This document shows positions 1 through 64,000 of a stretch of 64,000 bases of DNA, piece by piece. The stretch's first letter is position 1. Each line of letters opens with the position of its first letter. The notes under the pieces were generated by a model. The model was not told the origin of the DNA. It worked only from the letters and a program-made list of their open reading frames with translations, and searched no databases. The stretch lies in the NCBI GenBank assembly GCA_038496445.1, contig JALMLS010000303.1:40722-104721 (forward strand). Direction: 5' to 3'. Source of the stretch: Trichosphaerium sp. ATCC 40318 (taxonomy: Eukaryota; Protista; Tubulinea). The position numbers were made by a program, and so were the translations under genes.

Positions 1-612
1 TGTGTTAGTTCGACTACTGTTATGAGAGCAGGGAATTATAGAATAGCTGAAGGGAGCAGTGTCTGCGCTTATGAACTTCGTTTGCCTGAAGCAAATACGA
101 TCAACTTTAGTTTCGAAGATGAGTCTGACCCAGAATTAATCATATATGCCTTGGATATCCTAGTAGAACCTTGGGGAATAGGCCAAACTATTATCAATAC
201 AGGTTGTGGTAATATAAGATTAGAACCAGCTACTATCGGACAATCAACATTGAGATACAATGCAGGAGAAGACTTTTTACAAAATGCTCTAGTGTGGCAT
301 ACAGAAAAGTACGTTTCAAAAAAAACCCACTGCTGAAGTGCTTGTAAACTTTCAAGGTTAAGGAACCTCCTTTGAAATACCTGTTTTTGTTTTTATCTTA
401 ATATCTTGTTAATTCTTCTTCGTAGTTTGGAGCTTAGCTCTGACCTTGTACTTGCTTTAATGGATACAAACAGAGATGGATGGTTCGTTGTACAAGGGAC
501 TTATACATATGGTAACAACACCATAACAGAAAACGGAGAAGGTGTGATAATAGGCGGAGAAGATGGAAGGCTGATAGTAGACAACAGCCAATTTACAGTC
601 AGGCATTGCTAA
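1..612 (+). CDS. 3' part of an uncharacterised gene (at least 2 exons; truncated by the window start)
   Basis: ORFs 22-336 and 406-612 are joined by a plausible GT..AG intron (gtacgt near 309); stop at 610-612, AATAAA near 645. No recognisable domain. Confidence 0.45.
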
Positions 613-1054
613 AGAAAAGTAAAAATGTCAATTTTTTGTGTAGTAATAAAGTACAGTTCGTCTTAGATTGTGACCTGATTATGTTTACAACTTTCTATGG
701 TCTAGTACCTGAACAAGCACTTGCAAAATTCTGAGAATATAAAAGCCAGTGATGGTATTTCAGAATTTGGCTTCATTGCCACCAAAACTGTTAACTGGAT
801 GCAGACATACTAAACCTCTTATGTCGAAGTTGCTATAATGAAGAGCTCCTTCAAGCAAGGATACACACAACATATCTTCCAGTCTTTACCTGGAAACTAC
901 TAGACTTTGACTCAGGCCAGCGAAGTTTAACATCACAATTATGTTGTTCTAACTGGCGGTCCTAAAATAGTCTACACCAACTGCTTGACTAATCAATAAA
1001 GGTTTTTATTTTAATGTTTGTTTTTGTCACGTGACAAACGATTGTTACAAAAAA

Positions 1055-3242
<2,188 letters not shown>

Positions 3243-3350
3243 GGTGTTATAAATGCAGATGGGGAAAGCTAATAGGAATTCACACCAGACTTAAACAACG
3301 CACAACTTAATTGGGCGCGCTTTACTTTCTTTCGCTTGTTTTTTGCTTAA

Positions 3351-5159
3351 ATGGCTAAAGGCGAACTTCTGTGGTTCGTATTGATTGTATTGGTAGTATC
3401 TGCGCTTACATCAGACACCTTCTGTCCAACCGCACCTGCTGTACCGGAGGACAGGCGTAGTGATGCAACGAAGCTTCGAGTGGTACATTTTTTGCACCTG
3501 GCATGCTAAATTGCTAATTTACATTTAAAACGAACGATAATAGATTAAACCGCTCGAACATAACGAACTAATGCGTACTAGGTGGAATTCAATGTTGAGT
3601 TTTTGTTTCTGAAAGAAACAGGCGTAGATGGTACGAAACCGCTTCATCCGCATCAAAACTTATGATAACGTCATATGGCGATGCGTTTAACATATAACAA
3701 TGCTAACGCCTAAACAGACTTTGACAGATGTCCAGCTGATCCTAAAGACTTGTGTCAGTGGCTTACTCCTGAAGATGCTCAAAATCACTTGGATACAGTA
3801 GCAGCTGTAATAAAAGATCTTGATGCAGATGTCATAGTTTTGGTACAACAGAAACCACTTTCTTGCTTTTTCCAGATTAATCATTATCTGAACGATATCT
3901 AACGTTGTGTGTATTAGGTAGAGCTAGAAGACTGTTATGTGCTACAACAACTCATTGATAAGATCGGAGATAGCACCTATAAGGGCTACGTTGTTAAAGT
4001 ACGGTAACCTTTTTGTTGAAGTTGATTTTTTTTGTTGGTATTTATCACTTTGTAAGGGTCGTGACTTTGTAACACGTCAAAATGTTGGGCTATTGACTAG
4101 AATCGATCCATCCATAGATATGCAACGCACTGAAGATAGAGCGGATTTTCCTGTTGCAAACTCAATGTGTGGGTACGCGAAACTCTTAAGCTCCTCCGTG
4201 TTGTTTTTTTTTGAATTGTTGCTTTGTTCCTACCTGACACGTGTTTTTTTTTTCAGATCTGATGATACAGGAACAAAGAGTGTTACGAAGCATTTCTATA
4301 CCCGATTATGCTTTTCTGATAGATGTGTCTTTCTAGTTGGGATACACTTCTTGGTACGTTTGAAGCAACTCTTAGTGAAACTGACTGGTCTCCAGGCATT
4401 TCCAACAAACAAAGATAGATGTGTGGAACGTGAAGCTCAAGCTACCGTTATTAAAAACCTTGTACAGAGTGCTAATAGTACAGATGAGGTTAGTGTTGTT
4501 TATTCTTAATGTAGCAACAACGTTTTCACACAAGAGCTAGGTTATCGTATTAGGAGATTTCAACGACTTTTCAGACTTAATAGAAGATACAGCATCAAGC
4601 ACACCAATATCTCAGGCAATAATCAACACCTTAAATCTATTGTTTTACCTGTTCACAGTATTTTTTTGAAAAGAGCAATAAGAGTTGATTGTTTACAACT
4701 AGGTGCTAAAGATAATACGGAGCTCAAGGTCCCCTGAATTATATAACGTACTAAGAGAGTTCCCTGGCCCAAAGGAAGATATCTTTTCTTCTGGGTACGT
4801 CATGCAATCATTCTTTTTGCATCTTCCCTTTTAATCACTTTTTATATAGGTTCAGTTACGGATCAGACTGTATTGCTAACAAGTACTCATTGATTGATCA
4901 TATGCTGGTTTCGGAAGGTCTTAAAAATTCTCTTGTTAGTGTTGACATTATAAATCAGGAGTATAACAGTACGTACTTGTTTCATGCTCAACTTCCCAAC
5001 ACAGTTTGACACTAACTTTTTTTGAATGTAGTCAGCAATTGTGGATTTTTTCCAGATCATGTCCCTATAATAGCTGATTTTGAATTTGAGTCAATAGCCT
5101 CAATTCACAATTTCTTATTCAGTGTATTATTTATTTTATGGATATTTTGTAACTTGTAA
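3351..5159 (+). CDS. Secreted endonuclease/exonuclease/phosphatase (EEP) family protein, possibly GPI-anchored
   Basis: Signal peptide MAKGELLWFVLIVLVVSA; motifs FNVEFLF, QNVGLLTR, VIVLGDFND, IDHMLVS, DHVPIIADF; hydrophobic C-terminus; GC-AG intron at 4616. Confidence 0.85.
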
Positions 5160-5926
5160 TCCGTAATAAACTATTTAAGCGAAAAAAAAGAAGAACTGAA
5201 CCATCATTAGCCATCAACAATGTGTACCTATCAAGCACACCATATGTAAAGAGCAAATAGGTAATTTAGATATCAACAAGAACAATACCCAAGCTAAACG
5301 CCCACACGGTGCCTATATTTTACCAGGTGTGCATGTAAAAACTACTAACAAAACATGTCAATGACCAAGTAGCGAACATAAAAGTACAATGGCAACAGAA
5401 ATAAAAACGTTTCGTAACATTTCTCCGACCACCAAGCAGTGTATGCTATGACTCACATTTTAGGGCTGGGGTTTGCACTACTATGCAGCGTTGAGAAAAC
5501 AAAATTAAACAATCAACCAAAGCTGTGTTGCAAGAAGTGTTGCCAGTAAAGACATCCTTTGAATGAACCAGGAATCGCTTGAACTTGCTCCATAGGAGAA
5601 ACAACCTTTCCAGTGCACCAATTCGCTGTGCTAAAACAGTACGTATCACTACAACACTAATAAATCGCTTCCTGTGGCTTAGGATCTCATACGTGCATGA
5701 AAAATAAGCAATAACATAAATAGTCAAAATACCTTGATGTTCCTGGAGTCTTTACAAGCACGTGATCATGATAAAAACGACTTTTCCTGTTTTAGATGTA
5801 ACACGCAATTTTGGTTAATACCTATAAGGTAATAAACAACAGCACACTGTGAAGAAATTTTATGTCATTTAACTCGATTATTTTATGGTATTAGAATTTG
5901 CTATCATTTATTGTTCTCAAGGTTGG

Positions 5927-7383
5927 TTAAAAAACGAATGGTATACATTCACCAATGCGGCGAGGACATGTTGATGATGATATAGGAGGACATGTTTCAT
6001 CTTCACAATTGATTACATCAAAAACAGAAGGGTTTGCACGAGAACAGCAACTAGAAAGAAGCAGAATCAGAAAGTAAACTCTAGCAATATCTGTTTGTAC
6101 CTGTCGTCATCCCCACCACCACTTATTCGTGCATTAGTTACAGGCAATAGGTGAGTGAGGCTTTCAACAAGAATTCTATCGGCTCCATCGCCGCCATTGA
6201 CAACATTCCGAATTACAGGGAATACTAGAGTGAGTGTAAATCTTGGAATAATCAACTTTTTTTTGCACCTATTGCCACTTCTGTCACAACCATTACATCA
6301 TCACCATCTCCTCCATCCATGTATGTCATTTGCGAACAACTGGCATATAAATGATCATTCCCATCGCCCCCTTAGCATGATAAGATGAAATGTAGGTTGA
6401 TAGCCCACTAACAAAAAAACAAAGCAAAAAAATACCCGAAATAGCGGCTACACGACTGGTTTGGACATCAATACAATCATCATCACCTCCTCCATTAACA
6501 TCACCTGTAAATGTTTGAACGCCTTCAAATGGAGTCAATCTAATACAATCATTCCCATCTCGTCCATTTATTAAAGTCCTAAAAAGAATGAACAAAAACA
6601 AATCAACTTTACTGTTTTTCTTACGGTGGTGTGAATCCTCGTTTACCACCAACAATTTCTTCAGTGCTCCCTTGAAGTATTACATCATCGTTTCCACTTC
6701 CTCCTTCAATTTCCATAGCATTCGCTGTAGTCACTCTTATACAATCATTAGCATCTCCTATGCAAGCCAATGTAAATAGTTTACATCACTAAGTTTTATT
6801 TACCTGCATCTATAATCCCAGCCATTGCTCCGTCTGTTATGAGAATACAGTCATCTCCATCTCCACCATTGATTTCTTCTACATTTGTATTTGAATCTCT
6901 TACAAGGATGCAATCATTGTTATCTGTTCCACGAATCTCTCCCGTTACATCTGATTCTACAATCACGCAATTGCTACCAATATCACCAAGGTCCACTAGC
7001 AAATTAGTAAGTGAACTCATAAATGAGCAGTGGTAAGTTGGAGATACACTTGCAGTATAAAGGACAATTTCAATATCACGTGACGGAAACGTAGTCACAA
7101 AAGAGAAAAAACATGATTTTCAGTAGATACAAGAAAAATTGGACAAAGAACATACCATCACCATTGCCATCTGCGGTTACAGTCACACAATTATCACTTT
7201 CAAAATCGCAAGCACCACAAGCATTACATTCGCAGTCGCATCCACGGACTTGAGGTAAAGGTGGTTGAGCGTGGTACATGCTTAGAACTAACAATTGAGT
7301 TAGGGTTATCATTATTTACTGTAAAATAATTGCTCAATACATATTGTAATCCATAGAATACAAATCACGTTTATTGTCTTCAT
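5927..7383 (-). CDS. Secreted Cys-rich protein with repeated GGxGxD (RTX/hemolysin-type Ca-binding-like) motifs
   Basis: Signal peptide MKTINVICILWITICI; exons with INGGDGDDCI, INGRDGNDCI, VNGGGDDDCI, VNGGDGADRI, ISGGGDDD; Cys-rich N- and C-termini. Confidence 0.7.
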
Positions 7384-7647
7384 CTTTGCTTCAGCTGTTG
7401 TAATGTTTGTCGTGCGATTTTATGATCTCTGAAATTTATTGATTGTGAATCCAAACCCGCGAGTTTTTTGTAGGCTTGTGTTCTAACCTTACATTTTTAC
7501 TGGAGGGAGCGTTTACTGTTGTTTTATTTACTACTGAAGATTTCATAGTTTATCCGCTAATAATTATTTCCCCGATAGATGAGTACGTTGATAACTTTAC
7601 TACGAGATGGGTTTTTTTACTGTTTCAAGCGCTCATGTGTTACAAAC

Positions 7648-8125
7648 TAAATCAAGCTTTAAAAAACACGGGCTTGCCTATCAAACGCGAACAGAGCTCT
7701 ATATTCGATTGCATTCGCTGCCGAACTTCTTTTTTGGTAACAAGAAGCTGGCAAAAGAAGCTACTGGTTGAATTGCAGTTGTAAACATGTTTTGGGAAAA
7801 AGTGTCGTTTGATGTTTGAGCCATGTGCCAGGGTACATAGTGCTGGTCACTACAATCTAGACGTACTAAAACAGCCTCTGTGACTATCTTCAGTGTTTAC
7901 CAGCATAGCTTTGTACTACATTAGGCGAAACGGCGCCTATTATATTTCCGTCGAAGAGATCCTATTGGGGTCCTTTTGTAGTGATGGCAAACAACCAACA
8001 GGAACAATTTTTTGTAATTGTAGTTCCTATCAGCGTTGTTGATAAATAGGGTTGAGATGGTACGTATGACATAGAAGAGTACTTGGTTATTCAACAAAGA
8101 TATAAAAAATTACAATAAAAACACA
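7648..8125. repeat. Inverted repeat IR1, left arm (~475 bp; partner 10158-10632)
   Basis: Reverse complement aligns end to end with 10158-10632, e.g. ccatgtgccagggtacatagtgc / gcactatgtaccctggcacatgg. Confidence 0.95.
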
Positions 8126-8502
8126 GTAAAAACCTGGCTACAAGTACCAAAGAGCCTCCATAGTGTACCCTAAGCAACACACTATAAGTGTTACAAAGCC
8201 CATGGAAATAACCTGTTTTGTTATGCAGATCCGCGAGTGTGAATATTGCTGTCTTCGTATGGAAGAACATTAAAAGAAAATATCACCTCATCTGTAAACA
8301 GCACCAATTCATAATCAAATTTTTTCTGGAATAGTAAGAATCACAGGCTGGTGGAACTTATGCTTAATACAATTTTGACAGTAACGCTCAGAGTATGTAG
8401 CGCTTAATACAATAGAGTAAGACTTGATACAGTTGCCTACACTGATAGAGTGCAATGAACTGTAGTGCTTTTTAAAAGGCCAACTTGAGGAAGTTTTATT
8501 AT

Positions 8503-9236
8503 TTACGAACAAAGAGTAAGTTGGTTGGTATCTTCTTCAACTTCAAAGCATTCGTTAATAGGCCAAACTTGTTGATAGGCTTTATCGTTACACGTGTAGG
8601 TTTCATCTGAAAACGTGACCATTATTGCCTGTTTTAAATATGAGGTTCATTAGCATGTATTATTATTCTGTATTACCTTATTTTGATCACATGCAAAGAT
8701 ATTACTCTGATCCCAATTCGTGCACTTGCCGGTTGGAAAAGATACTGTTTGTCTCTCTTTTGAGCATGTTGAATCGTCGTATAGCTGTAGCTTTACCTGT
8801 TTTCCACTAGCAGGGAGAGGTGTGTAGTCTTCAAAAAGTGTAAGCACCAAAAAAACGATCGCGGTTAACTATGCAAAGTCACGTGAGCTCTTACCTGGCG
8901 CTGTAGTATATTTGCTCCAAATGCCATCTGTAGGAACGCAAGTGTCTATAAATATTGTAGAGTTCATGTAGCTGGTTCTACAGTCACCACCACTAGGAGT
9001 ATACGATGTTTCAATAATTTTATCCTGATAATTATTAAAAATACTGTTTACATAAGTGTACCTACGTTATCAATTGAGTACATCACGCCAAATACACAAA
9101 TACCAGTTTTTATCTCTGTGTAGGAAGGATTTGGCACTGTACAAGCACTATCCTGGTAGTTTTGTTGTATTACAACAGTAGACAAAGAGGTGGCAAGGAA
9201 TACAAAGAGTATGGTCACAATAGGGAGAAGTGTCAT
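8503..9236 (-). CDS. Small secreted Cys-rich protein, family copy 1 (4 exons)
   Basis: Signal peptide MTLLPIVTILFVFLATS; YQDSACT..TGIC type repeats; paralog at 18161-18887. Confidence 0.8.
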
Positions 9237-9325
9237 TGTCCTCGTAGAAAGATTTTTGATGTTTAGTTTCTAAGCAACGTGGTTCTCTAAATTGTAAGAA
9301 AGAATATCCGAGGTTGATGGCTTAA

Positions 9326-9841
9326 GGGTGCGCTCTGAGCAAAAAAACAAAAAATTTAAATTTGATCGTTTGCACCTCAGAGTGCCGGAATAATTTTTCT
9401 TATATTTTTGAAGCATACACATTGCACTTATTGGTTTACTTGCGGATGGGTGTTAGTTCAAATCCGCATGTAAACCAGAAAAGTGTTGCTGAAATTTTAA
9501 CAATTTTACTACGGCATCCTACGGTGCCCATACTTTTGTCACATGGCCGCCACATTATATAAATGCGTCAGCAGCAGTGATAAGGTGGAGAAAGATGGAG
9601 ATTCTGAGAAATCACCAAAAAACTGCCTTTTTTGCCAATTTTTATCATAAAATCACTTTTGTTTTTGCAACTATACAAACTCTACACCACTTGAATGTGG
9701 AGAATATATATACAATAAAACGTTTTCACTTCCAAAATGTTTTTTGGCAGGCTTAGCTGGCCACTAGAGCTAAATTACAAAAAAAAACCCAAAATTGTGG
9801 CGAATTTTAGTGAATTTTCTGATCGAGCACAGAGCGCACCC
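9326..9841. mobile_element. Non-autonomous DNA transposon (MITE) with 15-bp TIRs and TTAA flanks; Kolobok-like termini
   Basis: TTAA|GGGTGCGCTCTGAGC ... GCACAGAGCGCACCC|TTAA (1 mismatch); non-coding interior; partial second copy at 36849-36971. Confidence 0.8.
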
Positions 9842-10157
9842 TTAACCTTTTGAAGATGTGGAACATTTCAAGCGTTTGGTTGGACTGAACAAGACTGTCA
9901 ATATAGAAGGATACAATAGGCAACAACAACAATGGCGAGTAGCAATCAAAACATCCCCTCACCCTCCCTAAAATCCTTGTTCTTTTTTGTGTAAAAAATT
10001 TTTTCTTTATTTTTTCCTTCAAACACATTTGCAATCTCACGAGTGTTCTTAAATGTAGAAAAAAATTCTCTCATGTGGCTACGCTAGAGCCGCCAAAGAC
10101 TGAGTGTCTTTCCTCCAAGCGCGTCTCCCTTATATTCACAATGTTGGCCAATCTAAA

Positions 10158-10632
10158 TGTGTTTTTGTTATAATTTTTTGTATCTTTTTTAATAACCAAG
10201 TACTCTTCTATGTCATACGTAGCATCTCAACCCTATTTATCAATAACGCTGACAGGAACTGCAATTACAAACATTGTCCCTGTTGGTTGTTTGCCATCAC
10301 TACAAAAGGCCGCCAACAGGATCTCTTCGACTGAAATATAATAGGCGTCGTTTCGCCTAATGTAGTACAAAGCTATGTTTGTAAACACTTGAAGATAGTC
10401 ACAGAGGCTGTTGAAGTACGTCTAGATTGTAGTGATCAAAGGCACTATGTACCCTGGCACATGGCTCAAACATCAAACGACACTTTTTCCCAAAACATGT
10501 TTACAAACCACTAGCTTTCTTTTATCAGCTTCTTGTTACCAAAAAAGAAGTTTGGCAGCGAATGCAATCGAATATAGAGCTCTGTTTGCGTTTGATCGGG
10601 CAAGCCGGCGTTTTTGTAAAGCTTGGATTTAA
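10158..10632. repeat. Inverted repeat IR1, right arm
   Basis: Reverse complement of 7648-8125. Confidence 0.95.
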
Positions 10633-11046
10633 CCTACAGAAAAACTTGCGAAGGTTGAAACGGTTGATATGTTCTCTCTATGAGCGTTCATTTTACAAAG
10701 GGTATGTTGTTGTGCAAGAGACATTGACAAGAATTATATGTACCTACTGTACTTGTATTAATTTTTGGTGTCTGTATTCAGCTTTAAACACAGTAAGGTA
10801 AAAGTGTTGTTAAAAAAAAGCTGTTTCAAATGTAGTAGTCATTGTACACTTTTGGATAGCTACATTGTACGTTATTGCGTTAATTGAGCTTTGATCATTT
10901 GTGACACTTTTATTTGATCATTTGTACTTTGGTATTTCATGAGGTTTTAATGAATCTTATAATGATTCTAAGGTTTTCTTACGACATATTTTTTACGAGC
11001 GTCAAGTGGCTTTTTTCAAAAATTACAACTTGCAGTACAAGAGGCA

Positions 11047-11505
11047 TACCACTGCTAATATAGCCAAAAGACTTTAGCCATCCACTATAAGTAGAAACAC
11101 CGTTTCGTATTAGCCTTTTAATACCCGAATGATTCGGGTACCCATTTTTGGTTTTTGGGATATTTTCCCAGGCTGATATTGAATCACATTGATAAAACCC
11201 TGGAATGTTAGGTTGGTATTCTGCCTTTTCCTAATCCTCTCTGTATGGAAAATTATATAAAATACTCATATATTTGTGGGTAATTAGGAATAATAAAGCA
11301 AAAACGTGTCACGGAAAGGTATTTCGCCGATGAGGAATCATTCGGGGTTTCGGGCAAATAACTTTTGGATAGGCGAGGTATTGTTAAAAAAAGGCTGAGT
11401 GTTATTGTACAGTTAACCAAGTCAATTACCAAACTCGGGTATTCTTGTCTTAAAAATTTAGAGAAATGTTCTTTGAACTAAACATCAAAACTACAAAGAA
11501 TGACT
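11047..11505. repeat. Inverted repeat IR2, left arm (partner ~18885-19295): upstream region of the secreted-protein family
   Basis: Reverse complement of 18885-19295 up to and including the start codon; a further short match links 10668-10705 with 19425-19464. Confidence 0.9.
11122..11348. mobile_element. Putative ~230-bp MITE with ACCCGAATGATTC terminal inverted repeats (other copies 19038-19231 and partial 22568-22658)
   Basis: Starts tacccgaatgattc and ends gaatcattcggggt; a third partial copy lies outside the IR2 duplication. Confidence 0.55.
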
Positions 11506-11689
11506 TCTCCATCTTAAGATGAACAGTGTTAAAGAGAGTATGTTATCAATTGAGTACATCCCACCGAAAACACAAATACCAGTTTCTACCTAGATGAAAG
11601 ATGGACCTTCGTGTAGGCACTTTGCAAGAACTTTCCTGTAGTTTTGTTGTATTGCAACAGTAGACAAAGAGGTGGCAAGGAATACAAAG
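11500..11689. pseudogene. Rearranged pseudogene of the small secreted Cys-rich family
   Basis: ATG ACT TCT CC on the + strand at 11500 follows the family promoter. 11542-11689 matches exon 1 of the 9236 gene on the - strand and is disrupted by indels. Confidence 0.75.
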
Positions 11690-11844
11690 TCAACACATAT
11701 AAACAGCATGCTGGCGTACAAATGTCTATCACAACCATGCAATAAACCGTTGGATTTCACTTTATGACATTGTACAGATTCTGATTGTACTATTTGCGTA
11801 TTGTGATGCTGTTATTCAAAATATTACATTTTATTAAGCACAAG

Positions 11845-12834
11845 TTACACCAGCCATGAAAGCTCTGGTACTGGATTTACAAATGGAAATAAAGAGGGTG
11901 GGTTTGCAGGCGAAAATTGTACAGAGCCTGGATCACAATTAGGTATTTGGCTGAACTGTAGATGATTTGTTGGAAGTGTGTACTGTTCTTGTGGTAATTC
12001 TGTTCTTATTTCTCGATAACCTACAGCATCGCATCGTTTTTGCTTAAGTCTTAACGACCTTCTGGATTTATTAAATCCATGAGCATTTGCCAAAGCCTAG
12101 AGGTATTCTTACAAACTGATCACGTGATTGTATATTTAGTTTCAGGTAGGAAAACGTACCTCCAATAAAGGCAACACTGCTCTTACATATTCTGTTCTTC
12201 TTGTACCAATACACCACGCTATTTTATCAGGTCTTAGTCCCCACTGAAACAAAGCTCTCAAGGCCAACCAAGTCTCTCTTGTAGAAAACGGACCATGACA
12301 TTTAGGCAAAGGAACTCCATTTAGGTCCAGAGACATCATTGCTTTGTCATGCTACATCGAAAAAGTTAATACGGTAGCTGTGAACATTGTATGTTACCTC
12401 ATCTACCACTTGAGGTTTAAATATTCCGACAGAAGCGAGTTTGAAGCAGTTTACCTTTCCTAGAGACCCAATCCATTACACAAAGGAGTTGGAGGCTAAA
12501 TAAGCTTGTTTGTACCTTTGTATTTTACTTTTTGGTAATGAGTTCTGACTTGTGACGGGCTTCGTGTACGCATCATTTCAGCAACCTCACATCGCTTAGC
12601 AGCGTATTGTAGACCATCAAAACCGATTCTCCATTCACGTGGCCTCCATTGCCCTTTTAAATACTTGTATGATGACGTTGGTTCATTGTACATTACTGGC
12701 GCAGATACAGCCATACGTACAGGGAACGTGGGGTTCTTTAATAGCTGTCAACTGATTTACAAGTGATCAGTTAAAATACGTACAGGTTGGGCGCTTGTAA
12801 GAGCTGTTGTAACATCATGCCAAGTGGTCATCAT
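11845..12834 (-). CDS. Myb/SANT-domain protein with two Myb-like repeats (first SHAQKY-like), copy 1
   Basis: KGQWRPRE..VAEMMRTRSPSQVRTHYQK and HGPFSTRE..FQWG..KIAWCIGTR; exon structure shared with 21230-22216. Confidence 0.8.
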
Positions 12835-13858
12835 TGTGTTGTTCTAAGATTTAAAAAAACGCGCTTTATTTACGCTTTGGGATACTTTTGGAGAATAGGT
12901 TACAATGTGATTCGACCCTAACTATTTCCGCGGAAATAAACACCTTCAAAAGACGTTGTATTGCTGTTACAAGATGTAAAACGTGTATACCTAAGCGACA
13001 AGTTCAATGACGGGAAACAAGGGAGTTTGACAAGCACGTGTGAACACTGTGATTGGAAAAGCATTTTGCACCAAGTGCTTGTTTAGAAATATATTCTCAT
13101 AGCTATACCACGTGTCGTTAAATCACGTGGTATTTTTGTTATTAAATAGACAAAATTGATTTCCATGATGTCATTACAAATAAAATACGACAACTTGCAG
13201 TACGTTTCGTTTTACCAGTGCCAAAAGATTGTCATTACACTCATTTGTTTATGTACCATAGGTGGAGATATTAACGCCTGTTCGGATTAAAGCGGGGTAT
13301 TGGGATTTTGGCAAAACCCGAGAGACACTTTGGGTGACACTCGGGGTTTTTGGGCTTTGGGAGAAAGTTGTGGACACTTTTTGGACAGTTGGGTTTTTTG
13401 CTGGGCGTTCCCTTTCTTCTTCTTAGTCTTCTGTGATTACACCCGAAGTATAATGGGCGCTTTAAAAGGCTATTTAATCATTTATAAACGTATCTTAATT
13501 AGACCTAAGACAAACGTGACCAAGCTCTCTCGAAAAATCTCGCGAGTTTTTTTTTGTTCAAACAGTATGGTAGCGTTTTCCTGGTCTGGATAGATTTGCA
13601 GTAGTCGTGACACAAATTGTATAATGAAGTCATTACCAAAAAAAACCCTTCAAACAATCAAACAGGCTGCCAGTGCCATGGGAATGTTGGCTCCAGCGTG
13701 TTTACACCTATTTGATCTTTTTTTTTTTGGACATAGCTTACACGTGACCAGTTGGGATTTGCACAAACTTTTCGTCTTCCATTTTTTCAAGTCGGAAAAG
13801 TCGAATGACTTTAGTTAGCTTTTTCGGGTTGAGATGTTGTTCAACAACTTGCTATAAT
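11845..13858. repeat. Inverted repeat IR3, left arm (~2 kb; partner 20122-22216)
   Basis: The Myb gene and the 13270-13858 block match 21215-22216 and 20122-20725 in reverse complement; the intervening part is only weakly similar. Confidence 0.9.
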
Positions 13859-14215
13859 CTGCTGCTGTTAAAGTGTTTATTGCATTTTGTTCATTGCGTG
13901 GAGCGATGAGTTTCGGTGGTGTTATTAACATGTTTTGTACTGATATTTTATCCATGCACTTAATTTAGTATTATCTAGCTGGTTTTTTATAAAAGCAAAA
14001 AAAACATGTAATGAGGTTGTATTCATTTTATTGAACACAATAAACAGCTTCAAGTCACATAAATATATCTGGTGTACCGGAAACTGCGGACTGTGAACAC
14101 CTGAGATAGTCTTGTCTGATAATAGATATTAGAAACGTCTAGGTAACACTCAATAATCACTTCCTGGCAAGTACAACATAAAACTAAATATATTTTCTTA
14201 TCACTAGAGATCCTA

Positions 14216-14983
14216 TCAAGAAATAGTGCACCCTTGTTTTTCTTGTTCTATCCCTTTGATATAAGTGCTAAATTTAAGCAATTGACCTCGTGAATTCCAC
14301 TTCTTGTACTCTCCATCAATTATACCATTCACTACATTAAACTGTTGATTTAATTGGCCGTTTTCAAACCAGTGGTTGATCTGACCTTCTCCTTTACCCT
14401 TAATATATCTGCCTGCCTGAAATAGCTGACCATGTACATACCAAATCTTGTACTCTCCATCTCGTAAACCATTTACATAGTGATATTGCCTCCGCAATTG
14501 CCCATTTTCATACCAATGCATTTCCTCTTTGTCTAGCTTACCACGTGTATAATAACCTTTCTTACATAATTGTCCAGAGTAATACCAAACCTTAAACTCT
14601 CCCTCTCTTCTCCCGTTGATGTAATGCAACTGCTTGTTTAATTGAGCGTTGCTATACCAGTACTCACACTCACCTTCTCGTTCTCCATTTAGACAGCTAT
14701 ACTTTTCGCACATCTGTCCATTGTCATACCAACCCACGTGCTCGGATAGATAACCATTTTTCCAGTAATCTTGCACTGTAATTGCTGGTTTTGAGCGATT
14801 ACATTCTTGTTTAATCCATTTGCCATGTTTCCGTAACTTAGAGTCAAACCTCGTAGTTGTTGCCGCTTGTAGAGATAAAAGAGGGTATTTTAAGTAAACT
14901 TCAAAGTCCAGCTCTATCATAATATACTGCAGCTCTAATGGGAGCTGTAATATAAGACAACTACCAAATTTTGAAGTATTCAT
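14216..14983 (-). CDS. Intronless F-box-like + MORN-variant (MORN_2/YwqK-like) repeat protein with C-terminal CaaX (CTIS)
   Basis: LILQLPLELQYIMI N-terminus; about 7 repeats of GExxxWYxNGQLxxxxxYxNG; ends GCTIS*. First ATG at 14983. Confidence 0.85.
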   Translation of the reverse strand: MNTSKFGSCLILQLPLELQYIMIELDFEVYLKYPLLSLQAATTTRFDSKLRKHGKWIKQECNRSKPAITVQDYWKNGYLSEHVGWYDNGQMCEKYSCLNGEREGECEYWYSNAQLNKQLHYINGRREGEFKVWYYSGQLCKKGYYTRGKLDKEEMHWYENGQLRRQYHYVNGLRDGEYKIWYVHGQLFQAGRYIKGKGEGQINHWFENGQLNQQFNVVNGIIDGEYKKWNSRGQLLKFSTYIKGIEQEKQGCTIS

Positions 14984-15201
14984 CTTGTCTTGTGTAGTGA
15001 ACTGAACAGACGTTAAGGTTGTTAAGACAATGTCGCTGTAGAGGTTCGTTGGTTGTTGATATTTAGGTTTTACGGTGATCACGTGTTTCTCTAAAGTTTT
15101 AGAAAGAAAAAACCGAGTTTGACTCTTAGATTAAGTTGTAGCTATTTATTCTTCTCAAAGGTTACGCTTGAAAGAACACGCTGCGGCAACATCAGCAAAG
15201 C

Positions 15202-17984
15202 ATGTCTAAAGTAACGAAACCAACGAAAGAACAGTTGAAAGAGTACTGCAAGACTTTTGGTTTAGATTTTGATGACAGCGACCTTGATCTTGTACAAACC
15301 ATGGTGACAGGTGCGTTTGATGGGTATATTTGAGCTTAAAATCGGTTTACACCAAGTTCAGATAGATTAAAGCTCTACGATGACCTCGCATCACTACCAG
15401 ACTACCAACCACGCGTATACACACGAAAACGTTCAAGTGTCAAATAAAAATCATAAATAGGTTGAATACGCCCGTAAGGGATGTTGGGAACCAGAAGATA
15501 ACGAATTCAACGCCTGGTATGTCAAATGTGACATCAAAGGAGAAAAGGTAACGAAACTTTTCTTTTTGCCATCCAAGTGGTCCAAAGTTTGCCTTGTTAC
15601 TACTCCTCGTGCTAATATTTTACTCAGGAGGGTCCTCTCGCTGGTAAAACAGTTGCTATCAAAGGTGAGTCACATGACAAACACGTGATATTTTAAACTG
15701 TGAACGTGTTTAACGGTGTGAATGATCTATTTTTGCTGTTAGTTCCCCGTTTTTTTAATGCAATGTAGACAATGTTTGCGTTGCTGGTGTCAAAATGATG
15801 AATGGTTCGCATACTCTTGAAGGTAGTTTTTACTGTTACAAAAACATGTTGTAACTGACATTATAGGTTATGTACCAGACGTTGACGCGACAATTATTAC
15901 TCGTATTTTGAGAGCTGGTGGTACAATCGCTGGGTTCGTTTTTTTTTGTTCTGAGAAATAAGAAAAAACCTAACTTTACTTACTTAGTAAAGCTCACTGT
16001 GAAGATTTATGCTGTTCTGGTGGTATGTATATTACTATTCAATTATTACATTACATACATTGTCTTATATTTTTACCACAGGCAGCAGCTCGAACTTCAA
16101 ATGTACGATTAAAGCACACATGTTTTAAGATTTAAGCAGAAGGTCATGGCGTGTAGGTATGACATTAAACCCGAACAATAAGAAGTATAGCGCTGGTGGT
16201 TCAAGCTCTGGTTCAGGAGCGATTGTAGCTAGTAACCAAGCGGACCTAGCAATAGGTGGTGACCAAGGTTCGTTTTTCATTGAAGCATGAAGCTTGAATC
16301 ATTCTCTTTTGTTTTATTGCATTTAGGTGGATCGATAAGAATTCCTTCTGCCTTGTGTGGCATCGTTGGTCTGAAACCAACTCATGGACTTGTGCCTTAC
16401 ACAGGTGTATTTACTATTGAGTACACGGTGCGCTATTTATCCAACATTCAAAAGAAAGCGCATGGTTGTTTTCTTACCTAAGTAAAATAGCTGGATCATG
16501 TTGGTCCCATGTCAAAGACAGTTCGTGAAAATGCTGAATTTCTAAGTGTTTTGGCTGGTTCTGATACTTACGATGCCAGGTACTATAGCTAGTTTAAAGA
16601 ATTGTTTTTATTTGTTGTTAATCATACCAACTTGTTTTGTAGACAAAACTTTCCACCTGGCATGTCTTTTAACTATCTGGATGACCTGGACAAAGGTATG
16701 CACGTGATGATGTTTATATCATAGCCTAACGAGATGGTTCATTTAACACCTTTTAAAGGTGTTAAGGGCCTTAAGATTGGCCGTCTTGTTGAAGGTTTTA
16801 ATATCGCTGATGATGCCGAATCTAAGATTGTGAATGATAAAGTTAATGCTGCCCTTGATGTCCTGAAATCATGTGGTGCTGAAATTATTGATATTTCTGT
16901 ACCTTTTCATAAGCATGCGCTTGGAATATGGAACGCTATAATAACGTACACAAAGAAGCCTTTGAAAAGTCTTTGTTTTAGTTGCTTGTTTATTAGTTAT
17001 CTCGTCCTTCGACTTGTTAAGCAAATATCTAATATATTCCTCTCTTTAGCGAAGGTATGGTTGAACAAATGGTGAAAGGAAATGCATGTGGTACTGGACA
17101 TAAAGGATTAAACATTACGTCCCTTGTTCAAACCTACAGTGCTACAAAGAAGACAAGAGCAAATTCGGTATGGTTCAAATTACAGGCTGATGTTCTTGCG
17201 AGCAACTAGTTTTTGTTTTCTCGCTTTTTTTACTTTTTGATTGTCTTCAAGTAAACTAATGTTCAACTTTGTGTAGCTATCTGAAAGTTGTAAAATTGGT
17301 TGCCTTTCTGGAGAACATATACATCAACAACATCCGAACCATTTTTATGCAAAGGCTCAGAACCTGAATATACGTCTTACATCAGAATACAATGCGGCTT
17401 TATCAAAAGTATCTGTTTTAGCAATGCCTACATTACCTTCTGGAGCACCTCTACTTCCAGTAGGCGACGAGCTTTCAGATTTTAAAGTAATGTACAAAAA
17501 AACTGGTATCAATATTTGTAACACGTGCCCTTATGATGCAACAGGTACGACTACAACTTGCATTTTTTAGTAGTTTTTTTTTGAGGTTTATGCAAAATTG
17601 TCTTGTTAGCCATAAGACTCAAACGTCGTCTCGCCATTTTTATGTAACTATGATTACTTCTTTGTTCAAAAGATCCATCAAAAAAAGATAATAACACAAC
17701 GTGGTTTCCACAAAAATGTTTGTAAAAAGGTGCTAAGATACTGGCTGTCTTCAAAAAGACAACATGTCATGAAAACCTGATACAATTCCCAAAACTCATT
17801 TGTCTGTTATTCGTTTAATTTATTAATAGGTCACCCTGCGCTTACTGTACCGTGTGGAAGATTTGATGATAACAACATACCAATAGGCATTCAATTTGTT
17901 GGTAAAAAATTTGATGAAGCAATGATATATCGTGTTGCAAATGCATATGAAAAAGCTGCACTTGAAAAAGCAGATAAAAAGTAA
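15202..17984 (+). CDS. Amidase-signature family amidase, multi-exon
   Basis: [68 protein letters not shown]. Confidence 0.95.
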
Positions 17985-18160
17985 AATAATGTAAAGGCTG
18001 TGTACCTGCCTAGACTATGTACTTTTATCGCACAGTTACCAACACAAATAAATCTATAAACAGCTTGATAGAGGATGACTACATAAAACCTTCGTGCAAT
18101 GGAGTTACAGATAAAGGTCGTATGTTTATTTTGAAGAACAACTTGAGGAAGTTTTATTAG

Positions 18161-18887
18161 TTAAGAACAAAAAGTAAGTTGGTTGGTAAATTCCTCAACT
18201 TCAAAGCATTCATTAATAGGCCAAACTTGTTGATAGGCTTTGTCGTTACACGTGTAGGTTTCATCTGAAAACGTGACCATTATTGCCTGTTTTAAATATG
18301 ATTATGAGGTTCATTAGCATGTATTATTATTCTGTATTACCTTATTTTGATCACATGCAAAGATATTACTCTGATCCCAATTCGTGCACTTGCCGGTTGG
18401 AAAATATTCATATTGAGTCTCTGTTAAACATGTTGTATCGTTGTACAACTGTAGCTTTATCTGTTTTCCACTAGCAGGGAGAGGTGTGTAGTCTTACAGA
18501 AAGGGTAAGCAACCAAACTACTATGAAAGTATACTTGGACCATGTACATTTCTTACCTTCAGCTGTTGTAAACTTCATCCATATACCAAATTGCTCAACA
18601 CATGTATCAATCGAATAAGTAAAGTTTTGAAAGTAGAGACAGTCACCAGTTTCATCGTATCTTTCAAAAATCGTATCCTACAAACTGATTAAAATAATGA
18701 AAAGAACATTACTTACACCTTCAACTGTGAATATCACGCCAAAAGAACAAGTACCAGTTTGCATCTCCATAAATGATGGATTCGGTACTGTACATGAACT
18801 ATCCTGGTAGCTTTGTTGTATGACTACTTCAGCCACAGTTGTGGCAAGGAATACAAAGAGTATTGTCGCAAGAGGGAGAAGTGGCAT
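18161..18887 (-). CDS. Small secreted Cys-rich protein, family copy 2
   Basis: Signal peptide MPLLPLATILFVFLATTVA; same exon structure as 8503-9236; 3' exons nearly identical. Confidence 0.8.
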
Positions 18888-19295
18888 TCTTCGTAGTTTT
18901 GATGTTTAGGAGAACACGTGTTTCTCTAAATTTTCAGCCAAGAATGCCCGAATTTGGTGATTGACTTGGTTAACTGTACAACAACACTCAGCCTTTTATT
19001 AACAATACCTCGCTTATCCAAAAGTTATTTTCCCGAAACCCCGAATGATTCCTCATCGGCGAAATACCTTTCCGTGACACGTTTTTGCTTTATTATTCCT
19101 AATTACCCACATATATGAGTATTTTATATAATTTTCCATACAGAGAGGATTAGGAAAAGGCAGAATACCAAGCTAACATTCCACGGTTTTATCAATGTGA
19201 TCCAATATCAACCTGGAAAATAATTCGGGTATTAAATACGAAACGGTGTTTCTACATATATGGCTAAAGTCTTTTAACGATATTTGGTAGTGGTA
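18885..19295. repeat. Inverted repeat IR2, right arm
   Basis: Reverse complement of 11047-11505. Confidence 0.9.
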
Positions 19296-19497
19296 ATACC
19301 ACTTTTACCTTGGAATACTGCTGACTGTGCTAAAATTTGAACAGCGACAAGATCAGACAAGTGATGCTTCAAGTAATACAAGTGTGCTAGATACATTCGA
19401 TACTTCAGTGTAATGAAATATCTCTTGTACGCTTTGTAAACTGAACGCTCATAAAGAGAACATTTAGCGTTTTTACAAAGTTAAAATTTACTGTTTC

Positions 19498-19700
19498 CCA
19501 GGTAACTGGTGCTACTTCTGGTATTGGAAAGTGGTAGCTATTGCCTGTGCTATAGAAGGTACTATCAACCTTTTATCAACAATATTTATTCATGTGATAT
19601 AGGGTGCTATGGTGTCAATGTGTGTCGAAGAAAAGAAAGCGAGATAGTATTGTAAGTAGTTTAAGAACGGAGGGGAGGTACAGCAATGCTCACAATTTGG
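19498..19700 (+). pseudogene. Short-chain dehydrogenase/reductase gene fragment
   Basis: VTGATSGIG Rossmann motif, then a frameshift (VAIACAIE), an intron and GAMVSM..RRKE; no continuation. Confidence 0.65.
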
Positions 19701-20121
19701 GATGCGGTGCTAGTCGATAGGGATCGAAAGCTAGCGTTGGTCGTAGCTTTTCAACTCCATTTTCCCAGGCGTAAAATACCTTTGGTGTTTTCCGCTGCGA
19801 CAAATAAAATACATCTCTGATGCACCTATATTACTTGCAGCCTGTAACACAAATCAAATCAATAAATCAGTTGGATAGACGCAAAGTTTTACACCTTTTT
19901 GATACTCCAACATGCCATGTAAGAGCCATAGCTTCCACGTATATCTCAATTCTGACTTACCAAGGGTTTGACTTTACAAACCGCCAAAGGAAACATTTTC
20001 GCATCTGCAACTTGAGATGAAATACATTCATACCTCCGTATAGCAAACTAAAAAGGTCAGTACAGCTAAGTTGTGTAGATAGGATATGTATTTGACGCCT
20101 TGCAATAGGTGGCATTTGAGA

Positions 20122-22216
20122 ATTATAGCAAGTTGTTGAACAATAAAATCTCAACCCGAAAAAGCTAACTAAAGTCATTCGACTTTTCCGACTTGAAAAA
20201 ATGGAAGACGAAAAGTTTGATCACGTGCGAGCCAAGCGCGAAAAAAAAAGATCAAATAGCTACTAAACCGCCAGAAAAACTCTTCCTTTGGTACTGATGA
20301 CTGCGTTTGATTGTTTGAAGGGTTTTTTAATATGTCATCGTTATACAACGTTATGTCAGCGAATACTGCAAAATCTATCATAACAGAATAAACCAACAAC
20401 TCCAGCACAATTTGAACAAAAAGAAGAAAAAAAAATCTCGAGATTTTTCGAGAGGTTGGTCACGGTGTAAAAAGGCTATTTAATCATTTATAAACGTATC
20501 TTAATTAGACTAGATAAACGTGACCTCCGTATTTCTCCGTGTCAATCACAGAAGACTAAGAAGCAGTGAAAACCCAATTTTAGCACAAACTAAAACCCAA
20601 CTGTCACCAAAAAGTATCCCGCTTTTTCTCGAGCTCAAAATACCCCGAGTGTCACCCACAAGACAGTCTCCCAGGTTTTTCCCAAAATCCCAATACCCCG
20701 CTTTTATCCGAGCCGGTGTTACTGTTCCTACCTAAGCTGGTAAACACGGTCAACGAGTCGTAATGACGATATTTGGTAGTGGTAAAACAAGAATTACTGC
20801 AAGTTGTATTCAACATTGGTCGTATATTTTGTTTTGTAATTAATGGTGCTACCACATAATTCAATATTGTATTTGAAATAAAAAAAATAGCACACTTACA
20901 CAACAGTTTATTTGTAACTAGCGCTCTTTTTCACATGCGCTTGGTTACCAAACTTTACATGTGTTTACAATGAGATTCTCCAATTAACACCCAACTACAT
21001 AAATCACGTGATAAACTACGTGGTAGTCAAAACTCCTTGAATAGTCAAAAAAACTGATCATTTTGAGTGTACGTTTTACTTCATCTGTTAATAGCAACAA
21101 CTCATAAACAAGCTTTTTCTGTGGAATAGTTAGAATCACATTGTAAAGTGTAATGCAAAATTATTAACCATAAACGTCCAAACAACGTGATTCAAGCACC
21201 TTCTGCCAAATAAACCTTAGAACAACACAATGATGACCACTTGGCATGATGTTACAACAGCTCTTACAAGCGCCCAGCCTGTACGTATTTTAACTGATCA
21301 CTTGTAAATCAGTTAACAGCAACCGAAGAACCCCACGTTCCCTGTACGTATGGCTGTATCTGCGCCAGTAATGTACAATGAACCAACGTCATCATACAAG
21401 TATTTAAAAGGGCAATGGAGGCCACGTGAATGGAGAATCGGTTTTGATGGTCTACAATACGCCGCTAAGCGATATGAGGTTGCTGAAATGATGCGTACAC
21501 GAAGCCCGTCACAAGTCAGAACTCATTACCAAAAAGTAAAATACAAAGGTACAAATAAACTATTTTAGCCTCTAACTGTTCCTCTTTTAATATTGCGTTT
21601 CTAGGAAAGGTAAACTGCTTCAAACTCGCTTCTGTCGGAATATTTAAACCTCAAGTGGTAGATGAGGTAACATACAACGTTCATAGCATCCTACCTATTA
21701 ATTTGTGTTTTTGATAGCATGACAAAGCAATGATGTCGCTGGATCGAAATGGAATTCCTTTGCCTAAATGTCATGGTCCGTTTTCTACAAGAGAAACTTG
21801 GTTGGCCTTGAGAGCTATATTCCAGTGGGGACTACGACCTGTCAAAATAGCGTGGTGCATTGGTACAAGAAGAACAGGTGATGTAAGAGCAGTGTTGCCT
21901 TTATTGGAGGTACGTTTGAAACCAAATATACAATCACGTGATCAGTCTGTAAGACTACTTTTAGGCTTTGGCAAATGCTCATGGATTTAATAAATCAAGA
22001 AGGTCCTTGAGGCTGAAACGTAAGCGTGATGCTGTAGGTTATGAAGAAACAAGAACAGAATTACAGCAAGAACAATGCATGCTCCCAACAAGTCATCCAC
22101 AATTGAACCAAATATCTTGTGGTGAAACATTCTCTGTACAATTTCCGCAAGCAAATCCACCTCCTTCTTTGTTCCCACTTGTAAATCCAGTACCAGAGAT
22201 TTCATGGCTGGTGTAA
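20122..22216. repeat. Inverted repeat IR3, right arm
   Basis: Reverse complement of 11845-13858. Confidence 0.9.
21230..22216 (+). CDS. Myb/SANT-domain protein, copy 2
   Basis: MMTTWHDVTTALTSAQP|QPKNPTFPVRMAVSAP..; first intron 21281-21319; near-identical to 11845-12834. Confidence 0.8.
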
Positions 22217-23039
22217 CTGATCTCTAGTGTAATTATGTAAATAATAAAGTTTGACTATCCTTGTTAAAGCGTGTTGCTTTAAATAACGTCCACGTGTTAT
22301 TTGATACAACGCAATAGAGTGTACATTATTCTCGCCAAAATGGAATGGTGTTAATGTTTCAGCCATAAGAGTAAGACTACAAAACCAGTAAACAATTTTT
22401 TCAACTTTGAAAAAATGGAATAAAAAGCTCAGTTATGAAAGTGTACACGAGTTTGGTGATTAAAAAGCGTTTTACCGTCCCCTTGTAATTTTGCTCAATT
22501 CCGAGTTTAATGAGCCGGCAGTGTCTGGGTATTGACAGCACGAATGATTTGAGTGATTTTGCTCATATAAAATACTCACATACGCGGTAATTACGAATAA
22601 TAAAGCAAAAACGTGTCACGGAAAGGTATTTCGCCGATGAGGAGTCATTTAGGGTTTAATAACTTTTTTTTTAGATTTGGGTTAACTTGATTGTAACGTG
22701 CAACAGCATACGTTACTATTCTCTGATTACATTTAATCATGAGACTAATGATATCTCGATAAAATGTATTCTCTGAATTATGTAATGACCTTTAATAAAT
22801 ACGCTATTATCCTACAACTAAGGCCACTTCTCTCTTACACGTATTCTCATCTTTCGTGTGCCCTTCAACGTTTCATTGATACCAAAGTGGAGGCGCAGAA
22901 AAGAAATAAGGAAACCTGGCAAAACAACTTTGTAAGGAATTAAGGCAGACTATTCATTAAGCCGTTTTTAGAAAATAAACTAACTTCTCGCAGTATACTT
23001 GTGCTCGCAACACTCGCACACTATTAGTACGATTATTTG

Positions 23040-24655
23040 ACAAAAACTAACGGTGATCATACAATGGAAAAGGAGAAACAACAAACACAGTTCAACCAAG
23101 TATTCGACCTTGTTGCGCTACCAATTGAGTTAATAGTCCATATTCTCAAACAAGGGACGTATACACTTCGTACAGCCCAAACGTGCCATCTTTTACGAGA
23201 TATTGTTCACAACCATGTTGGGTATGGCCGTATCCGTATTAAAAACACAAATGAAGTTCAGATGCTTTCTGGTAGTCCATTACTCCACAATACGAATTGA
23301 TTTTTTTCAATATACGCCAACAAACGACATTATTGCAGCATTGGCAGGTGTACACACAATCTCCTTGTATGATTGTGAGTCAATAACAGACAACGGCATT
23401 GCAGCATTGGCAGGTGTGCACACTATCAACTTGTTTGCGTGTAGATCAATAACAGACAATGGCATTGTGGCATTGGCAGGTGTACATGATATTAATTTAA
23501 CAGATACAAATGTAACAGATGAAGGTTTGAAGGCATTGGCAGGTGTACACACTATCAACTTATGTTATTGTAAATCAATAACAGACAGTGGCATTGTGGC
23601 ATTGGCAGGTGTACATGATATTAATTTATCAGATACAAATGTAACAGATGAAGGTTTGAAGGTATTGGCAGGTGTACACACAATCTCCTTGTATGGTTGT
23701 AAACCAATAACAGACAATGGCATTGTGGCATTGGCAGGTGTACACTCTATCAACTTGTATGGTTGTAAATCAATAACAGACAATGGCATTGCAGCATTGG
23801 CAGGTGTACATACGATTGATTTATCATTTACAAATGTAACAGATGAAGGTTTGAAGGTATTGGCAGGTGTACACACTATCGACTTGTATGCTTGTAAATC
23901 AATAACAGACAATGGCATTGCGGCATTGGCAGGTGTACACTCTATCAACTTAGACGCTTGCCGATCAATAACAGACAATGGCATTGTGGCATTGGCAGGT
24001 GTACATAGGATTAATTTATCACATACAAATGTAACAGATGAAGGTTTGACGGCATTGGCAGGTGTGCACTCTATCAGATTGTTTGGTTCTAAGTCAATAA
24101 CAGACAATGGCATTGCGGCATTGGCAGGTGTACATGATATTAATTTAACAGATACAAATGTAACAGATGAAGGTTTGAAGGCATTGGCAGGTGTGCACTC
24201 TATCAGATTGTTTGGTTCTAAGTCAATAACAGACAATGGCATTGCGGCATTGGCAGGTGCACACACTATCTCCGTGTATGGTTGTGAGTTAATAACAGAC
24301 AATAGCATTGCAATCACTGGTAGGCGCAAAATTAATTAGCTTGGAAATATTCAGCAAAATTATTTCATGTCATGTACAATATGTCTAATCTATGTAAGCA
24401 GTTGTTGCTCTAGTAAAGTTCTATTAATCAGTAAGAAAAATGTATTTGCACTCAAGTATATTCCGCTTAGACATCCTTAATGGGCATTTCCAGATCACTC
24501 TTTGAAAAAGTCTCTATTTTGTTAATCGACAGAAACTAACACACATACACATGACTTGTGTGCCAAGGTTGGAACAAAACGAAAAAAGGAAGTTAACATG
24601 ACCATTCACCAAAGGGTTAAATAAAGCATGTTACAACTTTATTTGAAGCACCTTG
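23040..24655. repeat. Inverted repeat IR4, left arm (partner 35387-36780)
   Basis: The LRR gene, ~105 bp of identical 3' flank (24335-24440 vs 35576-35681) and a further block 24535-24655 vs 35387-35504 match in reverse complement. Confidence 0.9.
23064..24339 (+). pseudogene. F-box/LRR protein gene (14 LRR modules + cap) with a frameshift between the F-box and the LRRs
   Basis: F-box-like LVALPIELIVHIL..AQTCHLLRDIV; relative to the 36756 paralog 2 nt are missing near 23294, giving TGA at 23298. The LRR frame 23203-24339 is fully open. Confidence 0.8.
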
Positions 24656-25269
24656 TACTTTTGTAGTGAAACCACCTGCATAGAAAAGGTTCGTCCAATG
24701 ATATTACAGTAGGTCATGCTAGTGTGATATACACCAAAGGCAAGTATTGTGAACTTTCAAGTGTTGCCAGCCATTCAGCTGTTTGGGTAGTGCCTGAATA
24801 TTGTCCAAGTTACTTTGAAAAAAAGTTGTAGGTTTCGGCAAGCTTAGTGATGGTTTGTTCTATATTGCAAAGATGTTATCTACTGCTTATTTGCTGTATT
24901 TGAAGTGCTTTGTGACTACTTACAACTGAATGAAACCCTACATATCAACAACTTCGTGTCAGCTGCTACAGAAAAAAAACCAAGAGGTTTTTTGACATGT
25001 GGTTTTGCTTTTTGACAAAAGGCACGTAGCCTTTTTGTGAATATTTTACTATGGCATCAATTGTACACTATTCTTGATCGAGGTAGGGAGATTTAAAAAT
25101 AGTTATCTTGGTTGCTCCGGAGTCTATAAATAATCATATTTACACAACTTTTTGTTCACATTTTTTTCTGTTACTGCTACATTGATTAAAACAACGAATC
25201 AATCAATGTAGTGAGCAAAAAAAAATATTGTTAGCATCATGAAATGGGAGAGAAGAGTACATTTTGCTG

Positions 25270-27897
25270 TCATCATGTATGTTGACAGTTAAGCAAGTGG
25301 GTGAACTTGAGGTTGTCGAGAAAACTCGTGTACGTTACTAAATTCAGTCAAATTCAATGGCAAGTACTTTACTCAATCAATTCTGAATTGACCCTTTAGA
25401 TCAATCCTTCAATCCAATAAAGGCAGCGCAAGGTGATCTGGGAGGAAAAATAACACACAGTTCCTGACCGATAGCTCTGGTGCAGAGCGAGCGTGTGGTT
25501 TATTTTCCCTCATCAGGTTCACCTTCTGCTTGGAGGCTATGTCAGGTTCCTTTTGGGTTAGTGTGGAATAACATACAGACAAGTAAAATCAAACTCGCTT
25601 ATTTTTATTACAATTTGTTTTTGAGAAAGAAAAAAAGGATTATAAGCGACGTAAGTGGCTCTCATTTGATAAGAGGTATGTTTTAAATTCTTCAAGTGCA
25701 TCAGATACTGCTTTTTTAGCGAAATCTTTTAAAGCTTGTTGATCAATATCATTAAGGAACCATTCTGTGTATTCGAAAAGAGGTACATGTCCATCACCAT
25801 CAGTGTCAGCCATTTTCTAGAAAAAAAGTTAGTAAATGAAGTTTTCCTTGTTCTAGAAAAAGTCACGTGGTTTTTGTTTTGATTATTGGATTTATGAATA
25901 TTTTAGTGGTTTAACGTACATATCCGAATTGGTATATAGCATGATACATCTTTTGTAGAGGGTAATGTTTAAAGTATTTTTCCATTTTTACTTTGTTTCT
26001 CATTTCAATTTGCTTGTCATCAGGAACATTCTTTTCAGTCAAAATCTCATCCAGTACAGTCCTTTAAAAACCATAATTAGAATACATAAGCAAGCAAATA
26101 CAAAACGATGACAAGATCACTAGAGTTGGTTTTTTTATCAAAAAAATTGCAACGTACGGTAAAAGGCTTTTCATAAACATTTGATGTAAGATTGAACACT
26201 GCTTATTCATATGTTTGAATTCGCTTTGAGATACTCTATCAGAGTGATTTGTATCCAGTAACATAAAACTCACTAGTGTATAATGTTAGTAAGGTCTCAC
26301 ACAAGGAGATAAAGACGGTTTGAACAATCCAAAAAAAGAAAAGACGTACACTCGCATATCTCGTGACGACCAGTAGCAAGCTTAATACGATCTAGAAAAG
26401 TCACAAAGGCCTTTAATGGCACTACAGACTTTTTATGGAGTGACTTATAATAGCCATGAATCAAACTAGCAGTAGTAGAAGCATAGATTTGTTGACAAGT
26501 TTGTTGTTCTTTTATAGGCAGATCATTCATTGTCTTTAGGTAAACACTGCAGTCAGGATTAGACACTAAAGTGTCTAAAATATTTCCATTAAAATAAAGA
26601 CTGTGGTTCATGAATTTATGCTTAAATAAAGATGTAAGTAACAGAAATTACATCGAAAAAAAAACGTGAAATAAAACAAATTATCAAAAAATCAGGAACT
26701 TCTTCACTGCTGTTGACTTACCAATATTGGAAATACTTTTGCTGTATTGAGGTAATTAAATACTTGTGCTGCGTCTTTAAGATTAATAGTTTGAGAAGGA
26801 GCGGAGTAATATAACTGCTTGGTAGGAGCATCAGTCACTAAAGAAAAAGGAGTAAGCATTTCGAAAAAGCCCTCTTCGAAAATGTCTCAGTAATCAATTT
26901 CTTCTGCCGTACAGCAATCAAAAATCCCTTCTCCAATGAGCTTTGCCCTTATATGTAATTTCCCCTTAATTTTTCTTTTAATCTTATCGCCTGACTGGAG
27001 GTCAAGAATGAAATCACAAAGTGAATCCTTATTTTGAGGTGTAAGCATCTTCATAGAATTACGAATTTGCCACAAGTTTAAACGAGCAACAGCCACTACA
27101 AAACATGTAAATACAACACCAGCAACAACCTTGTAAAGTATCAAGGATTATAAAAGGCTGTGAATCCCGAAAAAGAAAAAACAAAAAAAACGAAAACGTA
27201 CATCCTTTGTGATCGTCCTTGGTTTGAATACAAAGGTCAATATCGAAGCTTGTACCCGCTACCTTTGCTAGTACGCCGTCTTCTTCCCATGTGCATTGCT
27301 TAAAGTACTGTTAGAGCGGAATAAAGTGAAAACCTTTAGGAAATAATTTCAGAATTTTTGCGCTGTATGTTCGTACCATTGGTGCGTTTTCAGCTGCTTT
27401 TACTGCTGAAGCTTCTGTTTCAAAATATTCTGGGTTTGGTGAATTATCTCCACGCCAGTGCGTATGTACGCATAGTTTTGGCGTAACTAGGTGCGTTAGA
27501 CAGTATCCTGTACATTCTTCCAGAAAATATACGCCTAGAGAACTACATTTTGCTCAAACTGGCCGTGGTTTTAGCCAATGTAGCAGGGGCATCTACGAAG
27601 TGGCTTAGAATTAAATTCGTTTTATGTACCAGGTAATTGTCCATCGATGTCTACGAGCTTGTGGATGTGTAATTGAACGTCCAGTTGACCATTAACACCG
27701 ATTGGTGCCGCATTTAATTGCGAATCGGAGTCTGACTCAGAATCGTTATCTTGCGGAGCAGGTGGTGCCGTAGGAGGTGTTGGCGCGGTCACAGTAGATT
27801 TACTACCAGACAAAGAAGCTCCAGTGGAGACAGTGCTAGAGTTCAAAGGTTGACTAGAAGCAGTTGTAGAAACTGCGTCGTTGCTTTGTTGGCTCAT
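25270..27897 (-). CDS. Multi-exon protein with Ser/Pro-rich N-terminus, probable C2 domain and EF-hands
   Basis: LDVQLHIHKLVDI..VAVARLNL..KGKLHIRAKL (C2-like); DTNHSDRVSQSEF and DTDGDGHVPLFEY (EF loops). 3' end approximate. Confidence 0.6.
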
Positions 27898-28078
27898 TTT
27901 GGAATGTACTTTACTAAAGTACAGCCTTATTTAGTCAGTTTTCCATACTTAACAGTCATCGCTTTTTGGTACCCCTACAACCATTAATCTAACATAGTAG
28001 GAGTACAAGAGCTATATTTAGGCTTAATTGGGAAACCGTTGACGGTCGAAAACTCAATTCGTAATCAGACATGTTGTT

Positions 28079-29743
28079 TTATTTTGAAAGGAATCCAAAG
28101 TGGATAGCATGAGTATTAACTCTCTTTACAGGTAGATCCTTCTTCCAAGCGTTATACTGTAATTTGGTATCAACAATTCCAAGGTTCTGTTGGAAATCGC
28201 CCAACCAAGCGCTATCATTAGCATCCTTCTCAGCGAAAGCAAGAGGCCTAAAGTATTAAATTAAATTGTTAAAACCAAACAGCTTGAAGCATGTATCGGC
28301 GCGAGTTCGGAAAAGGAGAAAAGTAATCAAACTGAAAGAAAAATAAATACCTTGTAGCTTCAACATTGATTAAACTTAAGCCTTTGCAAAGATCAAATGA
28401 TGGCTCCTCACTAGCTTCGAAAAGACCAGAAAACTTTCTAGCACCTATAATAAATCGTGTAAGAAAATATAACTAAACATCAGTTGGATAGCATCCAAAC
28501 AAACGCTGTTGAATATAAAAACCAGAAACTATCAAAAAAAAAAAGAAACTTACCAATTATAGCATCCGTGTCTGTTGCTGCCTCTTGTGTGTTATTTATG
28601 GCATCTAACAAACTCATAGCTTCTCCATCAGGACCAACAGCACAGTGTACATTATCCTCCATCAAGTAGAAGTATTCATAATCGAAAAGCGAACAAAACG
28701 CTTTTGCAGCTTCTTTGAGTATTGTCTTTGATGCTCCAGACTTTACAGGTACACAAACAAATGGCTGTGTTGGGAATTCTTCTTTATAAGCTTTTAAATC
28801 CTCTTGCGGAATAAATACTAACTGTCTGTAGTCTTTAGACTCAACAAGGGATTCTGATGTTTTAGAGTCCTTTAATGCATTTGACAGGTCCAATTTGGCT
28901 GTTGTGGGACGTCCAGTTGATGTAATACAGATAGGATGACGGATTTTAAAAGAAGAAGGTGGAGACTTTATGCTTGGTAGCATATCGCGAGTTTTAGATA
29001 GAGGGATGCAGAGCTACGAACAAAAATTAGAAAAAAAAAATTGAATGGGAAATTTAAACAAAATAACTAAAGATCTACGTCATGACGCTAGCGACGCGTG
29101 TATAAACCACGATAACGTATTAGCACAATATTTAAGAGTCACTTTGTAAGGGAGTGGGGTTTTTTTCTCGGATTCGGTAGTTACCTTGAATACAAACTTT
29201 CCAAAGCGATCTAGTGACTTTGGTAGCAATACATCATCTGGTATCAGGAATTGAAGGTGAGGAGAGCCAACAAGGATTGTCGTGTCAGTACCTAGAGCGG
29301 TTTAGCTATTGTCAGTATGACAAACGTGCGAAACGATTGCTGTAAGCATTAATTTCACTACGCTGAGTGTAACAGCGGTTTTTTAGCGTGATAAAATACA
29401 ATTACACTCGACAGTACCTTGCCATGCCAATGCCTTGCCTAGAGGATCTCTTCGAGAGCGTTTTACTGCATACTTTTCTTTGTTTTTTATATCGCTGCTT
29501 TTTCCGTGTGTAGAAGCGCCATAAGTGCGCTTGAGTACTTCTGTAAAGTCTTCTGGCCGTGTTGGTGTTTTGTTTGAATTACTAGTCGCCAAATATCTCA
29601 CGCGCATTGGTAGAGTCTAAGTAGAAGTACAGTGAGAATGTGGCGATCAATTGGAAAGCAGGAAGCAAATAGTAGATTAACTACGCTATACGCCACACCG
29701 CTTTATCAGCAAGTGTAAATATGCGTACCCGTGCTCTTTGCAT
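28079..29743 (-). CDS. GREB1-C/TAGT-like GT-A glycosyltransferase-fold protein with a mitochondrial-presequence-like N-terminus
   Basis: PICITSTGRPTTAKLDLSNAL..RQLVFIPQEDLKAYKEEFP..PFVCVP..G..ILKEAAK..YEYFYLMEDN parallels, motif for motif, the GREB1 C-terminal glycosyltransferase pattern as I recall it. N-terminus MQRARTLPMRVRYLATS. Confidence 0.55.
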
Positions 29744-30309
29744 TGAACGTCCTGAAAAACTCGTAACACGCAACATTGTGGTCACCAACGCTTATAGTAT
29801 ACTTACAAAGTGTTACCTGTCAACATAAGAGTAAAAATCAATGTATAAAGGTAGCGACAGGTTTATAGATATCCTGTATTACGCGTTACAACGTACAATG
29901 CGTTTTCTTGCCTAAAACACAAACAAACTGACGTTGAAGGACTTTGTAGAAAAAATTTCTTCTGTTGTTTTTTGGCTTCAAAAAAATGTCTTCTACAAAA
30001 ATTGATTAGTGCTCTAAAACACGTCTCTGGAGCGTGTTTATTATTGAGTTCAGTAGATTGCATATTCAGTGACACCTAAGATGTTTGATTTTGATAAATG
30101 TGCTCATCAGTCTGCTAGATGGCATCTATGCGATTGCGTTCTTAAAGGGTTAAAAGAGGTAATTGCAGCACGTGGAATGCAGAGCTCTGACTTCAGCGTG
30201 TAAACTCAGGGGTGCACCGATGAAAAACTTCACAAAATGATAAAAGTCAATGACAGGCAAAAGCGACAGTTCAATTTAAACTCAGAATAAATTGTTGGTA
30301 GCTGACAAG

Positions 30310-33300
30310 ATGTATGCGAGGTTACCTCGTTATGGACTAGCTGCCGCGCAGCTCAACGCGCATCGAACTATTCAACGTATGCTTTAACATTACTTTCAGT
30401 AAGCGTCGCTGACATTAGCAAGGTCGAAGAATAACCAGAACGAAACATATCAGCGCGAAAGCAAATTACACGCGAGTGAGGAAAGAAACAATACCACGTC
30501 TAAACCTACGCGATGGGATAAACGGAACACTATTCAGTAGTCGTTTTAATGCGCGACCGAACAACTTCGTCTCAACAAAATTATTTACTGTACCACCATC
30601 TGTTGCACGTTACTACCACCTTGGAGCCTTTCAACACGCCGGGGCTGCGCCTCAGCAGCAACCAAAGCCAGTATCTACAAAGGCTTCTGAGAGTAAAGAA
30701 ACAGCTCAAACCAGTAAAGAAGAGAACCAAGAGGAGTTAATACCGATAAGCTTACCTAAATCGTACGTTTTACGTAAAATGATTCTATATCGCTTTGCTA
30801 TGCTACAAATAGATCACAACGGTTAAAAGTTTGCATTCATATCTCCTAACACCCTCAAATTGCCGTTTTACGAACAAATCGCGTCATTCAAACAATTTTT
30901 TTTTTGCTTTCAAGTCTCCTGTTCCTTCTCGTTCTCTTTTTGATAAAAAGCTCACCTAACGCTTATACCATTATTTATATAACGTTATATACCTAACTTA
31001 TTGTCTTTTTAGACAAACTCCTGCTCCTGAGAAGTCATTTATGGCTGCTGTCACTTCTACGCTTCAAAACGCATTTGATATGATTGTTGGAATGTTTAAA
31101 GTAGTCTGCGACCCTAAGACGTATGTGTGGCTGTACCAAAAAATGGTAGAAGTTAAAAAACTTCTTTTGGCCGCTTATCGTGATCCTGTTGGAACACGTG
31201 AATGGTTGTGGAAGTTTTTGAAGGATGGCGCACATCACACTTGGGTTGGTCTTAAATTATTTGGTAAAAATGTAGCAACATCTACTGGTATTGTGTTCAG
31301 GCATTTAAGCGGTACGTAGTGCGGTAGGTTGCGTTATTGTCGCAGCAACAAAAAATTTAGTTTTTGGAAAAATTAATGAAAAAAAAAATAGTCCAAAGTG
31401 AAGACAATACTTGGATGGAGTGTTGTTAAAATATTTTAATTTTTGACTTGTTTTATAGGTAAACCTATGACGTATCGTGAATATCGTTTATTGATCAGAA
31501 CAAGTGCTGACATTTTCAGAATGGTTCCATTTTCTTTTTTTATATTGGTACCAGCGATGGAAATTTTTTTGCCTATTTATCTATATCTATTCCCTGGTAT
31601 GCTTCCGTCTTCATTCAGAAGCGATCTACAAAAAGTACGTATATATTAATAGCATATTGAGCGATTATTATCTAAGTTTGATTGTGCTGTGTAAAGCTAT
31701 TAATTTTTTTTCTTTTTTTTATTATTTTCCTTGTGAACAATATCTTTTAATGTTAGCATGATAGGACGATTACTTGCGTAAACGATTGCGTATTAAAATT
31801 GATATGGCAAGATTCTTGCGTGAGGCATTGAAAAAAATGAAGAAAAAGGGAGATGATCCACAAGGTTACGAAAACTTTATCAGAAAGGCACGTGTGTATA
31901 CTAATTTTTTTTTGATTCGAGTTTTTGAGCTCAGAAAAATAATAACCTTTTCGCGTGCTTGTATATTTGGCCGCTACGTTGTCTTGATTTCAATTGTACT
32001 TATATTTTTTTTTGCAGGTTAAAAGTGGCGAGCCTGTGGAAAAACCAATTCTAATGAAATATGTCAAATACTTCAAGGATGAATTTACAACTGATAATCT
32101 TACACGTGGTCAGCTTGCTCAAATGTGTCAAGTCATGGGATTACCTATGTTTGGCACTACAGAATTTCTACGTAATATTCTTAGAGTAAGGCTTGGTATG
32201 CTCCGTAAAGCTGATAGCGTACGTTGTACTTTTTTAATCGGGTTTCTATTTTTTGTTGAAACACCTCTTTGGTCGTTCATTTATGATTTATAGCTCTTGA
32301 CACCGGAAGTAATTGATAGTTTTTCTACAATGGAATTACGTGAAGCAGCTTCATTGCGTGGTATGGATGGCAAAGACTTGCGTACACGTATGAAGAATTG
32401 GATAGATCTGGCAAATAAAAAGAGTGTACGTTTTCTACGCATTAGTTTACAGGTTGTTGCTGTTGTTCTGACGTATTCCTTTAGGTCCCTTATACTATCC
32501 TTTTTTTGTCTCGTGTATTTACAGATCCACAAGACTCAACTGTAGAGCAGCAAGATCAACGTATCAAGGTATGTCAATTAAACGAAAAGAGCACTTTTTT
32601 GCTTCATCAGAACTTGGGATATTTAGATTGAATTCTAACATGACCTTTAGGAAGTTATCTCTAAGATGCCTGCCGCTGCTATTGATGAAGCTGAAGTAGA
32701 TGAAGAAGATGTCGTACCAGAGTTGAAACTTGAAATGATTAAGGAGCAACAAGACTTAAACGCAAAAGAAAAAGATGAAGAGGATAAAAAGAAAAAAGCA
32801 GAAGAAGAAGCCAAAAAGGCGGAAGATGAAGCTAAAAAGGCTGTGGAAGAAGCAGAAGCAGCAAAGAAAGAAGAAGAACTTGCCAAGCAACTGCAAGAAG
32901 AAGCTGCAGCCAAAGAAGCCGCAAAACCAGCTTCTGAGCCTGAACCAGAGGCCCAGCCTATTAAAAAAGATACTAAGGCACCAGTTGAAGAAATTAAAAA
33001 GCCTGCGGAAGCAAAACAAGCAAGCAAAACAGCCGAGGCTAAAAAACCATCAGAACCATCAAAACCAGCTTCAAAAGATGCTTCTGTACCAGAAGCAGCT
33101 ACAACTACTGAAGTTGAACCAGCTGCTGAAACAGCTGCTCCAGTTTCTAAAGAAGAGACCGCTGAAGCCGCTGCTAAAGATAAAAAAGATGAGGAAGCTT
33201 TACTTGATGAACAGAAAGTTCGTGATGTTGCCGACTGTTTGGCTACATTAGCAAAGCCTCTTGATGAAGAAAAAGAAGCTATCCAAAGCCTTAAAGATAA

Positions 33301-34616
33301 GTTCTTTGCTGATAAGCGTGATGCTGTAGCAGAAGAATTAATGGAGGAAGCTATTGAAGAAGCTCAGGTAAGGCTCTTTGCAAACATTTTTCAAAAAAAC
33401 TTTTTTCTGGCATGCCCTGCTCATCCCTACTGTACAATTCACTTACCTTATATCAGGAATACCGTAAGAGAAAAGAAAAAGAAGCTAAACAAGCTGAAGA
33501 AGCAGCTAAAGAGGCTGCAGCACCTGCAGCTGAAGGTGATAAGCCAGCACCAACTGATTCCGCCAAGCCTGCTGAAAAAACACAAAAAGCAAAAGCAGAG
33601 CCTAAAGCTGAACCTAAAAAAGCAGCTAAGGTCGCTAAACCTACAGAGGCTAAACCTGAAGCTGTTAAACCTGCTACAAAGTCCACTGAGGCTCCTGCAA
33701 CTAAAGCAACAGAGAAAGCCGCTGAGGAGAAAAAGGATCTGTCCTTTGCTGAGAAAGCAGAAGTTCCTGCTGCTGAGACCCAAGAAACACCTGCAGCTCC
33801 TGTAGAAGATGCTGCAGAAGCTGAAAAGGCAGAAGAAGAAGGTATGACAGAAGAAGAAAAAGAGGAAGAAGCTAAAAAAGTCGCAAAGGCCAAGAAAGAA
33901 AAGGTAGGGTTTGAGTCAAATAGTTTTTCTTCTTTTCTGACATTCTTGTGCTTTTAGGAAAAGAAATTACAGAACCGTTTGGATGCTACATTGTCCTCAT
34001 GGGTAGATCAACTTGAAAAAGAAGTTGATGCTCTTGGTACTGAGGTTGTTCGGTTACAAATTATCGATCAAAATCAAGATGGTGTCATTTCAACACAGGA
34101 ACTCATTGACGTAAGTTTTATTCTTTTTTCTTTCTTCTGAAATCATTACTTAATGAGATTTAAGTCAATTTGTTTTATCTTTTATTGGCCCTTTGTGGTT
34201 GCTTGTTTTTTTCCTTCTTTCCTTTTGTTGTCAGACTAGGAACTTATGTGCGTTTGTCTAGGCTATTGATACACAATTTAATCAAAAATATAAACATGAA
34301 GATATTCGTTCTCTCATTGCACGTTTTGATACAAATGAAGATGGAAACATTGATGTAGCATATTTGAAACAATTTTCAGGTGGAGACCTTGATATTCAGG
34401 CCGAACTACGAGGAGAAGAGCGAAAACGATTAGAAAGGTATGTAACACAAAGATGATCTTCTTTTTTGTTTTTTTCTTTCTTTCGTCGAAAATTGCTTCC
34501 ACTTTTCGAGAGTTCCATTCACTTGTTTTTTCATAAGTTAATCTGTTTTCTTTAGAGAACAACAAGAAAATGAAGCCAACAAAGTTGAACAACAGGCTAA
34601 AGACTCTAAGGAATAA
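30310..34616 (+). CDS. LETM1: LETM1/Mdm38-like mitochondrial inner-membrane protein with EF-hands and a long charged low-complexity insert
   Basis: Presequence MYARLPRYGL; HHTWVGLKLF; REYRLLIRTSADIFRMVPFSFFILVPAMEIFLPIYLYLFPGMLPSSF; DNLTRGQL; ELREAASLRGM; EF loops DQNQDGVIS and DTNEDGNID. Confidence 0.93.
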
Positions 34617-35386
34617 ATAAAACAAACCCAAACCAAACAAACCCCCTAAAAAAAAAAAGTGTCCATATAGTATCTTGGTGGTGAGCCAAAAAAAAAATTA
34701 ACTCTAACCCCCACTCTATTCCTTTGCTCTCTCACCTTTAAAAGTGTCGTGAAAAAGAATTATATTTATTTACAAAAAAGCCCACACAGCACCACAGCAC
34801 ATTCATGTAATGAAAAGAAAAAAAAAAAATGAAAAAAGAATAAATCAACCTCCGAATTAATTAAGAAGGAATACTTGACAGCCTAAACAGCGCTGTTAAT
34901 TTATTAATGTTTGACGAGAAGCAGATGAATATTTGGTTGGTGTAACTGTTCTATGAAATGAGTGGACAGTTTGAGTCTTTTTTTTGTTGGAAGTAGGCTG
35001 TGCGTGTAAAAAAAAGTAGTGTTGTTAAATAGTCGACTTTGGACCTACTTGAACAGCAAGGGTACCTACTCCCTTTGAGGTCTCTAAAAATGAGTTTTAT
35101 ACCCTTAGTTAGTTGGTAGCGAGAACACGCTACAAGCACCACAGCACCAAGATAGAGTGTAATACACCAATGTGATGCTGTTAAATGCTCCAGGGATATT
35201 TTCCTACTTTTTTCTGCTATTGAGGCCATTTCCAGTCGCTCAGAACTGAAAACCTGCTTTTGATTTTAATCAAATGAAGGCAGCTGAAAAGAAGAAGAGC
35301 ACTGGCAAAGAGGAGATGGTAAAATGAGTGAAAATGAGCATGTGCTGAGAATTCACATACTTAGCTTTTGTGTATATCGCACTAAG

Positions 35387-36780
35387 AGGTGCTTCAAATA
35401 AACTTGTCACATGCTTTATTTAACCCTTTGGTGAATAGTCATGTTAACTTCCTTTTTTTGTTTTGTTCTGACCTTGGCACGCAAGTCATGTATATGTGTT
35501 AGTTAAAAAGTCATGTTTTCAGCTTTGAAAATTAGTCCTTAAGCACCAAATGTGTTTAATGGAGATAATAGTAAGTTTTTCTTACTGATTAATAGAACTT
35601 TACTAGAGCAACAACTGCTTACATAGATTAGACATATTGTACATGACATGAAATAATTTTGCTGAATATTTCCAAGCTAATTAATTTTGCGCCTATCAGT
35701 GATTGCAATGCTATTGTCTGTTATTAACTCACAACCATACGCGGAGATAGTGTGTGCACCTGCCAATGCCGCAATGCCATTGTCTGTTATTAATTTACAA
35801 GCATACAAGTTGATAGTGTGTACACCTGCCAATACCTTCAAACCTTCATCTGTTACATTTGTATGTGATAAATCAATCGTGTGTACACCTGCCAATGCCG
35901 CAATGCCATTGTCTGTTATTGACTCACAAGCATACAAGTTGATAGTGTGTACACCTGCCAATACCTTCAAACCTTCATCTGTTACATTTGTAAATGATAA
36001 ATTAATCGTATGTACACCTGCCAATGCTGCAATGCCATTGTCTGTTATTGATTTAGAACCATACAAGATGATAGTGTGTACACCTGCCAATGCCTTCAAA
36101 CCTTCATCTGTTACATTTGTACATGATAAATCAATATCATGTACACCTGTCAATGCCGCAATGCCATTGTCTGTCATTGATTCAGAACCATACAAGTTGA
36201 TAGTGTGTACACCTGCCAATGCATTCAAACCTTCATCTGTTACATTTGTATCTGATAAATTAATCTTATGTACACCTGCCAATGCTGCAATGCCATTGTC
36301 TGTTATTGATTTACAAGCATACAAGTTGATAGTGTGTACACTTGCCAATGCCTTCAAACCTTCATCTGTTACATTTGTTAATGATAAATCAATCGTATGT
36401 ACACCTGCCAATGACTTCAAGCCTTCATCTGTTACATTTGTATCTGATAAATTAATCTTATGTACACCTGCCAATGCCACAATAATGTTGTTTGTTAGCT
36501 TTTTCTGGCTGAGATCAATAGTTGTATTGTGGAGTAATGGACTACCAGATAGCATTTGAACTTCATTTGTGTTTTTAATAGCAATACAACCATACCCAAC
36601 GTGGTTGTGAACAATATCTTGTAAAAGATGGCATGTTTGGGCTGCACAAAGTGTATAGGTCCCTTGTTTGAGAATATGGACTATTAACTCAATTGGTAGC
36701 GTGACAAGGTTGAATACTTGGTTAAACTGTGTTTGTTGTTGTTTTTTCTTTTCCATTGTATGGTCACTAGTTTTCGTTAA
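35387..36780. repeat. Inverted repeat IR4, right arm
   Basis: Reverse complement of 23040-24655 with a different LRR module number and order. Confidence 0.9.
35677..36756 (-). CDS. Intronless F-box/LRR protein (11 LRR modules + cap), 359 aa
   Basis: LVTLPIELIVHIL..AQTCHLLQDIV F-box-like; 21-aa and 22-aa LAGVHxIxL modules. Confidence 0.92.
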   Translation of the reverse strand: MEKKKQQQTQFNQVFNLVTLPIELIVHILKQGTYTLCAAQTCHLLQDIVHNHVGYGCIAIKNTNEVQMLSGSPLLHNTTIDLSQKKLTNNIIVALAGVHKINLSDTNVTDEGLKSLAGVHTIDLSLTNVTDEGLKALASVHTINLYACKSITDNGIAALAGVHKINLSDTNVTDEGLNALAGVHTINLYGSESMTDNGIAALTGVHDIDLSCTNVTDEGLKALAGVHTIILYGSKSITDNGIAALAGVHTINLSFTNVTDEGLKVLAGVHTINLYACESITDNGIAALAGVHTIDLSHTNVTDEGLKVLAGVHTINLYACKLITDNGIAALAGAHTISAYGCELITDNSIAITDRRKIN

Positions 36781-36848
36781 GCAAATATTATAAAGTAAAA
36801 GGAGAACTTGAGGGATTAAAAGCGTTTAGCTGGGTGATAATAAACACA

Positions 36849-36971
36849 TAAGGCGTCACGATCAGAAAATTCACTGAAATTTGCTGCAATTTTCTTTTTT
36901 TTTGTAATGTAGCTCTAGCGGCCAGCAACGCCTGCCAAAAAACATTTTGGAAGTGAAAACGTTTTATCGTA
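36849..36971. mobile_element. Truncated copy of the 9326-9841 MITE end, ~95 bp upstream of the F-box-LRR start
   Basis: Reverse complement of ~9711-9825 (gcctgccaaaaaacattttggaagtgaaaacgttttat). Confidence 0.8.
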
Positions 36972-37149
36972 GAAATTAATTCTCCCTTTGTCGTTTGACT
37001 GTTGTTTTGATAATAATTAGCGTATTGAACGCGTAAGAAGGGCGTTTAAGACATTTAAGTGTATTTTAAGTTAAAAAAACTTGTTAGAACAACGTACGGC
37101 TTGGTTTCCATGTTATAGTGTTTATTTGCTTATATAGTGGTATTAGCCT

Positions 37150-37390
37150 AAAGTGAAAGTTAAACTAGACTTATATTGGTTGCCTTAATGTCCTTCCCAA
37201 AAAAATGTCGTTTTGGCTAGATGTCTCGTCCCTATCATCTATAATGTAATAGCAGTAGGAACACGTGACGGTTAGATTACTCCGTCTATAGCAACCACAG
37301 ATTTGGAGGATAGAACCTTTCTCATCCCAGCTTTGACCTTCTTGATCACGGAGTCAGAGAGGTTGTCCCATTAATGGGACTAAGACCTGT
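37150..37390 (-). mobile_element. Possible Tc1/mariner transposase C-terminal remnant
   Basis: The minus strand reads LSPI then, out of frame, WDNLSDSVIKKVKAGMRKVLSSKSVVAIDG*, resembling the Tc1/mariner C-terminus; mariner-like TATTGGTTGCC near 37154. Confidence 0.3.
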
Positions 37391-37511
37391 GTACAAACAA
37401 TTACACCATAAACTATTTTCGCTGAATGACTGCTGTCATTGCTTGGGACTCTTTTTTTTTTTATCAAAATACTAGTATGCACGTGTACGGATTAGTTGAG
37501 TGTATACTTTA

Positions 37512-40287
37512 TTACTGTGTACATGGATATTGACACCATCTTGTAGTACTCGAGTATTGACCAGTCTTTGGTATAGATATCATGGTGAAAGTTGATTGTA
37601 GGTTTAATGTAGGCTTTTCGCTCAAAATCTAATAAAAAAACTTTAGTTCATGTGTTTTGCGTCGTCCAGCGTTCAAACAAGAAGCAAAACAAAATCAATT
37701 GTCTCTGATAAACTCCGAGGTTACTAACTGCAAATAAAATTGTTTACGAAAGTAAAATGTGGTACAAACACGTGGTCACACGATTTTTTTGATGAACGTT
37801 TCCAAAAAAACAAGAAAAAAACAAGAAAAAATATGCAAAGGAATACTTTGAGTTGGAGAAATGTTTGTAGGTAATTCACTGTTACAATATACAAAAAAAA
37901 GATAAGTACCTTCATCAATGATTGTGCACTAAGATTTTTTTGTCCTAAGGCTTCCATGTGACGGTTTCCAGGTACACGTCTATCATCAAACCAAGGAGCA
38001 GGATTCCAATGATCATAATTTGTTTGTAAGAGATACCATTTTCCTGGTTCATCTCCTAGTACCCAAGGATGGTTTGAAGTACCGTTTCTATTTCTTGAGA
38101 GTACAGTACCTTCATAAATAAGTGAGAAAAGACGAACAAACCCAAGGAAAAAGTACAAGAAACACAAAGACTGAAAAACTGTTTTCTTCTTCAACCGCAA
38201 CAAGAAAGTGTGCTGAACTAGTTACGGACCTTGACCAGGATTTTTACCACCAATAATATAGTAACAATCAGCAATAGTTAGATCATTACTTAACTGAGTG
38301 ACAGCTGAATTATAATCATTTTCGTTTTGTAGTACATCACGTGCTAAGAACGTTACAAGAGTAGCATTTTTTTCTTCAATCGCAGCGATAACTTCGTAAA
38401 ATAATTCCTTAAGACCTCCTGGATAGAAACGTGTATTAACCGATATAGAATACTCTCCAGGTCTTTGACCGGACATTAGACCAACATATCCTTCATTAAA
38501 AATGAGCAACAACCAAAAAAAAACCTTAACAATTCAAGATTTTTTGTTTCAAAGTATACTTTTGTTTGCTTGCTGTGTACAAAAAAAAAAAAAGAGAACA
38601 GTCTTCTTAAAACACGACACATTCTCCGTTAATAGGAATTATTGTTTTGAGGTTCATACCTGCCATGTTAGTCGCTTTGAAGACAGTTTTGTTCCCTCTT
38701 TGGTAGTGTGCTTCGTATGTGAGCGCCTTTAATGTATCCGTGAAGCCCATACCGGCCCAGAAGTCCATATTACGAACATGGTATATAGTTCCATCTGTTC
38801 CTTGTGCGACAATAGATGTACACGCATCACTTAAGACAAACAGTAAGTAACACAAACGCGACGTAGAACACAGTTTCAAATGTGATAGATTTTTCGTTTC
38901 GTACGTCAGTTCATAAGCCAAGTTGATTAGAGATAACCAACCTGGTGAAATACCAATTTGTTTTGCACATCCTCGTAATCTACAAACAAACTTTAGTTTG
39001 GGCTGAGGTATAATTTGTTTTGTTTTCTTCAAAAAAATAAGTTTGATTTTGCGTACTCTGCAGCAAGTTCTGTTGGGTAGTAGAAGTAATTCAAAGCATC
39101 GCCGATATCGGCTATTACAGGAGCAACATCTCCAAGGAGGTTAATTATCTAAGAAAGTAATTAGCGTTGTGTTGAAGTAGTGGTATGATACAAACAATAC
39201 GATGTTGTTGGTTCAGTAGCGTTTGATTTTTGGACGCAAACTAAGAGTGAGAACTTACAGTATTGGCTAGGAACAGCATGCTACTTTTAAACTCTGGTAC
39301 TGAGCATACTTCATTGTCTAAAACAACAGTAGTGAGTTGGGGTTGAATAAACTATTTCTTTTTGCTCTTTTTGTGAAAACTTACATCTGTCTTCTGGTGC
39401 GAGATCCAGGTTGATAAAGTAAGTATTTACTGGAACAGGATCAGTGTGGGTTTTAAAAGGTGCGCATTGACCAATCTCGTAGCATATACGAGAAACAGTC
39501 CATTGTTGGGTGAGCATTTTAAACTATAAAGAATAGTTAGTACTGTTGTTTTTGTTGCGCATATGAGAAAAGTCATGGTGAAGGAGTGATAACGGACAAA
39601 ATGGTTTCTCTTTTAAAACGATGTTGTGCTCAATAGTACACTACAGTTTTTGTTGTTATCTCAAGGGGGCGGTGATTACACGTGCGTTTCGAAAAAAAAG
39701 AAGAAATTCCGGAAAGTACACCAGTTTGCTCAATGAAATGGTTCGGAATATCTCGTGTGGAAGTCACGTGATAAAAAAAAATTTACAAATAAAATACCTT
39801 CACGTACAATGTCAGGGATGGTATTTGCGGTTGTTAGGCAAATTGTCTTAAGTTCACCTGCAAGCGAGTTACAGACATCCTCAGTTATTTTTTCGGTCAC
39901 TTCAGTTTCTGTAATGTTCTCTAGTAATAATCCTTCGAGCTCATTAACAACAATTCCACATATTGCGCCTAACAGTGTTACGAAAATGAGTATAACTTTT
40001 CCAAACAACTTTTCTTCAAATTTGAAGCCTTGGACAGCGTTAGCTGGTCACGTGGGCTTTTTTTTGTGGAAAGGGTGTAGAGCGAGGAAGAGCACAAAGT
40101 AGGGTGAATAAGGCGTACAGTCAAAGGTAAGATCGTCTGGGTTGTCAGCTTTGAGTTTGGCAACATTGTTTTGAGTTTGAGCAGGAATCTTATCCCACAG
40201 CGCTTTCAACGATGGTTTTTGGAGCGCAGGCAATGCAAATGAACTAGCGTAGATAACAGCGACTAAGAAAACCAACTTGAGATACAT
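37512..40287 (-). CDS. Acid ceramidase/N-acylethanolamine acid amidase (Ntn hydrolase) with N-terminal saposin-B domain
   Basis: Signal peptide; saposin Cys pattern (CGIVVNELE..VC..IC..IC); INLDLAPEDR; nucleophile DACTSIVA; HVRNMDF; GYVGLMSGQRPG; QTNYDHW..DDRR. Confidence 0.93.
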
Positions 40288-40716
40288 TGTAGGTTTGCGT
40301 TAAAGAAACAATGTCTAACTTAGATTAGTTTAAGCCAGTTCTCGGAAGAGTTTACCCGTTACTCCGTGTACTAAGGAACACAGTTGTTTGAGGTTAGTAC
40401 CACTGATTAAAAGCACAAAATGGTACTCTTGAAGCAATATAAGACATACAGTCATGGCAGTTGGAGATGAAAAGTAATTAATAGTTTGTTACTGTTAACA
40501 GAATGGTAAGTTTCTAAAACACGCGATTGTGAAAAGTACGCTGCCAATGGTCTAAAATCAGAACTTTCAACTTTATTTTTTGCTTGCCTTTTTTTTGAAC
40601 ACAAGTTTCAGACAGACCAACTTAGTAAAAAAAGCCTGTTTCTCTGACTGTCAGTCTTTTAACTTCACTTGCCACAGTCGGTTAACATCTCCGTATTTCT
40701 TTTGTGAGCATAGAAA

Positions 40717-40974
40717 ATGTTCTTAGATTGTCTCACATTAAGTGCCAGCTTGAGAATAAACTTCTTTCATGAGCACCATATTATTGATTTATCTAGTACA
40801 GAAGTAACTGATGATGGTTTGAACGCGTTGGCAGGTGTACACACTATCACCTTGAACTTTTGTACAATGATAACAGATTCAGGTATCAACGCGTTGGCTG
40901 GTGTTCATGAGATTAGTTTGCTATCTCTGACAATAACAAAAGAACTATTAAACGCAATTTCAGGCATACTATGA
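40717..40974 (+). pseudogene. Orphan LRR modules (B-type then A-type) of the F-box-LRR family, no F-box
   Basis: IDLSSTEVTDDGLNALAGVHTITLNFCTMITDSGINALAGVHEISL; keeps the ttggcaggtgtacac junction. Confidence 0.7.
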
Positions 40975-41689
40975 ATTTGCACTGCTGGGAATTGGCAGAT
41001 GACGAAACTGTCAAGGCATTGACTAATGCTATTACGATAAATAGATACTAGCTCACAGCTTTGTTGTGGGATGAAGACCGTCAAACCCATAAATACAACG
41101 CTAGTAAACGGAAGATCTCCCATAGTTCAGATTCTAAGTTTCTTCCTTTTAAAAGTTCTCATCTGTGTGGTGTAAAGGCTAGCATATCATCATTCGTACT
41201 TTGAAGATTCCAGTTCGCTGGATAGATGACACTCATGCTTATGGTGTAGTGGTAGCACTCAAACAGACGATGCTATGAAGCTAGAGCTTGATCTCATAAT
41301 TCTACAGTTAACCCTGAGATTCAATTTGTAGGCTATGACTCAATCACCTTCTTTTGTAAGAAAAAATTGAGAAAGCCATGCAATCCCATCTGATCTTGCC
41401 GTCTATAGCCTGTCAAACGCCCACCCTCTATGTGACTGCTGAAAACATTGAAAAAGTGCGGCTCTACCTTCAACTGCAGTGCCAAAACCTTTAAAGCACA
41501 CTATTGTACTGAAGTGTTGCACATGTGGCTTATTTTGCTCAAACGTTTTCAAAATACGGTTGTTTTTATTTTGTTTTTGACCATACAGCACATTGATGCT
41601 CCAGCTCTGACACATCAAACTTTAGGTTACACAAACATCATCAAAATTAATAGGTAGCTTCAAAAAATCAATATACCTTTTGCGTCATG

Positions 41690-41898
41690 TCCTTTATGTA
41701 CCTTCCAATCTACCATTAGCATAGTAGCAAAGGTGTTGTAATTTGTCCATTGTTAAACCTTTGCCTGCACTCTCCATTATCCTTACCATCCAGATAATTT
41801 GTATGTAAAACCAATTGCCATGCTTTATTCCACTGTTTAAACTCTCCTTCTATGTCACCATTGACGTAATAACACTGTTTAATCAATTGACTTTCCAT
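41690..41898 (-). pseudogene. MORN-variant repeat gene fragment
   Basis: QLIKQCYYVNGDIEGEFKQWNKAWQL..YLDGKDNGEC..FNNGQ; frameshifted, no N-terminus. Confidence 0.7.
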
Positions 41899-41899
41899 A

Positions 41900-42230
41900 G
41901 TGATAGATGATCAATTAGTTACAGATAAAGTACTAGTAAATATACTGACGTGTCAGAAGGCATTAGCGCTCGCTGTAGTTTATAAAATAAACCTCTCTGA
42001 AACAGATGAGACCAGCGAAGGTCTTAAACCGCTTGCTGTCGTTCGTACCATTGACTTCGGTTTGACTAGTTTAACAAACTAAGGGTTGAAAGCACATGCT
42101 GGAGTTCATACCATTTGCCAAAGTCAGTGCTACAATGTGACAATGAAGGCTTGAAAGCGTTCACGCAATTGATTTTGAATCATGTTGAAAAAGATACACC
42201 CTATCTCTTACCTATGCAAGCATTGAAACA
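41900..42230 (+). pseudogene. Degenerate LRR modules
   Basis: LAVVYKINLSETDETSEGLKPLAVVRTIDFGLTSLTN*GLKAHAGVHTI with stops and frameshifts. Confidence 0.65.
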
Positions 42231-42804
42231 GGTGTAAGAGGATACCACAGTGAAGTTTTACCTGAACTTTTTTTTTATTGTTTAAAGGCTACAAGTTTAG
42301 AAAGGCACGTGAAAGAGACCAAAATACTGAAAAAAGAATTATTGGGTGGTGTATACATTGTACAGCTTTGTCTATGTGTTTCCGTTGTGCCCAAGCGTAG
42401 TAATCTCACATAGCTGATATTTAATGTTATTTTGTTCGACGAAAGAGAAACTGAGCTAGTCCGCGGGTGATATGAAGATTCGGTTAGGCAAATAAGAGAG
42501 TTGCTACAAAGTGGCTTGAAACTCAAACTACCTGTGAAGTAACAATAGTTAACAGCTTCATGAGTTAGGTCAAACGTGATTATTTGCGTGAGATTTCAGT
42601 TAATTGTTTTTTCGGGATTACACGTGCTATTTCCACAGCAAACATGTGAAGCAAGGTTATAGCAATCTTACTAGCAAATTGTTGGTTCGTGTTTTTTAGA
42701 GATTGTGAGCTTTTTAGCATTCGAGAATTATCGGGAAAATCAACCACGTTGTTTGTACACACGTGACCGGAGTAGACGTGTTAGATTACGAGATAATACT
42801 TACA

Positions 42805-44022
42805 ATGCACTTCACCTTGGTTGTCGTTGTAATCGCCATTGTTTGCATAGCTACAGAAGGACAATCTATTGTCAATCCAGCCATTGTAGACAACTTTTTG
42901 GCTGACTCAAGTTCAATAGCTACCGGAGGTAACCCAGGACCTCTTGATATTGTAGCACATCCTCTGAGTGAGGTTCGATCGCTACAAGCTGCAGTGACTA
43001 CGGGAGGTTCAGCAACAACAGTTACTTGTACTATTGCGAATGGTATGTTTGTTGGCACTGCCTCTGGTGGAGATGGTACATGCGAGATAAAATGGGGTGT
43101 AGATGGAATAATAGATCCAATGCTTGACACATCAAGTTTCGGAAGACAGTGTAAGTTGTGTAGAACATTGTTCCTTTTACTGACTTCCCATACTAGTTTG
43201 CGTTCTTGTTAGACAATTTACTCCCTTAGGAGAATTCATATGGAGGACAGGGGGTTTCCCAAACTTGAAACGAATTGCAGATGAAGCTGTTTTTATTGAA
43301 ACAAACATCAACTCAACAGATGAATATAGTCTCCCTGATATGCGTAGAAATGTTGATCATACCGTTGGTAACACAAGATGTATTGCTATACAAGTCAATA
43401 CTGTGTTTATTTTTGAGTTTTTAATCAATATTAACGATGGACAGACGATTAGCTTTTATCAATTATGCCTCTCTAACAGGATGCTTTGTGAACATGAGTT
43501 CACAGTCAATGGCGTGCCTGTAACATCAGACGGTGTAGAATCAGGTAGTCATACTATTGTTTTGTCGTATTTTAAATATTAAAATAGGAACACGTGTTAC
43601 TGTAACGTTAACTTGTCGTCTTACTGCGAAAACCTCAATCCTTGGTAATGTTCAGTTTGCGATACCTCCAGCTGTTGGAATAGTTGACAACGCATCTAAA
43701 AATTGTCCAATGGGTGTACGAGCATTTCTATCATTGCTTTTCTTCTAATCAATATAAGACCATCAATCCAAATACACAAAATGGTTTTGAAGTCGATTTT
43801 ACTCTTATTGGTGGACCTATTGAATGTTCATTCGACTTTGTAGCAAACCGTATGTTGCTGTACAACCAGACTTTTATAACGGAAATTCTAGTTCAGGGTG
43901 GAACCAGTCAAACAACAGAACTGAGTGCTATTATCAATGACAGGCGCGGATCTGTACCTTCTGGAACTAAGCCACAGTATGTTATAAAATTACAGCAACG
44001 ATTTCCTAATAGCATACAATAG
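42805..44022 (+). CDS. Putative secreted beta-rich protein (may be disrupted or two fused fragments)
   Basis: Signal peptide MHFTLVVVVIAIVCIA; several coding-like ORFs, but I could not join them cleanly in frame after 43150. Confidence 0.4.
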
Positions 44023-44239
44023 AGGAATATGTGAACCGCCTCAACCAATGAAGTTTACAGTGATTTGTCCAAAAACTAATGTTGATAGCGAAGCACGTAT
44101 TCAATTGCTTTCAAGATAGGAGAAGAAAAAAGCCTTGAACCTTATTAATGAATGTGGTCCGCTGGCCATAACCTACCAGTAATATAGCAAATGTTTTTAG
44201 CATGATAATAAAGTGAATACTTAAAGATTAATATTAATA

Positions 44240-47200
44240 AATTAATACAATATGTTGGCTGTTTATTTTTTTCTTCCATTTCAAACGTAGAATACAAGTC
44301 TCTAATACAGCTTTCTAGGTACTACTATCAACGGTTCAACTCTGCTAGACTTTATCTTTTGCTGTTGAACTCCGTCTAACTCGGTCTTGTTGACTGTGTA
44401 GCATGTGTTTGGCATTGTCAAAAATATACTGCTTACCAGGCTATTTTTAGCTGTAGAAAAAAAGCAAGTTGCTTACTTGTCCAAAGTACGATGCAGTTTT
44501 ACTGTACAATCAAGAGAAGATTTCATATACTTAGTACTGTGTCATGCTCCTGGTTTTGTGGTATCATCATGCGCTTATCTACAGAAGGTCCAAGTCCCTC
44601 TCTTAAGTCACGCGTTGCTTTAAAAAGTTGTGGATTTTCAATTTTCTGCGCTTCATCTCTTGTTGGTACGCTAACTAGTGGTTTTGTACCCTCAGGTACA
44701 TAGAGATCTAAATCTGGTCTATAATACATAAGTGTTGCTGCCAGGGTATCTGAATCGTTAAAATCCCACCAGTACGGAATTGGTACAACAGATATACCTA
44801 TCAAAAAAAAGTTAAAAAGTGAATCAAACGAACAAAAGTTGAGTTCTACTACAACTTCGTGCTCCCTATTGGTAAAGCATACAAAAACCATATAAAAAGA
44901 ACATGTATACTGGGATTATTGAATGAATAATGGGTGAAGGGTAATGGTGAACAAGCCAAGAAGAAAAAATTTGCAAGTCGAAAAAAATTAGTACCATAAT
45001 ATGCACATTGTTGTATTCTTTCAAGATCCTTGGCCTTTTGATAAAGTACATGTCCAAACGCATCATTATCAGCAAAGTGTTGAGTACCTTGATACTCAAT
45101 AGCAAGTCTTAATTTAGGGATAAACACATCCAAAACAACTTCTTTCGAAGTTGAGTCCATATCAAAACCAACAGAAAACTCTTCACATATTTCATAATCT
45201 GGAAAGAACCCTCTAAGTGAAGTAGCCATAGACCTATATAAAAATAAATAAATCAACCTCATCAATAGAAAATTTTGCCTCCTCTCAAAGCAAGTGTCCG
45301 ACATAGTGTAATATTCATAGTTTGTTCAGGGTTTTTTCTCTCGAGAAAAAAAAGAGAAAATACGGTAAAACAACTTTCGAACCTTTGCATTGCTCTCTTG
45401 TCACGTTGACGGAATATACTAAGGTTCCATCTTACAGATGGATAAACCTTTAAAAGTGCATGTGGCCAATTTAATTGCAAAAACCGAGAGGCAGCACCTA
45501 TAGATGCCATCTGGAGTTGGCTTACTCTGTACCAATCTTCAGGAACTTTTATATTTAACTTAGGCTCAAGGTTTTTCATTGTAGATTTGATTACAGCTTC
45601 ATCCTTCCAGTAATTTTGTGGTGCACTCCCTACAAATTAAGTCAGAGTTAAGCACATGCAAGACCAAACAAAACAGTCTAGTAGGCAGGAAGATTTTAAC
45701 GAACAAAAAACCCCAAAAAGAAAGAACAACATACGAAACTTTGTTGGTATCCATTTGTATTCCGGATAAACCTTATGCAGGAATCCTTGCAACGAACCAC
45801 CATATCTAGAATAGTCATTAGAATATATTCTACTGTTAATGAAATGGTATTACATACTTATCAAGTAATCCATTTCCTCCAAAGTCTCTAATATCTTTCA
45901 CCGTTCGTTTATACCAATCTTCAAGTTTTAAGCAATTATGCTCACTCTCAAACTATTACGCATTAGATATTCTATTAATATGTGATAGAGTGGCTAAAAT
46001 TTACGTACGCTTCTGATAAACTGATACACATTATGAGATGAAGCGAAAAACATTCGTTTTGTTTTATCTAAGATAAAAATAAGAATGTTTCTTTTCAAAC
46101 GCTTTTTGTCATTAAATCACGTGTTCAAAAGTGAAATTCTACGTACGAAATTTCCATCCAACAAACTCATATTCAGGGTATAAATATCGAACCATAACAG
46201 AAACAGACTCGTTAAAATAGCTGAAAACAGTCAATTTAGTATCAAGGAAACATAAATTAGTTAGTTTGATTACCTATTTAATAACCCTCCTCCTCCCAAT
46301 CTGTGTATTTGTACACCTGTAACTTTATACCAACCTTGTATCTCAGTTATATTCATCTTTTTCTCAACAAAGCGAGCAAAAGACTCAATATTTTCTTCAT
46401 CCTGCCAATAATCACGTGAAACAGAGCCTAAAAAAATCTTAACAATAATAACAACAGGATGAGCTTAGAGTGATTAAAATGGAATGCTAAGTGCGTACTA
46501 AAAAGCCAAGGATGCCATTCATAGGTGTCATAAGACCATCTCAGCATCTTAGCCATTGAATCGTTAAACTTTCTGCAAGCAAAAAAGTTACATACAATAA
46601 AAACAACAAAGCAATTCATACGTTCTAAGTAACCCTGCTCCTCCGATTGCAACAATATCTGATCTCATTATACCATACCAATCCTTAAGCTCTTTTATAT
46701 TGTATTGGGCCTCAGCCTTGTCGGAGAATTAGATAAACGTACAACTTGTGTTTTCTTACATAGCGCAAAAAAGAGCAAATATGATTCCAAGTCCACATAG
46801 CAGTGCGCTAGTCTTGTAATTTAGTGAATTTAATAAACAACCTAATAAGGTATTGTACGTTAGAAAACTTCCAAGGATCCCAATCTACATCAGGATATAT
46901 ATGTCCAAGTATTGCGTTAACAGAACCGCCATTCAATCTAATACAACACATTAAACTCCTCATAAGTGTTGAAGTACTCACCTTAACAGCTGTCTACCAC
47001 CCAAGTAAGTAATGTGATCACGGCTTATATGCATCCAATCACTTATACTTGAAATGCCATAGTAGTGCTCGACCTATGCATTTTTAAGAAGCCAACTGCC
47101 GAAGATTTGCTAAGCACTTACCTCTTTAATAAATAGATTGTGAAGGCTTGGTCGCGGCCAGAAGAACAAATATAAAAACTGAGATCCTTTCCATTTGTAG

Positions 47201-47805
47201 TCTGCGTATACGTGCTGAAGCATAGACCGTATAGTGGTGTAATGCTTACTAAAAGATTGAAAAAAAGTAAGATTTTTGTTTGCAATGTATGTAGAACAAA
47301 AAACCTCAACCGTTTCGACTTACAGCACTGGTACAAGCATCCCAATACTTGCAATATCTTCATAAGATATGTTATACCAATCTTTTAAGCCTTTAACATT
47401 CAATAAACGCTCAACCTGGTTAAAGAAAGTGAGAACTTTTCTGTTTTTTTTTGAAAATCCGTGTTGCTCACCTTGACAATGAAATCACGTGTTGGTATTG
47501 GCACTGTATGTTTCAGCAATCTTTCAACTTCCTCTGATGGAATATCGTCGATAATAGGTTGTAATGGTTTTTGGCTTTGACGTGTTCTATAATTTCGCGT
47601 AGCTACGGTATTATGTACCTATTGATCGTATGAATACGCTTGTTGTTTACGTTGTAAAGTTATTTGTTATCTGGTCAGCTTTTGCTTATTAATTGTAATG
47701 TTGTACCTTGTGTGGGCATTTTTGCGCTATTATAGCGTAATTCGATAGTTTTGAGCGCTTTGAGCTTCGAAACACCTTGTTCCATTTCTGCAATACTGAA
47801 GCCAT
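44240..47805 (-). CDS. Tandem 'DWY' repeat protein (6 repeats) with C-terminal PD-(D/E)XK/RAP-like nuclease domain, copy A
   Basis: Repeats KDWYNIS, SDWMHIS, KDWYGIM, QGWYKVT, EDWYKRT, EDWYRVS, mostly followed by GG..LL..YP..W..F; LDVFIPKLRLAIEYQGTQH..D.ER..C..GISVVPIPYWW; basic N-terminus. 3' end approximate. Confidence 0.8.
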
Positions 47806-47908
47806 ATATTAGAGTCCTGTTGGCGTGTTAGGTTCCAATATTGACGCGTTTTGAACTAAATTGACTTGTTGAAGCACTCGTACAGCGTTTAAATTGTTCT
47901 ACAACGCA

Positions 47909-50742
47909 ATGGCACACATTGGTAGTTATTTCATGCATCTATGATAATAAATGTACAAACGGTTGACACAGCGGAGCAAAATTCAGCGTGGGCGTGTATA
48001 TTATTCCCTTAAACCAGAAAAGACGTATTGGCCAACAAAAAATGAATGTCGTTCATTTATTGCCAAGGTTTTGACATATCGTACATTAACACAACCTAAC
48101 AAGAGTAATCAAGGTTGAACCGCAACTATACATCGCAAAAAAGGAAGATTGGTACAAAATACGCAACAAAGATTTTATTACTGTTGGAGGGCTGAATATA
48201 TTGAGGTACAACGCGTATTGGCGCATATTAGCTGCGTTTGGCTTATGCCATAGTGAGAAAACACAAAATTTTTGAAGAGAAAAATTGTTCACGACTCTTG
48301 TCAATACTCATTGTATTTAGAAAATATGACTATTCTATATACTCCATGGTTTGTAATATTTATCCGTCGTTCAAATGGGTTGAATGGCATTTTGGTAAAC
48401 GTGATTTGGCATCATTTTTGTTTGACACATTGTGACACTTTACCATCATTTTAACTTTTTTTTTAACTCCAGATCACCCTTCTATTGGCTTCTGGGAATC
48501 GGAAAAAAATCACAAGCGATTTTTAGAATACGTATGATATAAATTAACAAAATACCACCCATAGATAACGCATAAAAGAACAAGATATGGATTTTTTTTC
48601 TTACAGGTTTTTTTTAAGGCAGCAAGAACACAAGGTATAAAAATATTAGATGATTGGTATAGTATTAAAAATATACATTTCTTAAAGATAGGCGGTTCTG
48701 AGCTTATAAAGTGCGTCAAAAAACGAACATACGACAAGAAAAATCTGGCTAACTTTTTGTTTATTGCATAGTATGTACACTCATTTGATATATCTTCTAA
48801 AGTTGCACTTTCCGTATCACAATTGGATTGCCTGGAAATTTGGTACGTATTATCTTTGTTGATATATACTGATGTGGGTGAAGATAGAGTACCAGATTCA
48901 TACTGGAGGAACAGGGAAACAATAGAAGAATTTATTCGTTGTGTATAACTTTTTTTTTCCAAAGTGTTTTTTTATGTCTTCAGTACAACTGACGGTATAT
49001 TAAGATGGAGAAAGATCTACATATATTGAATATAAGAGATTGGTATAAATATTCTCAAAGGAATTATATTGAGATGGGTGCCAGTGCATGTATATTAACG
49101 TACGTTTGTTCAACATTTTTACAGATTTTTTTTACAAAGATCCTTTTTTTGTTGCCATTCAAGTGGTTGATCTGTATTTTATAGAGTTTTTAATGGCTCT
49201 CCATATCAATTCATGAAATATATATATCCAGACTATGATTGGATACCCTGGAAGTTTGGTACGGTCATAAATTGTCATGTTTTTTATTCGTTTTTCCGGC
49301 TTGATTTTTTTTCAAAAAGAGTTTACATAGTGCGTAGATAGAGTACCCTCTAAATACTGGGGTATAAGAGAAAACGTTGTAGAATTTATAAAACATGTGC
49401 GTACTGCGAATTAAGCTTTTAAAGATTCTCCTTCAAAGGAGGATTCGAAGTTTATTTCAAACAAACAAATCAACTAATAAAACAAGGCTGAAGAAGAGCT
49501 TGGTATTAAAAAGTTATCTGATTGGTATTCCATCAGGATAAGGGAAGTACTACAACTTGGTTCTCGCGGATTACTGGAGTACGTGTCACGTCTATTAGGA
49601 AACTCAAACAAAGGTTCACAAAATTGAGCCCAGTTTTATTTCACTGAATAAGATCTGACTAATGCTGTTGTTTTTAAAGGATTCATGGAAACTCTCTAAA
49701 GCGTCTCATTGAATCAACATATCCAGATGACTCTTGGCCTAATTTTAGTACGTTACAGATGTAAAATTGCCAGATTCCATCAATAGATGGCGAGATTTCC
49801 TAAGTTGATTTGGCTTAACTTTTTCTGATTAAGAGCGAGTTTCTGATACCCCAGCTGGATACTGGTTGAAAAGAGAAAATATTGTTAGTTGTTTGGAAAG
49901 CGTTGAGCGCGCATACAACGTTAAAAGTCCAGAGGTAAGGGTTGGATTTCTTTGTTATGAGATTTTATCACGTTTTTCCAAAATATGAATACACCTTGCA
50001 CTTACTTCTCTTTGCACTCAGGACTGGTATAGAATATCATATGAACGTGTTTGTATGGTTGGGGGTAAAGGTATTCTTAACTACTGGCCTCAATGTCTTT
50101 TGACTATACATCCTGAACACAATTGGGATTTTTCCATTTTTACACACCGTGATCGAAAGGCTCTTCAAAGGCAAGACAGTTAGCGGTTATAAGTTGCTAA
50201 TATCACTAGAGAACTTTTGACTGCTACTAGAGTATTGTTCCCAAGAGGTGACGTATTAGAGGAGTATATTATTGGGACACAAAGAGAAGGGTCAGGTATT
50301 GAAGTCACTTTGGATGTGTTTATTCCAAGCATCAATCTGGCTCTTGAATACCATGGTAGACATCACTATGATGATTCACCGAGTATATTTGGTCCTACAA
50401 TGGTATGGCAAGCGCGTGATAGCGAAAAAAGATACACGTGCAAACTTATGGGTATGAAAAGAGTCTTCCCTTTTTCTCATTAATTTCTTTTTTTAAGGCA
50501 TTACATATGTTCCTATACCGTTTTCTTGGGATGGTACAGCTTCTAGCCTTGCTGCAACCATACATTACTATAGATCAGATTTGTATCTACCTTTAGCATC
50601 AAAAGGAAAGCCAGTGGTGTTACCTCAAGGAGATAAAGTCGAAGACCGTGAAAATCTTGAAATCAAAAAAACATTTATGGTTGCTGGATTGGTACCTGCT
50701 ACACCATCGCAATTGTGTACATTAAATGAAATACCATCTTAG
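47909..50742 (+). CDS. Tandem 'DWY' repeat protein (5 repeats) with C-terminal PD-(D/E)XK/RAP-like nuclease domain, copy B
   Basis: Repeats EDWYKIR, DDWYSIK, RDWYKYS, SDWYSIR, EDWYRIS; LDVFIPSINLALEYHGRHH..RDSEKRYTC..GITYVPIPFSW; GC-AG intron at 50171. Confidence 0.8.
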
Positions 50743-51454
50743 CAACGATTGTACAATAAGTTAAGTTCGGTGGCACTATTAATATTAACAGCTTCTGACG
50801 TAGGTTTTTACATGTGGCAGTTGTTATTAACTTGTTATCGCGTTTAGATGTTTATTGCAATATTCGCTTCACGGACATTGAATAGTTTGTTGACGTGCCA
50901 TAGATGGAGTTGTATCGCTTGCATGAGTTCATGAGAGACTTTTTTTTTTCAAAGCTTAACTCCTATTTCTAGTAAGCACGTGATAGTCCGCTACCACCCC
51001 CAAGGGATCCACTAGGTTGAGCCAATAGGATAGCTTGCATACTCTAGCGGTGTTACCTGCTCCCATCTCGAACAAGGTTTAGTGTTATCTCAAACTAAGA
51101 TATGACGTGTTTACAGGCGTTACGTTTTATTAAGCCACGGTTTCCACATGTTTGCGATTTTGCTATTTGCTTGCATACCTTGACTGGTGAAAGGATTCGC
51201 CGGACTATTAAAATAATATAGTAAAGCGGAACGCACGCCAGGTAGGGCAATGACTGGAACGCTTTTTAACAATTCAGCTTAAAGGGTACTACTTTTTTAT
51301 ACAGTCTGGTTTACTGATCATATCACAAGTACACCTAATGTTTGGCCAGTGATCCAGACCTGATATTACCATAGTACCTGAATGCTGAAGATGCACATGA
51401 TCAAACTACAACTATCGCTTTACATAATGTAGGTTGGTGAACACTTTCAGTGAT

Positions 51455-53097
51455 TTATATCATGTATATTTTATGAGCACCCAACTTTTTAACAGCTTCT
51501 TCTGTAACACCATCACAGCCACTGACATCAATAGCATAAACTCCCGACAGCGCTTTGATACCTTCGTTTGTAATACCTTTACAGTGCCTAAGAGATATGA
51601 TATGGACACTTGAAAGTGCTTTTATGCCTTCATCTGTAATATTGTCACAACTTCGAAGCTTTATAGTGTGAACACTAGAAAGTGCCTTGATTCCTTCATC
51701 TGTAACATTTTCACAGAGTACGATAGTAATTTCATGAACATGTGAAAGAGCTTTGATTCCTTCATCTGTAATATTTTCATTACAACAAAGAGTGATTGTG
51801 TGAACTCCTGAAAGCGCTTTGATACCCTTGTCTGTAATTTTATGACAATAATCAAGATTAATTGTATGAACTCCAGAAAGCGCTTTGATTCCTTTATCTG
51901 TAATGTGACCACTTCCAGTAATGTTAATAGTGTGAACACCTTCTAGTACTTTGATACAGTCGTCAGTTACATAGTCACAGCAGTGGAGGTTAATTGTATG
52001 AACACCAGCAAATTCTTTGACAATATCAGAGGAGTAACTAACAATATTGATCTTTGTTTGCTTAAGAGTGCTGGCATGTTTTAAAAGTGATTTTGCTTCA
52101 ACCATGGTTGAAATAGTAACGCTTTCGTATCCAATAATGTCATGAATGATTGACGCAAAACGATGGCACGTTTGACAAGCCGCAAATCGTGCTTTTGTTG
52201 TTTGTTTTAAAATTAGAGCTAAAATCTCTGTTGGGAGTTCCAGGACGTGTTGCTCAGCACTTTTCGATATTAGAGAGGCCGGCTTAACTGCCCGGTGAAT
52301 GCAGCTTCTCTTCAGTATCTTTTATTTTACACCTTTAGGTTATCTCTACACTCTCCAGAGCCCTTTACGCCCATGACGGGCCCAAAGCACTCCTGCGCAC
52401 ACAGTTTAATGCTATAGCTCTGTTTGACATGCTAAAGTACTTTTAGTCACACCGCTGGCCTTTCTTTTGTATTTCGTTGGTAATCCGATTTAATTCTCTA
52501 TTCTGCTTTTACACACTAAAATCAACTACACTAACTCGATTTTACTTTCTCACCACTTTTTAGCAACAAACTAACTTCCTAAAGGAACACCTCACTATTT
52601 CTACGTCTACGGCCATTGAACATGCTTGTAACTCAAACATTATTAGCAGGTAATGAAACTAGATCAATGAAGATAGCTGGACCATTTCTATATGCACTTG
52701 AGCAATACAGTAATTAAACGGATAGCAACAAATTGTCATAATCAAATTGCTGACCATTAATAGAACATACGCATATGCTGGACGACAAGGTTGGTTAAAA
52801 AAAAAATGGGCAAAAGAAAAGAAATTGGTATGTAAACTTTTGGAGATTTATTTTTACTCTAGTTTTATTTTCATCTGTACGATTGGTTCTGTTCCATGAC
52901 ATGATATCCTCCTGTAACTTTCTGTACACGCATGTCAATCTGTAAGTCGTCTTCCATGTAAACCCCCCTATATGTAATAAAGTAGGCGCTAGCGCGCTGC
53001 CTCTTGTTCTAAAAAAAAAAAAACACTTTTCGATATTAGAACAGTGATTAGAAATTTAGTAAATGTACCTTTGATTTACGAGGCGTTCTTTTGACAT
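51455..53097 (-). CDS. F-box/LRR protein (about 8 x 22-aa LRR), 2 exons; intron lengthened by a retroposon
   Basis: Exon 1 53097-53069 (MSKERLVNQ) splices in frame to 52259 (S-AEQHVLELPTEILALILKQ..CQTCHRF) and continues into ORF 51455-52105. Confidence 0.85.
52275..53023 (+). mobile_element. Non-autonomous non-LTR retroposon (~750 bp) with poly(A) tail and 17-bp target-site duplication
   Basis: CACTTTTCGATATTAGA at 52258-52274 and 53024-53040; A13 at 53011-53023; AATAAA at 52976. Confidence 0.9.
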
Positions 53098-53410
53098 TAT
53101 TAACTCTGTGCTTACCGTTTCGTTTACGTAGTAAGCGCACTAAATGTTACTAGTAGTTACAGTGTTATATACATTGAAACGGTTGGACTTGAAGACACGA
53201 AGAGGCCAAAAAAGAAAGAATGGATATTATGGCACGTGCGCGCATTTTTCTGACATAGTAAAAGTGTTACATTCAAGGGAGCCTCAACCCTGACATTGTA
53301 GTCTTGTTTGTTTTAGAGATAAACCTTACTGAGTACCAGGATGTTGGTGACAAACATGATTTCTCAAATACAGAGCCGGAACTATAGTAATTAAGATACA
53401 TTTGCTAGTG

Positions 53411-54140
53411 CACGTGATTTTATTGAGATTGTAACTTCTGCTAGTTCTTGCAAGTTCTGTCAGATTTTGTCAGTTTTGATAGTTCTTGCAAGAACTGACA
53501 GCTTTGATTACAACTTGCGGAACCAGTGCAATGTGATTGCATCACATTCTATAACTCGTGACAACGTATGCTGACCGTCCTTATGTACATTAAGGCAAGA
53601 TGAAAAGCACTGTGTCAAAGTCATATCATGTAACAAGACGATCGCAGTATTTTACTTAGGTGCGCTCTCATTACTACTTACCCCAAGAAGCCATAAAAAC
53701 GGCTGCGAATTAACAATAATTTACATGTTAACTTACTAGCACCAGGGCGAATACTGGCACATATTCAGGCGTCAGGAGGAGTTAAACGTGAGATAACGCT
53801 AAAACCTCAAAGAAAATTCCAAGCGCTTCCAAAGTATCTTGCGCTGAGTGTATGGTATTAGCATAGCGTAATAATCTGTTTTAGAGTATAGGAGACAACT
53901 GCTGGACCTTAGAGGACGTCAACAGAACTGCTAAACTAATGTACCAAGTAAAATAATGGTTAAGAGCACGTGGTGTCGCAATAAATTTGTATGCGTTGTA
54001 CCTGTCCAAGTGGATTTAGTTTGTTCCAGAACTGACAAGATCCGTCAGATCTTGTAGTTTTTAACAGATCTTGCAAGAACTAACAAGATCTTGTAAGAAC
54101 TAACAGAAGTTGCAAGATCTGTCAGATCTGACTAAACACG
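53411..54140. repeat. Foldback-like element: inverted arms made of short palindromic tandem units
   Basis: 53425-53520 and 54025-54135 both consist of TCTTGCAAGA/AACTGACAG/AGATCT-type units; agattgtaacttctgctagttcttgcaa matches the reverse complement of ttgtaagaactaacagaagttgcaagatct. Confidence 0.65.
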
Positions 54141-54502
54141 AAACCAAAAGTCACAAACAGCAAAAGTTGCAAAGATTAGCAAACTTGAATGATACGGACA
54201 ATAACGCACCATCTCTATCCTTTCGCAATTCTAGAAATATTTTGATTTGACATCTGTTAGTCTAATTATAAAATAGACTTATAATAATGTTTCGCATGGT
54301 GCTTTGTTTAAGCTCAACAAAGCTCTTGCTATTGCAAGGAAAGTGGAGGTTCATGAATATACAACACGTCAGTGCGCTGCAACAGCCACTAAGATTTTGT
54401 CTTTCCTCTTGTCTTAGTTAGTAAAGTTAGTAGGCAAAGTAACCTTGAATTCTAATAACACTAAACGATATAACCTTTAAGGTTGTAATGGATTACAGTA
54501 TT

Positions 54503-55400
54503 TCAGTACAAGTTGGCAGTGAATGTAAGTTCATTGACAACACTTGTTGTAGCAAGGGGACATAACAAGAGGTGTGGCATACGAAAGTTAGGTCTATCTA
54601 CATCATTGCTATATAGGGCTATATCTCTGACTCTGAGAGAGCCTGTTACAGTTTTATTGGTTTTTTTACATGACAGTACCATCCTTATGTCCTCGCTTAA
54701 TAGCACTATTTGCAGAATCTTTACAATGATAATCAATCTTTACCGCATACCCAGAGTTATGTTTATGTACCATAACTTTATCTACAAGTCCAGACTGTCC
54801 GAAATACTTTTTCAACTGCTTAACGTTTGGTAGACGTTTGTTTGAGCCATTAACACAGAAGTAGACACTGTACGTTTTCACCTTAGAATTTCTAACGCGC
54901 TTAGGGCGAACATAGGTTCTACTATAATTTAACTCGAGCTTACTGGACTTAGCAACCGCACTACGAATAATGGCAATGTCAGAAGGTGTATTCAGCTTAC
55001 TCAATAAATTGTGTAACTCTGAGAACTTTGCAAGTACTGATATTGGTACCCAGCCTTCCCCTCTGGCAAGGTTACGCTTTAGGGAGCCATTTGTCTTAAT
55101 ATATGAGGGAGAAAAGTATATTTCAAGTTGTTTTAGGATTCTAAAGTTTAGAATCTCTTGAGACTCTTGTATAGTTGTTGGAGCACTTATTCTTTGCGTC
55201 TTGGGGCGTTTTGTCGGTCGCGTAGATAATGACATGTTTTCAATTTTTCGTTTACGTGGACCAGATACGTGTAGGGTACGTAGTTGCTCTACAGGGAGTA
55301 CCTTTTCATCATTTAAAGACATGCTATATTTAAAGCGCTTTGTGATAAGATCTAAGCATTCAGTTGCGTCTTGTTCGTAGTCTAAACGTGTACGTTTCAT
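54503..55400 (-). CDS. La-motif + RRM-like protein (La-related)
   Basis: ILKQLEIYFSPSYI..GEGWVPISVLAKFSEL..IRSAVAKSSKLEL..VRP (La motif), then an RRM-like segment; NLS-like PRKRK; a short intron joins to the 54503 ORF. Confidence 0.85.
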
Positions 55401-55534
55401 GCTGAGATGTGCTTTAATTAAAGATTGACAGCGTAGCGGTAGTGAAGATTTTAACGGTCAAAGTCGGTGGCCAAAAGTAAAGAGTTTCATTGAACCACCC
55501 AAACCATTAGATATCAAAACCTCTCAGAGAAGAA

Positions 55535-57709
55535 ATGACCCAGCGACGTTTCGGAATACTGCTACCCATAACATCAAAAAGAACTACATCTAAAGAACAT
55601 GATGAAATGCTAAAGCAATGTAGCGAGCAACTAAAATCAACCGTAGGAGAGCACAAACTTAGTGTTTATATTGGTATTGATGACGATGACAATAAACTGC
55701 TGATAAAACAGGCTGCGATCAAGAAGTTCTTTGAGCCTCTAGAAGTATCTACTGTGGTCGTTTCAAAGCCTAGAGGGGTATGTGACGTATTTAAAGAGCT
55801 TGCGAGACGTGCATACATAGATAACTGCGATTTTTTCGTGTTCTATGGAGATGATGTTTCAATCACGTGTGAGAACTCTGACAACAGTTTATGGACTTCC
55901 AAGGTCATAGAAGTTTTTAAGAAAATCTCAAAAGATCGCAATGTGCCTTTCGGTTTTGGGTGTGTACCACTCAATGATAAAACGTTTATTGGGTTCCCTT
56001 CATTCCCAGTGCTTCACAAGCAACACATGGACATATTTGAAGGTGAGATGTTCCCTTCATGCTTTGTAAATCAGGACGCGGACCCATACTTGTATGAGTT
56101 GTATAGGTACAGCTTTTCGACACTAATACGAGAACCATCTTGCGAAATACTGCGCTAATTATCTTTTAGGAAGTTTGGATGTAGCAAATACGCTTTAGAG
56201 GTCAATGTTCATAACAAAATCGGTGGGAGCTCTGACGCAAGATATGACAAAGTACATGTTGATTGGAAAGATAAAATACTACCAGAGGGGATTGATCAAA
56301 TTCGAAGTTGGGCTTCTACAAACAACCTTGAGTTACCATCTATAGTGACGTTAGATGTTGTAGTGCCTTCGTTTAGATATAGAGAAGAGTATTTAGCAAG
56401 GTATTGCGAGTTAGAGGTAGATTCAAACATGTTTGAAACCCAAACAATAATAATACTCGATAATCCAGACGCCCCAAGTAAACACATCATAGACGCTTTA
56501 GAACAACGTTTCGGTGCACGTGTCCGTGTGAGAGTACGTAAAGAGATAAATGCTGTTTGCAGCAACAGAACTGTCTGTCCTTGGACTAATGTATTCTAGC
56601 TGAACGCAAAGAACCTTGGAGCATCGGCTTCAAGAAACAGAGGAATGGACGAATCTGCTGCAGAATGGATAATGTTTATGGATGACGATGTGGTGCCTGA
56701 TAAGCGTATACTTATAGAATACGCCAAATCTATTCATTCCAACCCTAACACAGCAGGTACTCCATAATGACCGTTTAAGCTTGAAAACGTGAGCTAAAAA
56801 TTTCTTTTCAGGATTTGTTGGGAAAACTAGTTTTCCTGAAGCGCCAAACATCCATTGCGCTGGTATTGAACTCTCTCAGTGCCAATGCTTCTTTTCTATT
56901 GCCGATATGATGAAGAATCCTCCTTGGTGTGTCACAGCTAACCTTGTAGTAAGAAAGAGCGATGTCAGATTCTCGTAAGTGTAAAATCTTAAAATCTCAG
57001 AGAAATGCTAAACTGCTTTCATAGAATGGAATTCCCAAAAACTGGCGGAGGCGAAGATGTTGATTTTTGTGTTCGTACTAAGGGAGATTTTATATCAGTA
57101 GCTTCTGCTTCAGCTGTTCACCCTTGGTGGAATAATCAACATCCTCCTTTGAGGCATTTTTTGGGATGGACTCTTGGAGATAGCCGACTTCAATTTAAAT
57201 ACCCACATTTCGCATACCGAAATTTTCCTAATGTTCTTGAGATGTCCTTACTACTTCTGATTGCTTCTGTCATGTTACCTTTTTCAAGTTTCTCTTTCTT
57301 GTATTCTTTAGCCTTGATTTGGTTAGTAGAGATAGGTAGGCAGTAATGACATCCAATGTTGTTTTAATGTTGCCATTAGTTGAAGAAATAATCACAAAAC
57401 TTCGTACATCCAGAGAGAGCTCCAACCTTCAAGGGTACGCATTTAGTATCTTAAAGAATATGCTAAATCCGTTAAGGGTTATCAAGAGTAGCAGCTTCTT
57501 TGAAAAGTACCGTTGTCATAACAACGTTGGAGCTAGGTCACTTGTACAAAAACATGACGACTTTTCCTTATTTAGCAAATATTGGTATTCGCTTTGATTG
57601 GTTTTGTGGTAAACTACCTGCTGCTTTGGTATCAGAAAGGCATAGAGCAGGCATTAAATTCACGTTATTCATCGCTTGCATATTGTTTAGCTTCATTTGT
57701 CTGTCGTAA
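55535..57709 (+). CDS. Glycosyltransferase with two GT-A/GT2-like domains and C-terminal transmembrane helices
   Basis: FGILLPITS..YIGIDDDD..FYGDD; second domain DVVVPSFR..IIILDNP..NLGASASRNRG..IMFMDDDV..GGGEDVDF. Confidence 0.85.
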
Positions 57710-57906
57710 AGACTCAAATAATAAATCTCTCAACATTCATAATTCCACAAGATAAAATTCTAATCTACACATTCGTCAGTTGTTATTTGAAACATGATAT
57801 CTGTAAAATCGAACAGAATACTTCAGCGAGGCATGCATTCGAGATAGTACGCAAATTCGTTAGTTCAAGTTGCCGAGTGCTTTATATCAAAGTTATTTGG
57901 TTTATT

Positions 57907-60296
57907 TTACTGTACAACATGAAGTGGGCTTGATTGTGGATAATACCACCAACTTGGATCATGATCTACAAATAAATTAATACATTACGACAGAAATAAT
58001 CAACTTGTAATGGACAATACCGATACGTACCAACTTTGAAACCGACTGTAATAGCCTGTTCTACTATAGAATCGAAAGCTTTCTGGACATAGGGCGTCTC
58101 TACTGTGACAACTTCTGTGAGTTTTGGCATAATCTAAAAATAAAATTACACACAACCCCACGTGGAGATCAAAAAAAATGTGAAACTTTTTGAACCCTTT
58201 TTTTCGAAAGGGAACGTGTGGGAAAACTCAAAAACCCAAAAAATCTAACTTCTCTCTTCGCTTACATCGTGGAAAACATCTTCCGCATTACATGCTATAC
58301 ATAGTTGAGCACAATTCATATATTGTTTTGATACCTAAGAAACATGAACAATACGAAGGCGACAAGAAGGAAAAAAAAATATCACAAAACGTACTTGATT
58401 CCATTCAAAGTATGTTTTCCGAAAATCTATGATATGCCTTCGCCTTGCGAACTCATGTATCAGCTTAAAAACAGTAAGTTAGAGTTTTGAAGATAACCTT
58501 CGGAGTTTTTGTCTAACCTCTAATGTCTGTGCGGGTTGATTTGAAGCAAACCTGAACGTTGCTTTTGACCACCATATTGAAAAACTTATAACTTTACCAA
58601 GGTTAGCATTAAGTAGCGGATAATTCTCCACTATAGAACAAAGTTTATCAGTGAGCTCTTCTAGTTCATCTGAAATATCTTTAGGCTAAAGAAAAGTTAA
58701 TACAAAAGAAAAGGCTTCGGAGGTTTTTGGTTTCAAAAAAAAAAAGTCTTCCGAGACAGGAGAAATTATCGTACAAGTGAAGGTAGTATATTAGTGTTGT
58801 TGGTCAGTTGAACACTTGTAGGTTGTTTCCGATGACTATTAAATAGTGCTTCTGCGCAAACCTACTTGACGTTAGACGTACGAAGCGCGCCAGAATATCT
58901 TTCGTTACTAAAAAAACCCCGACGAACCAGTTGAAGTTTCGAATAAGCGTAGTTAACAACAGTTGCAGCGTTACAGCTATCACTATACGTATCTTTTTCA
59001 AGCATTTCTACGCACTGTTTATACGCGCCCATATCATCAATACTTAAAACAAAAAGTAAATAAAGCGTCTCGAGAGCTAGTACCAAAGAAGAATAGAAAA
59101 GGGCAAGAAGATTCGCACTTTCTAGGGAAATCTTTTTTGCGGACTTGGCCAGCAACGTAAAGCAAGGAGTTATAACTTTGGTCTCTGTCAGAAATTTGCA
59201 AGCTATCCCCTCTTTGTATAATTTGAGATAAAATCTCTACGAAAGGTTTAGCAACACGTGATATTGGCGTTATTCTTAAAAAAGGTGTTTCATACCATCA
59301 CTTTGTTCTTTGTAAGTTTCGTGAGACGGCAGTCCTTGCGCTCTAGCCAAGTCAGCCAATATACTCAACCCACCTATTGAGATGAGTAAGAAATGGGCAT
59401 GTGTCAATCATCGTACCAGCGACACGAGGGCTTAGTTTTACCCAAGTGTTCTCAGCAAGGAAAGCGCAAATTGTCATAAAATCACCAAAATGTTTTTGTT
59501 GTCCTAAGAAAAAAACACCATGAGCTTTTCAGAACGCTAAGAAAAAGTGCCCCGATACCTCTTTGAAGTGCCCCGTATGCCAGGATACTAAAAACTTCAA
59601 GCATCCTTGGTTCTGAGAGCCATACTACGCGTAACAAAGTTATTCTTAAACTCGAACTCGGTACACTCACCAATTGAATTACGCATTATGCCCAGAATAC
59701 TCTCAGACGTCCAAAAATCAACAGGTACACCCTACAACCGAACAATAAGGATATTACCTCTTTTGAAAAAAGTTCAAAAAGTCGAAGCCACGTGCATAAA
59801 ATGGGTATATATTTTCGCGATAGAACCGTAAATAACTTGTTATATGAGCGCTTATGTTAAAGTGATTTCCAATCGCAGGAATCTACAAACAAAAAAAATT
59901 ATTATAATTGAGGATCGTTTAACACTGCTTATTTATACGAATAATGATATTACCTGTTTAGAGTGTTCTTGTAGACGCATAAAATGTTTTAGATTGTTTA
60001 GTTCTATCTCTAATTGCCTTGTTTCTGCTCTATATGTATTTACCTGTGCCAGCATTGCGCTAGGCGTTCCTTTTAGGGTCAAAAAAATCGTTTTAACTTC
60101 GAGTTCGGTTACCTTTCTTTGGACCTGGTTTTTTTTTGGTTGTGTAGGTGCAAACAGCCGCATTATCCCTACACTGGCTGCACGGTAACTGTCCGTCACA
60201 TTTGCAGTGCTTTTGGCTACAACGAGTACAAGCTCTCGCAGCTTGATTGTACTTACGCCTTTTAGCCAGTGGAGCGCTCCCGTTGCCTTGTAACAT
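57907..60296 (-). CDS. Zn(II)2Cys6 binuclear-cluster transcription factor, multi-exon
   Basis: RACTRCSQKHCKCDGQLPCSQC..VCTY..KKPGPKKG followed by a coiled coil; downstream exons join through GT-AG introns. Start uncertain. Confidence 0.8.
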
Positions 60297-60997
60297 CACG
60301 TATAAAGCAGTAGAGTACAACAACACGTGCAGTTGTTTCCGCGTAGATCAGAATGCGCACAATGTGAACTAAAAACTACCTTGAATCAAATGTTGCTATT
60401 GTGATGTAGTTTGCTCTGTTGGAGAATTAATTTGCCCGACAAAGACGGTAGTCCGTCGTAAATTCCGCAAAAAACACAAAAAAATTCAAGTAAAATTTTT
60501 TGTAGTTTCGGCTATTGTCTTATTCATGTGCTCAGGGTATTAAAAAAACACTTATACCTGAATTGGGGGTGATGGGTGTTGTGGCTATGAGAAGTTTTAG
60601 CAGAGTGAGCTTGTAGTAGTCTTGATTGTTTGATAGTGACGTATACGCTTAGTTTTCACTGTAATTGTAGCGATGCAACTACAAATCAGATTAGGAACCA
60701 ATAATTCGCGAACCTTTTTTTGGCTGAAAAAAAAAAGTCTCAGAAAGCTCTTGTTTGGTCTCGTACTTAGCTGTGACTTGTCAGTTTTACACTAAATCGC
60801 TACTTTTAACTGTAATATTGCCTATAGCGACGTAAGGTACAAATCGTTGGCGCGTTTTCTTTTAATTCAAATATCAAAGTACCTCTGTGTCTCGTAAAAC
60901 GTATTTCTTATCCAAATTACCGTTTCATAAGCTTTTGTTGGTTTGTCAGATTTTTTGCCGGCAACTACAACCAATAACATATTGTAGAGTATTCAAG

Positions 60998-63893
<2,896 letters not shown>

Positions 63894-64000
63894 TGGTTTT
63901 TGTCTGAGTCTCAACATATATTACCAATATACCTTCCTTGTAAATTTTAAACCAGGCTTTATGGTTTTAAATATCCGTTCTCACAGACGTATGCTCTGAT

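Follow-up and report, generated by a model that had tools for sequence, protein, structure and literature searches.

Candidate HNWD-like F-box–LRR genes in the amoeba Trichosphaerium: homogenised, exchanged repeats with a variable predicted binding face

We showed that two F-box–LRR loci of Trichosphaerium sp. ATCC 40318, g1 and g2, draw their repeat modules from a common pool, in which the scaffold is homogenised and variation is gathered at the positions of the predicted concave face. Both loci lie in the analysed stretch of 64,000 nucleotides (the window; Table 1). In our opinion they probably represent (probability of roughly 0.55) an HNWD-like, concertedly evolving and face-diversified gene family related to genes of giant viruses. 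Trichosphaerium is a marine, multinucleate amoeba, and the recognition of intracellular invaders by free-living amoebae is a largely open question. Here, concerted evolution of repeats in the style of HNWD is joined to an F-box output, which offers a concrete and testable candidate for such recognition, while the kinship with giant-virus F-box–LRR genes points to host-virus conflict around the ubiquitin system. If the products do constitute a repertoire of SCF receptors, they would be a ubiquitin-based amoebal counterpart of the fungal HNWD receptors; if selection on the face fails genome-wide, g1 and g2 would exemplify ordinary repeat-gene turnover.

Table 1. Features of the F-box–LRR family in the window
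Feature	Position	Strand	Remarks
First 77 codons of g1, with F-box-like motif at aa 18-54 and linker	23064..23294	+	Pfam F-box-like E 0.0018, under cut-off; 77/77 aa identical to transcript protein P0131
g1 frameshift: lacks 2 bp present in g2 and P0131; outside homopolymer	23295..23300	+	
g1 degenerate first LRR (N-cap)	23296..23340	+	14 mismatches in 47 nt vs g2
g1 LRR array: 14 modules, AABABAABAABABA, frame open	23341..24249	+	
g1 3' end: C-cap module, stop codon at 24337-24339, and flank; tract of recent conversion in common with g2	24250..24440	+	189/191 nt identical to 35576-35766, including a 120-nt exact match
g2 3' end: C-cap module, stop codon and flank; other half of the conversion tract with g1	35576..35766	-	
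g2: intact intronless gene, F-box-like and LRR, 359 aa	35677..36756	-	
g2 LRR array: 11 modules, BBABABABABA	35767..36474	-	Pfam LRR_6 E 3e-26; AlphaFold solenoid, pLDDT 77-90 across repeats
LRR relic of the g1/g2 family, lacking an F-box: about 3 repeats followed by a stop and a frameshift	40777..41030	+	tblastn E 3e-17
Second LRR relic, more decayed, internal stop	41945..42142	+	tblastn E 3e-13
g3, older paralog at about 42-45% identity to g2: F-box plus seven A-type repeats; a spliced product would have 277 aa	51455..53097	-	Pfam F-box-like 24.4 bits, above cut-off

The first-pass annotation had described two types of modules, A (22 aa, 66 bp) and B (21 aa, 63 bp), and their types and orders, each array being followed by a C-cap, were confirmed. 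The same is true of the claim that a homogenised scaffold carries its variation at concave-face positions: codons 6-13 account for 23 of the 32 allele events of A modules (p 6e-5), and codons 6-11 for 11 of the 18 events of B modules (p 0.006). The variable positions 6, 8 and 10 alternate on the predicted beta-strand of each repeat, and within the same variable segment the codon of isoleucine 7 is identical in 25/25 modules, and that of leucine 9 in 11/11 B modules. The multi-base codon swaps that had been considered frequent were overstated, with only 4/36 face codon alleles lying two changes away from the nearest other allele. Face codons also show elevated synonymous change (6 events in 6.7 sites vs 6 in 24.6 elsewhere; p 0.03-0.05), and in three g1 modules (4, 10 and 12) synonymous and amino-acid changes are linked and clustered in a way that resembles imported patches. 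Differences between the repeats of one protein are expected of any LRR with a fixed ligand.

Analysis of the module sequences revealed one mixed pool with no gene structure. The distance between A modules is 7.3 nt between genes and 8.2 nt within them (p 0.92), the corresponding values for B modules are 5.5 and 5.5 nt (p 0.43), and the nearest neighbour of a module frequently sits in the other gene. Moreover, 46 of 105 site pairs in A modules are incompatible (PHI-like p 0.04). Mismatches between g1 and g2 amount to 2/191 in the 3' tract vs 18/216 (8%) in the N-terminal region (p 0.0008), and module order and number are not conserved although the F-box regions differ so little. The mixed pool and the contrast between the 3' ends and the F-box regions therefore indicate ectopic gene conversion, which carries modules and 3' ends from locus to locus, together with unequal crossing-over. 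As in the HNWD genes, repeats are exchanged within and between loci, which is evident from the unstructured pool, from identical non-adjacent modules within g1 (12 = 14, 3 = 13) and from the 3' tract. The idea that either gene travels as a mobile-element unit was not supported, since homology sets in about 27 bp before the ATG, and flanking duplications of at least 9 nt were not found.

Amino-acid change on the face is 4.2 times the synonymous change of the scaffold. In a codon model with a shared synonymous rate, fitted to the 25 modules of the two genes and subject to the inflation of false positives by recombination, omega was 3.1 for the face vs 0.46 for the scaffold (p 1e-4). When the face was given a rate of its own, its omega was only 1.5 (p 0.34, not significant), because synonymous change on the face is raised as well, by about 2.8-fold; counting within face codons alone gave about 1.1, and estimates for the scaffold ranged from 0.46 to 0.6. 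Crude toy simulations of conversion with a neutral face (with or without homology dependence, or with import from diverged donors) yielded a ratio of face amino-acid to scaffold synonymous change of about 0.8, and in eleven neutral or import settings the observed 4.2 was attained in at most 3% of runs (P 0.03 or less). Simulated selection against the overwriting of face residues was the sole setting to approach the observed ratio (median 2.9, P 0.26). These models support the view that the change of the face exceeds what relaxed constraint alone reproduced. In addition, comparison of the same single repeat in four close relatives revealed four different faces.

The explanation which we favour places g1 and g2 among the young members of a large F-box–LRR gene family that is of the giant-virus type, has few introns and is subject to birth and death. 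Their arrays evolve in concert. The periods of 129 and 195 bp suggest that unequal crossing-over or slippage in a 17-nt block common to A and B may alter the number and order of modules while keeping the frame. Ectopic gene conversion transfers modules and 3' ends across loci, and selection, which is supported though unproven, would maintain different face residues while the scaffold becomes homogenised. The mechanism would thus be that of the fungal HNWD genes, i.e. ordinary recombination over generations and not programmed assembly. Judging from its architecture, the protein is most likely an SCF substrate adaptor, in which the F-box would bind Skp1 and the concave LRR face the target of ubiquitination. 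The selective agent would probably be a biotic antagonist: a giant virus, an intracellular bacterium or another cell line.

Two other histories have to be weighed against this explanation. The genes might form a near-neutral, self-expanding, virus-related family with an unconstrained face, a scaffold homogenised by conversion, patches derived from older paralogs and many copies dead on arrival. Such a family would be in agreement with the low face omega obtained by counting and with a free rate, the elevated synonymous change, the patch-like clusters in three g1 modules and the weak constraint on the scaffold, as well as with the frameshift of g1, the insertion in g3 and the two relics nearby. 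We nevertheless regard it as rather unlikely: the neutral and import simulations fell well below the observed ratio, and long imported patches should have disturbed the invariant isoleucine 7 and leucine 9. It is less probable still that the products are ordinary SCF adaptors serving proteins of the amoeba itself, with a fixed substrate, contact residues shielded from conversion and subfunctionalisation of paralogs. The rapid death of copies speaks against such adaptors, as do the unconserved module order and number behind F-box regions which diverge by just 8% and the existence of relatives which share 77 identical N-terminal residues and differ at four face positions in the next two repeats. 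In their favour, the best-fitting simulation merely protects face residues from overwriting, which requires no arms race, the closest solved relatives are the housekeeping proteins FBXL2 and FBXL17, and distant relatives (e.g. metagenome contig L009, 22% GC) also combine a fixed scaffold with a variable face.

It is highly improbable that the arrays are assembled or re-diversified within the lifetime of a cell (e.g. among the nuclei of the multinucleate amoeba) by a dedicated conversion machinery using donor modules, and the label “VLR-like” given earlier was not supported. Invariant ends do flank a variable string of modules, the modules share short blocks of homology, orphan LRR fragments occur inside the window, and the in-frame transcript protein P0131 has exactly the N-terminus of g1 followed by different first repeats; however, ordinary recombination accounts for all of these features. 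Lamprey VLR genes (PMC12264053) likewise consist of LRR modules with variable concave residues and conversion-like exchange via short homologies, but they rely on a germline gene that is incomplete, on donor cassettes numbering in the hundreds and on CDA-driven somatic assembly, and possess LRRNT/LRRCT caps, a signal peptide and a stalk. At both loci we found complete arrays between the ends, with no non-coding intervening segment, and the 64-kb window contains no cluster of donor cassettes, just two decayed fragments, 70-80% alike, amid ordinary genes. A Pfam analysis of g1 and g2 detected no signal peptide, LRRNT, LRRCT or stalk, the N-terminus being a charged stretch followed by the F-box. 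The mutation spectrum of the face shows no excess of C>T or G>A, which speaks against AID-type deamination. Adenine mutagenesis of the DGR type was also rejected, as 12/14 third-position adenines of the scaffold are invariant and face changes arise from all four bases; no DGR-like template repeat was found outside the g1 and g2 genes. There is no C/G- or adenine-specific bias that spares function-neutral sites.

The pair appears to resemble fungal non-self recognition genes more than lamprey antibodies, and the likeness to HNWD proposed earlier is a good fit. As in g1 and g2, the HNWD/NWD genes of Podospora anserina (PMC1805685) contain near-identical repeats within and between loci, in variable number, their concerted evolution spans genes and pseudogenes, and few binding-surface residues vary per repeat. 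They differ in that WD40 repeats are carried on NACHT cell-death receptors, recognition has been genetically proven, and positive selection is significant on 69 repeats, whereas the evidence for selection in g1 and g2 is borderline and their repeats are LRRs, of two module types, behind an F-box. HET or NACHT domains with WD40 repeats were absent from the Pfam results for g1 and g2, which comprised F-box-like and LRR alone. [quoted passage not shown]

Both paralogs had been annotated as F-box–LRR receptors. This architecture (FBXL) is supported at the level of the family and g2 is intact, while g1 is frameshifted in this assembly and the degenerate F-boxes of g1 and g2 (18.5 and 13.8 bits vs 24.3) remain under the Pfam cut-off, which is passed by g3 and by two other family members, P0009 and P0151. 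FBXL2 (E 3e-22) and FBXL17 are matched by the family profile, as are parts of FBXO31 and FBXW7 which comprise the F-box alone. An alignment-based model of g2 predicts three helices at aa 22-53, a part left unfolded (pLDDT <50) in the full-length single-sequence model; in the structure search with the former, the LRR part determined the outcome (best match COI1, Z 8.0). SCF adaptors of the FBXL2/FBXL17 type combine an F-box with an LRR solenoid, as does g2, but they are conserved genes with longer, divergent repeats. In nematode F-box families the substrate-binding domains are other than LRR. Lineage-specific expansion of F-box genes, as seen here, is described for fast-evolving nematode families (PMC8665587).

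The LRR solenoid is C-terminal to and in frame with the F-box in g2, but not in g1, which has no intact F-box–LRR ORF. Relative to g2 and P0131, a transcript protein of Trichosphaerium sp. ATCC 40318, g1 has a 2-bp deletion at about 23295, between the F-box and the repeats; TGA 23298-23300 closes the F-box frame, and the repeats sit in a different one. A homopolymer sequencing slip was judged unlikely from the sequence context, and the frameshift may be an assembly error. On paper, the frame can be restored by cryptic GT-AG introns of 64-118 nt with weak donors. The in-frame P0131 could represent either another allele of g1 or a paralog: beyond the identical N-terminus, four face positions differ in the following two repeats. 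The face residues of the N-cap also vary among close relatives (g1 IDFFQYT, P0131 IDFFREK, g2 IDLSQKK).

The best structural matches were LRR/F-box proteins of Hyperionvirus, Pithovirus and Tupanvirus (at most 46% identity), and such proteins (Hyperionvirus A0A3G5A7S5, Tupanvirus A0A6N1NWW2, Pithovirus LCPAC102) have the short repeat of the xxGVHTIxL type and the F-box architecture of g1 and g2. Neither g2 nor a repeat alignment retrieved confirmed relatives from the viral contigs of IMG/VR, and metagenome contigs did not contain an exact match to the 27-mer of the B scaffold; given the many giant-virus relatives identified by structure search, we attribute these blanks to the narrowness of the patterns. 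For Trichosphaerium, 1581 gene models of virus-like character were reported, among which F-box and MORN domains occur most often (PMC10521059); these genes have the F-box in common with g1 and g2, and LRRs, module exchange and selection receive no mention in that paper. That the family tags viral or endosymbiont proteins is purely conjectural; its closest named relatives are giant-virus F-box–LRR proteins themselves. It is rather unlikely that a genome-wide pool of interchangeable LRR modules, which a homogenised scaffold would keep recombinable and selection would diversify on the face, supplies the amoeba with a fast-changing set of intracellular SCF receptors directed at giant viruses or endosymbionts and derived, perhaps, from the genes of those viruses.

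The existence of a wider family, a check named beforehand, was established: it is large and expressed, with transcript proteins and dozens of paralog contigs at 80-99% in Trichosphaerium runs (97 in X1 and 68 in X3, all short assemblies, none of which covers a whole array). One X1 contig matches g2 at 36461-36618 with 1 difference in 158 nt. The relics at 40777 and 41945, together with the interrupted g3, indicate turnover in the family; the 5' intron of g3 carries an insertion flanked by a 17-bp duplication.

Module parsing of the two F-box-LRR genes (g1 and its intact, intronless paralog g2) returned exactly the orders given in the first-pass annotation: 14 modules (AABABAABAABABA) in g1 and 11 (BBABABABABA) in g2, each array being followed by a capping module. 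A and B are LRR modules of 22 aa (66 bp) and 21 aa (63 bp), respectively, and the arrays show tandem periods of 129 bp (an AB unit) and 195 bp (an AAB unit). Synonymous divergence between modules in the scaffold was 0.016 for B and 0.108 for A, with 0.20 in the N-terminal coding region. From established LRR structure, module positions 6, 8 and 10 are expected to form the ligand-binding concave face; in the AlphaFold model the beta-strand spans module positions 6-10, with 6, 8 and 10 alternating with the buried I7 and L9. The claimed concentration of change at the face was borne out: the central codons take 23/32 of the allele events in A (p = 6e-5) and 11/18 in B (p = 0.006). The feature is real, but its description was partly wrong: codon swaps were said to be often multi-base, whereas just 4 of the 36 codon alleles on the face lie two or more base changes away from every other allele.

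Coordinates of features in the window
Feature	Coordinates	Strand or orientation	Identity	Remark
g1	ATG 23064	+		faces g2, 11 kb between
g2	ATG 36756, stop 35677	-		faces g1, 11 kb between
Local duplication	7648-8125 / 10158-10631	inverted	90%	
Local duplication	8481-9319 / 18139-18959	direct	78%	spliced gene with signal-peptide-like start
Local duplication	11843-12853 / 21211-22218	inverted	89%	
Local duplication	13190-13858 / 20122-20807	inverted	72%	
Intronless gene	14216-15082	-		F-box-like start, MORN_2 repeats (E 2e-10)
ORF	28480-28983	-		TAGT (TET-associated glycosyltransferase) hit, weak (E 2e-5) and under cut-off
Short dispersed repeat 5' of g1	22565-22667			matches at 11255-11366 and 19020-19129
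Short dispersed repeat 5' of g2	36859-36985		88%	match at 9699-9825
MORN relic	41740-41892	-		head to head with LRR relic, ~50 bp between
LRR relic	41945-42142	+		
Insertion in g3	52258-53040	-		~770 bp, begins with poly-T run, inside short 5' intron

Another correction concerns g1. It lacks 2 bp at ~23295 relative to g2 and to the transcript-derived P0131; the F-box frame meets a stop at 23298-23300, and the repeats lie in a different frame, open over 378 codons. The gene may be a recently formed pseudogene or a broken allele, its frameshift may stem from misassembly, or a cryptic intron may rescue it. P0131, from the MMETSP0405 transcriptome of the same organism (taxon 498012, Trichosphaerium sp. 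ATCC 40318), demonstrates that an in-frame g1-like copy is expressed. Its first 77 residues are identical to those of g1; since five residues within the first two repeats differ, four of them on the face, it represents an allele or sister copy and not simply a corrected g1.

The proposed shuffling of modules was upheld, as the two loci exchange them. Module distance is no larger between g1 and g2 than inside either gene, and the closest counterpart of a module often belongs to the other gene (g1-8/g2-8, 1 nt apart; g1-9/g2-11, 2 nt). The last module and 3' flank show 2/191 mismatches, against 18/216 in the N-terminal region (p = 0.0008), and the upstream regions of the two genes are unrelated. 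Within g1, module 12 is identical to 14, and the non-adjacent 3 to 13. In A, some 44% of the informative site pairs fit no single tree; the PHI-like test gave p = 0.04 for A and 0.17 for B. Crossover in a 17-nt block common to A and B would alter module order and number, and the frame would be kept because both lengths are divisible by three.

Face positions were set beforehand from the LRR consensus. The face then needs at minimum 27 amino-acid-changing events in 26.3 sites and 6 synonymous events in 6.7 sites, and the scaffold 12 in 71.4 and 6 in 24.6. A fixed-sites codon model with a shared synonymous rate gave an omega of 3.1 for the face and 0.46 for the scaffold (p = 1e-4); when the face was given its own rate (2.8-fold, p = 0.05), its omega fell to 1.5 (p = 0.34). 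Because recombination biases such tests, module pools were simulated under conversion, in toy models of 25 modules. In those with a neutral face, whether conversion was whole-module, short-tract or homology-dependent or diverged donors supplied the imports, the face amino-acid rate was ~0.8 times the scaffold synonymous rate, and the observed ratio of 4.2 was reached in <=3% of runs. The one setting that approached it was selection against the overwriting of face residues (median 2.9, P = 0.26), which is compatible with either an arms race or protection of position-specific contacts. The first, degenerate repeat carries four different faces in g1, P0131, g2 and a further contig from run X1 (g1 and g2 differ at 14/47 nt), which speaks for diversification between genes. 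The data support selection on the face without proving it, and such selection may be diversifying.

Three traits define lamprey VLRs: a germline gene that is incomplete, donor cassettes on its flanks, and somatic assembly mediated by a deaminase (PMC12264053). Neither such a gene nor such cassettes were found in the 64-kb window, and the mutation spectrum displayed no deaminase or DGR signature; the label "VLR-like" is not supported. The likeness to Podospora HNWD proved sounder. There, loci trade repeats internally and with one another, the repeats of pseudogenes stay intact, and positive selection acts on four surface codons in each repeat (PMC1805685), a close mechanistic match to the g1/g2 arrays, which work in an HNWD-like manner yet lie outside that family. 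Ectocarpus (PMC3341825) and Tetrahymena (PMC6564038) also have LRR families that shuffle repeats and for which a role in immunity has been proposed. In the part of the literature covered, we found no paper describing an HNWD-like mode in amoeba F-box-LRR genes.

The F-box ends claimed for both genes hold at the family level, as relatives exceed the Pfam cut-off, the family profile matches FBXL2, FBXL17, FBXO31 and FBXW7, and an alignment-based model places three helices in residues 22-53; g1 and g2 themselves score under the cut-off. The proteins are putative SCF adaptors, and any immune role for them is conjectural.

The family is wide, as had been supposed. Three small runs (X1-X3) come from the same organism, since X2 and X3 contain a neighbouring gene without a single difference; their contigs include dozens of 80-99% relatives with an unchanged scaffold and new face patches. 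In X1, one contig agrees with g2 at 157/158 nt, and since run types were coded or guessed, g2 is only likely to be expressed. The A/B dimorphism is shared by more distant members in one JGI transcript set (P0001, P0009, P0010), in Clydonella (P0041) and on AT-rich metagenome contigs adjoining ankyrin genes. One of the latter, L009 (22% GC), probably a giant virus, encodes at 1380-2756 an F-box protein with ~16 homogenised, face-variable 22-aa repeats; an ankyrin gene and a truncated second copy of the protein's F-box lie alongside. The best structural matches were LRR or F-box proteins of Hyperionvirus, Pithovirus, Tupanvirus and Mimivirus.

The window also contains an older paralog, g3, with an intron insertion, and two decayed fragments, which points to birth and death. 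The 17-bp duplication flanking the insertion repeats the 3' splice site, so that splicing from 53068 to the downstream copy leaves the 277-aa frame intact.

Trichosphaerium sp. ATCC 40318 is a free-living marine amoeba, and the window (37% GC) carries spliced genes of eukaryotic type. At 37.69% GC, the published genome contains 1581 gene models of giant-virus-like type, whose commonest domains are F-box and MORN, LRRs being absent from the text (PMC10521059). The intronless MORN_2 gene fits this giant-virus-like type.
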